From contig OZ287698.1 in NCBI GenBank assembly GCA_965649825.1, positions 75,849 to 139,848 of the forward strand: a DNA stretch of 64,000 bases. Reading direction: 5' to 3'. The notes under the pieces were generated by a model that saw nothing but the letters and a program-made list of their open reading frames with translations, was not told where the DNA came from and searched no databases. Made by a program: the position numbers and the translations under genes. This document shows positions 1 through 64,000 of the stretch, in pieces (positions within the stretch are counted from its first letter, which is position 1; each line of letters begins with the position of its first letter). This DNA comes from Penicillus capitatus (lineage: Eukaryota > Plantae > Chlorophyta).

Positions 1-7
1 CATATGA

Positions 8-1440
8 CTAAACATCGAGCATCGAACAAGGCAAACTCCACTTTAGTGGGCTGGGCAGACCATTTGGATCTCCTTTCATAACGGCTTCTGCTGCCAGGGA
101 ACCCAGCAACGCATGATACAGCACTCCACGAGATCCAAGTCCACTAATCACCCAGATATTTGGCTCCATGTATCCCAAGATCGGCAAGGCGCCGCGTTGG
201 GTCATGGGTGGCAAAGCTCTGACCCCTGTTCTTAACTGAATGGCGTGCCAGCCAGAAAGGTGCTTCCAGATTTGAATGGCCTGATCGCGAAGATGCGATC
301 GAGTCTCAGAAACATACGAGTCCCTCCACGACTGTTCTGCATTGTTCTGCAACTCGCACAGAGCTTGATCTGGAGTGACGCCATATTTCTTTGTCGCTCC
401 GACGATCAGATGATCTTCTCGGTCAGATGCCAAATAGATGCTCCCTAGCAAACTGGGACCTAAGAAGCTTGATCCTCCAATTGATCCAGCGCTGAATTCA
501 AGTGCCGCGCCCTGATAGCGATACCAGAGCCATCGAAAGGAAAGGGAAACGGGAATACGTGACACAGTCTGAGAGGAAGTTTCCCTCTCAACTCCGTGAG
601 ACAGTCAACAGCAGCGCCGGCGGCAACGATGATAGCATCTAATGGTCCATGCTGCCTATTCAGATCAGTGCATGAGAGAACGCGATCCTTGTGCAAGGAG
701 AGACCCAGTCTTCCGTCCGAGTCCTCGACAATGTACTGCAGTTCATCACAATCGCCATTGCAACAACAGCGAGATCGTGTTACTTGACAGGCACGCCAGA
801 TTGCCTTCATATAGTTCCTTGAGTTGAGGACACATCCTGTTGGAAGGAAGAGTCCATAGAAGTCGTCGCGGGATCCATCGGGATGGAATGAGATTTCCGG
901 CAACCGTTCGTGTGCTTGGACTCTTGTCACCTTTAATAGATGTTCTGTTTCGATTGCTTCTGCAAAACTCCGTCTTTGCTTTTCTGTTCGAGCTTCGAAT
1001 AAAAGTCCTCGTCTGCAGCAAATGACCCCATCGCCTGTGCAACGGAGATCTCGGTCGACAGAACCTTCATCGATCCCGAGACCTTCTTTAAACTCTTCTG
1101 CTGTTCTTATCATCTTTTCAACCTCCTGCATCGCCTCCTCTCCCATCCACAGCAGCTATAGGTGGACATCCATTGCGGCAATGCAACAGAGAGACTGAAA
1201 ACCCGTCCACGTGGACTGTAGGGATGCAGCATGCCTGCAGAGACACCCGATGCTCCACCTCCGACACCATGCATGTCGAAGACGTCGATTTGGGCAGCCT
1301 GTCTGCTGCGATGGCACTGTCGCTAGGGAAGAAGCAATCACGCGTCGAACGATGGGGCAAGCACGGCGATAAGAACAACCAGGAGATGATAGGTGGCTGC
1401 CAAACCAGCAAATCCAGCACCGACGATCCCATAACGCTGC
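8..1440 (-). CDS. FAD-dependent oxidoreductase (DAO/glycine-oxidase-like), multi-exon; true start probably ~1555
   Basis: Minus strand ~1395-1440 reads RYGIVGAGFAGLAATYHLL (GxGxxG). ORFs 460-1146 and 8-565 give IIVAAGAA, GVRALPP and IWVISGLGSRGVLYHALLG. Confidence 0.8.
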
Positions 1441-1591
1441 GTCGTCTTCTTAACAGTCTGTTGTTGTTCTAAAGAGGCTGTCGGAGAGAGACATCAGCTA
1501 TTGGAGATAAGCGGCCTTTCCTTGCTTGAAAAGCGACGTGCAAGCGAAGAGCGCATCGAATTCGTCGGCGCGGCACTGGACGCGATCGCAC

Positions 1592-3531
1592 ATGCATGCG
1601 CAGAAGAACAGTATATCGTGGTCGTCACTGCGCAACGATCCATCGACAGCTAGTCGATCGGATTCGGATGCTTCTTATTCGGGTACTTGGACAAGCAGCT
1701 CCTGGGAAAGGCAACTGAACTGCGTTTGTCTGTTCGGAGATTCCTCGACGAGCGATTCGCTCCCAGACGAATTGGCATCACAATGCGGGGACTCCGTTTC
1801 TTCTCCAGATCTGCAGCCGAATGCAGCAGACATGCTGAATCAACAGATCCTTTGTGTGAATGGATCTGTGAGATATGGACCCGTGACGCTCGGCACACTC
1901 CGTCTGATGACGGATATGTACTCGTCTAATGTGGACAAACGATATCGGCAGTACAAAGCATCCTTCCAGAAACTGTTCAACGAAGCCATCCGAGTGCATC
2001 AGCAAATCCAAATGATCCTCATCCGATAACGTGTGACCCGTGTTCTGTTTGTGCTTCTAGAGACTTGGAGATGGGATAGATATGAATGTCCACGAATGTC
2101 TGGCCTTTTTCAAAGATTACACGGACCGTGTCCATCACATGTCTGCAAAGTGGATGAAAGAGACAAAGAAGAGCGAAGTTCAGTTTGGGCTGCGTATGCA
2201 TCGATTCGCCTCACACGCCTTTGCTCAGGCTATACAACAGGAACTCACAGCACGACACCTTCTCTATACCAATAAAGTCGCCATTGCTGCAGCATCCCTC
2301 CCTCTATCTATATCATTCTCCAGATCGATGCTCTTGAACAGAAACACAGAGAGGAGATGAAGGCTGTCAGAGTGGGATCGGCTATTGAATTGAAGGTGGT
2401 TTGTGTTTTACCTGACTTTGTTGGTCGGCTGTGCTCAACGCTGTAGCGCAGAAAATGTTGATGAAGCAAGAAGCGGCATTCAACGTCTCAACAGAGAACA
2501 GTCTCAGGCTTCTTGATCAACGGAAGAATGAAGAAGACAGACTCCAAGAGGTCCATGCAAAGAAAACGGCGCGTGAGCTGAGGTTCTGCAGAGCTGAGGT
2601 GCGCGTTCGCAAGAGTTGACGCGTCGTTGGGGGAGTTCACTGTGGTTTTGCAGTGCGATGCTCTGAAGGAGAGGCAGAAACATCTCGTGGCTGAACTGAT
2701 GGCAAACCAAATGTGGAAAGAGAAATTCGAACACGTCTTTCCAGTCCACTCTGTATGTCCATGTCCATACATTGCCTTTAGGAAAGAGACGTCCGTCTGG
2801 AGAACGAAGATGCCTATGAAACAGTGATCCATCGACAGAATGCGCAGATTGGAGAATGGCAGAGAAAGCAGGAGAGGGATTGTGCCAAGAAGAAAAAGGC
2901 AGTCTCCAGACGAAAGAGCAAGATCTCTCAGTTGAAAGAAGAGCTGCAAGGTAGATGCCTGACATTCGAGTGCCGTGTGTAACGGGGTGGAAGTGCAGCT
3001 GAACGCGAACGCATTCAACGAATGTCGATAGATTTGTGCAGACTTCGACAGTACACGCATCAGCCTCCGAAGCCGCCAGGGAGAGCTGTCACATCATCTG
3101 GAGGGAAGAAATCGGAGAGCAGTGGCGGCACAAGAACACAGTCAGGATTGGATAGGAGGTCTCTGACGTCGGACACAGGACGGAGCACAGCGGAATCGTC
3201 CAACAGTCATGCACCGACATCTGAGGATGCAGATCAGCAAGGGGCTTGGATGCTCAATGACAGTATCCAGAAGAGATACTCAGTGACATTTGGATCGATT
3301 GTACACACAAACGAACCCCGATTAGGAAAGAAGACCAGTTTCGTGTTCGGAATGGGAGATGATGCATCACCATTGCCTCCGTATCGCAGAAAGCAATCGA
3401 TGAAGCTCCCTCAGGGAAGATTGAGTGCTTTTGGTCAGACATTGAGTTCCATACCCCAAAGCCATGCTTCGCCTCCCGAACTGACAGCACTACAAACGAA
3501 GGGCTTGATTCGACAGGCAGAATACACTTAA
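1592..3531 (+). CDS. Hypothetical coiled-coil protein, multi-exon
   Basis: Chain of + strand ORFs (1526-2029, 2082-2360, 2431-2619, ~2830-3020, 3022-3531) separated by short GT..AG gaps. Charged helical middle and Ser-rich ends. No family recognised. Confidence 0.5.
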
Positions 3532-6500
3532 GACATTCCTAAATCCCGCAATGTTTCTGATAAGGACACGGCATCGCCAGAAAGGACAGCTGCTGTCAGA
3601 CCTGTAACCACAGAACAATGCTTTTCGATTCGGAATCGAAAAACGAGACTTCTCAGTTGTCCGTCGCAAGATTTTTTTGATCTGGCAGTGAGATTGATGA
3701 GCTCCTTGAGTCGTGGAGTCTTCTCTCTGGCGGACAACCGGGTTTCCAACTGAATGATCAGATCGCCGTCGTCCGTCTCATCACAGTGCTCGATGATCAG
3801 AGAAGCGGCAGTATCTGCGATATCGTACATGCGTTCCTCATTAGCTGCATCGTGAAGTGCAAGACCCAACTGTAATACCTCTCGAGAGACCTCCACCTTC
3901 AACCTTCCAACCAACAAGTCATCTCGAAGACGAAAACCGACAGATAAAGGACGCTACGTACTTGGTGGGTGGTTTAGATGTGTATACTTTCAATGGGACA
4001 CTCCAATCGATCGAATCGCCAGACAAGGCATCGTGCAAACTGGGAGGCGTCTCAGAAGGGAAGGCCTCCCTCGAAAAGGGACTCTTTGTTGGGGTGCTGG
4101 TATCAGGGGACTAAAAAGTGTATGAGACGATGGGCAGGTGGATGGTATGCTTACTCTAGGCGGCGTCGACGGTTTGTCTCTCAATGTTTCTCTGAATTCA
4201 GGAAGGCGGACGACCGCTTCGGGCCGTCGGCAGCCACTCGCAATGGCTTGGAAGCAAAGCAGTGCATGCTTTAGATACCGTGCTTCGATGGCTGTCTTGA
4301 GTCTGAGAGGAAGAGACAGACCAGGAAGCTTCAGTACTTCGATCGTCGATTTCTTGCCCATCGTCAGAAACAGCTGACCCAGACAATCGGCTGACATCTT
4401 GCCCATACCAGCATCGCGGGCAGCTACATATTGATCGTCCATTCCATGTACCAGAGCAAGAAATCCTGCCACAGATGATGATTGCATGGATACACGTTTG
4501 GCGCACCTGGATAGTTGACGTCGATAATGAAAGGACGTTCGTGGGTATCGATGACCCAGACTTTCCCTTTAGAGGCATTCAGAATCTTCAGATGCCCAAT
4601 CGGTCTCGGTTTTCTCGCGCAACTGTACTGTTCGACAACGCCTGTCAGCCAGTTTGGTCCGCTATTGAACGAGGCCAGTACAATGACCTGGATGCCATTC
4701 TTCTTCAGATGAAACAGAGGGCTGACATACTTGGATGGCATGTACGGCATCGACAGCTTGATCTTCCTTTGGCCTCTGAACAACAATACACTCGATGCTC
4801 TTGTGCGTTGAGACATAGAGGAAGTCATCTTTCCAGATGCCGTGAACGCTTTCCTCTACTGGCAGTGCAGAAACCGGTTGAAACCTGTTGTTGCCTACCC
4901 TGCCGGACACGCTGTCTTAAAAACAGAAGGAGTGGATATGGAAGACAGCCATACTGGCACAGGAGAATGTGAGAGGAAAAGGCCAGAACGCAGAGATCAA
5001 AGTTGGCAGACCATGCAAGCCATTCAGGAGCGTCCAGTTCATCGCTGCAGATGGACAGCGTTTCCCACGAATAGAAAGCAAAAGGCTTGCTGCCTCCAGG
5101 TCTGTTCGTATACAACACGCCAAGTATGGGTCCGCCGAACAGCAGATCCGGAATATTGCCTTCCGTGAGCAGCTCTTGTGGATGCGTCGATTTCAGATGG
5201 TAGATCTGCGACACAAACAGCAACATCGAGCATGACGGATGGACACTCTACAGTCATGATGCGCACTTTTGCAGATGGAGGGACTGGCGTTTCTGCGCCC
5301 TGGCTTTGCGAAGACTCTGCTCTGGAACGAAGGCGATTCAGTGTCTTCTGTGATGTGCTCGTCGGTGCAGGCTGAGGAGAATCGAGAGCAGCCACTCTGT
5401 CTGAAGAAGCACTCCATACAAGGGACTTGCCCTGACCCTCAAACCCTCTGTCACAGAAAACATTATCAACAACTGTACAGTCACCCTTCGTCATACTCTG
5501 TCCACGTTGCGCCGGTGTTCATCAAGATGATGAATCGATTGACGTCTGTGCGGATCACTGCTAACTTTGAATGGTCAGGAGACAGCTCTAACTGGAAGTG
5601 CCCACTGGAGCCAAAGATGTCAGAAAGTTCCAACACTTCACGATCCATGATGGTTTCGATCGAAGTGTGTGGCATGTTATCTTCTGAAGATTCCTAAAAA
5701 GTGGTTGTCGGTGTTGGAGTACTTGTATACTGTGAAGATATCATGACTACCTGCCGCACGACCATGAACTCGGATTGCAGAAGACTTCTTCCCCTCAGTC
5801 TCAAACATGTCAGTTCCAAGGATTGCTTGGGTGTTCTGGGAATAGGCATCGATACCGTTGTGCCCATAAATGGGAAGGCCAGTTTCACCACCATGACGCC
5901 TATGAGGCAACAGTGCCCAAGAGGAAAGCATGGCGCGTTCTATACCCGCATTCATTGCTAAGAAGGCCCACTGTTTCTGCAGAGGATGCAGAGCTAGATG
6001 ATAGATCTTTGGCGCTTTCTTGAAAGCAGGCGGCATCGATGGTGCCGGATCAAATATCTTGAGACAACTGCCTCCAGCAATGGTCGTCCCAAAGATCATG
6101 TTCTGGGCACCGAGCAGAATAGGACATCGATCAGGCGTGCACTCTAACGGATGGCATATCTCGATCGAATGAAACGGTATCTTCTGATTGGGAATGCGAA
6201 ACTTTGACGACAGTCGCATCCCATGAACCTCATAGATACCAACTGAACGATCTCCACCTGTGCTCTTGTGCTGAGTAAGATGGAGTTTGAGATGGGAGAG
6301 ACCTACCGAGAGTGAAGATGCCCGAGACATTGGAATGGGGCGATGAGAATCCGATCGAAATGGATACCACTTCTCCATCGTGTGCTTTGGAGACTGTTGT
6401 TATGGGAGGCAATGATGCTCCTGACGCAGAGACTGTTGGAAAGGGATCCCACAGACAGAGTGTCCCTTCTTGCGAACCAGAAACGAGCAGGGTTGTTGTC

Positions 6501-7595
6501 TGCGAAGTGTGCAGAGATTTGAGGCACGTCACTGGCGGCGATTTATAACCAAGTCTCACAACAGTCTGCACGAACACCGCCGTGAAGACGGGTTGGCGAA
6601 ATGCCTGCGGATGGACCTTGAACGTGGTGAAGGATATAAGACGAATGGTGCCGTCGCTGCAGCCAATCGCAAGGAAGGTGTCATCCGTTGAGCCGCTGGA
6701 TGGTGTCGGGGTCGTGCCAGAGAGAATTGCAATACACGTTGGATTCTTGGAGTCGAGTGCGATCTTTGTCAATTCATGGCTCCGGTGAGAGATCAATTCG
6801 TGAAAGAGAATCTTATTCTCGCACACGAAAACCAGCCACCTACCCCCATGACAGCATACCAATATGAGAGCTGTGCTGGCTAGTGTACGGCAGACCGATC
6901 CTGCACAATGGCTGTGCTTCCTGGCACGTCTCCATGGATCTGTTCTGCAGGGATGCCTTTAATAATAGAGATGTCGGACACGCGCTGCCAATACAGTGTC
7001 TCGACGTCCATGAATTCAATCATCTTCAGCTTTCCAGATGGCGTCTTGCTGACAGACTGTTCCTGAGATGTCTTCGTTCCCCAATACGCCGGATCCACTT
7101 CTGCCATTTTCTGCAGAGAATGGTAATGCATGGCAGATTCATCGATCCCTCCAAACTGAGCCGTGTATAGAATCTAACAGAAAGGCAGAGGGAGTCACGA
7201 TGCCTCTAATGCGAAACCAGAGTACCTCTCCCGTGTGCCAATTGAATATCTGGGCTCCACTGTTCCTGTCGACAATGCCGAGCCAGTGCTGAACAGGATG
7301 CGCCGAGACATAGGATATCTACACAGGACGCCATCGATGCATCGAGACGTCGAGCTCATCACTAGGAACTTTGTTGCCCGCAGGCAGAAACGCCTTTAAC
7401 GTCGCTTCTCTGGTCGTCATCGCACTCACGTAATTTCGTTAAATAACAATAGACGATCAAAGAGCAAGCCGGTCGCTGTCGACGGATATCGTGACGTAAT
7501 AAGGTAAGCTTCTTTTCGATTGGCATCACATACATCCTGTGCAGATTCTCACAGTGTTTGGATTGAAAGAGTGAAAGAGTGACCACTGAGACCAT
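3528..7595 (-). CDS. TWD40-2: TPLATE/TSET complex WD40 subunit, TWD40-2 (TTRAY2)-like, multi-exon
   Basis: Exons give HPVQHWLGIVDRNSGAQIFNWHTGEV, KLKMIEFMDVETLYWQ, LVFVCENKILF, LAIGCSDGTIRL, LLVSGSQEGTLCLW, KAHDGEVV and KIYHLALHPLQ. These are colinear with my recollection of Arabidopsis TWD40-2. Confidence 0.75.
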
Positions 7596-7916
7596 TCATG
7601 TGATGCCCATCTCGAAAGATCTTTGAAAAATCCTTATCAATGCTGACCAATCAAACAATGAAGACTTTGCGCAAGAGAGAATTTAAAACATGAGTGCGGT
7701 TCGAGAGGCGCCCCATCCTCTTTGCTGGCTATTCAATGACTGCTTCTACCGCTGTTGTTTCTTCCATTCCTGCTATTCTCAGGCACTCCTTCAGCATCGT
7801 GCGCATGCAGATACTCGAGGAGTGCGGCCATGCCACTAAGGAAGCTATTGTTGACACTGGAATCGGAATTTCCATAAGACTAAACACAATGCGATGGTGA
7901 AAGTCTCGTGTGCGTT

Positions 7917-9554
7917 TCAAAGATTTACTGTTTCTGCTCTCTCCGTCAGTAAAAGCGTCGGCCTCACAGTACTCAATGCCTCCTTGAAATCCTCAAACGA
8001 ACAGGCTCTGCATTCGATGTTGGATGTCTCATCCAAATCTGTCACTCGACCATTTCCATCGCGCCTGTCATATACAGGCATGCATGCTCAGTATGATAAC
8101 AGCAGCGATGCAGCAGGTGAGCCTACTCTGACTTAACGATGGCTTCGATGATGGGCCTCTTGGCTGCTTGAGCGCAGACTTCTAGGAGATGACTTCCACT
8201 GAAGTCCTTTGTGTGTCGCGCAATCCATTGCAACGGTGTCAGTCCATCTTCGACGGGACGTGGATCCAAAAGAATGGAGGATTCGAAGACAGCATCGCCC
8301 ATGCCTGTCTCGGCAACATGCTTCCGCAGATATCCTGTGAGAATGGCCTCCCGTTGTCTCTCTGTTGGCAACGGAATCTGACAGGCATGAAGCTGATCAA
8401 TGCATGCATGTCTTTGCGCAAGAGTGATGGACCTCATACTGAACAGTAAAACGACGGAGAACGGCAGGATCAAGTGCTGAACGACGGTTTGTGGTGCCCA
8501 TGACAAGAATACGTGAATTCTTTCGGGTGGACATCCCCTCCCAGTACTGCATAAACTCAGTTTTCACACTGAGCGACGCCTCATGTTCCGAAAAGCCGCC
8601 ACGGGTTGTCAAGAAGGAATCCACTTCATCTGCACAAACCATGGAACATTGGTGTCGATCGACATGGTAACAGGGGATCCAACCGATGAAGACAATGCAC
8701 GGTTGCAGTTTTTCAGCAAGAGTAAAGATAGCACGCACGAGTTTCTGTGCATCGCCATACCACTTGCTCTGAATGGATGCCACAGACACACTCATGAAAA
8801 AACATCCACAGGACTTCGCCAATGCCTGAGCAGACAGACACACCCATCACCTGAGATCTCGACTATCAGAATCTGACAACACCTTTGCAAGCATCGTCTT
8901 TCCAGTTCCTGGACGACCGAAAAGCAAAACACCACGTGTCTGGCGCCAAAGTGTCGTGCAAAAGACGCCACTCAATTGAAGCGGACGGACGGCCTTGCCC
9001 AACTGTGTTGCACCACAGGTGCTGCAGATCCGATTGCAGAGCAGCGAGATCTTACCAAATCTTCGTAAACATCGTCGATGCCAAAAATAGATTCTGGCGC
9101 GACATCGATATCATCGGGATTGACAACGGAATCGGCAATCAACTGAGACAAGCACGAGCAGAAGGGCCATGGATGGCCAAGATTGCAGAGAGAGAGACAC
9201 CTGTTCCATAGGGTTCAATACCAACTTGCGTTTCAGACGCTTGTTCAGCTTATCGGCATATTTCTTGTTTCTCTATAAGGGCGTAGGCTTTATTGGCGCA
9301 AGTGCAAATAACGTTGCGACCTTTCTCTCTTCGCGGTTGGGGTCGAGCAACGAACCGCAGACATAAGCCATCAATAAACCGCCCACGACACTGAGTCCCA
9401 AAGAGACAATCTGCAGCAACACATGCGTTCAGCTCTTTGCGTAAGCGCGAGTGCAAAGACGAGATGCTTTTGCCGGAAGCTTTTTTCCGGAGATGTACGT
9501 TTTTCTTACCTCTTTGAGCCAGTACACCTGCTTCTGCTCGCCTGGACTGCTCAT
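7917..9554 (-). CDS. ATAD1: AAA+ ATPase, Msp1/ATAD1 family, multi-exon
   Basis: Walker A GVLLFGRPGTGKTMLAK (~8890-8940), SKWYGDAQKLVRAIF, Walker B IVFI/DEVDS, EHEASLSVKTEFM, and SRH TNRRSALDPAVLRRF. Confidence 0.85.
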
Positions 9555-9759
9555 TTTGAGATTCGAATGTCCGAATGAGACCAAACGAGACGGGAACGAG
9601 CCTCTGTCTTCAGAAACGAAGGTAGCGATAAGACGTACTCCGATAAAGATTCGACAGGGAATCGAACCGCCTCAGGAATGGACTTCAAACGTGATGATGG
9701 ATGATCGATCATCAACATCTCCATGATCATCATTTCCTGATTATTCTCTCCCAATAGTC

Positions 9760-12116
9760 ATGCCGTCAGAATCGGAAGAGAAAGAGAAGAAAAGAAGCAA
9801 GGAGAAGAAAGAGAAGAAGAAAAAAGAGAAACATGGCGACGGGGAAGAGAAATCGAAGACGCATACTAAAGAGCGGTCTCTAGACAAGCGAGACAAGAAG
9901 AAAGATGAAGAAAAGAAGCACAAGAAGAAAAAGGAATCGGTGCCAGAAGCGAAGGCCCCACCTCCAAAGCCCAAACGCGCTTTGAGAAAGCCTGCCCCAC
10001 AGGTCACCACAGACTATTTGGATGGGATGGATTTGCCGCCGTCTGAGGACGAAGAAGAGGAAGCCGCTGAGCAGCTGCAAGAAAAGAAGGAGCTGGATGT
10101 CAAGGTATCGGACAGAGAGACCAAGAAATTGGAGCAGAAGGCGAGATTGGCTCAGGAGAAGGCATTGAGAGCAAAGGAGGAGGCATTGAGAGACGATGAG
10201 CATGCATTTGATGTATCCTTCGAGGGACAGGGATCCGAATCTACACTCAGCGCCACAGATGTGGTCGTGCATAAGCTGACCGTGAGAGTAAAGGGGAAAG
10301 TGTTGCTGGAGGACACATCTCTGACTATCAGTGCAGGAAGGAGGTATGGATTGGTGGGGCCAAACGGCATGGGGAAATCAACATTGATGCGACTGATGGC
10401 TCAACGTCAGATCCCCATTCCTGAGTACATCGACGTGCTTCTGGTGGAGCAAGAAGTGGTGGGAGATGAGCGCACTGCCCTGCAAGCTGTGCTCGAAGCG
10501 GATGTCGAAGTGACAGAGCTGCAGAAGGAAGAGAAAGAGATCAATGAGAAACTCCAGTCTCTGGAAGGAGATGAACAGGACGAAGCATCGGGTCGATTGA
10601 ATGAGATTTACGATCGACTTAACGAATTGAATTCGTCATCGGCTGAGGCTCGTGCTTCTAAGATCCTGCACGGATTGGGATTTACCAAAGTCATGCAGAA
10701 GAGGTCCACGCACTCGTTCAGTGGAGGATGGAGAATGCGCATTTCTCTGGCACGGGCTTTGTTTATTCAACCCACACTGTTGCTGTTGGACGAACCGACC
10801 AATCATCTGGATCTGCGAGCCGTCCTCTGGTTGGAAGAGTATCTGCAACGGTGGAAGAAAACATTGATTGTGGTAAGTCACGATCGGGATTTCCTTAACA
10901 CCGTGACGACAGATGTCATCCACCTCTTCGAACAAGGACTGCATTTCTACAAGTCTAAAAATACAGATCAATGGTTTAGTACTGGAATGACGAGCGTTTG
11001 TGGCTTCCAGAGGAAACTTTGCGATGTTCGAAGAAATGTACCAGGTGAAGAGACGAGAAGTGAACAAGGCGTTTGAGAAGTACGAGAAAGAGATGAAGAA
11101 AGCAAAGGCGAGTGGTAGTCGGGCGAAACAGGACAAGGTGGACAAGAATGCCAAAGTGGCTGCCGCTAAGAGACAGCAAAAAAACAAGAACAAGGGATTC
11201 GATATGGATGGAGATGCCACATCCACAACGACGGCGCCGAAGAAATGGCGAGATTACGCTGTTCAGTTTGAATTCCCATCTTCGTCAGAACTGGCGCCGC
11301 CACTGCTGCAGATGATCGATGTGGATTTCGCCTATCCTGGCAGGGACGACTTCGGCCTGTCCAATGTCAATCTGGGAATTGATATGGGCTCGAGAGTGGC
11401 CATCGTTGGACCAAACGGAGCCGGAAAATCGACACTGATGAACCTTGTGGCAGGAGATCTGGAACCTGTTCAAGGCGAGTCCAGAAGAAACAGAAAGCTC
11501 AAGGTGGGCAGATATGCGCAGCACTTTGTGGATACCCTCCAGATGGACGAATCTCCCGTTGAGTATTTGCTGCACAAGTACGTATGACATCTGTCATTGT
11601 CGTGCATCCCACACTGTTTTGTATGACGGATATAGGTTCCCCGATTCGGGCATGAAGCCAGAGCAGATGCGTGCTAAGCTTGGGAGATTTGGTCTGTCTG
11701 GACAGCACCATTTGACACCGATCTGCAAACTCTCTGGTGGTCAGAAGGCTCGCGTCGTCTTCACCACGATTTCGCTCATGGAGCCACACATCCTCCTATT
11801 GGACGAACCGACCAACCATCTGGACATGCAAAGCATCGATGCCCTCTGCGATGCCATCCAAGTGCGAACAGACGCCATCCATCCACGACGCATATCATTT
11901 CTGAGGAAATCCTGCTTTGCGTCTGTATAGGAATTCGAGGGAGGTGTTGTCATCATTAGCCACGATGCGCAATTACTGATGAGTATGTGCGAGGACGAAG
12001 AACGTTCAGAAGTGTGGATTGTGGACGACGGCACGATCACGAACTATCCTGGCGATTTCGATGACTACCGAAATGAACTTGTGATGGAAATCGCAGCAGA
12101 TCTAGATGCAGAGTAA
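9760..12116 (+). CDS. ABCF4: ABC-F family translation factor (ABCF4/ABCF1-like), 4 exons
   Basis: Two ABC cassettes: [29 protein letters not shown] and [31 protein letters not shown]-rich N-terminus with [12 protein letters not shown]. No TM segments. First intron 10953-11010. Confidence 0.92.
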
Positions 12117-12183
12117 CGTCGCTGTTAAGCAAAACCCCTCGATTGCGTAAACGTCGTCTCAACGATCTCCGTCATATCGAACG

Positions 12184-13792
12184 ATGTCGGGTCGTCATCC
12201 TTTGGGCGTCCAGCCCTGGGGCAATTTCTACGTCGACCCTCAGCCGCCAACGCGCGATGCTGGACTGGGCCGTCTCGCCGTTCTCTCAGATGTCCTTCTG
12301 CTTAAAGTACTGGACACTGTGGATCCTCGATCTCTCGCTCGTCTTGCCGCGACCAGCAGAGTCTTGAGATGCTTTGGTTACTGCGAAGAGTTCTGGAAGA
12401 GATTTGTCCTTGAAGTAAGTGCGGATCTTTAGTGGCTATGGACAAGGGTGAGTCATTCTTTGCGGTGAGGAATACGAGGGAGATTTTGAATTTCGTGGCA
12501 ATTGGCGAGATACTTATATTGTGACACTGGTCGGGGAGCTACAACGGCAACAGATGCCACACATGCGTCCTGTGGAAGGCTTTTACTCAGATCTCCTCTT
12601 TCAGCCATGGTTCTGTGCACATGTGTCTATTCCTGACGAATGGCTGGCGATAGATAACATCTGCCGTTGCCAAAATCTATCTATGGAAACATTTCGACGC
12701 CGATTCGAAGAACCAAACATTCCTGTTGTCTTAACAGACGTCACCGATACATGGAAAGCACGGACATCGTGGAACAGGGCATACTTTCGAGAGATTTTCA
12801 AGGATCACGAAGTTGTTGTCGGCAACTACCATATGAAATTTGAGAACTATCTGCGGTACTGTGATGCGCAGCAGGACGAGATGCCACTCTATCTCTTTGA
12901 CAAAGCCATCTTCGACAAGTGTCCATGTCTTAAGAACGACTTCGCCGTCCCCGACGTCTTTTCAGAAGATCACTTCTCCTGTCTCGAAAACCGTCCAGAC
13001 TACAGGTTGCTTTCATCGGGTGTCCGTCTGACAACGAGCGCGTTTGGTGTTGGTCTCAGGTGGCTGATCATGGGTCCCGAGAGATCCGGATCCTCTTTTC
13101 ATAAGGATCCCAATTCCACATCGGCGTGGAATGCTGTGATCCGTGGATCGAAGAAATGGATTCTGTATCCACCCCATACACTGCCACCAGGTGTGCACGA
13201 GAGCACAGACCACTCAGAGGTGGCTACATCGATTTCATTAGTGGAATGGTTCCTCAATTTTTATCCCGAAACGCAAACGCGCAAAGTAACCTATAGACTG
13301 CAGATGTCAATGCATGAGGGCGTGTCTTTGGCTCGTTGCAGGTGAAGCCAATCGAATGCGTCGTGCAAGAAGGAGAGGTCTTGTTCATTCCCCAAGGATG
13401 GTGGCACATGGCTCTGAATTTGGAGGAATCCATTGCTATCACACAGAACTTCGCGAGCTCTGTCACATTGCCGAATGTCCTCAGCTTCTTGAAGACCAGA
13501 AAAGAGGAACTCGTATCAGGACTGCCACTCGAACAGAGGTTTCACATGGATCATACCTTCAGACTCTTTGATGGTTGCAATGTCCAGAGCTCGACTCTAC
13601 GACGAGTTTACAGCTGCTTTGCACAAGACATGCCCAGAGGTACTAACAGGCGCCATAGAGCGGGAACGTGGACAGAAGCAGTCACGTCTCTCTCAACTAT
13701 TGTCTGATGGACAATCACTGACAGCAGAAGGAAAGAATTCTAAAAAGGAACGAATAGATTCATCATCATCCTTCAAATTTGGCTTCTTCTGA
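12184..13792 (+). CDS. JMJ22: F-box + JmjC domain protein (JMJD6 group, JMJ22-like), multi-exon
   Basis: N-terminal F-box-like LSDVLLLKVLDTVDPRSLARLAATSR. JmjC motifs PLYLFD, WLIMGPERSGSSFHKDPNSTSAWN and EGEVLFIPQGWWHMALNLEESIAITQNF. Confidence 0.85.
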
Positions 13793-13893
13793 ATAGAAGG
13801 CGGCCATCGGCTGGTCATTTGGGTAAATGAAAACTCTGGCAGTTTCTGAAATCGATGCATCGTGGCTGACAGACATCGACAATCGATGATAAC

Positions 13894-14635
13894 ATGACCG
13901 TCACTTTCAGATGCCATTGCTGCTTGTCGTTTCAAACTGGCGCATCGCAGAGATCGGCTACGGTCCTAAGCGTTCGTCCTTCCGTCCATCACGACGCCCT
14001 GGCGGCGGCATATCTCATGCAAGAAAGAGCCGTTACCACCTCTCTCTTTCTCAGACGCTCGAGGTTCCAGGTGTCCTGCAAGGCGAATACGGATAAGAGA
14101 GAGAAGAGAAATAGCACGGGTCGGTCTCTGTGTGGAAGATCTCATCTCCTGAGAGAGTGGTTGGCACTGCATAGGCGAAAAGACACGTCGAGCCATACTC
14201 CTAGGCGCTCTGCCGATCGGAGTGGGTGCCTGCGTCGAAGTCTTGTCACGCCCACCGATCGTCAAACCTTTCAAAACACGAAAAGAAATCCAAATTCGAA
14301 AGGAAAAAGCAGCCGTAGTGCCTCCTATGAGGTTTAGTCTCGACCAGCATCTGCTGTAGATTCTCCTTGAAAAAGCAAACGAGGCAATGGGAGTCAAAAA
14401 CTACGCACGAGCTGTTGATCTCTATACCGCCGTCATTGAATTGGCTCCTCGAAGCTATGTTCTCTGCATGAAAGCGCTTTTGGGACGAAGAGATGCCTAT
14501 CTGGAACTTGGACTTAATAGGAGATCATCGAGTGATGCCCGACGAGAATTTGGATGGGGAAGAGGAATACGTTGGCCAGGATGGTATATCATCACTGCCA
14601 TTGTTATCCGAAACGAATTCATGTGTGATGAATGA
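13894..14635 (+). CDS. Small TPR-like protein with Ser/Arg-rich, transit-peptide-like N-terminus
   Basis: ORF 13894-14337 can splice (GT after SASYE, AG ~14380) to ILLEKANEAMGVKNYARAVDLYTAVIELAP...ALLGRRDAYLELG, which has a TPR pattern. Confidence 0.45.
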
Positions 14636-14938
14636 CGAGTTCGGCCCTTTGTTTTGTTAGTGTTCTGTATAGCTTGTCGATATTCTCACCTCCTCTAAGA
14701 ACAGAGAGACGGACTTGATGTTATCTATCTTCAGACCGGGCCGCTGTTATCGTCTGTCAGATCGTTCCTTACTCTTTCCCATACAACGGCGAGGATGTGG
14801 GATTTGTTCTCGCCTCGCTGTCGCCACGCGTTGCCAACGATCTAAGTTTTTGTTCGGCACAGATCGCACCGTTGCCCCGGCGGTTACACGATAGATAATC
14901 ATGCCTGCCTAAAATGCGTCGTTTTATACGATACCTTC

Positions 14939-16001
14939 ATGACTCCTCACGCTTCTCTCCTGTCCCTGCGTGCGCGCGGTCTCGTGCGGAGATCCGAGCG
15001 ACGTCGCTTAATATGCCGAAACTCCATGGGTGTGCACTTGGACCCGCCGGAATACGACGCGTCGAAGTCTAAGATTCGTCTGGATCCACCAAAGCACGCC
15101 TATGGCCTCTCCGTTGGTCAGATGGCGGCACTAGGTCTGACAGGAGACCAAGTGCAGAAACGATTTCAAGTCGAAGCAGTAAACACAACCTCGCTCGCAT
15201 AACAGAATTCCTGACAGAGGTTTCTCATAGGATGCTCTGACAGCAAAAGCACATCTGGGAGGAGAAAGTCTGAGCGAGCACACCCGAATCGCCACGCGCA
15301 TGGCCGTAGGTCGTCCCTCCAAGAAATCTCCGCCAGATCTCCCCTCACTCATTTTGGATGGACGCATCGTCTACATCGGTCTGCCACTGGTTCCCAACGT
15401 CACAGAACTTGTGGTCTCTGAGCTCCTCTGGCTGAACTATGATCAGGCAGATCAGCCCGTCTATATCTACATCAATTCAACTGGATCTCAGACGCCCGAT
15501 GGACAAGTTGTCGGGTTTGAAACAGAGACGTTTGCCATTCTGGACACTATGGCTTACATTCGCCCCACAAAATACACCATTGCTTTGGCACAGGCCCATG
15601 GAAATGCAGCTCTGATTTTGGCCTCGGGCAAGAGGGGTCAGCGTTTTTGTATGCCCCATACGCATATCAAGCTCCAGGCACCGATCATGAATCAGTCGTA
15701 CGATGTCTCGACCAATGCAACGATCAAAGCAAACGAGCTGCAGTCGTGCACCGACACATACATCGAAATGTTAAGTGAGTTCACTGGACGGGATCCGGAG
15801 ACAGTGAGAAAGGAGAGTGCCAGAGATAAGTATTACACGCCCGAAGCTGCCATTGAATACGGTCTGATCGACAAGGTCATCAAAACCCAAGACACCGTGA
15901 TGTTGGAGAGGGACTACGATCAGATGTTGGCCGAAAACCAGATAGCGCAAAGCCGTGCAGCAGGACGTGGTGGTGACGAGCCCTCCACAGGTTCTGAGTA
16001 A
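14939..16001 (+). CDS. CLPR1: Plastid Clp protease non-catalytic subunit ClpR1-like, 2 exons
   Basis: PPDLPSLILDGRIVYIGLPLVPNVTELVVSELLWLNY..YINSTG..ETETFAILDT. The catalytic Ser position is not conserved. Transit-like N-terminus. Confidence 0.85.
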
Positions 16002-16005
16002 ACCG

Positions 16006-16666
16006 TCAGTCCTCGTCGAACGTGGCAGTCGTTTCAACGAGATCTCTCATAAGAGTGAGATTGTCTTTTTCTATATCAGCCACTGTAACTCTCTTGCAAT
16101 TCTCCCATTCAAAATCTTCCTCGCAGTACGCAGACCGCACTTCCATAACGCGAACAGCTAGACCAACCAATGCAGCTTGATGGATCAGCTTGCAGATAAC
16201 GAAGGCGACCATACCGATGAGCTTATCTTTTTGGGCCAACTGCCTCAGCCATGCATTGCAGTCCATTTTGGACAGATCGCCAATGCAATCCTGCAGAGCT
16301 GCAAATCCTTTCGTATTGTAGCTTGCAAGGCTGCCACGTCCTGAACCCTCCAGCTGAGCCATGATGGCCCTTGAAAAGTGAACCGATAGCACAGTGTTGC
16401 GAAGAATCGTCGTCTGGCATTGGATCGGTCTTACCTGGCCGCACAGAATGTGAATAGCTTTTTCAAAGCCTGTCCTGCTTTCTTCTCGGGGCTGATGCCT
16501 CCAAAACTGTTAAAAAGATAAACATTGCGTGATGAGTCTGTGTAGGTACGTGCCTTTCGGAAGGGACATAGAGATCGCTCGTTGTTACACGTCTTGTCCG
16601 ACCGAGGGGACGTTTTGACAGGCACCTGAGATGCAGCGAATCCGATCGCACACCGCTGCTAAACAT
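16006..16666 (-). CDS. RBCX: RbcX-II Rubisco assembly chaperone, multi-exon
   Basis: LYVPSE/SFGGISPEKKAGQALKKLFTFCAAR/AQLEG...LAVRVMEVRSAYCEEDFEWENCKR...NLTLMR is the eukaryotic RbcX-II signature. Transit-like N-terminus MFSSGVRS. Confidence 0.85.
16084..16088 (+). terminator. Putative chlorophyte-type poly(A) signal TGTAA for CLPR1, lying inside the antisense RBCX CDS
   Basis: TGTAA 82 nt after the ClpR1 stop. TGTAA also follows several other + genes (~3603, ~29675, ~34686, ~51507, ~54858). Confidence 0.45.
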
Positions 16667-17600
16667 CGCGACAGTCCTTGGCAACAAACCGTTCCAGTGA
16701 CAAGACGTCTCTATCTGTTGTGACGCTATCGCACTATTGCGTAAGCAAAGCACTCGATCGTGAAGCATGGAGAACGCTCCAATGTGTGATGGCGATGTTT
16801 TGAAGAAGGCGAAGAAATGTGACGAATTAAACACGTCCTCTTTGATTTCTAAGTCTTTGGCAGCATTCGAAGAATTAAGATGTCTTTCGTTTACAGATCG
16901 CATTCCACTGAACATGGGGGCACACTAGCTGCTTCAGAAAGTGATGGCTGCATTGGACGCCCGTCTCACATGTGTCAGGAAGACGACGGGTCACCTTGAC
17001 GCGCATCTGAATCTGATCAACAGACCATGATTTGCGAGTGATGTCTCTAGCGCTATGGGAATCTCACAGTACGTTGTGAGTGGACGATACCGACAAGACA
17101 AGGAACGTGCCGTGGTCTTCGATTCACAATTGCCGCAGCCTGTACCGATCTGTGAAATCTGCAGTTCAAGAAAAGGCTCTGTTTACGCGTCGCGCCTCCG
17201 AATCTGTCAGCGGCACACATGTCTGGGCCTCCTTTTCCGTAAGTTCGCTCCGACGGTGATGACAACTGCAGACACAAAGCGTCACGTGCCTTTGTCAAAG
17301 ATATCTTGACGGCAGCACTTATGAGAGGACATCTCCGGATTTTCGCACGCCTGTGCATTTACCCATGGCAGACTATACGTCAATCCCCAATACGGATTCA
17401 TTCTTAGACCGATCGCCAAGGTAGTCAAATCGTCCGCCGTCGTTTCGCGTCGATAAAGAGACAAGGTGGAGGACAAACGTTAAAGTGCTGGCTGACAGCT
17501 GACCGCGCCTGCCAGATAGATGACGTTTCGTTTGCATCCACCTCGTTTGCAACACCACCCCTGCATCTGTCGATTGTCTTATCGTCGCAGGAGAGTCGTT

Positions 17601-18492
17601 ATGGAAGCGCAGACTCCGCGGAAGCAACGTGAAAGGAGAGTCGAGTTCTGTAATGGCCGAGGGGAAAAACTCGTCGGGACGCTAGTTGAGGCACCGACGG
17701 CGAAAACCGTTGTTCTGTGCCATGGATACAGTGATAACAGAGACACAGCGATACTCCAAGCACTTGCCGAACGGATCGATGAGATCCCGCTGTCTTCTTT
17801 TCGCTTTGATTTTTCTGGAAATGGAGAGAGTGAAGGGACATTTGAATATGGGAACTACTGGGAAGAAGTGGAAGACATTCGCAGCGCTGTCAAATACTTA
17901 AGAACTGAGAACCGGGAGATTTATGCACTGATCGGTCAGTCGCCACAGTTTTTTGACACTCGAGATGGTGATGACGTGGCATCTTACAGGACACAGCAAG
18001 GCAGGAGGTGATGTGTTGCTCTATGCGTCTCGGTACGACGATGTTCCTGTAATTATCAACATCAGCGGAAGATTTCATATGAAGAAAGGGATTGAGGAGA
18101 GATTCGGATCAGATATTTTTGATCGACTGGAACGTGAAGGTCAGGTGGAGGTGCCCCGAAAACTTCCTAATCGTGAAATGAGTTCCTTCATGCTTACTAA
18201 GAAAGTGAGATTACGAAGAGTTCGTTAAAATGTGCGAGTAACGAGAATGTGTCAGTCAATGGATAGTCGTTTGAATTTGGACATGGGAAGTGCCGTGAAG
18301 AAGATAACGAAGAGCCGTGTCCTGACGGTTCATGGAAAAGCGGACGTCACCATTTCCGTGGAAGATGCTAAAGATTTTGCATCATGTATTGCGCAACATG
18401 AGTTGGCGGTAATCGACGAAGCGGATCATAACTTTACGCAACAGAAGCATCTCCAGGCTCTTGTGGAAAAGAGCATTGCATTCCTTCTCTGA
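17601..18492 (+). CDS. Alpha/beta hydrolase (esterase/lipase fold), 3 exons
   Basis: VVLCHGY, FRFDFSGNGESEG, nucleophile elbow G/HSKAG, VLTVHGKAD and IDEADHNF (Ser-Asp-His triad). Confidence 0.85.
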
Positions 18493-20401
18493 TCGCATCA
18501 CAGGCACATATCAATCAATGTACGACGGTTAACATGACTGTCGACAGATCATGCAGATCAATCAGTAAAGTGAATACACGATTTCAATGAATGTGTATCA
18601 TTGTCACCGCGGAAGTGCCGCGCCAAACGATAACAGCGGAAGACTTGTTACAGTGTTCGGAGAAGGTGAGATAAGGTTCAAACTGTTCGTTATATACTCG
18701 CATGGTGACGTAACCCTTCTAGAATGGTGAGTCAGCTCGTGTTCAGGGCCAGAGAAAGACATCCCAAGACGCAGTTGACAAAACAGGCAGCGCCCCTGCG
18801 CACGGCTGACCCCCACAGAACAAGGCAGTGTCACATCGCTCGGCGACAATCATACTTGGTGATGGACTGAAGCGACGGCATTAGGAGACGAGTCTGTGGA
18901 ATCGAAAAAAACAACTAATTTAATCCGCGTTCGTTTTTTGCTGCCTCGAGACGCGCATGAGCTCCGATGGCGACCGAACCACTGCGCTCCGCGCATGACA
19001 GTCTGGTTTCGGAGTTAGGCTAGGTTTTCTGGTCTTGGTGCTCGTGCAAGGGCAGTTGCGGTTCAAATGCGCTCTGGGGCCGAATCGCGGCCACACAAAC
19101 CAACATCCATGGAAGCGTCTGCAGAAGATGCGTTGTCCGAATCGGAGCCGTAAGCACAGTCATGGTGGGTGGGCTTGGCTCTGGACGCTCATCTTTCGAG
19201 CCAAACTGCCGCCAGTGTTGGTACCCGAGCCGAATGAACATCGCGAAGCCTGTGACGGCGCGTTCGTCTGCGCGACAGCCGTCCTTGAGGAAGCCGGAGA
19301 GTTGGCCGTCTTTGTCGTAAGTCAATTTGGCCGACTACTCTGGTCACCGCTCGTCTTCACGGAGGGTTTCGTCGCCGCAGCTGTTGACCTCGTCCAAAGC
19401 CTCCGCGAAGTGGAAACGGTGGCCCTAGTAGCGTGCTGTGGTTCGCGGGGGACGAACGTCGTCCCATGGGGTTTGCTGCGCCTAGTGACAGTGCAGTATA
19501 TGCAGTAGTCACGTCGCCAGACGCAGCCATCGGAACGGTTGAGTCGACGCGTAACCACCGTGGCGCGCTGGCCATTGGTCGCGACGAATGTTCGCCTCCG
19601 ACCTGCCTTTCCAATAATGGTCGGACGATGGTTGCCGAGCATGGGCCGAAGATCCCAGCCGTTAGACATAAGGTTAAGGAACTGTTAGCATTGCCTATAA
19701 TTTCGCGTAGGCACGTTTCAAAACAGATAAACGAGGCGAGGACAAACCCTTACAATGGTCTGGAAACTTCGAGGTTCAACAACGACGATCGAATGGTATG
19801 TTCCAACGCATCAACTTTAAGCTAATCCTGAATTCGAAGGTTCGGGACGCTTCCGGCCCCATCGATCTTATCTGTCTTATCTTACGCCGCTCACAAGAAC
19901 CCACAAACCATTTTGAGTATTTATCGAGAACAGTTGCTGCAAGATAGTTCTCGAGTTCTTGTTGGTACAACTGAGTGCGTCGTAATCGTCGCCGGCGTGT
20001 GCCGTATCGACTCTAAGTTTCTGAAAAAGTTTACACGATCCCAAAAGTCCCCGTATTCTGTGGGCTGAGCGATTGCGATAAAACTCTCACGCCTGCCAGT
20101 CGTTCAGCTATTTTGATACCTTTGGTCGCGGATCCTGTCTTTTTCCGTACCGTCGACAACTGAAACGCAGCGATTGGTGCAGCAGGAACGCCGAATAGAA
20201 TCGCGGATCGCCGAGCCAGAGTGTCGACGAAGGCGGCATTAGGAAGCGCTGCTCGTAGAGACGACGCCGACTACATCGGCTGCGTATACCTCTCCCATGG
20301 GCAAAAACGGATGACGTGTTGGTAATGCGATACGCCAAATCACTTGCAAACTGGTTGTCCGCCAAGACCGAAGAAGCCAAATTTCTCGAATCTTCAACAA
20401 T

Positions 20402-22891
20402 CTACGTGTCACATTTTTTGTTGAGAATTTCGAAAATCTCTTGTTGCCATTCGAGTTTCAAACGATTGCTGTCATCAATGCGCTGCAAAACATCCGGATG
20501 ATCTTTTTGAAACGTGAAAAGAACATCAGATAGATAGGAGCTAATCTCATTTTTCGACATCTTCTTTGCCTGTTCCGTTCGCAACGCCAACAGGGTTACC
20601 GCCTTAAGCAAAATCCACGTGTTTAAGAAAGAAAGACAAGAAAGGAGTCACCTGATGAGACAAAGGAAAGAGAATCGTGCTCTTTTGGACGAGCGCTTGT
20701 TTCATGACTTCGATTCTCAAGTTCCAACTTTCAGAAACCGCATTCTCCGCCGACGATCCAAACTGAAAAGCTGCCATCCGTCATCGTTTACCAAATCACT
20801 GCTACATAAATAGAATCATGGTTACCGTCGGCTGCTTGTGCCAATTCCAAACGAATGGTGGGCGCCAAGTCTTCCAAAGCCGGAGGATATGCACGGGCTC
20901 CAATCCGAGAAACACTCTGCAATGGGTCCACAGACACACCGTCCTCTTCAATCTCCTTAATCACGATCTAATGCAGGAGACGAATTCATTCAAAATAGTG
21001 TTTCCTGGAGAAAAAGAATATCAACCTGACCATCCGAAATCGACATGAATTCCTCGACAATAAAAGTCGGCAAAGAACTTGTATCTGAACTGCTGACTTC
21101 ATCAGATGAGTCTCTTGGACGCAGTTTCTCTTTGAGCTTCGTTTTGAGTGTTTCCGACAACTTTGGATCTTTTTCGATAGCGTCGAGTTTGGTCTGGACT
21201 TCCTGGTAATGCTGTTGCTGTCCAGAAGCTGCCGAACCATTGACGACGGGGACAAGCGTCATGGAACCGGCCCCCATAGATAGGGAAGCCTTGGAAGCCC
21301 GTTGAAGAACAGAGGAAAAGAACCTGCAAAAAGGACAGCGACAAAACACATTCCATTCTCAGTGCAATCAGTGTCAATGCCACACACCTTCGTCGCTCTG
21401 CTGTTTCAGAGGCCATGAGTGTCCCATCGATATCCACTAGATTCTCTTTCCCCTCTCCTTTCTCATTCCTGTCACATTATCCACGAATCTGACCAGCTCA
21501 CAAATGCACGGAGCGAATGGTGTGTACGATGTCCGTCGAACATCGGCAACGAGTTCTTGCATCAGGTTCCAGACATCGATCAGTGGTTGGAGGCTGTCGA
21601 CGATGACCAAGGCGTCTCCTCCTCCTTCATTCCGAATGCTTTCTGCAAGACACTGATGATGTTCTCGAATGAAATTCCTGAGAGATACATGCCGCCAAAT
21701 GCAAGTGCTGCACACAGGGAAGCGAATTGTTCTCCGAGCGATTCCTCGTCCGATGCCGCCACAAAGACTGTCTCTTTTACACCTTCCAACTCTCGAAACC
21801 GTGACAGAATGGCATTCTGTTCCTCATTCGACTTTCCAACGCAGGCATAGACGCGAGACACAGAGGTCGATGTCTGAGCAGCGAGCATGTGTTCGGCCAA
21901 TCTGGACAGCTCCTGACGGTTCTCTGAGATCAACAAAATGCATTGTCCTCGACCAATGGGCGTCAAGATGTCGATTCCCTAAACAAAAAGAACAAACACA
22001 CCTTCGTTGAGACGCAGAACGCAACATTGTTCTCAGACCCTCCAACCTTGTGCTGCATCGAGAGAGGCTGAAAAATGCGTTGCCGATCTGAAATATCTAA
22101 CTGCTTGTTGAGCAGTGGTATCGATTTCTCTCGTGGCTCGATGTGAACAAGCGTAGATAGAACATTTCCCAGAACCTCTCCCTTCATCCTGTGCTGCTCC
22201 GTGGCAATTTTTAAGAATTCGTAGCTCCGCCATCCATCTCTCTCTTCTGTCTGATACAAGCAGACGGGTGTGAGCGATCACAGACTGCAGTGGCAGTGAC
22301 CTCGAAGATCTCGCCGCATAGACAACGGACGGTATCATCTGGAGCAGGAAAGTTGACATCTGCCACCAATGCGAAGCAAACATCTGTTGTGTGTCGCCAC
22401 AAAAGAATGCTAGAAGACGTTTCTCTGGATATACTGCCGACACATTAGAGTCCTACCCGCGTTGTCCGTTCTGGAATGCAAGTTCTGTTCCCATTGGGGC
22501 CTCGGTCGAAATACCCTCAATCATGGCAATACCTTCTCGGACACCCAACACCTGTTCCACTGAAAAAGAATAGATGATTCCGAAGCTGCAAAGACGAACA
22601 GACTTTCCCAGAATCGAGAAAGGCCTCTTCCGCCGCTTCGCCCTTCTCTGTCACAGCAGACCCATCCATGTCGTTCTCAACCTCCAGTCCATCTCGAGAG
22701 GCATTGTCGGAGCCAAAGATAGAGATTGGCAATTTCTCATGAAATGCATCGGAAGAAGAGGACGCTGCAGTACACAAAGATCCCAAACGCGTCTTTCTGG
22801 CGGGTGTCTTCGAGAGGAGAACATTTTGCGATCTCCGAGACGATCGTTCTGAGAACGGTGGAAAGAGGAAGCGTCGAGTAAGGAGGGCCAT
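20402..22891 (-). CDS. Nuclear-encoded divergent ATP synthase F1 alpha-like protein with degenerate P-loop and N-terminal targeting-like extension, multi-exon
   Basis: Colinear with AtpA: VLGVREGIAMIEGI, GIDILTPIGRGQ, GDALVIVD, EFMSISDGQV, SVSRIGARAY, IRLELAQ and a helical C-terminus ending ...EILNKKCDT. GDRQTGKT is replaced by SENRQELS. Confidence 0.75.
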
Positions 22892-24508
22892 GATGACGAC
22901 GATACAGGGGGCACGTCACATCACCCTTACCTCAAGGCATCTTCACGGCGCGTGTCCATTTGGCCGAAGAGCACAAATTGTGTTTGCGTTACGAGTGTGC
23001 GTACGTGCAACGTCGTTTCTTCCTTCGACGCTCGTTTCACCAACCTCGCGGCGACCTATTCGTTTTATGGACGTATGGCTCAGAGCGTCCACCGCCACAA
23101 CAGCATAGAGCGCAGCGACAGCAGCCATTTCATCACCGAAGTACGTACACCATCGCAACTTCCAGGCAGCTTCCATCCCATTCATTCCGCAGCTCATCTT
23201 CGAAGATCCGGAAGCGACTAGTGTCCAAAACGTCAAGCATTCGCTCTCCGAAAAAGAAGGCCAGTTGCCAGTTCTGCCATGTTCTGTACTGAAGTCTCTT
23301 CTAGGCATTCCGAGTCGACAGAGGCGTCTGACATTTCCCTTTTCTCCGTCCAAGTCTGCCGAAGCAGCTCGCTATAACTCCTTCTCCGATCAGATACGGA
23401 ACGAACTGCACCTCTGGCAGGTACGATGGCGACGGACCGTATTTCGCGGATGACGCGACAACGTTGTTCGTGGTATTTGTTCGCGGCGACGGTTTCCGTC
23501 TTTAAAGTCGTTCAATTTGAACTCGCTTCGTTTTCGCGTTTTAAAGACTTCGAAGCGTTTTGCGTCTTTTCAAGCCAACACACACATAACGTAATGCTCA
23601 CCCTCCCTTTCCGTCCCATCTGTTCCGCGTCGTTCTTTGCATTTGTTCTCTCTCGTGGACGCACTCGTGTTGATACGGATCGCCTGTTTTGCGTTTAGGC
23701 TATTGTTTACACCAACGGCAAAGCACTCGGTCGCCTAGTTCAGCCCAGCTTCACGTTCAGTACGCCGCAGGAATCCATTCAAAGCTACGAATTTACGTTC
23801 GACACATTCTATTACGCAAAGAAGGTGCCCGGACAAAGCAGTGATTCGACAGCTCTGTGCTTTCCTATCGACACGACATTCGTCACTTCTGACTACACGT
23901 GAGCGTTAGCCTTTCGAGGCTGTTCGGGACCGCGTCTCATGGTTGGTTTGTGTGTGCGTTGTGGAAACAGGATCCAGCTGTTTGGTCGTTGTGGTTCTGC
24001 GTCATTCGCTCTGCCATTTCGTTATCGCGTTTCGGGACGAGAGGCGGCGACGAAAGTGTCATTGCAGCAACAGAAGCGAGAATACATTGAGAAACACGAA
24101 AAAGTGCGAAGAAAGAAAGAAAACAAAGACGCGCCGGTGATTCCGGTTCAGGACATCGCTATTTCTTGTGGTATGTTGTGCCTTGCCGAGGGAGTGTGAG
24201 TCATAGAAGTGTAACTTGTGTGACCACCAGGTTCTGGCTTTGAGTCGTGCCTTGCTGTCTTTAGTATCAGGGAATCTCCTGCAACGTTGATATCACTCGT
24301 GCTATCATTCATTGTCCTCACACCGCCAGCGCCACCGAAAGGCGATCTTCACGAGAAGCCCAGTTCGGAAAACAAAGAGGACATGGAGGCTGTTCTGCAT
24401 AGCAGTGCTGCAAACGCAACAGATCCAAAAACAAAAGACTTCAATCACACTTGCAAGGAAAACTCAATGGGTCGATCTGCTGCCTCTGTGTCTGCATGGT
24501 GATGCGAC

Positions 24509-26723
24509 GTGCGAGTGCTCACTGTAGGGAAAGTGAATGTCAATAGGGGAAAGAAGCCGAAGAAGAAGACCAAGAAAGTGATCAAGAACGGTCCAGGGGG
24601 TGGCGGCGGCAGTTACGACCGGATAGGTTCCATTCCACACAGTCACGACTATACAGCTGTCCCGTCGAATCGAATGCCATCGAATCGTGCGGTTTCCGAG
24701 AGTCTACCCGAGCAGAGTCATCAAATGAATGTTGTCGACAAGATCTTGCAGAGCATTACTATGAGAGGCGTGTCAGGCTCTGCGACCACTGCTGTAGATG
24801 TCTTCGAGAAGCAATCCGTGGATTCCCCACGTCTGCCAGATGGAGAGACATCTCGCGACTTGTCGAGCCCAGAGCATGGCGGACATCTGTCTCCCACGAG
24901 GACGGAGTCTGAAAGTGGGGGCCCACCGGATCGAGACACTCGGAGAACGGGAGATGATATGAAGAAGCAGAAGGATCTGACTTTTGCTTTCAATGACTTT
25001 GAAGTGGAAGACGTCTACATTCGACGCAATAGATCTGTGGGCTCTTTAGTGCGATCGGGCTCTGGCGTACTGCCTGCCTCATCTGGTGCGGATGCAATGG
25101 CGGCAACACCTTCTGCTGCTCCGCCATCGATGCAGACAACAGAGCACTTGACGCCAAACAAGCCAGCTGAAAAGCAGGGATGGAGGTGTGCACCCCGTAT
25201 ACCGTCTTCCCCAGCCACATCCCCGCATCGACTCAATTTTCGATCAGCTAGTGGACTCTTGCAATCGAATGGAGATGGCAGGAACGCGGTCGAAGACACA
25301 AGTGCTGTCATGCCACCAACCAATGGACAGACACGTTTCGCAAGCGCCATCTATCCAAGTGCAACTGCAGGTGATCTGGTGGAGCATCACCCGCCAGGCA
25401 GTGATATTGAGCAAGGGCATCAACAACGTGCTGCATTCCAAGCTTTGTTGCAAATGGGACCAACGCATCAGCCAATGACAAATCTGACGCATCAAATGGC
25501 TGCACATGCTGTCCATCAGACAAACATGGGCAGTCTACAGATGCCTGTGGTGGGCCATCCACCACCAGCTATGCCCCATCTCTTTGCTATGACACCACCT
25601 CAACAGGTGCTACAAGGGCACCATCTCGCTCTTGGCAGTGTTCCAAGTCTGGCGTCGCTATATGGGTTACATTTGGGAGCTCTGTTGTCGCAAGATGCTC
25701 AATTGAGAGGCGTCGCACCAGATCCGATGCGCAGAGAGGAATTCAGAAAGCATAAAGATGATATCCATGAGAATACCGCATGCTTCTATATGAAACCGAC
25801 AAATGACTTGGATAGATTTCTAACAGAGGTCACCCCTATGCTGCAACTGGATCCGACCCTCGAACCACAGAAGGCTCTCGATCAACTCGCACTGGTGCGT
25901 CCGTTCCATGCATCCGTCCCTAAGAGTGACGGACGATATCACACTTTTGTGCTGCAGGAAGATGTGTGGAAGTTCTACTATGATTGTAGTATGCTAGGAA
26001 AAGAGATTCCATTGCATGGCAGCGCCGCTGGAAAAGAGAATCACTGTGGACCCTGTACAGCACACTATCTCCCTTATCTGTCTGGGATCCAGATCTTCAC
26101 TCCCGAAGATATTCCACACGTCAGGGACAATATCTTCTTGTGTGACGTGGATGGTTGGCCATCCTTCATGCGCATGCAATACGAACAAGTCATCCACAGC
26201 ATCTCTGTTTGTGTCCCCTGGCTGACAATGTGGTTTCCAGTTTGAAGTGAATCCGCCTTGGTTCCGTCTGCCACTCTATGACATGATGGATGAACTGTCG
26301 ACACACGTTCCGGAACTGAAAGAGCTCAAGCTCAAAGATCTGCATCCAGCATCGTGGTTCTGTGTTGCCTGGTAAGAGACAACTGTTGACAGGATGCCTG
26401 CATATGGATGCCTCTTCTGTTTTGTTAGGTACCCTCTATACAGAATACCTGATGCGCCGCTGGGAACGCGTTTTCTCACATTTCACAATTTTCATCCGAT
26501 GCTGCATTCGGCCACTGCAGTCGGGCAGGGTGGAAAGGTTCCTTTGGCAGTCTATGGACTGGAATGGTATAACATGCTGGATGAGCTGTGGTTAGACAAC
26601 ATTAAAGTAGCCAAGACGATTCGATCACCCTCACCCTCTAAACCTAATGACAATGGACGATATGAAGGTGGTCACTCTTTTCCTCTCACACATCGTGCAT
26701 CCATGAGCTGTCGAGTGTCATAG
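24509..26723 (+). CDS. DUF789 family protein with long low-complexity N-terminus (start may lie upstream, ~23.9-24.4 kb)
   Basis: DLDRFLTEVTP, VWKFYYDCSMLGKEIPL, HYLPYLSGIQIF, DLHPASWFCVAW/YPLYRIP, FLTFH and LAVYGLEWY. Confidence 0.75.
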
Positions 26724-27690
26724 GTGTGAGTGGGGCCGAAGTATATTCCCCAGAACAGCAGCACTGGATGTTGCGTATTAAGGAGCTGCGTCAAACAGCC
26801 AAGACCTTTGCACGTGGGCTGACTTTCAGGCGATCGACGCCACATGGAATTGCAGATGCAAATACACATCATCATGATTTCGAATATTTCTATGAAAGAA
26901 ACTGACGACCTTCATTCAAGTAGTTTGCTGCTTAGGAGGACGACGACCACCACTTCCACCACCACCATTGCTCTGCCACCACCGCTACCACCATAGATTC
27001 TCCTTCTATCTCTCTCTGCTGTCGATCCTGTTCGTGCGAAACTGAAAAAATCAATAAAAACACGCCTATCACTTTGGACAGATATATAAAAAATAGATGC
27101 TGCATTCTCGTTTTATTCGATTTTTATAGCGAAGGTGAGAAAGCTTGTGCAGTCAGTCCCTTGTCTAGCTAATGCACGATGATCGTTTGTTTGTTCGTTT
27201 GTTTGTCCACCGAAGGATGTGTATGGGGAATGTACAACTACCACAAGAGACACAGATCTGATGTGATGGATGTGCATCTTTGCTTGTTTGATGGTTTCGT
27301 GTAGACACTCCTACTGCTTTTGATTCATTCAGACTAAAGTGGCGTTCTCTGATTATCGAATGAAAAGAGAAAATCTGTACTTGGATACTATTTAAACAAG
27401 AAAAACAAACAAAATGAAAAAACGGCGATGAGCAACGACGGAGACAATAAAATGCTTTACAAGCATGCTTGTATGCACGCACAAACATACAAGATCAATG
27501 ATGTCCTCTTGCTTATTGCTGAGTGTTTGGCTCATCAGTCATCGACGTGGCGAATCGCCGCCAGGCAGCCGATGCTGGTGTATTGCAAATGAGCGGGTGG
27601 ATAGGTGTTATTGACTGAGCATTGGAGTCGCTGCGGCGGCGCTCAGTTCTAACGGAAGCGGCGCAAGTGGCCTCTGACAAGGGAGCGTCT

Positions 27691-28101
27691 TCATAATATC
27701 TTCGAGGGCCACGATATCAAAACTCGGACTTGGCTGGTGAAACGACGTTGACTCTGTGTTTTGTGCCGTCGTCTCCATGGTCTCTCAACAAATTCCTTGA
27801 TAATAGGGGCCGTTGACGCTGCTTCTTTGTGCAGAATTGACAAACGTTCTTTTGAACTCTTTGACAAAAAATCCGCGTCGGTGGTGTTCACGAAGCACCT
27901 TTGTTGCGATAAAATAGCTTTTTTTTGATAGAACCACGTGGTCAAGCCGGTTAAATACACGTCGCATAGTTTCGGTGCGCGTACCGGCAGTGAAGCTAGT
28001 TTTTCCTTGTCGTCGAAGTACGGTGAATCGAGAAGCGCCGACGGAGGACGTCGCGGAAATCGGCTTGCCTCAACCTTAGCTTCCATAACGAAGGCATCCA
28101 A
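27691..28101 (-). CDS. Possible hypothetical protein
   Basis: 136-aa ATG-initiated ORF, head-to-head with the transporter. No recognisable motif. Confidence 0.2.
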   Translation of the reverse strand: MDAFVMEAKVEASRFPRRPPSALLDSPYFDDKEKLASLPVRAPKLCDVYLTGLTTWFYQKKAILSQQRCFVNTTDADFLSKSSKERLSILHKEAASTAPIIKEFVERPWRRRHKTQSQRRFTSQVRVLISWPSKIL

Positions 28102-29679
28102 TGGCGCGTGAAGTTATTGAAGTGACCCCTCTGGTGACCAAACAGACACCATCCGCGCATCCACACCACAATCTCCTATACCAAACTCTCAAAGTTCTCG
28201 GACTCGTACTTCTCTGGTCTTCTGCATCTCCTGTCTTTGCTACGGTATGTCTGATGTCGATGATGTGACACATTAGGTATTTTTTCAGCACCCTCCTCAG
28301 TCTACTGAATCGACATTTGATCGGTCGCGAGGGCATCGAAGGGAGAGGAAAATTCCCTGCCCCTCTGCTCATGACTGGAATCCAGTTCTTTATTCAGTTC
28401 ATCATGTCGCACCTCTTTCTCGATCTGGGCCTCGTCGAGAGGCTCGAGAAGCACGAGGACATACTCACATGGCCACAGTACTTTAAGACAGGTATATGAA
28501 ATGGGCGGAGTTCGATCGGACCGAGTCGCTAACGTCTGTGGAGGTGCGAATGTGTAGTGGTTCCAAATGCCGTCTCGACGGGACTGGATATCGGATTCTC
28601 CAATCTATCGCTCCGCACCATCAGTCTCAGCTTCTACACCATGTGCAAATCGACGACGCCCATGTTTCTTCTGTTGTTTGCCTTCGTCTGGAAACTCGAA
28701 AAGCAAGCAATGGACAGAGGGGGCACACTCTTGGTACGAGAGAGATGTGGTGCTCAGGCCAAGTTGTAGTCTGTTTGGCATTATGTTTGTCATTTCATGT
28801 GGTATTCTTTTGCTTGTGTACGGAGAGACGAAATTTAGCTTCACTGGGTTCACCCTCGTGATGACGGCTTCCTGTTTGGCCGGTCTCAGATGGACACTCA
28901 CCCAACTCTTGCTGCAAGGACACCGAACATCGAAGCAAGGTTTGGTTCATCCGTCTTGACGAGACGGATGATGTGACAGCTCGTGCTCAGGTGCAGGCGG
29001 CCCATCAAATAGTGGACCCTTAGAACTGCTTGAAAAACTGACGCCAAGTATGTCACCACACGAGTGGCCTTCGCAATGGTGATGACATCACTGTTGCCTC
29101 CAGTCATGTCCGTTGTGGTGTTGCTGGTCTCCCTCTGTGTTGAGAGATGGCATCAGCTTCCCCAATCCCTCTACTTCAATGACGTCGAGCGATCACTCCT
29201 GACCCTAGGGATGATCTCCGCCCTCGGAGTGATCGCCTTTCTCATGGTAACCACCCCATCCATAGAGAAGCACGCGGCAGAGCGATCTGTGCGTTGCAGG
29301 TGTGGACAGAATTTAAAGTGATTAAAGAGACTTCTGCTCTGACATTCATGGTAGCCGGAACGTGCAAGGAAATCGTCACAGGTATACCCACGTCCCAACC
29401 CATCGCCATTTTCCATGCATACATCTCCGCTGCCCTTCAGTTTTGGCGGCTATTGTCTTCTTCCACGAAGCTTTTGGGCCAATAAATGCGCTCGGATTAA
29501 TCGTGTTGATTTTGGGAGTGAGCCTATTCAATGTGCACAAGTACAACAAGATGCAGAAACACCAGAAACCACACCGCCATGAAGATACTCAGCTGGAAAT
29601 GGATTCTTCACAGACCATGAGGGATCAAGAATTGACACAGCTCCCAACCGAGTCGTCCATTGTAGCCAGACGTGTGTAA
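28101..29679 (+). CDS. Nucleotide-sugar/triose-phosphate transporter family, SLC35C2-like, multi-exon
   Basis: FPAPLLMT, VPNAVSTGLDIGFSNLSLRTISLSFYTMCKSTTPMF, LAGLRWTLTQLLLQ, TSALTFMVAGTCKEIVT and multiple TM segments. Confidence 0.85.
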
Positions 29680-31524
29680 TAAATACATCACCAGCTGTCA
29701 TCGCATTGATTGACGTGACATGACGTGACGCGAGCTTCTTATTTGTTTTGGCGGATGCCGCGTTACTGAACTTGCTACGCACGTCAACTAACTGCCATGC
29801 AGAACGCGCTCGCGGATTTTGCCGTCGGCGCCTTGGCCCCTGGAGTGAATGTACAGCCGCGCCTTTTGCAACAGTCATGTGCGGAAAGGCGCCATCTGTG
29901 TCCCCATAGAAACCTACCCTAGCCATTCTCAACGTAACATGCTTCGCTTGCGTGGCATGTCTTGTCGCATGGCTGGTCGTCAGCTGGCATACCGCACCCT
30001 TCCTCGTACCACACGTTGGATTCCTGCTCCTCCTCGCGCTTGGCCTGTGGTTCCTGATCAATTGGTAGAGACGGCGTCTTATACAGACCGTCTATGGATA
30101 GTGGTATCCGTAGGTTCGTCGCCAACGTGGGACTGGTGGACGTTGAGCGACAGAAGCGCGATCTGGGTCTTGCCTTGGAGAAGACCACCAAATGTGGTTA
30201 GCAGTCCATCCTGCGTAAAAGAGCTCATCTAGTGAGGATTTCTGTACCGGATCATCTATATCGAGGTCGGAACTTTGAAGGATTGGCGACGCTGGGAGGC
30301 ACACGTCGGATGACATGGTGGATTTAAGCATGACCTCTTGTTAGACGCGCCATGATCGTCCGCCGTGTATTGTGCAGTCGTTGATAGTCTTTTCGTTCTC
30401 TTTCTCCGTCTGAAACGCGTCGACCACTAGATTCTCACCATGTCCACGATTATGACTTCCTCCTCTGCTTCAGTGAACGCAACGGTGGGGTCGATGCTGA
30501 CCGAGCGTCGCACAAGAGTCAATTCGTTGTGCCTCGTAGACGCGAATTCGGAGATTCTTCTGGCCCCGTGCGAGTCCGTCACCACAGGATGTCAGCGAAG
30601 ACGTTGATGACACGGCATCCACGACAACGACAGAGAGCAATGTCGTCAAATCGACAACTTACGACCGTTTGTTAAGTATGCTTGACCGTCTCGCAGCGGC
30701 ACGGGTATGCATCGACGCATGACAGGCGGCGAGATGGGATGGTCTGCCGAGACGTCTTACGTCGAAACGGTTCTCAGTGTTCAGTGTGAGACAGACATGG
30801 ATCTTATTGCCTTGTTCAATGAAAGCTGAAGAATTCAGAGTCCCTCAATTTTATTCCGAGTGGGTATTGTTTCTCGAGTAGATAGACTCTGGTGGGATAA
30901 AGGAGATACGATTGGTTTATTTTTCCTCTGCGGTCGGTCTATTTCAGATGTACTTTGCGCTCAACATCATAAGTCTCGTTCCTGGATATGGAACCCGTCC
31001 GTCCTCCAGTTGTGTCTGTCGAAATTCAGAAGCTGTGTTTGACCAGGACTCTTCTTGGATATCTATCTGTCTGACCGTGGTGAATGTATGTATGTCCGTA
31101 CGTATGTGGATTTTTTATTCCAGGCAACTTTCACAAATGCGTGTCTCCAATTGTCTGTACAAATGATGGTACAGTCATTCACGATAAACGTCATGGAGCC
31201 AATCTGACGCATAGAACTCGCCATATGTCCTTGCCATGAATTATTCCCATTTCGTGATCATAGACTTATCTATTGACTGCTGGCAGGCTGGTTTAGTCCA
31301 TCTATGAGGCGGTAGTTCTATGCAACTAAATCAACAACAGGTCTGCAAGTTACTTCGTTGCTCGATGGTCCAAGAACGAGATTAATTAGTGGCTGACAAT
31401 GTGTCATTTTTCCCTTTCCCTTTAGTAAAGACGAAATTGCTGGCTGTAGATGTGACAGGTAGTGGTGATGCGTCGCATCATTTTATCTCCCAACTTCGAA
31501 CGAACCGACGGACGAGCACATTTC

Positions 31525-33067
31525 ATGAAGCTGAAAGGAAGAAGCTTCAGACGCGGCCAAGAGGGCCACGCCACCCTCATCCCCGAACACGGTATGCGCA
31601 AAGGGCCGTAGCAGTTAGAGGTATAGGCGCATCACAGGCGAAGATTTGTGGCACGTGTACAATCTCGTCCGCGAAGGCGATGAAATCGCAAGCATGACAC
31701 AAAGAAAGGTGACACGGGCAGGCGCCAAGAGTGGCGAATCTGAAACCATTCGGCTCAAACTAAACATCAAAGTGGAAGGTATCGATTTCGATGTGGAAGG
31801 AGAGGAGATTCGACTCAAGGGTCGCAATCTCACCGAAACCGAACACGTTCGGCTCGGTGCCTATCACACACTCGTCCTTCAGCCAAACAAGTAGAGACGG
31901 CGTATGTCTATGCCTGGAGACACGTGTCGTGGCACTGCAGGGCATTCACGCTGAACAAAACGATGTGGGATTCGATCGATGCGGATCGTGTCCATCAGTC
32001 GTGCGACGTTGCAGCAACGGCAGATTTGGCCGTCCTGTTGATCACGGTGCGTCTCCTGAGGACCAGTGCCGGGGTGAGCTGTCGCGACAGGATGGCCTTG
32101 GCCAGTTGTTTCTGATCGGAAGCCACGCGACGCTTTCCAAAGGCACAATCGAACAGAGTCTCCCACGAAAGCGCGGAGCTGCAGCAATGGGATATGAGAA
32201 AGCATGGGAGTCCTTCATGAACAAGGTATCCGTTTCCATCCCTACTGAAGATGCCACCGCGTGTACGCAGATGTACATGTGTGTCGAAAAGAATGTGGAT
32301 TTCGGCGTCATTCGGTGTTTGGTCATCGCCGGGCCTGGATTTGCCAAAGATGCCTTTAAGCAGTACCTGAACGAGGAAGCCGTTCGACGCAGCCATAAGC
32401 ATCTCGCAGATCACAGAGATAAAGTACTGACGGCGGCTGCCTCGACAGCCTACAAGCATGGACTCAAAGTGAGGTACGAGAAGCGCTGCTCTTCGCAGAG
32501 GACCAACTCATAGGAAGTTCTCTCCGATGCCTCGATCGCCAGTCAGATTCAGAATACCAAAGCTATGAAAGAAGTCAAGGCCCTGAACGATTTTCACAAG
32601 ATGCTTGCCCACGATAGCGGCCGAGCCTTCTACGGACCTGGCAAGCACCACCCACCCTTTGCGATGTGTTCGATCGATGGGCTATCTTCAGGTCATGTAC
32701 TGGAGGCGGCAAAGGTCGGAGCCATCGATTCGCTTCTCATTTCGGACACTCTTTTCCGCAGCAGTCACCTCAAGAAACGCACCAGGTCGGTCGCATATGT
32801 CTAACCGCGGCAGTCTCAATGGCCACGTAGGTTTGTGCAACTCGTGGATGAGGTACAAGCGTCAGGGGGGAATGCTTTCATCTTTTCCACCGCACATGTC
32901 TCAGGCACAGACCCTTGCTTTACTGCCCCACAATGTGAGGACATACCTCTGTATCGCATTTAGGCGAGCAGCTCAATCAGCTCAGTGGAATCGCCGCCAT
33001 TCTGCGTTATCCTCTACCCGAGATCGAAGAGATGGAATTCGACGATGAAGAGGCACTGTTTGGATAA
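31525..33067 (+). CDS. PELO: Pelota/Dom34 ribosome rescue factor, multi-exon
   Basis: EDLWHVYNLVREGD, RLGAYHTL, WDSIDADR, ADLAVLLIT, LVIAGPGFAKD, RAFYGPGHV and HVSGEQLNQLSGIAAILRYPLP. Confidence 0.93.
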
Positions 33068-33117
33068 GTCTGTCTGTCCGTCTCCTGTCATCTCGTCTGT
33101 TCGTACATTGTCAGATC

Positions 33118-34514
33118 ATGCGCGTTCGCGTTCTGCGTTTGACGCCCAGCCTAAAACGATACGTGCATTCGCAGATCGGTCCCGCGAGCGAGAGAAGGAC
33201 GATTTCGGACGCCTCCCTCGTCAAGAGTGCGATTTCTATGACGACCACCTGTCGGAGCGGCGGCTGTGTGATACAGGCACCGTCGTGCGACTGCCAAAAA
33301 CGGCACGACTGAACTCCTGTCGACGGGGTCACATCACGTGGAACGAAGGAAAGCCAAAGAATGCCCTGCTGGTTAAAAAACGACAGAACCTTGAGGCCAG
33401 CAGTGCCCTGAGACGCATCGGCGAATGGCTGCAGCATCGCGACATTCATGTTCTGGTCGAGAAGACGGTGAAAGAACACGAGTTCCCCGACTTTCAGGCA
33501 ACTTCTTCGCAGCTTCCCCTCTCAACGCATCGTCCTTCAGGCATTTGACCCAGATACGTCGGATGTCGATCTCTGTGTGACACTCGGCGGTGATGGGACT
33601 GTTTTGCATCTGGCGTCCCTGTTTGAAGAGGATTTGCCTCTGCCGCCTGTCATGAGCTTTGCTATGGGGACACTGGGATTCCTGACCCCCTTTGATGTGA
33701 CGCATTTTGAGCACCACTTCAATCGCGTCCTACAAGATTTTGACACCGATGTCGAGTGCACACTCAGATCGCGAAAGAGATGCGAAGTCATCACCGCAAG
33801 CGGCAAGACGGGAACGGTAGGCACATCCAAACTCCTTCTCCAGCCGCCATTTCTGCGCTTATGTACTAGACGCATCATGTGCTTAACGAATGTATCATCG
33901 ATCGAGGTGCTTCGCAGAGGTAAGGTTGGATGGATGCCTTTCGCAGAGACTGAGATGGAGTGGTGTCGTGTGTGATGGCAGTACCATCACCGTCGAGATT
34001 TTTGTGGACGATGCATACGTCGCGAGCGTATGTGCCGATGGCTTGATCGTTGCGACACCCTCTGGATCAACGGCCTATTCCATGACGGCTGGTGGTCCAA
34101 TGGTGGCACCATCTGTACCGTGCGCCATCATCACTCCCGTCGCCCCTCTTTCACTATCTTTCCGGCCGTTGGTCATTCCCGAAACGTCGGAAGTGGTGCT
34201 GCACGTTTCGTCCGAATCCAAATCCATCGCCCGAGCCAGCTTTGATGGCAGAAGACAAGCACGGTCAGCATTTTCTGACGCTCTGTTCACCACGCCAACC
34301 ATTTCTGTGCGCCGCCAGTCTTCCGAGACAGAGTTCCATTCGTTTGACATCTTCGACGTATCCGCTTCCTCTGATTAACATCGGGAAGTATGATGCCGAC
34401 TGGTATGAGGGTATCACGCAGAAGCTCAAGTGGAATCAGTCGATCGGGGAGCCGCCAAAACTCTCACAGAATCATTATATCGTGAACTCTGCATTAAGAA
34501 AGAAATCTCGCTGA
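33118..34514 (+). CDS. NADK: NAD kinase with probable organellar targeting peptide, multi-exon
   Basis: VTLGGDGTVL, SFAMGTLGFL, ADGLIVATPSGSTAYSMTAGG, PLSLSFRP and KLKWN. Start modelled from ATG 33118 with a gtgcga..cag intron at ~33226-33276. Confidence 0.88.
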
Positions 34515-34529
34515 TCCAAGGGAACGGGT

Positions 34530-35990
34530 GCTTTATTCATTGGGTCCCTCCTCGTGCTTCGAGAAGGGCTCCGTCTGTTGCTGGAGATGGTTAAGAGTGT
34601 GCTTCACAGCCGCCAGAGCATCCGCCTACAACGTAGCGTTTGTATTTGCCGTGTACAGAATTTCCAGTCTGGGAAGACTTGAGTGTGTAATGCGATGGCT
34701 TCTTTCATTTCACGCATACGTTTGATCGAATCCATCACCTAGAAAACACACATCTGCAAACATCACGTATCCCCTGTAGCCAACGGACCTGCATCAGCTG
34801 TCGGTACATATGCATAATGCCCTTGGCAAGGGGACCAATACCCTCCAACGGCTTTGGCTCCTTCTTAACACACTACAGAAGAGCAGACGTGTTTATGCTA
34901 CCACACATACCATGCTTACCGCTGGAAATTTTAATACAAATTTCTGCACTTCGTCGTTGAACTGCTGAAACGTCTGGCGCAGTAGTTGCAAAGCATCCTC
35001 GTGGACCTTCTCGTTCAAAGACTGCATCCACACAAGCCTGTCTGTCGTCTTTGCAGATTTCATTCTCGATGGAGACGCACCGAGGGACGCAGATGTGTCA
35101 GGACATCTTTGGCATTGGACGGAGACAATTCCAGCGCTTTGAATTCTGCCTTGAAGTGATCTCTGAGTGACAGCACCTCTTGGAATGCCAAATGCAAGTG
35201 CTCCTCCACATTCTCTCTGTCAACCGACGCCGTTGTCACATCGATGGGATACGTTCCACAGACGCACTTAAACGACGCCGCTTCCTGTTTGATATTGGCT
35301 GGAAACAGATCCATATCGATCTTCAGAAGGTCCTTCAGTCTGGAACACCCTGCATCGAAGAGGGCCATGTTCGACATGAATCCATCCAAACCCGTCAGCG
35401 ACACATCAACCATCTGCTCTGCTTTGTCCACACCCCCTGCAGCAAAGGGATGTCTGTTGTGCTGCTCTGCACGAGGGAGATCATGACATCACTGGCGCAC
35501 CGGCATTGCTCTCTTCCATAATGTCGATGATTTCGAGGGTCGACTCAATGAAGACGTTGCACCGAGAACAAGTGCCCTGCAAGACGCGCCATGACATGAG
35601 AGGCGTGTACTTCTGTGCGACTCGGGAGAGAACCAGTATGTTCGCCATTGTCACATTTGCCAGCCCCAGTTGCGAAAAGAGATGACAGAAACCTGCTGAC
35701 AGGCGTACGTGAGCGAAGCAGATCTGTCTGCCTGCCAAGCATCTGCTGTACCCTTTGCCGTCGACGTCACTTCGTCATCGATGGACTGCTGAACCGAAGC
35801 GATCTCTGCCAGCGCCGTCTGTATCTGTCGCTCGTTTCCTTGACAGAGTCTGAGAAACTGTTGCCTTCTCTGAGCGATCTCGCTGCCCTCACTTGCGCAC
35901 GAAGAAATGCAAAACGCGTTTTCTGTCCGACCACAATCGCAGATCCGAAGACTGCAGCGACGCGATATCGAAACCAATGACCTCAAGCTG
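34530..35990 (-). CDS. Hypothetical protein, multi-exon
   Basis: Successive protein-like minus ORFs (35651-35986, 35481-35738, 35060-35431, ~34900-35040) between NADK and DDM1. Family not recognised. Confidence 0.45.
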
Positions 35991-36114
35991 CCGCAAGAGC
36001 TGCATCGTAAACACGCGCGAGCGAACGGGCGACGGACGTCACATCACGTCAATCGATCATCTAAACGGCATCTCTTCTTTAACTAGTATCTATCGATCGA
36101 TTGGATATTTGGGA

Positions 36115-39000
36115 CTAGTCTGTATCGATATTGGGAAGAATGCACGATACTTCTGTCTTGGTGACTACTTCGTATCCTGGACCTTGTGATGGGTACGGCA
36201 GTTTCGCACTCGATTCCTTGTTCATGAGATGCGTTCGATTGAGGAGTCGCTCCAACATCTCATCCGAAACGACCTCTCTTTGAATCGCATCCTCCAAAGA
36301 GACATCCGATTTCAGCAAAGGCAGGATCTCTTCCACACTCATGGACACATCGGTATCGTCGTTCTGCCAAACACCCTTAAGAACGGCAGGCGAGATCGTG
36401 CATGTTGTCTCACTTTGAGATGGTCTCCTTGAAAAGCACCTTTCTTCATCACAATACGCTCGAGCACCACTTTGTTGGCTGCACGTCTGGGATCCGCACA
36501 TACTGAGAGACTGCCAAAGGGGAGGTCCGGCGTTTACCGGATCATGCTTCCTTCTACGGACTGTGCTGTCACGAGGCGGAGGACAAGGACAGGTCGACTC
36601 TGGCCAATACGATGGCAGCGATCCATTGCCTAAAAACGAATTGCTTTACAAGGGCGTCCTCTACCAAGAAAAGCGCTTGCTTGAAAATCCTGTTGGGGGT
36701 TCCAGTCACTGTCGTAGATGATCACCGTGTCTGCCGCCGTCAGGTTGATACCGAGGCCGCCCGCTCGAGTCGTCAGAAGAAAAAGCCAGAGATTGGAGTC
36801 GGCATTGAAGCGGCGCATATTCTCTTGGCGCTCGTGCAGCTTGACAGAACCGTCGAGTCTGCATGGATCCTCCCCTTTCTCTGCCAAGTAATAGTCCAAG
36901 ATGTCCAGCATCCTCTTCATCTGCGAAAAGATCAGGACTTTATGTCCATTCGCCTTCAGACGCCTCAAGATTCTGTCAAGCAGCCGAAGCTTTCCGCACT
37001 GTTCTAACAACTGTGCGGCTGGTGGATACTCAATGTCGCCATCGTATCCCCCTTCAAACCCAAACAGCTTCACTCAAAGAGCCGTTCATAGCCGAAACGG
37101 CAATCCATCGACCTGTAATGAGATCAGGGTGGTTGCAGTTCTTTCGCATTTGCATGCAGATGTGTCTCAACTTTCCTTTTGTGAGGCCAACGACATTGTT
37201 GAGTCGTAGACCTTCTTCCAGACGAACCTGTCAGGCAGAAGAAGTTCGCAGGCATGGTGGTGATGTTCGTTCAAGAGGGGTCAGGGGTACATACAATGAG
37301 AGACTTGTCGAGGAGGCCATCGTTGATTTTGACTTGGTAGGGCGTCATGTGTGCATACAGCACAATCTCTTGCTTGGCTGGAAGTTCCAAATCCACATCT
37401 GCTTTGAGGCGTCGGAGAAAGAAAGGACGCAGAATGCTGTGAAGCTTAGAGACGATGCGATCTCGCTGTTCAGCCGCCACAATGGCCTGCAGAAACACAA
37501 CACGTGTGCGAACATGCAATGTGCCAGCAGCAGATGACCTGTCTTCCTTGGAGGCGATCGACGCCCGAGAAATCGAACCACTCTTCGAATGTCTCCAGCC
37601 GAGTGAAAATATCTGGCAAGATGAAATTCAAGATGCTCCACAATTCGCTCAGAGAATTCTGTAGCGGAGTGCCTAAGACAGGACTCAGAATTTCTTGCCT
37701 CTATGCACAAGAGGTACCTGTCAAGAGCACTTTGCTCTCTGCCTTGACTTCTCGGAGACAGCGCAGTAGTTTGCATTTGAAATTCTTCAGTCGGTGTCCT
37801 TCGTCGATGATCAGACTCTTGAAATCGAACTTTTTGAGAAAGTTCAGGTCATTCATTGTGATTTCATAAGTCGTCACTATCGTCGGAAAATCGGCCGTGA
37901 TGGGACCTGCCACACCCAACGGTCCATTTCCTGTTCGGTAGAGAGACACACCTGAGAGTCTGGCTTTCAGGATATTGCGCTCTTCCCTTGTCCCGTGGTA
38001 CATAATGGCAGGAAGAGACGGCGACCATTTGCGGAACTCCATCACCCAGTTGCCAATGGTGGACAAGGGTGCCACCACCAGAAAGGGTCCCAGTATGCCG
38101 TTGTGGCGTAGGTGTGAAAGAAATCCAATCGTCTGTATCTGCACCACCATTCCAACCGTCCTCCTCTACCGACCCAAGACCGATAGCTCACTGTCTTGCC
38201 AAGGCCCATCTCGTCAGCAAGGATGCCGTTGATTCCGTTCTGGTACAGAGAGATCAACCAGAAGACACCCTTCAGTTGATATGACCTCAACTCGCCTTCG
38301 ATCAGCGGCAGCAATTCCTGCAATCATATGCCCCACACTTATGGCACGCTTGAGCACGAGTTGGGTGCCAGACCTGTGTGGGGGTCTTTGCTTTTCTCTG
38401 CTTTTTTGGTTGGAGTCTCGTGCCAGATCGACTTCTCTTGGCGCCGTTTTTTCTTTGACCCTCCTCCACTGCTGCCAATCCTAACTGCTCCTCCTCCATT
38501 TGCTCGATCTGTTCCCTGTCCGTCCAATATCCTTGCATTCTCCGCATCCGAGCATCCAAGCCTACCTCAAGATCTTGGTAAACAGTCCCGTCCTGTCCAG
38601 CATCGTATTCAGTTTGGCGAAGCTGGATTCGCTCAGCACACTCGATGCGGCTTCCTGCACATCCACACGCACAAACTCGCGTTGACCCGAGTCATCTCGA
38701 CGGAGAGGGATCAAACATGTGCTGACTCTTCTGTCGCCTCTTGATTCTCGCGTTCGCGTCTGAGTCGTGCCTCCTCTTCTCTGAACTCGACAGTAACGCA
38801 GTCTTCGCTGTCACTTGACTGCACAAGAACATTCTCCGCGCCATCGTGACCGCATATGTGGGTACCTCCGAGGCGTCCTCCTCCTCCGCTTTGCTGTTTT
38901 CTAACCCGACGTCCTTCAGCGACCCGCTCGGCGCACGACCGTCTATCGACTGCACCACGGCGCCGTGAACGACAAGGCTGAGAGAAGAACGTATCCACTG
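36115..39000 (-). CDS. DDM1: SNF2-family chromatin remodeller DDM1/LSH (HELLS), multi-exon; start approximate
   Basis: [106 protein letters not shown]. No bromo or chromo domains. Confidence 0.9.
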
Positions 39001-39330
39001 ACCTTCTTTTTGCTCGTCGGAGGCGGCATTTGCAGGATCTACTCGTAACGTCCCGTGCCCGGCAGAGATACGATAGAAGCGCAAAACCTAAGGTTCTGTC
39101 GCTTAACCGTCTTTTCAAAACTGTGAATGCAGCTGCGAGCGTTGTTCACAACAGCGGTTGTCAAGAAACGTACGTGACTGTCATCATTCCATCTCCTGAC
39201 CGACGACTGGTGTAACAACGACTGTGGGACTGCAGAGTGTACTCTCGTGGCGAACACTCTCCTCCAAAGCATCACCGTCTACCGAACTCAGTCGAGCACG
39301 ACAAAGACGGTTCACCTGAAGGTCGCCGAC

Positions 39331-40785
39331 ATGATTCCTGGGGCACAGGCCGAGACATTCTACAAACGAAAATTGCCATGTCCCCCGGCAACCGAATTCT
39401 CTTCACAACACGGTGGGCCCGGTGATGTCGGTCAGAGATACTCGATAGGTAGTGGTTCATCCATGATGCAGGGATTGCCTTGTTTCAAGAGGCTTTTAGT
39501 GACGGGACAATGTTGGGTTTCTTTAAACTGGTGGAGCAGTATCGAACACAAACAGAACCTGCGTTTTGTGGTCTGACAAGCGTGGCGATGGTTCTGAATG
39601 CACTGTCTATTGATCCTCGACGCACATGGAAGGCGCCATGGAGATGGTTTGATGAGACGCTCCTCGACTGCTGCAAACCGCTCTCCCTCGTCCAGAAAAA
39701 TGGACTCGATCTTGTTCAGGTGTACGCCTCTCTGATGGATATGGCCTGAGAGTGTGGTCGTGGAGGCGGCGTGTTTGGCACGATGCAATGGAGCGGAAGT
39801 GAGGATGCAGTATTCTGGCTCTTTCGAAATGAATGAATTTCGTGAGCTCGTTAGAGAATGCTGTACAACGGGGGAGCAGCATCTGATCGCCCATTACTCC
39901 CGCAAGACGTTGAGTCAAACAGGCGATGGTCATTTCAGTCCTGTCGGAGGTTATCACGCCGGACAAGACATGGTCCTCATTCTCGACACCGTACGTCACA
40001 TCACACCGATCGATAGAGATAAGACACGGCGGTGGTGGATTGCAGGCGCGGTTCAAGTATCCCCCTCACTGGGTGCCACTAGAGCTGTTGTTCAAGGCCA
40101 TGGATGAGGTCGATGTCGTTTCTGGGCGAAAACGGGGCTATATACTGATGAAGGCTCCGGAGAGACCCATCTCGCTGTGCTATACGCTGAGTCGTAGTCA
40201 GGAGAGTTGGACAAAGGCAGAGCAGTACATTCGTTCGGATGCTCCCAAGCTGTTCAATGAAATGGCATCGAGGGGGGCGTCTCTCGAAGCCATCGTACGA
40301 GAACTGGTCATGCAATGTCCCATACAAAGTGTTCAGAAATTTGTGGCCGTCCGCGTCAGTAGCTGTGACTGTGCGACAGATGATACCCCTCAGACAGCCC
40401 ATCTGAATTCCGCTCGCGTCGTTGAGGAACTGCAGAGCCTACCTCTCTATCAAGTCCCATCCACGTCACATCACTGCCCACCTCTGTTGTCATGCGAGAT
40501 TTTTAGGAAGTTGAGAAGAACCTGGAAAGCACAGCGACGGCATCGTCGGATGAAGGTCAGGCAGGTCAAGTGACAGCCCTGTTGTTGCTGAGGACACCAG
40601 ATCAGTGGGTGGAGGCGAATGTATACCCAGAGATCCGACAACAGCTCGATGCGTGGATGGATCTTTCGAGGAATCCCCTTATCAAAACAGAGATTGCCTT
40701 TCTAAAGCATCAGATGGACATCCTCGTGGCGGCTGGAGAACTCCAAGCACCCGATCACAACACATATCGATCCATAGGCATGTGA
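39331..40785 (+). CDS. PCS: Phytochelatin synthase (full length), multi-exon
   Basis: FYKRKLP, catalytic Cys in QTEPAFCG, WKAPWRWFDETLLDCC, His in GDGHFSPVGGY, Asp in LILD, ARFKYPPHWV. Confidence 0.92.
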
Positions 40786-40899
40786 TCTCCTCGACTTGAC
40801 AAGTGTCTCAAGATCCTACTGGATTTTCCCTTACATTCTTTCGTCCTCTTCTATATCTTAATTAAGCGTATGGGTGCGTCTGGTGAGGTGTCAGCTTTT

Positions 40900-42290
40900 A
40901 GGAAAAGGTCTTCCTTTCTGCGTCTGTCAAATTCATGTGTCCACCACAATCACATCATCGCAGTTCCTAGAGTCACTAACCTATTACGGCATCTGTTTAA
41001 ACAGACGATCAGTTCTTGGACAAGGGATCGGAATTCTGTAGAGACCTTGACCATCATCCACTGACCACAGGCGGCATTGTCGTACAGATATGCCAATCCA
41101 CCATCGCGCACATGCGTCGTTTAATGTCGCCATCGCATGGCGGATGTCGTACAACACAGGATGCCAATTCGACAGGCAGGTGCCAGCGAACCGAGACGCG
41201 AGCACAGGTCAAAGCACTCATTTTGGCACGACGCTTAACGAGGCGCCGCCGTCGTAGAATTCTCTTTGCCTCGAGAGGGACGCAGCGCAGCAGTCCAATT
41301 CCTATTCTCTTCCGAGCGTCCAGCGACGAAGGGTTGGATTCGGATACCATGGAGTGGTCAGACCTGGCCTTCTCTGAGGAAGACAGAACGGTGAACACCC
41401 TCACCAGCGCCGAACGACCACAGCCGTCCGTCCTCGCCGACCGCGAACGCAGACGCAACTGTATCTATTGTCCGAGGGCGTGTGCTGTCTCATGCACGTG
41501 ACGATGTAGATCCGCGCAGTATCCGTGCGAACCGAGACGACTCATCTGCTCTACACGAACGCATTCGTAACAGTAACGCATCGAATTTGCAGAGCTCTGA
41601 GAATGATGGCTCGGCTGTTGGCTGGTCTGACAGATGTGGAACATCGAGTTGCTGATCGAGACGAGCCACTGCCCCTCCATGGCCACATCTTTGACTGTGA
41701 GGCATCGAGATTTATCGAGCGATGGATATGCCAACGCCAAACGTGTGCAGATATTCGTACGAGCCAACGGACACATGGACTGGATACAAATCCTTCACAT
41801 GTGCTTTCGAGGGAAAGTGAGAATCGATCGATCGAGAGTGAGAACAAGAGAAAAGTGTGACATTGCATCTAGGATCGATCGATGCCGAGCCGGATCTCTT
41901 CCCGTGTCCAGACATGTGGGAGATCGAGACGTTTCTGTCGAGGGGATCGAATGCCGTTCGAGCAGAAAGAAGAGACGCCTCTGCGCAACAACAGCGATCC
42001 GCAGGGGGCGATGTTCGACCCAGAGGTAAGCACAGGCTGCTGTTCAATTTCTATAAAGCAGTTGTGCAACCGAGGGCTGATAGGACGTCAGAGAAGAAGG
42101 AGCTTTGATGAGGATATGAGCCTCAACGCTATGCGTCATCATCTGCGACGATGCTTTGAGAGATCGGCCAGTTCTCGAGAAACGAACGGAGGACAGTCGT
42201 CGACAGATGGACATTCGGATCCGGTACGACTGCCCACGCTGCTTGCTCTCAGTAAAGAATAATGGGCAATGACTGAAGGGTGGTGGCAAT
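40900..42290 (-). CDS. Possible hypothetical multi-exon gene
   Basis: Several protein-like minus ORFs (e.g. 41465-41776 with C/H clusters) fill the gap between PCS and GID4. Exon structure not resolved. Confidence 0.25.
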
Positions 42291-42326
42291 CCTGTACCAG
42301 CTTACACAAGTCTCTTATCTCCTGGA

Positions 42327-42973
42327 ATGGAGTTCAAAGGATTTCAGCGATCTCCAAAACCGACGGGACATGACAGCAATGCCGGTTCTGTGGACGATTG
42401 GGTTGTGCGTGCTCAGATTCGGGTATCTGTTGCCATGGGATCGTGCGACCACGTATGCCTGCTGTCTAGAGGTATGATATTGAGAGTGGTTATATCTGTG
42501 GAACCATGGCTGCCTACGTTAAGAACGACGACCCCGTTGAGACGTTCTGGGAAGGAGAGATTATCGATAACAGAAATCATCATTTCATCACCGACAAATG
42601 GGATGCAGACATGCGTACAGACATCCGCTATTGGTCCAAGTTCCCTGCGTTTGAAGATCTCAAATGTTCTGTTCGATCGAGACCTCCATTGAAAGAGTAC
42701 CCATTCATTTTTATGAGATGGAAGGAAACATACTTCATGACAAAGACAGAACAGAGTACCCTGACCATTCAAGGATTCTATTACATTTGCATGTGCCGCC
42801 AAACGGGTGCGACAGAGATCGGTGAATTCTGGCTACTGTTGAGGATGGATGGTGTAGGTGAAGTCCTCGGCTTCTACTTTGACCCTGAGTGTCAACCTTT
42901 CCAAGAATTGGAATTGTTGCCAGACAAACGTGGTCGATCTGGCTTCTCCTTCTCCCATGCACAATTCGTATAG
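42327..42973 (+). CDS. GID4: GID4/Vid24 substrate receptor of the GID/CTLH E3 ligase
   Basis: TFWEGEIID, WDADMRTDIRYWSKF, IFMRWKE, LTIQGFYYIC and GFYFDPECQPFQELEL. Confidence 0.88.
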
Positions 42974-43082
42974 CACGAGACGACGACAGATGGCGAATCG
43001 TGCACTCGAAGACGGAATAACAGACTTCTCTGAATGTTGTAGTGTTGGACTACTCTCCTGCCATTTCATTTCCGTCCACGGT

Positions 43083-43790
43083 TTACATTTCCCCGCATTC
43101 AGTGATAAGACAAGGCAGTTTGGGTTTGTTGTTTGGACCGCATGGAACATTCTCAATTTTACGTACCACTAATAAACCGTCTCCCAAGACCCGACCAAAG
43201 ACCGTGTGCTTGTTGTCTAACCATGGACACTTGGCACATGTGATGAAAAACTAGAGATGACATTCTGCAGGATGGGAGAGAATAGACGGGATACGTACTT
43301 GACATCCATTGCTGTTGGGTCCACTGTTCGCCATCGAAAGCAGACCAGATCCAGTGTGCTTACAGCGAAAGGTCTCATCAGAAAATTTGGTGCCGTAAAT
43401 GCTCAGGCATCCCGTTCCATCTCCCTAGAGGCATTATTTCGGACACATACATCATAGGGGATGGATTTTGTTCACGTGGACAAAGTCGCCCGATTGGATC
43501 ATGAAATCTTTGATCACTCTGTGAAAGGAGCATCCCTTGTAACCCAATGGAATGTTGTTCTTTCTGAATTCTCCTGTGCAGAACTGCCGAAAATTCTCGA
43601 CGGTTTTGGGACAGATATCGGCCCAGAGCTCCATACGCATGCGGCCAGCAGGGATATCGCCAATGCTGACGTCTACGCCATCGTGTCCATACCGATGCGC
43701 ATGGCACCTTGTGTGACTCCTACCGAAGAAGACGACGGGATTGTCGGGATTCGGTGCGCGCACGTGCCACTGCACTTCTTCGTGCGTCAT
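43083..43790 (-). CDS. PPIH: Cyclophilin H (spliceosomal PPIase), multi-exon
   Basis: [64 protein letters not shown] and [12 protein letters not shown]. Confidence 0.92.
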
Positions 43791-43836
43791 ATTACACGAC
43801 AGACTGGACCAACAACGAAATGACGAATAAGACAGG

Positions 43837-45021
43837 TCACGTTCGACTCGCCGTACGGTAGACAAGGGGCTCCCCTTGACAGTAATGACGGGCAAATGTC
43901 TGCCCTAACGATGTCGGTTGGTAGAAGGCTAACTGATCCTTCGTAATGCAGTAGCCAAAAATGAAACACCGCCTGTATGCAGGTCGAGGACAGTGAAATC
44001 GAGCATCTCTTATTGAGTGAATGTACCGGGCCACATCGAGCAACGTCGAGGCAATACCTTGACGACGACATCTCTGTGCAACCCAGAGAAGAACCACGCC
44101 GCCATGAGCAACGCTCTCCTCAATCGCCTCCTCTCCCACTGACTGATCCATCTATCTATGTGTCCACCAAAGCATCTGGCAGAGTGGTATTTGGGAGCGT
44201 ACCAAGGGAGCGGCGGTGTCGATCTTTTCTATGAGGAGACATCCAACGATAGTACTCTTCTTTACGAACACGTAGATCTGCAGTCCCCGTCGTGTCATTG
44301 TATGTTAACAGCAGTGTGGGTCTGGGTACTTTCTGATGCTCTTTGAACAGATCCGTCAGTGAACATCCAAAATCGCGTTCCATCACAGCACAGAGATCTG
44401 CAACCTATCAACCATTCGTTCTTCTGTTCGAGATCCAGGATCGTTATCGGCCATACCGTTCGATTCCGTGATGGATGTATAACAGCTGAGCCCAGTTGCA
44501 TCACTCTTTCTCCTTGCTCTCTCTTCAGAAGCTGAATGTCGCGTTTACCCGCCTGACAACGAACGGGCACAGTTCAAAGGCATTCCGCCAGTTTATATGG
44601 GGACAAGACTTTGAATGGGACGGATTGAGTGATATAGGTATGATGAAATTTGCGATGCAGCTGTTCATCTTTCTCGCAACCAGGAGTAAATCGCATTCCG
44701 CATTCATGGCAGATTCGGGAACAGAATTCCCTCTGCAAGCCACATCGATCAGAAGGACACAGGACAGCGTTGTGCTGTTTACTTGGCCAAAGTCCAGGTA
44801 GAGCTGAACAAAACCACGTTTCTTCTTGTTGTTCTTCTTCGATGGATCATTCTCGATCGCATCGTCCTTGTCGCAGCAGACCCGATCGCGTTTCGATTCT
44901 GGAAGGCTGTAAGAACAAAACGTCGCGTCAGAGGGGGAAAGAGGAGAGATGTCTTTTTTGGATCAGAATAGAGTCAGGTGTACCGTTTCCGTGTTGCTCT
45001 GTATTTTCTTTCCTGCGACAT
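43837..45021 (-). CDS. ECO1: Cohesin acetyltransferase ECO1/ESCO, multi-exon; start approximate
   Basis: QLYLDFGQ, zinc finger [45 protein letters not shown] and [14 protein letters not shown]. Confidence 0.88.
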
Positions 45022-45706
45022 CTCGGGATCGTTGTTGGATTGCTTGGTGAATAGCTTTGCCGCGACGTGAAGGTGCTGCGTCGCGGGGGACGTCACATCA
45101 ATGAGGCATACCGTAGTAAAGCTTCGCAACAAATCCGCACGCGTCGATTAGAAACTGAGGATACGACACCAACGAAATGAAATCCCGATCAACGACTTAG
45201 ACATGCGCTATGTCATGGAGGAGCCTTAAGATTGCCGACGGTTCTCATAATCCTGGCGCTTAGCTCTCATCTATTCGTCTAAAGAATACATCTCTAGCAA
45301 TACTGTCCGTCGTCTGTCCTTCAAAAATACTCTCAGCTGCAAAGACGGATGCAGAGGGAACAAGTCAGGGGATGATTGGTAGGCGACAACCGTCGAAGAC
45401 TAACGGCGACAAACAGATGATACAATGCTTTCGCTTTGTGGGTGTCCTCGGAGCATTGAAAGTGAATCGTCACGATTGTATGCTTAAGTACATTGACCTC
45501 GTGACGAACACCTATTCTTGTCATTTCGTTCACGCGCGAATTATCTCTTCAGGAAGACACTGACAACGACTCGACTCTCGAGGTACGTCGCACCGACGAC
45601 GACTCGATACGCAGTCGGAAAACGCACATGTAGGTGGTGACGTTGACGTTGTAGGTGTAGACAGTTTTTCGTTTTGGACCTGTTGACACAAGTTGAAAGT
45701 CACAAG

Positions 45707-46765
45707 ATGTCAAGAAAGGACACAGTACTGCTCTTCTTGTTTGTGTTGACCTCTTCAAGCACAGTTTTCGGAGACCGACTGCTTGATATTTCATTGCTGA
45801 CTTGGGGTGAATTGCAAACTCAAGCTGGGTACTTTACCAAAAGTGGTCGATGGAAAGGGGGTCTGCCTAAGAAAGTGCGTAAGGAGGCGGAACTGTTTGG
45901 TTCTTGCGAAGAAAGACAAGTCAATGGCACGTTCTGCCAATCGTGGACGTCTGAGGAAGAGCGCAAGGACAGCTATGGTAAAGGAAACTGCAAGTGTAGC
46001 AAGAACACGGGCGCATACTGCCAAGAATGGACGTGCCTTAGAGAACACACCAAGAGAACGTGCGAAAAGCGATACAAGAAGCGCTGCATTGCCACGCCGA
46101 AGGAAATGCATGTCCAGAGCTGTATCTGTCTCGAAGCCGCTGACAGTGGAGCATACTGCGTGAAGTGGAAGTGCAGTGAAGAGAGAAGACGTCGCCGGTA
46201 TAAGGACGGCGTGTTCACCTGCCGTGCGTCTGATGCATCTATGGAGTTCTGTCATCTCTGGAACGGCGATTTTGAATCGGATAAGGAAGTTGAGTCTATC
46301 GCCTGTGAATGCACTGATAGTGGCGATGGGTACTGTGACTACTGGCAGTGTCAGGCGAGGACACTACTTCGCTGCTCCAAGCACAAAGGAGGCTGGTGTC
46401 GTTTGGGAGTCTCTTTGGGTGTGTTCGGTTCACTCGGATTGCTTTTCCTGTCTGGGGGTATGGCGATTATTTTCGATGACGTTTTAAAGGGGAAGACAGC
46501 AGCGTGGAATCGCGGAAAGATACTGGCCATCTACGTCTGCTTTCTGGTGCTTCCGTGGGGAATTGGAGTAGCAATAGCGGGCGGCATTGACGGAATCGCA
46601 TGGGTGACGCTTATGTGGAGCATCCCATTTCTGATACTGGCATTTGTATTGTTTCAATCAAAGCGGGGTAAGGCTGCGGAACCATCATCGATGTTGGCCC
46701 CTTTGCAAGAGCCGCCTCAGATTCCTGCTTATCTGTTTGATGGGAAGACATATGCAGCATCTTGA
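45707..46765 (+). CDS. Cys-rich surface protein copy A (signal peptide, 20-Cys ectodomain, 3 TM), intronless
   Basis: Open 352-aa frame with hydrophobic N-terminus, WGELQTQAGYFTKSGRWKGGLP, three CxC..YCxxWxC modules, RCSKHKGGWC and three TM helices. Confidence 0.85.
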   Translation: MSRKDTVLLFLFVLTSSSTVFGDRLLDISLLTWGELQTQAGYFTKSGRWKGGLPKKVRKEAELFGSCEERQVNGTFCQSWTSEEERKDSYGKGNCKCSKNTGAYCQEWTCLREHTKRTCEKRYKKRCIATPKEMHVQSCICLEAADSGAYCVKWKCSEERRRRRYKDGVFTCRASDASMEFCHLWNGDFESDKEVESIACECTDSGDGYCDYWQCQARTLLRCSKHKGGWCRLGVSLGVFGSLGLLFLSGGMAIIFDDVLKGKTAAWNRGKILAIYVCFLVLPWGIGVAIAGGIDGIAWVTLMWSIPFLILAFVLFQSKRGKAAEPSSMLAPLQEPPQIPAYLFDGKTYAAS

Positions 46766-46889
46766 GGACTTGATTTTTCGCGTCTTAGCCTAGTCGACCT
46801 ATCTATTCTTTACAACTTTTAACGCGGACTCGGTCACCACTTTTTGCGTTGTTGAATTTCGAGAAGCCTTCAAGTACAACGATCAGTCT

Positions 46890-47950
46890 ACTCGAGACTT
46901 TCCCTATGCAAAATTCGGATAAAGAAGGGGCCGGCGAATGCACCCTGTATTGTCACATTCAACTGCGTCGCTGACTGACAGAGTGCTGTGACTAACCGAC
47001 TCTTAGATTCATAAAGAACAACAAGAGTCGAGTGCTTGATAAATCCGATATCCGCGTGAAATAACATTTTATTGTATCCGCGATGTAGATTGGAGAACAG
47101 TTTCTTACACACGTAGTATCGAAGTTTGTAAGTAAAAAGGAAGTCAGCAATAGATTTATTTCTTAGCTTTCAAGCGCGTTCTTTGGCTATTCAATCTGGA
47201 CTGGATGTGTGGGAACAATGACCGCCTTTGATACGAAGGAAGATACATAAAGAATCCTCTGAGCAAGAAGATAAAATATGTTCTTTCGGAGCATTCATTA
47301 TCTCTCCTTTGGCAAAGAGATGTTCGGATCACCTTTCTGCTTGAGGAATTTAGCGGACCAAGCTCTCATTAATAACTCTATAAACCAGACCATAAACGAT
47401 TCTTGATAATCCAAATGAAACACATGTGCCAGTGCGGTAATCACATTCTATGTCGGAGATCCTCACGTCGCGTTCGAACCGAAAAGGTAACAGACCTTCG
47501 TCTTTGAACGGTGTCAGAAGTTGTCCAAAAATTACAACAAACCATCCATCCATTAACCAAGAACGCGTCATACATGTATCAAAGACAGATCAACCTTTTC
47601 CACGCATCATTGAAGTAACAAAGATTGACACGGGAAATTATGATTTGAACAAAATAGAGAACCTGAGTGAATCGTTTGCCGACAAAGAAGAGAGGGTCGC
47701 CCGTCAGAAGCACTCACACAACATATACGAAGATGGAAACAAACATCCGTGCCTCTGCCAGGAAAGAGGGAGTGTTGTGGCTGCTGTGGGCGATACAGAA
47801 AACAACACCAATCGCCGTTGCTTTACTTGGACTCTCCAGAGTCAGGCTATGGTAACGCCTCCGAAGAAATTAAACATAGCTGTGCAGTCGATGCTGCTCA
47901 GCACTCTCGCATCGTGGCCATTATGAGAAGTGGAAAACTCACCTGGGAGA
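46890..47950 (-). pseudogene. Decayed multi-pass membrane protein gene (family uncertain)
   Basis: Hydrophobic peptide segments broken by stops: GVVFCIAH..MFVSIFVYVV*, VLYFVQIII..YFNDAWKRLICL*, FVVIFGQLLTPFKDEG and STLVVLY..LVTALC. Region is AT-richer than its flanks. Confidence 0.3.
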
Positions 47951-48603
47951 CAAGCACTGAATGGAGGAGGTTACTTGGTTCGGATTGATGGATTCATTTC
48001 TGGTTGTCATCCACATTGCTTCCGGATAACACTGGCCATAGCCTTTTCAGCTGAAGCTCGATAAGCGTGCTACAGACATGCGTGGCTTTCAATATGTTAA
48101 TGGCTACAGAAGACCAGCATCACTCGTGAGTGGCATCCGAACACTAAGAACTCGTCCTAGTGTGGAAAACAGACATTAGTAGACGTGTCGATCCAGTACA
48201 CAGATAACGAGCGCCTAGCCCACGTCATATGCGTCCATGACAAAACAGCTCAAGACGAATGAACTCGGACGTCGGCAATCTTTTCAAATCGAGTTCATGA
48301 GATGAAATTGAAAATCTCCGTGCTGACGTGCGCGATTCAAGATAAGTTCGTATGCCGTGGAGTGAAGCGCACCAGACATAACACTTACATGATATTACGA
48401 GTCTCGGATAATCACACTTTTTTATGTGTGAAGTGTGAAGTTCTCACTCGAGTCTGACAAAGCATAACAAAAGACACAATATGCATGCATATATATGTGC
48501 ACATTCCGAACGTATTGTTGTGTCGACAACGATAAAGAGCCTCTTACGCCAACGTTTGAATAACATAGCGGTTCTTGAGTTGACGGTGCTCTTCTGGTGA
48601 AGA

Positions 48604-49755
48604 ATGTTCCTTTTCCTGATGCATGATTCTCTCGGTGTTCTTACGGAACCTTCACTAAACGAAGCTCGACTGCGCGGTAAAGAGCCGCCAACGCACGTCA
48701 GCTTCGTGACAACTGTCATGGCCTCTATACTCTTCGCAATGATACACGTCCAAGCGAGAGAAGTCACTGGAAGCAGCTGGAGTGAGCTGGAAAAGAGAGG
48801 AGGGTATTACACGGAAGAAGGCACATGGCGCGGGGGATTTCCATGGATGGCTCACAGAGCCGAGAAAACTTTGGAAGTCTGTTCCGATAGGCGTCGTTCA
48901 GCCAATGGCACTTTTTGCCAATCATGGGAGATTGAGAGAGGTCGCGAATGGGCATCCAAAATTGGGTTCTGTCACTGCTCACGTCACATCGACGCATACT
49001 GTGACAGCTGGCGCTGTTCCTTTTCTTCTGAAAACAGCAATGGGTTCTGTCAGTCATTGCGAACACATCACTGCCTTCAGTTGTTGAACGAAGAAAAGGT
49101 CAAAAGCTGTGACTGTATGGAAGCTGCAGAGAATGGGATGCACTGTCAGCGTTGGAGATGTCTCACGAATGACGCTTCTGGTGGCAACCCAGAGGAAGGA
49201 CAATATCACTGCCTCAGTTCAAACTCTTTAAATACGTCCTGTCAGAAATGGGTGGGAGAATGGAACTCAGAGAAGGAAGTGCAATCGGATGTCTGTGAAT
49301 GCGAGCAGGAAGGAGATGGTCATTGCCACGCATACTGGTGCAAGACAAAATCGATGATCCGATGCTCTGAGCAATGGGGAGGATGGTGCCACTTGGAGAT
49401 TTCTATCGGCCTTTACGGGACACTCGGATGTTTCTTTTTGCTCATAGGGATGATGATGCATTGGACACATTGTGCTAATCGTCACGCCAATGTCACACGC
49501 GCAATTGTGGTGTGTTCATTGATCGTCATTCTTGTTATACTTTTGTTCGCTGTGGCCCTTACTGGGGGTGAGTATGGTCTGAGCTGGGTAGCTTTGATGT
49601 GGTTTGTATGTTTTCTTGTCTTGGTGTCGGTCAGAATGCTTTTGAAAGCGCAGCGGGTCAGGAGTTCATCTCTTATGCAGGATCCGAATGCACTACTGCC
49701 GCCTGACGAATACGGAATCCATCCCTACCTCTTCAACGGCAGGTTTTACCCTTAA
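48604..49755 (+). CDS. Cys-rich surface protein copy B, intronless
   Basis: Same 20-Cys pattern, WSELEKRGGYYTEEGTWRGGFP, RCSEQWGGWC, 3 TM and tail HPYLFNGRFYP. Confidence 0.85.
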   Translation: MFLFLMHDSLGVLTEPSLNEARLRGKEPPTHVSFVTTVMASILFAMIHVQAREVTGSSWSELEKRGGYYTEEGTWRGGFPWMAHRAEKTLEVCSDRRRSANGTFCQSWEIERGREWASKIGFCHCSRHIDAYCDSWRCSFSSENSNGFCQSLRTHHCLQLLNEEKVKSCDCMEAAENGMHCQRWRCLTNDASGGNPEEGQYHCLSSNSLNTSCQKWVGEWNSEKEVQSDVCECEQEGDGHCHAYWCKTKSMIRCSEQWGGWCHLEISIGLYGTLGCFFLLIGMMMHWTHCANRHANVTRAIVVCSLIVILVILLFAVALTGGEYGLSWVALMWFVCFLVLVSVRMLLKAQRVRSSSLMQDPNALLPPDEYGIHPYLFNGRFYP

Positions 49756-50162
49756 TTCGAGGCAACCCATCAGATTTCTGTTTTGCTGTTTTTGTCGCCC
49801 TATATAAGTATGTCGAGTAGCGCAGGAGCACGTGAGCGTATGGCCCTGATTTTTGCGGATGAAAACGGAGGGGACCGTAACATTCAATAAGCGTATCATC
49901 TCTGTTTTGCTGTTGTCAGCTGTTTCTTTTTTGCGCGGAAAGACAGTACAGTGAGAATCAATGAAAAAAATCGTACGAACGGGAAGTGGAGCGGAAAGTC
50001 TGACGTGTGAATTGGCATTGCTTAGATGTCTTGTTATATTTAAATTGAAAAGTCAGACGTACGTATTCTCCTCTAAACAAAACGATCACGCCCGTTGCGC
50101 ACACCGTTATCTGCAGATTCGCCCTGACTGTACCGTGATTTCTTCCCCGTTCTCCGCCGAAA

Positions 50163-51443
50163 ATGACACAACGCTCAAGCAGACGAACATTTACCAACAC
50201 AATGGTATTGCCTCAGGGCATCGGCACATGGCTGATGGCGACAGCCATGCTTCTTGGCGTGGCGAATGTCCAAGGCCTCGACATCTCACAGCACGGCTGG
50301 AGTTTTCTAGAGAAGCGAGCAGGATACTACACTGAGGACGGATACTGGAAAGGAGGATTTCCGAAGAGCGAACACAAGAAGGGACAGGTGTTTCACAGCT
50401 GCTCAGAGGTGCACAGCAGCGGCAACTTCTGTCAAAAGTGGAGAAGAGAAGGAGAAAGTGCCGAATCAACCAGACAAGGAACGTGTGACTGCGAGGATCA
50501 TACAGAGTTCTACTGCAAAGAATGGAACTGCATCGGAAAGCAAACGGAGACGCGCTGCCAGCCAGAATACGGAAAGATCTGCCGATTCCCACGAACGTCC
50601 CAAGGCGTCCAAAACTGCACATGTCTGACGCCTTCCGACAACCAGAAATACTGTTCCAGTTGGGCGTGTACGTTGGATATGGTCCGCAAACGTGCTGTAC
50701 AGGGAGAATACTTGTGTCTCGAAGGGAGTTCCCAGACAGAGTACTGTCAGCAGTGGATTGGTCACATCTCATCTGACAGAGAAGAGTTCTCTATCCTTTG
50801 CAAATGTGAAGGAAAGGACGATAAGTATTGCCGATACGGGAACTGTGAGACGAGAACGCTTCTTCGGTGCAATAAACACAAGGGAGGCTGGTGCAATCTG
50901 TGGTTGTCCATCTTCGTTTTTGGCGGCTTTGGACTCGTTTTCTTGGTTTCGGGAATATTGATTGTTTTTTCCGACTCGTTTGTCAATCCCGGCAAAACGT
51001 CGAACCTCATAATGATCCTTCTATTATACATTTGCCTCTTCGTTCTTCCGTGGGGAATTGGAGTGGCGAGTTCGGGAGGTCTTAAAGGCCTTGGCTACGT
51101 GGCAGTGCTCTGGTCGGGTTCTGCCGTTCTAACCGCCGTTTTCCTTCGATGCCAGAAACTCGAGTGGCAGCTACCCGGATGTGGAGATTTTCTTCGGTGG
51201 ATAAAAATACGGCCAAGTACCCTTCCCGGTTACGAGAGAGAAAGAGATACAATGTCACAAGAACAAGCACCATTGTTGGCAGACGAGAGGAGAAAGCCGT
51301 CGGGGCATACAGGACCTGAAACATCGACGGGCACTGAAGAACCGAGTCAAACGTGGACGCAACCCGCTCCAGCAATCCATGAGCGCAATCCGGATACAGG
51401 GGAACGCCTGCCGGATTCAAATTTGCCAAGCATTCATTCTTAA
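50163..51443 (+). CDS. Cys-rich surface protein copy C, intronless (start may be ATG ~50202)
   Basis: Same 20-Cys pattern, WSFLEKRAGYYTEDGYWKGGFP, RCNKHKGGWC, 3 TM and a long polar tail. Confidence 0.85.
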   Translation: MTQRSSRRTFTNTMVLPQGIGTWLMATAMLLGVANVQGLDISQHGWSFLEKRAGYYTEDGYWKGGFPKSEHKKGQVFHSCSEVHSSGNFCQKWRREGESAESTRQGTCDCEDHTEFYCKEWNCIGKQTETRCQPEYGKICRFPRTSQGVQNCTCLTPSDNQKYCSSWACTLDMVRKRAVQGEYLCLEGSSQTEYCQQWIGHISSDREEFSILCKCEGKDDKYCRYGNCETRTLLRCNKHKGGWCNLWLSIFVFGGFGLVFLVSGILIVFSDSFVNPGKTSNLIMILLLYICLFVLPWGIGVASSGGLKGLGYVAVLWSGSAVLTAVFLRCQKLEWQLPGCGDFLRWIKIRPSTLPGYERERDTMSQEQAPLLADERRKPSGHTGPETSTGTEEPSQTWTQPAPAIHERNPDTGERLPDSNLPSIHS

Positions 51444-51889
51444 AGAGATGAATTCTCTGTTCGTGTTACTAGAAGGAGAATTGCCAACACGAGAAGCTGA
51501 GGATTCATGTAAAGCTGGAAAACATCTGCCAATCAGCGACAGATCCGCCTTTGTTGGAGTACCCTTTCTCAGTTTTTAAGAGACATCCCAAGACGTAGAG
51601 AAAAGAAGATTCGAAGCGGTAGAGACAGACCTCGTTGCGTGTTTTAAGTGGTCTTCGTCAGGCACTGGAGGTCGTTCTCTCGTTCAGGATGAGGAGGGTG
51701 GATCGTTAGACATCTCCTGTTTATTAATCCGCCGTAGAAATGTCTAGCAGGAGGAGACTCGTTCGAGAGTCTCTGTGTCTTTCTTCTCTTCAGAGATGGG
51801 ATAGAGAAAATGAAACGTGTGATGTTCGTCGTTTTTTGTTTGATTCGAGGAGTATGCTTCTCCTGTTGCCCTTAAAACAAACGGTCAAT

Positions 51890-52170
51890 TTAGGAACACT
51901 GACTTTTCAATCCTCCGCGCATAATCGCCACGTTGCAGCTCGAATTCGAAGTCTGCTCGCTACACCTGACGGTGCAGTATGCGACAATTCACCGATCCCC
52001 TAAAGAGCACAGCAGTCAGTCACAGTTCCAGACCCTCTTACACATCTCGGACTTGCGTCTGTGAGATGAGCATCGATTTGCCTGTGCGCTACCTCAACTC
52101 ATTGATTCAGAGTTGTCGAAGCATTGACACTGTGATCGGAGATTTGTCGACCGAGATGAATGACAAAGGT
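51890..52170 (+). repeat. Copy 1 of a ~270-nt duplicated block (5' region of decayed copy E)
   Basis: Aligns to ~54910-55175 and includes the identical run tctcggacttgcgtctgtgagatgagcatcgatttgcctgtgcgctacctcaa. Confidence 0.9.
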
Positions 52171-52800
52171 ACGTGTTAATTAATGTCCGACTGAGAGTGT
52201 GGTCAGGAGGGGGTCTGTTCATACGAACCGGCTCTAGAGAATCCAATCTGCACGATGTTTACAGGGAGAAGCGCGCCAACATCAGTCTCTGTCGATCGTA
52301 GCGTAGACGTCGCACGAATAGAGCGTCGACGTCTCCGGCGGAAGGGAGTGCAAGTGTGCGAACAAGAGGCTGGCTGCATTACCTGAGTCGAGAGTGCAGC
52401 GAGAGCAATAGTGGCAGATCGAAGACCTGTGTTCTTTTGTCTTGGAACTGACGCATCCGCAGCAGTAAATTTGTATCGGACAGGGAAGTTGAGTCCATTT
52501 ATCGCCTGCCGAGTGTAACCACAGCGGCGAGGGATGCTGCAGCCACCTACAGTGTCAGCATGCAAGGACGCTGATTCAGTACTCCAAGCATAGAACAAAC
52601 TGGTGTCGTCGGGGAGTCTCTTTGGGTGTCTTCGGCTCGCTCGGATTGCTCTTCTTGTTCGAGGAATGGCGATGATAATTCTCAGAAACGTCTTCAAGGG
52701 GAAGACAGCGGCGTGTTACCGCTGAAGGATCTTGGCCATCTATCTACGTCTGCTAACGAGCACATGAACGATATCGAAGGAATGGTGCTTATCTAATGCC
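52066..52800 (+). pseudogene. Decayed Cys-rich surface protein copy E (closest to copy A)
   Basis: Nucleotide match to copy A (e.g. ggaagttgagtc, ctccaagca, tggtgtcgt, ggagtctctttgggtgt, aaggggaagacagc). TAG at 52299-52301 replaces the Trp of FCxxW. Several frameshifts and an internal deletion. Confidence 0.8.
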
Positions 52801-53254
52801 TCCCTGAAATGGGATGGAGCTTGTGCCCTTCGAGACGTAGACAACCGGTCTTATCATAATCGTCACCGCTGTCATAGAGTCATTGACAATTCCCACTGGG
52901 CCTCAGCTGAGAATCGTGCGTAATCGCCCTGACTCTCATTCTCTCGAGCGTCCTTTTTGCATCAGAACAGTCGTCAAGAGAAAGAAGGTTCTGACGCTGT
53001 GCCGAAAGACACTGGACCCTTGTTCTGTGGAAGCAGTGCAGCATTCTTCTCTCAGTGCACATGGAGCTGTGTGGAATAAAGTCGTGCTGCCTGTCGCACA
53101 ACGATCGCAACCAGGTTTAATGATTCGCCAATGGGCAAATCCCACCCCGACGTCATTCATTTCTGTTCTCACTCGAGGTCAATGACCTCGCCGAATCGCG
53201 AAAGAACGTCCGACGTGTCTCTGAAAAGACACTTCTTATATAGTCGCTGAGTCG

Positions 53255-54628
53255 GTGCGTTTGGTACCGACGACGAACGTACGAACGAACGAGCTGCTTG
53301 ATACGCGGCACACGTGTTTCAGCAACGCAGTGAAGGCAATGACTTTCGTTTCTCTCCATGTTGCGCCAAGTCCTCTGGCGATAAGGAAGAAGACTGCACC
53401 AAACACGTCAACGACGTCCGGACGAGCAGCGGCCGCTCTCGTCACGACAGTTCTCTTGCTCGGCTTGACTACGAATGCACGAGCTGATGACGAGTCTGGC
53501 GGACTCCTCAGTTGGGGACAGCTTCAGAAGGAGGCAGGCTATTTCTCGAAGAGCGGTCTCTGGAGAGGAGGCTTGCCGAAGAAGGAACGCAAGGAGGGAG
53601 ACGTTTGGAGCAACTGCTTAGAGAGACACGGCAATGACAGCTTCTGTCAGAAATGGGAGGAGAAGGGAGATAGTGCACAAGAGTTCAGGAATGGAACCTG
53701 TACCTGCAACGAAGTGAAAGATTCGTACTGCAATCAATGGACGTGTATCAGCGAGGAGAAGGCGAGATATTGTTCAGAGCGAGGCAGAAAGGGCAAGGGA
53801 ATGGCGCCGGTATGTAAGACAGACGTCGAAATGCTTGAGGACTGTTCCTGCCATGAAAGCCTGGGGACAAATACAAGTTCTTATTGTCTGAAGTGGAGAT
53901 GCACCGAGAATGACGGTAACGGTACTTCAAGATCCGGCGATTATTTCTGCCACGAAACAAAGACTGAAAACTCTTCAACTCCTTTCTGCAATCGCTGGTC
54001 TGGGGAATTGACGTCGAATGGTGATGTGGAATCGATCAGTTGCGACTGTACCATTGACGACAATGGGTACTGTGAGAACTGGGAATGTAGTGTAAGGACT
54101 TTGCCTCGGTGTTCAGAGCACAAGGGAGGATGGTGTCATCTGGAACTGTCCATTGCTGTGTTTGGACTGATCGGACTCCTCTTCTTAATCTTTGGAATGG
54201 TCCTTGTTTTTTCCAACCAATGTTCGAGACACACTAGCAGGGACATGCAGCTGAAGATTCTTATAATATACACTCTCTTTCTTGTTCTTCCATGGTTTGC
54301 TGGCGTTGCTCTGTCGGGAGGTGTTATAGGCATTGTAGTGGTGATTGCGATGTGGATCATTCCTTTCATCGTATTGGCATCAGCGATCATTGTACCTCAG
54401 ACTACCGCATGGCAAAATTTTCGTGCTGCAATGGAGAGAATGTTTACGAGCGAAGCTACAAGCGGCAACGGAGAACAAACAGCCTCTCCTTCAGACAGGA
54501 CAGCGCCTTTGATGCACGGTAGACCCGAAGATGATGCGGACAGGGACGACACCCCTCAATCGTCAACACAGGCAAATCCGGCAATCCGTGTACGCGATGA
54601 AGCTACAGGGAAATTGTTGGATCCGTAA
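53255..54628 (+). CDS. Cys-rich surface protein copy D, intronless (start may be ATG ~53339)
   Basis: Same 20-Cys pattern, WGQLQKEAGYFSKSGLWRGGLP, RCSEHKGGWC, 3 TM and several N-x-S/T sequons. Confidence 0.85.
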   Translation: MRLVPTTNVRTNELLDTRHTCFSNAVKAMTFVSLHVAPSPLAIRKKTAPNTSTTSGRAAAALVTTVLLLGLTTNARADDESGGLLSWGQLQKEAGYFSKSGLWRGGLPKKERKEGDVWSNCLERHGNDSFCQKWEEKGDSAQEFRNGTCTCNEVKDSYCNQWTCISEEKARYCSERGRKGKGMAPVCKTDVEMLEDCSCHESLGTNTSSYCLKWRCTENDGNGTSRSGDYFCHETKTENSSTPFCNRWSGELTSNGDVESISCDCTIDDNGYCENWECSVRTLPRCSEHKGGWCHLELSIAVFGLIGLLFLIFGMVLVFSNQCSRHTSRDMQLKILIIYTLFLVLPWFAGVALSGGVIGIVVVIAMWIIPFIVLASAIIVPQTTAWQNFRAAMERMFTSEATSGNGEQTASPSDRTAPLMHGRPEDDADRDDTPQSSTQANPAIRVRDEATGKLLDP

Positions 54629-54909
54629 AGTACTAATCCTTGAAGAGATTGATTCTCTGTTGGCGCTACTGGAATGAGGATCAGCATTACGAGGAACCAA
54701 GGGATATGATGTTCGGACAAAGTCCACCAGTGCAGCAGTCAGTCAGTGCATCAGGAAATCCATCTTGGATCTGAGTTCTTCAAGTTCTCCGGCATGTTTT
54801 ACTTTTCCTAAAAGACATTCAAACCGTAGAAAAGAATGGTTTGTACGACTGAAGGAACTGTAACCGTTTATTTGTCATCTCTCCACCGATCAACAAATAG
54901 TCGATCTAA

Positions 54910-55175
54910 AAACATTGACTTTTCAATCATCCTTAGCGCAATATCGCCGTCACGTTGCCTCTTGAACTTAACTCTGCTCGTTAGATTTGACTCCACAGTA
55001 TGCGATCATTTGCCGCTCCCCTAAAGAGCACAGCAGTTGGTCACATTCCAGTGCCACTAGTGCGTCTCGGACTTGCGTCTGTGAGATGAGCATCGATTTG
55101 CCTGTGCGCTACCTCAAGTCATTGATTCAAAGCTGTCGAAACATTGATGCTGTGATCGGAGATATGTGGACAAAG
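54910..55175 (+). repeat. Copy 2 of the ~270-nt duplicated block (5' region of decayed copy F)
   Basis: Aligns to 51890-52170. Confidence 0.9.
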
Positions 55176-55700
55176 ATCACAAAAATAAACATGAATCCTC
55201 GACTGAGAGCGATCTTTGTAAGAGCGTCACCCCCGGAGAGCTCGTAGGTGCGAGATCTGTGTGATGTTTATCGGGAGAAGAACGCTAACAAGAGTGTCTT
55301 TCGGTTTTGTTACGACCGAAGGCGCATTGCTGGATATCCAGCGATACACAACTGTCAAAATTCTTCCTTCGCTACCAAGATGGACATGGTCTCGTTCAAA
55401 TTTGCACGTCGTCAGTGAAATCAGTCTACTGTCGTACAGCATGCTGATCTGTTGTAGCGTCAGATCCGTGCAACGCATGTTTACCTGAAGTTGTCTTCGT
55501 GACAGTCATGGGCCTCAACGACTACTCCGTCACAGTCGATGGTGGAGTTACTTTCGAAGTGTATGTCTGTTAAATTGCAGAAGTACTGCTCGCTGTTCCC
55601 TTTCTGTGAGAATTCTCTACATTTTATAACTCAGTTGATTGCCTCAAACCACGGACGACTTCTCCCTTCACAGGTCATCTTCGTGGTCAGAAGAGGATTG
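55086..55700 (+). pseudogene. Heavily decayed Cys-rich surface protein copy F
   Basis: Shares the ATG region with copy E. LCDVYREKNANKS parallels E's LHDVYREKRANIS. Remnants such as QKYCS are present, with stops and frameshifts. Confidence 0.55.
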
Positions 55701-55939
55701 TGCTCAGATGTGGCAACAAACTCTGCAGTCATCCAGAAGCTGTTACCAGACTCGGAATGCTCGATTTGACAGGATGCTTTAATCGAATCGCCACGATCTG
55801 CATCTAGTCCAAACGAGAACGTCCAACTCATCTACCTCCACTGCGAACTTTCGTGCGAACTTTCAGAAGAGGTAAGCCACTTCGCCGGTTTCGCCGAACC
55901 ACAGGCGACGACGTTCTGTTGTGCAGACTCGGATTAAAC

Positions 55940-58900
55940 ATGCAAGCCCGTGCTGCAGATGAAGGACCCAGCGGCAGAGGGTCATCCGCGCCGAGAACCG
56001 GCGGCCGAACCGTCACCGAAGACACAGTGGTCACCGCAGAGCGTTACAACCCGAAACTCCTACGCGCTGCAGCGAAGAAGCACAACATCGACAGCACCGA
56101 GTCGCTGGTCGCGGCCTACAACTCGACCACCAATCAAGATGAGCGCGCTGTCCTGCTCGGATGGCTGCGCAAGTACCACGAACGAAAGGCGGACTGTCTC
56201 ACGCCGAAAGCTGTGCTCGAGTATGCGGCGCTGGCCGACGTCGCCCCACGTTCCGCCAGCGAGAAAGATGTTGTGCAGAATTTGATCTACGACCTTTCCT
56301 CGTGCATCTGCGAAGGAGACTTCCTAGCGCCGACTTTTGCCACTGCCCTCCACAGAGCACTCGTGCTCGTCGATCCTTCCGCGCTCGACGCCGTGGAACA
56401 GCTGGTCGTCGTGGCCATGAAGCTCCTGGGCAGCCTCTCTCCAAGACCGAAGCTTACAAGAAAAACCTTTGCGAAGCACGAGGCGACGTTTCTTGCATTG
56501 CATCAGGCCTTCTTCCTGCTTCGCGAAGCCAATCAAGCCCTGATCGACGAAGAAGAGAAGCAGGAGCTGCGAAGAACCGTCGCAGAGAAGGAGAGAACGA
56601 TGAGACTCTCCTGCAAGCACTACCCTGTGAGTTTTCATTTCAAAGCGCTTCGTCAGGCGGCAGAACGTCTCAAAGACGAGGAGGCTGCTTCACGAGTCGC
56701 ACAGGCGAATCAGTATGCCATGTGTGGACTCTGCGCATTCGTGCAGGTCTTTCATTTTCTCAGGAATCTGGCAAGGGGCGACATCGATCCGACGGCCCTC
56801 GAGGACGCGTACGAAACAAATCGAGCAGCCATTAATAACATGGGAGTGGCGAAGCGACCGTGGTTCGACTCGTTTCGAAGCCTGATGGCGAAGAGGCTGG
56901 AAGCGTCGAAGGACGAGACGACGCTCGAGCTTTTTGGAAGCAGCTACCAGGCGTCGATGGAGAACCAGAAAAACGTGAAGGATGGAGAAGATCTGAAGGC
57001 GTTGAGATACGGCATCGTCTGTGAACTGCGCACGCTCGCACTCGAAGGTCCGTCGGAAGACGCCCGAGCCGCGGCCGCGACGAAGCTGGTGGATCTAGCG
57101 ACGCAGCAAGCCATCAGCGAAGGATGGAGCGATGACATCGATATCCTCGTCGCACTCTTGGACGCTGTATGCGAGCTGCATGGAAGAGGCGAGCGCAACG
57201 AGGACATCAGACACGCGTTGCTGGCCATACAGCGATCTTGCACGGGTCATGCCCGAGGAGCATTCTCGGAGTGGTTGGGTGGAGGTAGCGTGGAAGACAA
57301 GCTTGCAGTTCGGAGTCCGCAGAGAGCTGTCGCAGAAAACAACGATCTGTGCATCAAAATCGGCAGAGACGTGGGGTACATCCCTCTTGCCGTCATGAAT
57401 TCGAAGGGAGAAGAGCTGAGGAATAGATATAAGCGCGACGATTTCGCGACGGTATTGGCACGAGAAGCGCATTCGAGTTGACGAGAGGTTCCTGTTCTCT
57501 AGGTGACTTCCTTGTTCGAAGAGGGATCTTCCAAACACGTCAAGGACATGAAGCACCATGTCGTCATCTCCGAGGAAGTTATCGAAGAGCAAGGATTCGG
57601 AGAAGGAAGAGAAGAAGCTGTCCGGGGAGTGGAGGCAACAAAGGCAGAGTCCTCAAACCGCAGAGGGGACCAACCGAAGGAGTACTACGAGAAGAAGACA
57701 AGAGTCACGAAACCCATCGCTCTGGGCGACTTGTTCAGGCCGAGATCTCTCAGACCCGGGGATCCGGAGAGCGAGGTTCGAAGGGTCCTCCTCTACGGGA
57801 ACCCCGGTTCCGGAAAGACGTGCATCACGAAGGCCGTCGCACACAGATGGGCGTCGGGAGAGATGGCACGGGACCTCGACGCCGTTTACGTGGTTCCAGT
57901 GAGAGTTCTCAACCGCGGCGAGTACAACGGACGGAAGTGGTCAAGACTCGAGGGAGCGATATCGCAGATATGCTTCGCCGGAAGCGGGCACGCCTTCGAC
58001 CACGAAGACCTCGTCTCCCAGGTGGAGCACGACCTCGACGACCCGTCGACCATGCTCATGGTCGACGGTTTGGACGAGGCAAATGACCTTGCGATGGAGC
58101 TCCTTTCCACCGTATGGGAGCGCTCGTGCAAGGTGCTGCTTCTCTCTCGTCCGTACAACATGAGAAACGTCGAAACGCGTGTCGACGTTCAAGTGGAGTG
58201 CCTCGGATTCAACGACCAGCAGCTGCGAGAGTACGTAGAAGGCGAGCTGTCGGAGGACGAGGAGGCCCCGCGACTCATCCGTTCTCTTGAGGAATCCGGC
58301 GCCATGTGGGAGATGGCACACGTTCCTGTGACGGCGCACATTCTGTGTTCCTTGTCGAAGGAGCACGGAACGGCGATCGAAGAGCGAGGGAAGAGAGCGA
58401 GCGTCTTTCAGGTGTACAACGACATGGCGAACTACATCTGGAAGAGGTTCAAGACGAAGCCGGCGGCGACAAACGTGAAGAGATCGGATCTCTTCGACGA
58501 CTTGGAGAGAATCGCATTCGAGTCGCTCAAGCGAAGCCTGATCCTCATCCCTCCGCGACTCGTCATGCGATACGCAACGTCGACGGACGCGGCCGGAACG
58601 TTCAAGGAGAGCGGACTGCTTCTGCTCGTGATGGAGGGCCGGGAGTACCAATTCCCCCACCTCACGTTCCAGGAGTACTTCGCCGGAAGACACATCGCGA
58701 AAGGCTTACGAAACTCGGGATCCGCAGAGGACGTCAGAGTGCTCGAGTTCATCCGCGAAGAAAAATACAATCGAAAACATGCTTTAACGCTATCCTTCGC
58801 CATGCACGCGTACGCAGAGGGACGCAGCAAGTCGGCACTGCAAGGGATGCTCTCGGTCGTCGACGAAGACCCCATCGAAGTTCTCGGGATACAGCACTTC

Positions 58901-61465
58901 TTCTTGAGGATGCGAGCTCTCGAGGCGATCATAGAAGAGACAGACGAAGGCGACATGGATGACATACTGAACGACGAACAAGCAGTCGCGCTCGCCGAGA
59001 GTGCTCGCCATCTGCTCGAGCGCACGATCTACGACGTTATAATGCGCGAAATTGTGGTCAAGGAGTTCCAGCAGATGTCCGGCGTCTTGGAAGGATTCCC
59101 TCAAGTTCTCAGAAACACTATTGACGAAGTGAAGAAGATGCTGGCATCCGCGCATAAACTAACATGGAAAGAAATGGCCAAAATCACAGATGTCTCGAAG
59201 CTCGCAAGGCACTCAGTGAAGCATAGCAATGCATTGGTTCAATTCGTGTTACAACGAGCAGAAGAATCCGATGGTTGTTGTGATCCAGAAGAATGCATCA
59301 GAAGGTTAAGTTTCATCGGAAAACAAGTACCTCAGCATGCCGGCAAGGTTTTGGTGATGCTGGCGAAGAAATGCGAGAAGGCAGACGCGTCCGTGCGTAA
59401 AGCAGTGATCAAAGCCATCGTCCATGTCATCTTGACAAGCCCGCAACACGCCGGCGAGATTCTGCCGACGCTCGTAGAGGAGTGCAGCGACGAAAATTGG
59501 AAAGTCCGTGAGACGGCGATTAAAGCTCTTGATAACGTCGCCGCAGCAGCTCCGCAGCACGCCGGCGAGATTCTGCCGACGCTCGTAGAGGAGTGCAGCG
59601 ACGAAAATTGGAAAGTCCGTGAGACGGCGATTAAAGCTCTTGATAACGTCGCCGCAGCAGCTCCGCAGCACGCCGGCGAGTTTCTGACTACACTCGCAAA
59701 GGAGCACGGCGACACAGATTGGAAAGTGCGTCGGGCAGCGGTTGAAGCAATCGGCCGAGTAGTCGCCGCGGTGCCGTGGCGTGCCGGCGAGTTTCTGCTG
59801 ACGCTCTCTAAAAAGCGCGGCGGTGAACGTCCGACCGTGCGTCGGGCGGCAATCAAAGCTATTGAACACGTACTCGCGGCAGCCCCGCAGCACGCCGCCA
59901 AGTTTCTGCCGACGATTGCGAAGGAGTGTGGCGACGAACGCGCAGACGTGCGTGAGACGGCGATCAAAGCCATCGACCACGTCGTCGCAGCGTCCCCGCA
60001 GCACGCCGGCGAGTATCTACCAACGCTTGAGAAGGGATGCGTCGACGAACGCGCGGACGTGCGTGAGACGGCGATCAAAGCCATCGACCACGTCGTCGCA
60101 GCGTCCCCGCAGCACGCCGGCGAGTATCTACCAACGCTTGAGAAGGGATGCGTCGACGAACGCGCGAACGTAGGTGAAGCGGCGATTAAAGCCATCGGTC
60201 ACGTCGTCGCAGCGTCCCCGCAACATGCCGGCGAGTATCTACCGACGCTCGCGACGGGGTTCGACGACAAACGCTTGACCGTTCGTCGAGCAGCGATTGA
60301 AAGCATCGTCCGTGTAGTCGTCGAGGCGCCACAGCACGCCTGCGAGTTTTTGCCGACGTTTGCAAAAGGGTGCGGCGACTTAGACTTCAAAGTGCGCCGG
60401 GCGGCAGTTGAAGCCATTGGTCGCGTTGTCATCGCGTCTCCACAGCACGTCGGCGAAGTTCTGCCGACGCTGGCGAAGTGGTGTGTCGACGAAGACTCGT
60501 ACGTGCGTCGTAGAGCGATGGAGGCCATTGGAAGCGTCGTCGCGGCGGCGCCCCAGCACGCCGGCGAAGTTCTGCCGACGCTGGCGAAGGGGTGTGTCGA
60601 CGAAGACTATGACGTGCGTTCTCGTGCGATGGAGGCCATTGGAAGCGTCGTCGCGGCGGCGCCCCAGCACGCCGGCGAAGTTCTGCCGAGGCTGGCGAAG
60701 GGGTGTGTCGACGAAGACTATGACGTGCCTTCTCGTGCGATGGAGGCCGTCGGCAAAGTGGTCGCGGCGGCGCCCCAGCACGCCGGCGAAGTTCTGCCGA
60801 CGCTGGCGAAGGGGTGTGTCTTCGAAGACTCGGACATGCGTCGTAGAGCGATGGAGGCCATTGGAAGCGTCGTCGCGGCGGCGCCCCAGCACGCCGGCGA
60901 AGTTCTGCCGACGCTGGCGAAAGGGTGTGTCGACGAAAACTCGTACGTGCGTCGTAGAGCGATGGAGGCCATTGGAAGCGTCGTCGCGGCGGCGCCCCAG
61001 CACGCCGGCGAAGTTCTGCCGACGCTGGCGAAAGGGTGTGTCGACGAAAACTCGTACGTGCGTCGTAGAGCGATGGAGGCCGTCGGCAAAGTGGTCGCGG
61101 CGGCGCCCCACCACGCCGGCGAAGTTCTGCCGACGCTGGCGAAGGGGTGTGTCTTCGAAGACTCGGACGTGCGTTGTAGTGCGATGAATGCATTAAATAG
61201 CATGAACCCAGAGAAGATTGTCGTTTCGGCAATGTCAATTCTCCCTAAGCATAGAGTCGGCATTTATTTTTACTTTGTGCGTTACCCGTTTACCTTGGAT
61301 TCTCCTACAAAGCAGAAAACAGTTCCCTTAGTCTTGCATGCGACTTCTTCCCAGAAAATCGGAAAGTGGAGTAAGGACAATGTTGACCTCGTTGTTTCTC
61401 TCTTGAGACGAGAGTTTGATGAGAAGTTTCCCGGATTGTTAGAACATCTTGATAGAAAGGAGTAG
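55940..61465 (+). CDS. NLR-like STAND protein: ~500-aa helical N-domain, NACHT NTPase, 17 HEAT-like repeats and a short C-domain; one intron 57452-57502; ~1824 aa
   Basis: Phase-0 GT..AG intron joins ORF 55853-57481 to ORF 57503-61465. Walker A GNPGSGKT (57797-57820), Walker B LMVDGLDEA, VLLLSRP, WEMAHVPV and YQFPHLTFQEYFAG. Confidence 0.88.
59327..61213 (+). repeat. Intragenic tandem array of 17 x 111-bp (37-aa) HEAT-like repeats
   Basis: Consensus APQHAGE(V/I/Y/F)LPTLAKGCxDExxxVRxxA(I/M)xAIxxVVAA. Units 2-3, 7-8 and 15-16 are nearly or exactly identical at DNA level. Confidence 0.95.
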
Positions 61466-61490
61466 CTCAGAAGCAGACTTCATTCTGTAC

Positions 61491-63390
61491 TTTTTTTTTG
61501 ATTGTGGGCTTTTACAACTCCTTTTTGAGAAGATCAGGAGTGCGTCTGTACATTGAGTGAAAACCAAGAATCCATGTATCCCATGTGTCTTCCTTAAGGA
61601 TGCCAGGCAGCCTGGTTTAGGAGTTGCACCAAATTCTTCCTTCTTGTCTCCACTTGGCACTGATGTCTTCTACGAACTCCGACATCTCTTTCGGAAACTG
61701 GAAGATGCACGCAGTTGAGAGCGTTCCCGGGATCTGTCGCTGGAGCTTCCTTCGTGCTTCATGAAACAAAGGGCATTCCAGCAAGAGGTGATCTCTGTCT
61801 TCTAGAGCCGCTCCACATGAGCATTCCGGGGATTCGGCCAGGGCTCCAAATCTGAATAGGTATTGTTTCGAAGGGAAATGGTTTGCTGCGAACTGCGAGA
61901 GTCTGGAAGCCTGGGGTCTCTCTAGGTATTTCCCAGGGAAGTGCCCTCGTCGGAAATTCGTCAGGTGCGCCGTTAGATGGAAGCTGGTGTTTCGCTGTTT
62001 AATGTCCTTTGCTGCCTCCTGATTCAAAAATTGCGCGATCCGGTGCTTGATCCATGATCTGTCCGGCGGGATTCCCTTTGGACCGCCACTGCAGTCTTCT
62101 GTGATAGTGTTTGACCGTCTCCACTCTGACAGGGCATAGGATAAACCGGGTTTCCATTTCTGAGTTGCCCAGTAGGTCGAATGGCCATCCATGGCCCAGT
62201 CAAGGAGTTCCTGTTGTATCTGGATGCCGGTTTCGGAGACGTTGGTCCAACTTAGAGCTGCTTTCTGGATTCGGTTCGAGTCGACAATTACGACCAGGCT
62301 TTGTCTTCGAATCGGTGCTGTCGAGGTCAACCGCTCTTTTAGGGTGCATAGGCCCTTGTACAGACCCACAAGTGTGGAGATCTCCTCCGACGCCCAGTCA
62401 GGATCCCACCAGCTTTCCCCCTGTCGGTTGTCTCCTTGAAAGAGTCCCCAGCTGGTGCCGAGGCGGTGACGGACTCTATCTTGTTGTGTCGAGACAGACA
62501 GTATCCAGTCTGGGCGTTCAGAGGCCGGTATTGAAGCTGGGCCTGAGAGGAGTTCCAATTGGGAAGGCGATATCGGAGACCACGGATGGATCCGTTGAGG
62601 TGGAATTTCCAGAGGCCTTCGAGGAGTAGCTCTCTGCCAGCGGGACCACGCAATTCTGCGGTAACATTGACCAGCTGACCGTTCAATTCTGGCTTGCAGA
62701 GACATCGGGGTAGCCGGCTTTCTGTGTCTTCTCCTGGCATCAAAGTACAGCGCTTGTTGCACAATTTGTTGGGTGGGCGGGCGGACCCCTGCTAGCGAGT
62801 AGGCTGAGGGGTATGAGGTGGTCCTGAATGTTCCCGCTAGGAGCAAACATGCCTGTCTCATGACTTTCTCCAGATGACCCGCTGTCCGTTCATTGTAAGC
62901 TGCTCTTTGCCACACTTCTGCTCCGAAATATGCAGCTGGTTCAATAACCCTGCTGACCAGCTTCTCAACGGCTTCAGGTAACATGCCCCAGGTCGGGCCT
63001 GTCAATCGTCGAATCCAGTCCAGGCGCGTGCGGACTTTCCCAGCTGCGCTGGCCACTTGCGTGTTCGAAGAGGTCGTCTCATCCAGCCATACTCCAAGGT
63101 ACAGGATGGCGGATTTCTTGTTGAGTTGCTGCCCACGCAGGAATACAGGGAGAGAGTCAGTCCGTCTTCTTCTTTTCACGAATCGGATCTGAAAGCATTT
63201 CTCTGGGGCGAAGATCAGACCTCTGTCTTGGGCCCAGAAGTTCATGCGGTCTAGGGTCTCCTGAAGCATTATTTGCGCTGATCTTTCAGTCGGAGCTGTG
63301 CTCAAAACCAGAATATCATCAGCATAAGCTTGAATGTGCAGGGCCTCTGTGTCTTGAGCCAATTCCAGAATCGGATCCATGCCTATTGTT
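61491..63390 (-). mobile_element. 5'-truncated non-LTR retrotransposon (LINE; I/Tad/R1-type architecture: RT, RNase H-like, CCHC)
   Basis: Intact 587-aa ORF 61617-63380 with AYADD, YLGVWLD, thumb FGAEVW, RNase H-like IVDS and ECSCG..HLLLEC. A9 tail (T9 at 61491-61499 on +). Upstream RT domains absent. No target-site duplication found. Confidence 0.9.
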
Positions 63391-64000
63391 GGCAGTCGGC
63401 GCGGCCTGGAGGTGGTCGACGGATGCCCCGCGGCGTTCTGCGCGTAGATACGAGACGCGCAAGACCAGAACCAATTGATTAATATTCATTGTCCTGTTCA
63501 CAAATCTATGCTCATCCACAGTTACTATCCACATGCTTCCCTGCGCACTCCGATCGGTAACTCTAATCGGCCAGCCAAACCACTGGAAAGCATGTCTTGT
63601 TCCGTCGCTTGGATACCAGTGACAAGGAAGAATCTGATTATCACGATCCTCGTCTGCAGATGTGCAGATTCCAGCGCATCTTCTCCCGTGTCCACGGTTC
63701 GCCGACGCTTTTGCATGGTTGTCGGTCTTCAGTTCGACGATGGATGGCGCATTTTTCGCCAGACGGAGCAATCACCTCGCGCGGTACGTCATCCTCTGTC
63801 ACCGCATGGTGTGTCCGTTCAGGCGTCCCATCGTCGGCCCCTTGGCTGGAGTTCCCCTGGCATGTCCGCGACGACACGTCAGCGCCACGCGACCTCCACT
63901 GCGCATCCACGACTGCGCATGGAGTCGCCAGACTGCGACACCTCAGCCAGGCCGACGCGACCCCGCAAGACAGCACTACCGGCTGATGCGACCCGCGACA

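Follow-up and report, generated by a model that had tools for sequence, protein, structure and literature searches.

Tandem genes for cysteine-rich membrane glycoproteins of a widespread, unannotated eukaryotic family in the green alga Penicillus capitatus

A 64,000-nucleotide stretch of Penicillus capitatus DNA (hereafter the window) carries a run of neighbouring genes whose products resemble one another. What are these proteins, and what might they do? An earlier note on this DNA had taken them for a lineage-specific, diversifying family of cell-surface proteins, possibly concerned with self/non-self, gamete or microbe recognition. Our overall reading is that they are tandem paralogues of a widespread family of binding or sensing glycoproteins of the cell surface or secretory pathway, and we put its probability at roughly 0.6.

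Four paralogues and a decayed copy

The array consists of four intact, single-exon, co-oriented paralogues, g1 to g4, and one decayed copy. Coding regions are taken from the ORF list, and the last entry is context outside the family, assigned with Pfam.

45707..46765, + strand: g1, intact single-exon CDS of 352 aa, the shortest member
48604..49755, + strand: g2, intact CDS of 383 aa counted from the first ATG
50163..51443, + strand: g3, intact CDS of 426 aa, with an alternative start at 50202
52268..52760 (about), + strand: single decayed, g1-like copy, interrupted by frameshifts and in-frame stops, that extends from repeat C over the stalk to TM1-TM2
53339..54628, + strand: g4, intact CDS with its likely ATG at 53339, in an ORF that opens at 53255
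55853..61465, + strand: a 542-aa ORF without a Pfam hit, then an ORF with NACHT and HEAT repeats (NLR-like)

The ORF list and the mutual identity of the proteins (34-43% pairwise; tblastn E 1e-46 to 1e-81) bear out the description of four intact, intronless, co-oriented genes. The most divergent paralogue is g2, which has an alternative start at 48718 (MASILF...); a protein on record, P0005, is identical to g1. Two decayed copies had been claimed, but we found one. It matches the g1 type at 69% over 49 aa by tblastn and 73% over 286 nt by blastn, and its core (52493-52672) scores E 5e-11 in an hmmsearch of the six-frame translation; no further family remnants were found in 46766-48603 or 54629-55852. 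The GC content of the cluster is that of its flanks. The array is best explained as four apparently functional paralogues and one old pseudogene.

A three-repeat ectodomain on a conserved membrane bundle

All four proteins begin with a hydrophobic leader, judged by eye and by hydropathy to be a putative signal peptide; the signal peptides proposed earlier thus stand as a heuristic call. In g1, numbered from the Lys codon at 45704, the parts that follow are these:

45803..45868, + strand: cap motif WGELQTQAGYFTKSGRWKGGLP, aa 34-55
45905..46036, + strand: repeat A (C68...C111), C-x9-C-x2-W-x14-CxC-x7-C-x2-W-x-C, four beta strands
46061..46174, + strand: repeat B (C120...C157), a shortened repeat copy with two long strands
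46220..46351, + strand: repeat C (C173...C216), membrane-proximal, the best-conserved repeat family-wide
46370..46399, + strand: stalk RCSKHKGGWC, with C19 and C20
46403..46657, + strand: membrane domain with Gly-rich TM1 (aa 234-262), a short basic loop, TM2 (about 271-292), a GG turn (293-297) and TM3 (298-318), from hydropathy and AF2

The 22-residue Gly/aromatic cap, W-x2-L-x3-(A/G)GY(F/Y)-x3-G-x-W(K/R)GG(L/F)P, occurs in g1-g4, which also carry its family-wide form, (A/G)GY(Y/F)-x3-G-x-(Y/W)-x-GG-x-P. Between the cap and TM1, each of the four proteins has exactly 20 Cys. Their spacing in g1 and g3 is 9,17,1,7,4,8,7,11,1,9,4,15,9,17,1,7,4,7,7; g2 and g4 deviate from it by 1-6 residues at a few loops. 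The loops had been said to differ strongly in length, a claim that this almost invariant spacing contradicts. The rest of the earlier outline is present in g1-g4: the cap, the register-matched Cys, the RCxx(H/Q)xGGWC stalk and three CxC modules per protein, here of the form CxC-x7-11-C-x2-W-x-C. Sequons for N-glycosylation are also there, as had been noted, but they are few (1, 3, 1 and 6 per ORF in g1-g4, with five N-x-S/T in the g4 ectodomain), and only the site preceding the second Cys is semi-conserved.

Spacing tables and hhalign place these Cys in a fixed six-Cys register, C-x7-9-C-x2-W-...-CxC-x7-11-C-x2-W-x-C, so that the ectodomain comprises three tandem repeats of about 50 aa each. 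Repeat A aligns with repeat C at 97% probability (E 1e-10) and with repeat B at 71% (E 4.6e-6), which supports a probable origin of the ectodomain by internal triplication. Across 79 homologues the Cys columns are 89-100% occupied. The two best-conserved elements other than Cys, family-wide, are the turn between TM2 and TM3 (2.89 bits) and the cap (2.69 bits per column in 41 homologues); apart from their Cys, repeats A and B score lowest (1.2-1.4 bits).

Three TM helices, as reported before, are seen by hydropathy and in AF2 models. TM1 is Gly-rich with GxxxG-like motifs, and the cluster members share V289, G293, G294 and W305 of the TM2-GG turn-TM3 unit; in the family alignment G293 is invariant and conservation of the other three is 90% or more. 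The GG persists in the cluster members, but the Trp preceding it in the turn (IWGG) is replaced by Ala, Ser or Thr. Both the loop following TM1 and the stretch beyond TM3 are basic, consistent with the positive-inside rule, and the topology would then be N-out/C-in. Tails fall into two types: PAI+xRDxxTGxLL is common to g3, g4, a further paralogue g5 and the sister-species proteins o3 and o4, and IPxYxFxGxxY to g1, g2, o1 and o2. The g1 tail ends in ...IPAYLFDGKTYAAS and that of g4 in ...NPAIRVRDEATGKLLDP; the tail of g3 is long, ending in a ...PAIHERNPDTGERL... motif.

An AF2 model of g1, built on a 41-sequence alignment (pLDDT 88.9, pTM 0.79), predicts ten long antiparallel strands of 10-15 residues each and helices at 234-262 and 267-323. 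The second of these, DSSP-continuous in this deep-alignment model, merges TM2 and TM3, so that a chain crossing the membrane only twice, with its C-terminus outside, is a possible alternative. In 79 homologues, Cys are recurrently lost together as the pairs (7,8), (13,14), (3,6), (9,12), (15,18) and (19,20). This pattern suggests that the disulfides pair within the hairpins of each repeat, C1-C2, C3-C6 and, by elimination, C4-C5. C19 and C20 are lost jointly in a distant subfamily and are thus probably bonded to each other as a stalk disulfide. Since the strand number is even, the cap probably lies beside the membrane, near the TM2-TM3 turn and the stalk, and the variable hairpin tips would then face away from it. 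The geometry of the disulfides, the choice between sheet and barrel, and the position of the cap are inferences. The strands and the Cys co-losses together uphold the disulfide-locked beta-hairpin ladder suggested earlier.

Does this architecture correspond to anything known? In g1-g4, no Pfam-A domain, including EGF, TNFR, TSP1, granulin and PSI, rose above its gathering threshold (best E at least 0.019), and across 41 family members (g1-g4 and 37 homologues) no Pfam family reached E <= 0.01. The best hmmsearch match to PDB sequences had E 0.37 and was restricted to TM segments. Foldseek against the PDB returned nothing at E <= 1e-3, with TM-scores of 0.09-0.30 and RMSD of 15-27 Å; the only match at probability 0.8 was Omp33 (TM-score 0.30). 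Against BFVD there was no meaningful match (TM-scores <= 0.31; best hit E 3.5e-4, TM-score 0.16-0.25). The failure to match any named domain is therefore confirmed, and for the PDB and BFVD the statement that the proteins have no known fold holds as well.

An old, constrained and widespread family

The family had been thought lineage-specific. An exhaustive HMMER profile search refutes this: it matched 142 clusters (formed at 50% identity), 66 with E <= 1e-10, and members occur in Undaria pinnatifida (EukProt EP00904_P003204), Ectocarpus fasciculatus (CAM9858132.1, CAM9719478.1), Discosporangium mesarthrocarpum (CAM9835215.1) and, more distantly, the amoebozoan Dermamoeba algensis (EP01097_P008068). 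The brown-algal proteins, on record as 'unnamed protein product' or 'hypothetical protein', match the profile at E 1e-39 to 1e-42. They have the same leader, an AGYYTxxGxYxGGxP cap, 18-20 register-matched Cys, the stalk, a Gly-rich TM1 and a GVxIWGG turn; unlike those of the cluster, their C1 and C2 of repeat A are separated by a long, glycosylated insertion. In the Dermamoeba-type subfamily the stalk pair C19-C20 is missing, and the N-terminal cap is of another kind, one that contains Cys. We conclude that this is an unannotated, phylogenetically widespread family of eukaryotic secretory-pathway membrane glycoproteins, found in green algae, brown algae and Amoebozoa at least, and that the local expansion is limited to the tandem cluster.

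How old is that expansion? A sister species has the same cluster (locus L001) with 1:1 orthologues, o1-o4, and a decayed copy at the syntenic site (9017-9400); protein identities are 53% for o2, 66% for o3 (P0008) and 65% for o4 (P0003). The duplications behind the cluster are old and precede the split between the two species. A second locus (L002) holds g5, a g4 paralogue with 79% protein and about 90% DNA identity.

Between orthologues, pairwise NG86 dN/dS is 0.38-0.40 overall, 0.13 at Cys and their adjacent residues, 0.39 in loops (range 0.31-0.43), 0.43 in the TM region and 0.65 in the cytoplasmic tail, at a dS of 0.5-0.8 that gives low power for a few selected sites. Loops and Cys scaffold thus both stay below 1, and the tail, not the exposed ectodomain loops, evolves fastest. 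Ectodomain modules range from 0.11 to 0.65; the sole exception is repeat C in g4/g5, at 1.2, a value that comes from six substitutions in an apparent gene-conversion tract. For this recent pair the ectodomain as a whole is raised to 0.58. The neighbouring gene ABCF4, used as a control, has dN/dS 0.06 at dS 0.38, and the cluster genes change about 10 times faster than it does (dN 0.22-0.33 versus 0.023). The nearest named counterpart of this ABCF4 is from Caulerpa (74%). Another neighbour, the 542-aa ORF, has a dN/dS similar to that of the cluster genes, 0.35.

The genes evolve fast, yet purifying selection acts on them, and copies are born and lost. Their tail is short and fast-evolving but keeps a conserved short motif at the C-terminus. 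To call the cluster lineage-specific and diversifying was over-reading; it is an expansion by birth and death within a family that is itself old and constrained.

Possible roles and known systems

What, then, might such proteins do? Their architecture fits a membrane protein of the secretory pathway, and from that architecture we assume a surface location rather than an internal compartment. The rigid ectodomain would most likely be a cell-surface module that binds or senses an extracellular ligand, be it a component of the wall or matrix or something else. As there is no catalytic domain, action would be through the conserved membrane bundle and the short tail motifs, the former perhaps in association with partners or with itself, the latter perhaps in trafficking or adaptor binding.

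Perhaps the Cys-rich domain is instead lumenal, in a resident protein of the ER, Golgi or vacuole such as a cargo receptor or a scaffold for polysaccharide assembly? The predicted topology suits lumen and outside equally, and a better-conserved, dispersed member, P0009 (locus L004), lies among housekeeping genes. In g4, g5, o3 and o4 the tail has a D/E-x-x-x-L-L-like end (DEATGKLL, DPDTGELL); such ends resemble acidic dileucine sorting signals, the motifs bound by AP adaptors, and may act as such. However, dileucine motifs also serve the endocytosis of surface receptors, the proteins have no retention signal (KDEL, KKxx), and variable glycosylated distal loops in a lineage-specific expansion are more typical of proteins that face the environment. 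We regard a resident endomembrane role as unlikely.

A diversifying family for self/non-self, gamete or microbe recognition, with its ectodomain loops under positive selection, seems to us slightly less probable again. In its favour are the clustering of several genes in tandem, the loss of one copy to a pseudogene, a frameshift that arose recently in the sister species, the recent segmental duplication, the roughly tenfold rate over ABCF4, the raised ectodomain ratio of g4/g5 and the NACHT-HEAT genes adjoining at two loci. Against it are dN/dS values below 1 overall and in loops, a tail that outpaces those loops, nearly fixed loop lengths, the age and spread of the family and the comparable ratio in the 542-aa ORF. 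Given the low power of the pairwise comparison, these ratios weaken the recognition reading rather than dispose of it.

The neighbouring genes invite a more specific version. The NLR-like ORF has a HEAT array with a 111-nt period and about 15 copies; it and the 542-aa ORF were co-duplicated with g4 at L002, where the duplicate is 90% identical, and their arrangement is conserved in L001. Linkage of family genes to NACHT genes is seen in the window, L001 and L002, and is missing at L004 (P0009) and at L003, which has a g4-like copy. Further along the window lies a reverse-transcriptase ORF (61617-63380). Conceivably, an undescribed ancient eukaryotic receptor fold has in this siphonous-type green alga been expanded beside, and co-duplicated with, NACHT-HEAT genes as a module of surface sensor and intracellular NLR for wound, self/non-self or pathogen recognition; we consider this improbable.

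Could the proteins be small oligomeric ion channels, the Gly-rich three-helix bundles forming a pore gated by the beta-rich ectodomain? The TM bundle and GG turn are conserved above most of the ectodomain, TM1 has its GxxxG-like motifs, and pentameric ligand-gated channels are among the Foldseek PDB hits with the best E-values. Those matches have TM-scores of 0.09-0.21, probabilities of at most 0.3 and RMSD above 17 Å, which amounts to a generic likeness of beta structure plus helices; no residues of the kind that would line a pore, polar or charged, are conserved in the helices, and the search of PDB sequences found no channel of similar sequence. A channel function has a marginally poorer standing with us than the NLR-linked module, and membership of the pentameric ligand-gated channels themselves was rejected on the helix count (three hydrophobic helices, not four) and the TM-scores.

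Recent acquisition from a giant virus or mobile element, which might explain the patchy spread among green algae, brown algae and an amoebozoan, the intronless genes in an intron-rich genome and the reverse transcriptase close by, is very improbable and for the cluster itself already largely refuted: pattern scans of IMG/VR with two subfamily alignments gave no confirmed relative, BFVD matches stay at or below TM-score 0.31, GC is like that of the flanks, and syntenic 1:1 orthologues in the sister species at dS of about 0.5-0.8 make the cluster old and vertically inherited.

Our preferred reading thus remains a binding or sensing glycoprotein of the surface or secretory pathway. By the account in PMC12853178, CRISPR tools now exist for brown algae; these algae also have family members, which should make direct functional testing feasible there. 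Given the confident AF2 model with its long hairpins, the family is well suited to structural work and to being entered as a new domain.

Membrane-anchored proteins with ectodomains of Cys-rich repeats are well known. The repeat found here, its probable 1-2/3-6/4-5 stapling and the attached three-helix bundle have neither a Pfam model nor a solved relative nor a name. Cys-loop channels, through weak Foldseek hits, share a beta-rich extracellular part atop a helical membrane bundle, but they have four helices where these proteins have three, and there is no sequence similarity. Lipocalins and small outer-membrane proteins, likewise weak Foldseek hits, share up-and-down antiparallel strands, again with no sequence similarity. 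Granulin/epithelin and other disulfide-laddered hairpin stacks are alike in their small hairpins, their small hydrophobic core and the rigidity given by regular disulfides. Granulin, however, is defined by four CC doublets; the present family has CxC and C-x4-C pairs, zero CC doublets and, in the AF2 model, much longer strands (10-15 residues), and the granulin Pfam model does not match it. EGF-like, TNFR-type and TSP1 domains also form tandem extracellular six-Cys repeats of about 40-55 aa on membrane receptors, and TSP1 repeats likewise depend on conserved Trp. The Cys spacing here (9,17,1,7,4) is different, and no Cys-rich Pfam repeat matches the 41 members. Disulfides in EGF run 1-3, 2-4, 5-6, whereas the connectivity that we infer for this family is 1-2, 3-6, 4-5.

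The gene cluster and its protein architecture

The cluster is real, and the description of it in the earlier note is largely accurate. Four intact, co-oriented genes (g1-g4) encode paralogues of an unnamed membrane protein family. Their products are 34-43% identical in pairwise comparisons, and with mutual tblastn matches at E 1e-46 to 1e-81, chance likeness is of no concern.

Family genes in the window (coordinates, strand, identity; intact genes from the ORF list)
45707-46765, +, g1 ORF
48604-49755, +, g2 ORF
50163-51443, +, g3 ORF
about 52268-52760, +, decayed g1-like remnant with stops and frameshifts (tblastn, blastn, family HMM)
opening at 53255, likely ATG at 53339, ending at 54628, +, g4 ORF

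Two decayed copies had been claimed, and only this one was recovered. A second was not found anywhere in the window by tblastn (E<=5, word size 2), by blastn or by searching the six-frame translation with the family HMM. The remaining intergenic stretches, including 54629-55852, which had been counted as part of the cluster, hold no family-related sequence.

Each product consists, in order, of a hydrophobic N-terminal leader, the cap W-x2-L-x3-(A/G)GY(F/Y)-x3-G-x-W(K/R)GG(L/F)P, an ectodomain with exactly 20 Cys up to and including the RCxx(H/Q)xGGWC stalk, three hydrophobic segments and a tail of 35-110 residues. Cap, stalk motif and Cys register are thus present in all four, as originally reported. 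The 20 Cys form three tandem six-Cys repeats (A, B and C) and a two-Cys stalk. In profile-profile comparisons of repeats taken from a 41-sequence family alignment, A matched C with 97% probability (E 1e-10), A matched B with 71% and B matched C with 38%; repeat B is a shortened copy of the unit. The Cys spacing is 9,17,1,7,4 / 8 / 7,11,1,9,4 / 15 / 9,17,1,7,4 / 7,7 in g1 and g3, and g2 and g4 depart from it in a few loops, by 1-6 residues. Hence, the inter-Cys loops vary in sequence, as had been noted, but barely in length, where strong differences had been claimed. N-glycosylation sequons do occur; they are scarce and mostly unconserved.

An AlphaFold2 model built with 7 sequences reached a pLDDT of only 49.5 and was unusable, and the Foldseek result obtained from it was discarded as meaningless. 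With 41 sequences, the pLDDT was 88.9 and the pTM 0.79, with ectodomain blocks at 95-98. In this model the cap is short and helical, and it is followed by ten antiparallel strands, each 10-15 residues long, in up-and-down order (four, two and four in repeats A, B and C) and by helices at 234-262 and 267-323. Across 79 homologues spanning the whole ectodomain, Cys residues were lost in recurrent pairs: (7,8), (13,14), (3,6), (9,12), (15,18) and (19,20). Numbered within each repeat, this co-loss implies predicted disulfides C1-C2, C3-C6 and, by elimination, C4-C5, plus one in the stalk. Given this pattern and the modelled strands, the phrase "disulfide-locked beta-hairpin ladder" used in the earlier note is a good description.

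Basic residues mark the loop that follows TM1 and the stretch behind TM3. Together with hydropathy and an invariant GG between TM2 and TM3, they favour a three-pass, N-out/C-in topology. The three hydrophobic segments behind the claim of three TM helices are there; the model runs through TM2-TM3 without a DSSP break, so the number of passes is one that we infer. Because the strand number is even, strand 1 starts at that end of the ectodomain where strand 10 finishes, which would probably place the cap next to the membrane, by the stalk and the TM2-TM3 turn, with the variable hairpin tips pointing outward. Trp at position 50 of the cap goes with a small residue at position 292 of the turn (the window's clade), and Tyr at 50 goes with Trp at 292 (the core family). 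This covariation is real and is a hint that the cap lies near the turn; it may also reflect a single evolutionary event.

Constraint, turnover and breadth of the family

We compared the cluster, from a species represented by a long-read metagenome (ENA ERZ25074695, a 1.02-Mb contig), with a sister-species assembly (ENA ERZ26696514). The syntenic sister locus, L001, has the same cluster, order and flanks, with 1:1 orthologues (o1-o4) and a decayed copy at the matching place; the pseudogene is old and common to both species. The housekeeping gene ABCF4 lies about 45 kb upstream in both. The duplications are therefore older than the species split. Orthologue protein identity is 70-75% for o1, 53% for o2, 66% for o3 and 65% for o4. 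The o1 gene (L001 2337-3448) carries a single 1-nt deletion (CGATAT-GGAAGCG) outside any homopolymer, with the downstream frame open and conserved; either the gene became a pseudogene very recently or the assembly is wrong here.

Orthologue dN/dS by protein region (Nei-Gojobori)
Residues next to Cys: 0.13
Cap: 0.21
Ectodomain loops: 0.39
TM region: 0.43
Tail: 0.65

Overall, orthologue dN/dS was 0.38-0.40 by the same method, and no six-Cys repeat exceeded 0.65. The values were 0.35 for the neighbouring ORF542 and 0.06, at a dS of 0.38, for an ABCF4 exon. Hence, these proteins change about ten times faster than their housekeeping neighbour while purifying selection persists. (The best named matches of the window's ABCF4 exon were Caulerpa lentillifera at 74%, Scenedesmus and Bryopsis at 71% each, Chlamydomonas at 67% and Ostreobium at 63%; they mark the host as a chlorophyte, probably an ulvophyte close to the siphonous Bryopsidales.) The loops had been proposed to diversify, yet the fastest region is the tail and not the exposed loops. 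On the available sequence tests, these data show a cluster under constraint rather than diversification.

Gene turnover in the cluster is nevertheless real. A second locus of the window's species, L002, holds a further copy:

L002 9767-11089, +, g5, fifth intact family copy, same contig as the window

The g5 product is 79% identical to that of g4 (about 90% at the DNA level) and carries an insertion of 14 residues within repeat B. The pair has a dN/dS of 0.51. Its dS is 0.24-0.28 in repeats A and B but only 0.03 in repeat C (window about 53950-54140), a pattern suggestive of a tract of gene conversion there.

Word-seeded homology searches had returned seven close relatives only, wrongly implying a tiny family. 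This was corrected by an exhaustive HMMER search in which the family profile was run against 1.84 billion cluster representatives: 142 clusters matched at E<=1e-3, 66 at E<=1e-10 and 31 at E<=1e-30. Most come from metagenomes or SRA assemblies. The named relatives, which all share the architecture, are an "unnamed protein product" each from the brown algae Ectocarpus fasciculatus and Discosporangium mesarthrocarpum, a gene model on a chromosome-scale scaffold of Undaria pinnatifida and a Dermamoeba algensis (Amoebozoa) transcript. We conclude that the family, first supposed to be lineage-specific, is in fact old and widespread. Outside the Cys, its conservation peaks at the TM2-TM3 turn (2.89 bits; GVxIWGG in most members) and in the cap (2.69 bits per column), and is lowest in repeats A and B (1.2-1.4 bits at their non-Cys positions). 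The only domain fusion seen was in P0084, a distant metagenomic homologue of 871 aa with a pair of Laminin_G_3 (ConA-like) domains downstream of the membrane region; apart from that C-terminal pair, Pfam gave only sub-threshold matches in the long, distant members and did not inform on the core.

Genes around the cluster

Neighbouring features in the window (coordinates, strand, identity)
9760-40573, +, multi-exon housekeeping genes in one orientation, including ABCF4, JmjC/cupin-8, ClpP, DUF789, eRF1-like domain, phytochelatin-synthase-like fragment
55853-61465, +, directly 3' of g4: ORF542 (542 aa, no Pfam match), then, in another frame, a 1320-aa ORF with NACHT and many HEAT repeats (NLR-like)
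59440-61186, HEAT array of the NACHT gene: 111-nt (37-aa) tandem repeat, about 12-15 units, 79-84% matches
61617-63380, -, 587-aa reverse transcriptase (RVT_1) ORF, a retroelement right after the NLR-like gene

Between about 9.7 and 61.5 kb, every large ORF fragment is on the + strand. The layout of ORF542 followed by the NACHT-HEAT ORF is unchanged in the sister species, so it probably represents an intron or two genes, not an error. Internal homogenisation like that of the HEAT array occurs in fungal and bacterial NLRs with highly variable repeat domains. On the strand opposite the HEAT array in the sister-species NACHT gene, near-perfect repeats (RRRTPSPASAEPRRRGPAPL...) make up a 706-aa ORF (L001 19146-21266, -), which is almost certainly a repeat artefact and not a gene.

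The block of g4, ORF542 and NACHT gene has been duplicated to L002, which is about 90% identical to window 53038-61200. There g5 is flanked by two further NACHT-HEAT genes (1-4163, -; 20993-21089, -), and the NLR part has the opposite orientation to g5. The record coordinates of L002 overlap the last 3 kb of the window (60911-64000), yet no identical sequence is shared there.

Linkage to NLR-like genes, seen in the window, L001 and L002, does not hold at every locus: P0009, a dispersed and better-conserved family member (locus L004), sits amid housekeeping genes, and the ORF downstream of a g4-like copy on another contig, L003, is unrelated to ORF542. We regard the adjacency of NLR-like and family genes as unproven. 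L003 is an 11-kb contig at 2x coverage from the same sample, and its g4-like copy is 58% identical in protein and 89% in DNA (first 650 nt). Long ORFs adjoin this copy, and one of them encodes a solute-binding protein of the bacterial SBP_bac_5 type; L003 may be chimeric, or it may belong to a third related alga.

Proposed role and relation to known proteins

The g1-g4 proteins combine secretory-pathway features, a rigid repeat-built ectodomain and a conserved compact membrane bundle, and no catalytic or known signalling domain was found in them. Within the otherwise fast tail, short C-terminal motifs are conserved: PAI+xRDxxTGxLL in the g3/g4 clade and IPxYxFxGxxY in g1/g2. We propose that the protein is a binding or sensing module, at the surface or at least lumen-facing. 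It would engage an extracellular ligand, or a component of the wall or matrix, with the variable tips of its hairpins; output would depend on association of the membrane bundle and also on trafficking or adaptor proteins recruited by the tail motifs. We put the whole statement, such a membrane protein with such a role, at a probability of about 0.6. What the protein is seems near certain, while a putative binding module at the surface has about even odds.

Perhaps the secretory-pathway features instead mark a resident of the endomembrane system? We consider this unlikely, and a diversifying recognition family slightly more so: gene turnover fits the latter, and the constraint on the loops argues against it. 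That the bundle forms an oligomeric channel is improbable; Cys-loop channels and up-and-down barrels were the top Foldseek matches in the PDB, but the resemblance is generic. A viral origin is very improbable, as IMG/VR scans with two subfamily alignments gave no viral relative and Foldseek of the 41-sequence model against BFVD gave nothing above a TM-score of 0.31.

The binding or sensing module we prefer has no named counterpart, in line with the earlier failure to match a named domain. No Pfam model matched any of the 41 family members, a PDB sequence profile search gave TM-segment noise only, and Foldseek of the 41-sequence model against the PDB gave no match at E<=1e-3, with TM-scores <=0.30. 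A full-text literature search found no description of the family. PKN, a brown-algal fertilisation factor that we also checked, is an unrelated beta-propeller type I protein. Within the scope of PDB and Pfam, the family is truly unannotated and without a solved relative. It is nonetheless a Cys-rich repeat membrane glycoprotein, a kind of protein already known. Its ectodomain is alike in principle to granulin-type hairpin stacks and to six-Cys receptor repeats (EGF, TNFR, TSP1), but differs from both in Cys pattern, inferred connectivity and strand length.

Follow-up and report, generated by a model that had tools for sequence, protein, structure and literature searches.

Two lineage-expanded gene families, one Cys-rich and membrane-bound, one NLR-like, adjoin in a fast-evolving segment

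Do a tandem array of genes for predicted membrane proteins and the NLR-like gene that follows it form one recognition locus, or are they neighbours by inherited position? The question is raised by the right-hand part of a 64,000-nt stretch of DNA (the window); this part sits on a 1.02-Mb contig, ~85-100 kb in from one of its ends. In it we found four Cys-rich paralogues (A-D) that are intact and lack introns, together with a single decayed fragment, a NACHT-HEAT gene and a 5´-truncated LINE (Table 1). Our reading is that two unrelated, lineage-expanded families probably adjoin in one fast-evolving, recombination-prone segment through inherited position, not through demonstrated joint work. The main interest of the locus is twofold: an NLR-like family with near-identical 37-aa HEAT repeats and a predicted Cys-rich fold that is unmatched. 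All biochemical functions discussed below, and any role in immunity, are ones that we infer.

Table 1. Features of the segment in window coordinates
Feature	Position	Strand	Evidence
Left boundary: conserved housekeeping block stops; intergenic region before gene A	45230-45706	.	blastn vs sister-species locus
Cys-rich paralogue A, 352 aa, signal peptide, 21 Cys, 3 hydrophobic TM segments (~nt 46394-46660)	45707-46765	+	ORF, alignment, hydropathy
Cys-rich paralogue B, 345 aa from Met nearest signal peptide; ORF open from 48604	48718-49755	+	ORF, alignment
Cys-rich paralogue C, 413 aa, long acidic/Pro-rich cytoplasmic tail; ORF open from 50163	50202-51443	+	ORF, alignment
Non-coding 3´-flank block of C; second copy downstream of D at 54892-55177	51876-52157	.	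self-blastn, 80% identity over 288 nt
Decayed A-like fragment, ~aa 212-291, split over two frames	52470-52755	+	tblastn, hmmsearch, blastn
Cys-rich paralogue D, 429 aa; ORF open from 53255	53339-54628	+	ORF, alignment
Left edge of NACHT duplication unit, with the upstream (promoter-side) sequence that belongs to it	55641-55939	+	paralogue/orthologue alignments, comparison with public contig
NACHT-HEAT exon 1: 504-aa all-helical N-terminal domain, function not assigned	55940-57451	+	ORF, AF2 model
Intron, 51 nt, GT..AG, holds in-frame stop	57452-57502	+	sequence, paralogues
NACHT-HEAT exon 2, 1320 aa: NACHT NTPase, helical linker, HEAT array	57503-61465	+	Pfam, motifs
NACHT NTPase domain (aa 93-251 of exon 2)	57779-58255	+	Pfam PF05729
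Walker A GNPGSGKT	57797-57820	+	motif
Walker B MLMVDGLDE	58052-58078	+	motif
HEAT array, 17 repeats of exactly 37 aa (111 nt)	59321-61207	+	TRF, repeat table
5´-truncated LINE (non-LTR retrotransposon), tail-to-tail, 27 nt past NACHT stop	61493-63836	-	RVT_1, filled/empty sites
LINE poly(A) remnant	61493-61501	-	T9 run, + strand, at junction
LINE RT C-terminal ORF, C-terminal Cys/His-rich stretch (putative CCHC knuckle)	61617-63380	-	RVT_1
Further LINE RT piece	63641-63835	-	RVT_1

The original prediction held that a housekeeping block ends abruptly at ~45.7 kb and gives way to a single accessory island of intronless Cys-rich paralogues, pseudogenes, a near-intronless NACHT-HEAT gene and a LINE. 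The boundary is real: identity to the sister-species locus by blastn is 85.6% over 35795-45234 and 70-73% over 45230-55305, with 73.4% in the first alignment past the step (45230-46928). The four paralogues, the NACHT-HEAT gene (one 51-nt intron, Pfam NACHT and HEAT) and the LINE (RT ORF on the - strand) were likewise confirmed, as was the placement of all intact genes of the stretch on the + strand, within the window. The single composition implied by an island did not hold up, GC content being 45-50% in the Cys-rich part and 57-60% in the NACHT gene. Nor did the plural in pseudogenes: a six-frame profile search and self-blastn of the window detected one decayed fragment and no further decayed family copies. 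That fragment was recovered at E 1e-14 by six-frame hmmsearch and is 69% identical to aa 212-259 of A by tblastn and 73% identical to 46271-46541 by blastn; the sister species carries a fragment in the syntenic position (L007 3313-3420). The decayed copy said to lie ~240 nt upstream of the NACHT gene was not detectable; what is present at 54892-55177 is the non-coding duplicate of the C 3´ flank.

Paralogues A-D are uninterrupted, share 33-43% identity with one another and have 21-24 Cys each. Gene A is annotated on the public contig as a 352-aa gene (P0002), and its sister-species orthologue (P0004) is frameshifted after ~aa 150. In the predicted layout of all four proteins, a signal peptide precedes a disulfide-rich all-beta ectodomain, made of three C..W / CxC / YCxxWxC modules, and three TM helices connect it to a cytoplasmic tail. 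Self-blastn revealed a further duplicated block (51428-51481, matching 54628-54681), which together with the repeated 3´ flank marks the tandem duplication from which C and D arose. The whole set, fragment included, is probably a tandem array built by local duplication of a membrane-protein family.

The sister-species contig is collinear with the window through the housekeeping genes, A-D, the decayed fragment and the NACHT-HEAT gene. Since the array is shared in this way, it is not a presence/absence island, and the term accessory does not apply. The adjacency of D and the NACHT gene, also seen in both the sister species (L007) and a public contig of the same organism (L015), is old and predates the split of the two species (dS ~0.3-0.5). 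What did stand is the idea of a distinct, fast-evolving and duplication-prone segment with two lineage-expanded families and a retroelement. Pooled housekeeping codons have 93% amino acid identity to the sister species (dN 0.038, omega 0.12), while the orthologues of B, C and D have 55-68% identity with dN of 0.22-0.31, 6-8x that of the flanking genes, and omega of 0.37-0.40. For B the orthologue is P0003 (55% identity, dN 0.31, dS 0.84, omega 0.37) and for C it is L007 930-2180 (66% identity, omega 0.40). The NLR N-terminal domain has 70% identity and an omega of 0.35.

Divergence on this scale could mean that the Cys-rich genes encode surface proteins that diversify rapidly, with roles in, for example, gamete, self or pathogen recognition, and that any constraint is an artefact of averaging over two sequences. 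Such a reading would accommodate the local tandem expansion to 4-5 copies with low mutual identity, the loss of one copy to pseudogenisation in each lineage, the raised dN, and the N-glycosylation sequons, which with the numerous Cys fit a secreted ectodomain. We nevertheless consider it unlikely, given that omega over the whole gene stays at 0.37-0.40 and that, across three orthologue pairs, the ectodomain has the lowest omega of the three regions (0.24-0.32, against 0.46-0.53 for the TM part and 0.27-0.65 for the tail). Moreover, the Cys/Trp scaffold and the fold are kept as far as brown algae, and distant members are single-copy genes amid housekeeping genes. The extracellular variable receptors of the original prediction therefore turn out to belong to an old family whose ectodomain is the part most conserved between orthologues. 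Because it is the most constrained region, the ectodomain may bind a conserved ligand, for example part of the wall or matrix or a partner that is likewise conserved, rather than serve as a variable recognition surface; this proposal is drawn from the constraint pattern and a predicted fold with no known relative.

An exhaustive HMM search collected 144 representatives of the Cys-rich family, some of them in brown algae. Those with names, Ectocarpus fasciculatus CAM9858132.1 and CAM9719478.1 and Undaria pinnatifida EP00904_P003204, are uncharacterised proteins with neither an assigned function nor a Pfam family. They are ~25% identical to A-D and have in common with them the signal peptide, the motif AGYYTxxGxYxGG, the three Cys/Trp modules, the three TM helices and the motif VxIWGG. 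In the flanks of the Undaria-type gene (L011), covering ~7.5 kb upstream and 10 kb downstream, we detected no further family member, whereas A-D form a local array. The AF2 model of D (pLDDT 82.7, pTM 0.72) has 10 long beta strands followed by TM helices, and no known relative of this predicted fold was matched. The family has no LRR, Ig domain or kinase, and we conclude that it is a previously undescribed family of membrane proteins. We also noted that a Tab2-like gene and a weak chlorophyllase match adjoin a Cys-rich-family member on a contig of the same coverage, which points to a photosynthetic organism. Its introns are ~50 nt long, and it is probably an alga of the ochrophytes (stramenopiles).

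The neighbouring gene (55940-61465) has a single intron and a reading frame that is intact over 1,824 codons. The intron is common to five paralogues (50/51 nt), with a conserved donor (GGTAYT) and acceptor (TAG/GTGA), and a 1-nt difference in its length is tolerated, which in L004 and L007 shifts the frame of one exon relative to the other. The NACHT domain matched PF05729 with an E value of 4.3e-11 (43.4 bits, cut-off 26.7), and matches to HEAT families were strong. With a P-loop domain and Walker A and B motifs, the gene has the sequence features of a STAND/NLR-like NTPase of the NACHT clade, and the tripartite STAND layout is present in one gene, as a helical N-terminal domain, NACHT and 17 HEAT repeats. 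The N-terminal domain gave no Pfam match above the cut-off and no PDB sequence match below E 0.78, and none of its 85 homologues carries a Pfam domain. Its all-alpha AF2 model (pLDDT 79.6) had only a weak ARM/HEAT-like resemblance in Foldseek (TM <= 0.33), with no match at E <= 1e-3. Across Pfam, PDB and Foldseek the domain matched none of the established effectors of signalling or cell death (TIR, CARD/PYD, HET, HeLo, patatin and others), and an NLR mechanism is therefore argued by analogy. If the protein works as other NLRs do, sensing would fall to the HEAT solenoid, nucleotide-driven switching of oligomerisation to NACHT and output to the N-terminal domain.

The HEAT array is the most repetitive part of the gene. 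TRF reported a period of 111 and 15.3 copies; the last seven repeats (11-17) have a mean identity of 80%, with values of up to 89-95% between neighbours and 78-95% between neighbouring repeats from 13 to 16. A regular expression counted 16 repeat motifs in the window (17 by register), 9 in copy 1 of the public record and 13 in copy 2, and the HEAT ORF is 1320 aa long in the window, 1156 aa in copy 1, 1193 aa in copy 2 and 1190 aa in the sister species. Unequal crossing-over and gene conversion, acting inside these near-identical 111-nt repeats or from one to another, could generate new specificities. For STAND genes of Podospora, repeats with >85% internal identity, repeat-number polymorphism and, in some genes, HEAT-type repeats have been reported (Dyrka et al., 2014; PMC4986451), although the criterion for fungal HiC NLRs (repeats >85% identical over >=100 aa; PMC4986451) was computed in another way than the window identities. 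The fungal NLR-like STAND genes (HET-E/HET-D/NWD; PMC4986451) resemble the window gene in having an N-terminal domain, NACHT and superstructure-forming repeats, and both families have >100 genes per genome, near-identical tandem repeats, differences in repeat number and signs of concerted paralogue evolution. Unlike them, the window gene belongs to a photosynthetic, probably stramenopile, organism, not a fungus, carries 37-aa HEAT repeats instead of WD40, ANK or TPR, and has a 500-aa helical N-terminal domain unlike HET, HeLo, PNP_UDP, patatin and other effectors. The only named relatives among the matches listed were bacterial NACHT/STAND proteins with HEAT repeats (Parachlamydia, Planctomycetota, Bacteroidota; P0116, P0122, P0123), at 20-28% identity. 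They have the same NACHT plus HEAT architecture but are very distant; no N-terminal domain of this kind and no array of exact 37-aa repeats with high identity is present in them, and the window gene, in contrast to them, is eukaryotic and has a spliceosomal intron. In bacteria, bNACHT proteins are antiphage proteins.

The window gene is one member of a very large STAND/NLR-like family, with at least 171 NACHT-HEAT relatives over dozens of contigs; like the 85 matches to the N-terminal domain, these fall on contigs that vary widely in length. Alignments to paralogues and orthologues all begin at 55657-55709. The NACHT unit therefore duplicates together with its own upstream region of ~280 nt and never brings a Cys-rich gene in register. 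The N-terminal domain is equally distant from the syntenic sister copy (L007, dS 0.48) and a non-syntenic one (L004, dS 0.50), a sign of concerted evolution or of a recent lineage-specific duplication. The same edge is visible between assemblies. The Cys-rich array is identical in the public contig, with 100% identity over 35709-55640 (19.9 kb), and only the NACHT-LINE part differs. From 55641 on there is ~3% divergence in a mosaic pattern: the window is ~97% identical to copy 1 and ~95.5% to copy 2, with 115 sites common to copy 1 only, 71 to copy 2 only and a further 98 unique sites that fall in runs.

A pattern of this kind raises the concern that the NACHT-HEAT-LINE part (55641-64000) is an assembly chimera, in which the 3´ flank of D was joined to a consensus or mix of paralogous copies, and that the gene as seen does not exist. 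The sudden change from complete identity to a sequence that is neither copy 1 nor copy 2 would fit, as would 61100-63836, where copy 2 with its LINE is matched at 100%. None of the sequences retrieved for comparison matched the last 164 nt of the window, and zero differences in a 19.9-kb flank next to ~3% in the gene is odd for two haplotypes. However, the 98 window-unique sites cannot stem from mixing copies 1 and 2, the frame stays open throughout the gene with an exact 37-aa repeat register, and the public contig and the sister species independently have a NACHT unit after D, with the same first base. An identical pattern would result if one of >100 paralogues had donated sequence by gene conversion or if the haplotype were recombinant, and we regard a chimera as improbable.

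If two families are inherited as neighbours, are they also coupled? Under the two-tier link in the original prediction, selection would hold together one functionally coupled module, with the Cys-rich array supplying extracellular sensors and the NACHT-HEAT gene an intracellular sensor or executor. Its attractions are the adjacency conserved in the sister species and public contig, a second D-like gene (D2) near NACHT copy 2, the evolution of both families several times faster than their neighbours, and five genes of one orientation in the window. On the contig there are ~4 NACHT-HEAT genes per Mb, so that a gap of ~1.3 kb is roughly 2% likely under uniform placement, a post hoc figure for a single case. 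The co-localisation check, which the original prediction itself had named as able to refute it, came out against the link: no NACHT, N-terminal-domain or HEAT match was seen in the flanks of the Cys-rich loci L008, L009, L010 and L011 (0/4 paired) and no Cys-rich match at the NACHT-HEAT loci L004 and L005 (0/2), in a sample of six other loci with ±3-10 kb each, which a looser association would escape. A 1.67-Mb sister contig with two Cys-rich members likewise has no entry among the 120 NACHT-HEAT matches listed or in the N-terminal-domain list, a weak point as these lists hold representatives of 90%-identity clusters. In addition, the ectodomain is the conserved and not the variable part, the NACHT neighbour persists in the sister species even though the A orthologue is frameshifted, and the variation between window and record does not extend past the edge of the NACHT unit. 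Each family duplicates, varies and turns up at other loci without the other, so a coupled two-tier receptor locus is without support, and we think selection for such a module very unlikely.

The sole second pairing leads to the same view. D2, on the public contig, is 84% identical to D at the amino acid level and lies inverted on the - strand ~15 kb past D (L006 3078-4478); this pairing with NACHT copy 2 is located 22 kb downstream. As a local rearranged duplicate, this pair is not an independent association, and since D2 is inverted, 5.5 kb from copy 2 and separated from it by a NACHT 3´ fragment, the pair was not preserved as a unit. It is very unlikely that the array and the NACHT-HEAT gene are a coupled surface-plus-cytoplasmic module kept since before the species split and re-duplicated as a pair (D2/NACHT copy 2); if they were, the NLR-like protein next door would guard the membrane-protein tails or receive signals from them, and no earlier two-tier locus of this kind would be known from a stramenopile alga. 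Plant RLP/RLK-NLR clusters and invertebrate allorecognition loci resemble the window in combining tandem arrays of surface genes with an NLR-type gene in a fast-evolving, TE-bearing segment. They differ from it in that the window's surface family has none of their LRR, Ig or kinase domains and an unmatched fold, its ectodomain is constrained rather than diversifying, its two families show no recurrent co-localisation (in a small sample), and its array has no presence/absence difference between the two species.

Finally, the element behind the NACHT gene has the hallmarks of a non-LTR retrotransposon: an RT ORF, a 3´ poly(A), 5´ truncation, and filled and empty sites. The window copy is matched by RVT_1 in its C-terminal part and the L006 copy in its N-terminal part, and we saw no endonuclease domain. 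The window LINE is 100% identical to the L006 copy up to 63836, and comparison of the window, copy 2 and copy 1 located the empty site in copy 1 (...GTACTT/GGCGG...). The LINE probably inserted just behind one NACHT copy and was then carried along by later duplication or conversion.

Beginning at 45.7 kb, the window, which is eukaryotic, carries four uninterrupted ORFs on the + strand (A, B, C and D) encoding paralogous Cys-rich membrane proteins. Pairwise identity among the four proteins is 33-43%, and their alignment contains ~60 invariant columns, mainly Cys, Trp or Gly. All four carry a hydrophobic, signal-like segment at the N-terminus and contain 21-24 cysteines grouped in three C..W / CxC / YCxxWxC modules. 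According to hydropathy, this ectodomain is followed by two to three or more hydrophobic segments, which we read as three putative TM helices using the alignment and a structural model of D, and then by a tail. The original prediction had listed intronless Cys-rich paralogues, a NACHT-HEAT gene and a LINE, and these sequence features were largely found as described. The pseudogenes, given there in the plural, came down to a single A-like decayed copy, with none beyond it detected by six-frame hmmsearch and self-blastn of the window. The stretch directly upstream of the NACHT gene, where the last decayed copy had been placed, likewise holds no decayed Cys-rich copy; positions 54892-55177 form a non-coding block duplicated from the 3´ flank of C, and this block marks the C/D tandem duplication. 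We also noted that the tails of C and D (window ~51330-51440 and ~54540-54625) and of their orthologues are acidic/Pro-rich and fast-evolving apart from a common terminal motif, PAI(H/R)xR(N/D)xxTG(E/K)(R/L)L, with YLF(D/N)G(K/R)xY at the C-termini of A and B instead; these may be candidate sorting or interaction motifs.

Positions of protein-coding features and of the decayed Cys-rich copy in the window
Feature	Position	Strand	Length or evidence
ABC ATPase	9760-11076
JmjC/cupin	12521-13345
ClpP-like protease	15300-16001
DUF789	24509-26245
eRF1/Pelota-like gene	31791-32513
SNF2 helicase	~36.6-38.2 kb	-
Phytochelatin synthase	~39.4-40.6 kb
Vac_ImportDeg	42470-42970
ESCO-type acetyltransferase	43.4-44.2 kb	-
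Cys-rich paralogue A	45707-46765	+	352 aa
Cys-rich paralogue B	48718-49755	+	345 aa
Cys-rich paralogue C	50202-51443	+	413 aa
Sole decayed Cys-rich copy, A-like	52470-52755		tblastn, six-frame profile search (hmmsearch), self-blastn
Cys-rich paralogue D	53339-54628	+	429 aa

An exhaustive HMM profile search returned 144 representatives of the Cys-rich family, 31 of them below E 1e-30. Unnamed proteins from Ectocarpus fasciculatus and Undaria pinnatifida are among these, and the entire architecture is common to them. A single-locus orphan family, as suggested by a word-indexed search that gave only four proteins, was ruled out, that search having overlooked even C, D and D2, an inverted copy of D on a public contig. 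In a Pfam scan of A-D and 40 members no family was matched, and the genes define a family that also occurs in brown algae and is without Pfam match or informative name. The AlphaFold model of D, built from a 40-sequence alignment (pLDDT 82.7, pTM 0.72), contains ten long beta strands, after which come TM helices. A fold search with this model against the PDB gave nothing at E <= 1e-3, and a search of a viral structure library gave a single borderline match (E 9.2e-4, TM 0.13/0.24); TM-scores were <= 0.34 throughout both searches, in which the beta-barrel and Cys-loop-receptor matches were unspecific. The fold is confidently predicted, yet unmatched among solved or predicted viral structures.

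Gene A is encoded on the public contig ENA ERZ25074695:ctg340486_42x_l (1.02 Mb), where the array lies ~84-99 kb from the contig start. Collinear with this record is ERZ26696514:ctg303794 (1.16 Mb), a contig of a sister species from another sample, on which housekeeping genes (phytochelatin synthase, Vac_ImportDeg and ESCO-type acetyltransferase) are followed by A to D, the equivalent decayed fragment and a NACHT-HEAT gene. Between the species, nucleotide identity is 85.6% for the housekeeping block, 78% for the NACHT gene and 70-73% for the Cys-rich array. Pooled housekeeping codons gave 93% amino acid identity, dN 0.038, dS 0.32 and an omega of 0.12, which is approximate given that some of the "housekeeping" frames may be non-coding. 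The corresponding values are 55-68% identity, dN 0.22-0.31 and omega 0.37-0.40 for the B, C and D orthologues, 70% and omega 0.35 for the N-terminal domain of the NLR, and 81% and omega 0.24 for the NACHT domain. The accessory island of the original prediction therefore stands as a fast-evolving, recombination-prone segment and falls as a presence/absence island, since the block is collinear in the sister species. The Cys-rich/NACHT adjacency is older than the split of the species.

The two species differ within this block. In the sister species, the A orthologue (P0004, L001/L002) loses the family reading frame to a frameshift after ~aa 150 and has probably become a pseudogene, with A being intact in the window. 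The syntenic NACHT-HEAT gene (region L007, 11563-16436) is represented by a 346-aa NACHT ORF and a separate 1190-aa HEAT ORF, the latter with ~30 repeats, nearly twice those of the window copy; the 260-nt gap between the ORFs would be either an extra intron or the mark of a disrupted gene. Upstream of NACHT-HEAT paralogues in the sister species, a pair of small ORFs (78-80 aa) is found repeatedly (L007, 8506-8989, and the non-syntenic locus L004, 7363-7840), within a 3.6-kb insertion that the window does not have between D and the NACHT gene; these ORFs could be part of a small mobile element or of the duplicated unit.

The Cys-rich genes had been proposed as variable extracellular receptors. 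Orthologue comparison gave an omega of 0.24-0.32 for the ectodomain, whereas the TM region had 0.46-0.53 and the tail reached 0.65, making the ectodomain the most constrained part, which is the opposite of the expectation for a variable recognition surface. We therefore tentatively regard the family as secretory-pathway or cell-surface membrane proteins that would bind a conserved ligand or partner. The local A-D array could represent a lineage-specific expansion under relaxed constraint.

If the Cys-rich receptors and the intracellular NLR did constitute one two-tier recognition locus, as proposed originally, it would have converged strikingly on the immune loci of plants and animals. However, co-localisation elsewhere was not borne out. 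On a 1.67-Mb contig of the sister species, two distant Cys-rich members are surrounded by ordinary genes (Tab2-like, ABC transporter, trypsin and fasciclin); the other loci are a D-like gene on an 11-kb contig (L010) and an Undaria-type gene on a 41-kb contig. The flanks of all four of these Cys-rich loci (L008-L011) gave no NACHT, N-terminal-domain or HEAT match. Conversely, no Cys-rich match was found at the two other NACHT-HEAT loci, L004 and L005. The sole other pairing, located on the public contig, consists of D2, which has 84% amino acid identity to D and lies 5.5 kb upstream of a second NACHT-HEAT gene (copy 2), with a NACHT 3´ fragment between them; the pairing is a local rearranged duplication and not an independent association. 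As far as it was run, the refutation test named in the original prediction goes against the two families forming one functional two-tier locus, and adjacency within a recombination-prone segment is weak evidence of a functional link.

The NACHT-HEAT gene is encoded by two same-frame ORFs, 55853-57481 and 57503-61465, linked through a GT..AG intron of 51 nt (57452-57502). Five NACHT-HEAT paralogues keep its splice sites and tolerate a 1-nt length difference, which a coding sequence could not accommodate. The predicted product of ~1,824 aa, starting at ATG 55940, begins with an all-helical 504-aa domain for which we found no Pfam, PDB-sequence or significant PDB-fold match and no recognised effector; this domain is a candidate new output module. 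This is followed by a NACHT NTPase with Walker A and Walker B motifs and a C-terminal array of 17 HEAT repeats, each exactly 37 aa (111 nt), with the last seven having a mean identity of 80% and neighbours up to 95%. A 5´-truncated LINE lies tail-to-tail 27 nt past the stop codon, and the empty site is visible in a NACHT paralogue without the LINE. At least 171 relatives of the protein at E <= 1e-3, and 85 of its N-terminal domain, are spread over dozens of contigs, four being on the public contig alone (~4 per Mb). Every NACHT paralogue alignment begins at 55657-55709, and the NACHT unit therefore moves with its own ~280-nt upstream region. The N-terminal domain in the window is equidistant from the syntenic and from one non-syntenic copy in the sister species (dS 0.48 and 0.50), suggesting that the NACHT family evolves in concert. 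Separately, a ~280-nt dispersed repeat (69-74% identity) is found at window 52824-53106, just upstream of D, and near copy 2 (region L006 of the public contig, 5842-6135 and 19248-19532).

This unit also stands out when the window is compared with the public contig. There are zero differences over 35709-55640 (~19.9 kb), while from 55641, the left edge of the NACHT unit, the window has a NACHT-HEAT copy other than that of the record. Identity of this copy is ~97% to copy 1 (same position, 1156 aa, no LINE downstream) and ~95.5% to copy 2 (1193 aa, LINE downstream), and its HEAT repeats outnumber those of either. Of its informative sites, 115 agree with copy 1 alone and 71 with copy 2 alone, and 98 are unique, these last falling in runs. 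Copy 2 and its LINE are matched at 100% over positions 61100-63836; the final 164 nt of the window have no match among the retrieved sequences. The window copy may represent another haplotype, formed through gene conversion or unequal crossing-over, or may stem from an assembly join through paralogues (a chimera). Both readings leave the Cys-rich array free of variation, with all differences falling in the NACHT-LINE unit.

The literature searched for NACHT-HEAT families in algae yielded fungal and bacterial work only. The closest known parallel is found in fungi, whose NLR repertoire includes repeats of high internal conservation (PMC4986451). The family shows near-identical repeats that vary in number, mosaic gene conversion and an association with LINEs, hallmarks documented so far mainly for fungal NLRs. 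Unlike the fungal genes, this one sits in an alga and has an N-terminal domain without recognised match. Such a very large repertoire in a photosynthetic organism, probably a stramenopile, supports the view of a repeated origin of repeat-shuffling NLR repertoires in eukaryotes.

For the remainder of the window, positions 1-45200 hold ordinary genes on both strands, and Rfam and tRNA scans revealed no RNA genes. A search for related loci in JGI metagenomes found nothing. Of the four Cys-rich loci above, L010 (ERZ25074695:ctg289225_2x_l, 11 kb), from the same sample as the public contig, carries its D-like gene (56% amino acid identity) at 2x coverage, and NACHT-HEAT genes are also present on contigs at 42x and 344x coverage; more than one related eukaryote or strain therefore seems to be present in this sample. 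As to the organism, occurrence of the Cys-rich family in brown algae is one clue, and a photosynthetic host is indicated by a Tab2-like gene and a weak chlorophyllase match near a Cys-rich member, on a same-coverage contig. GC content is ~50% and introns are ~45-51 nt. At ~aa 113-128 of the Vac_ImportDeg ORF, an in-frame ~45-nt intron is read through, with a stop codon there in the sister species, and this intron together with the 50/51-nt NACHT introns suggests unusually short (~50 nt) introns in this genome.
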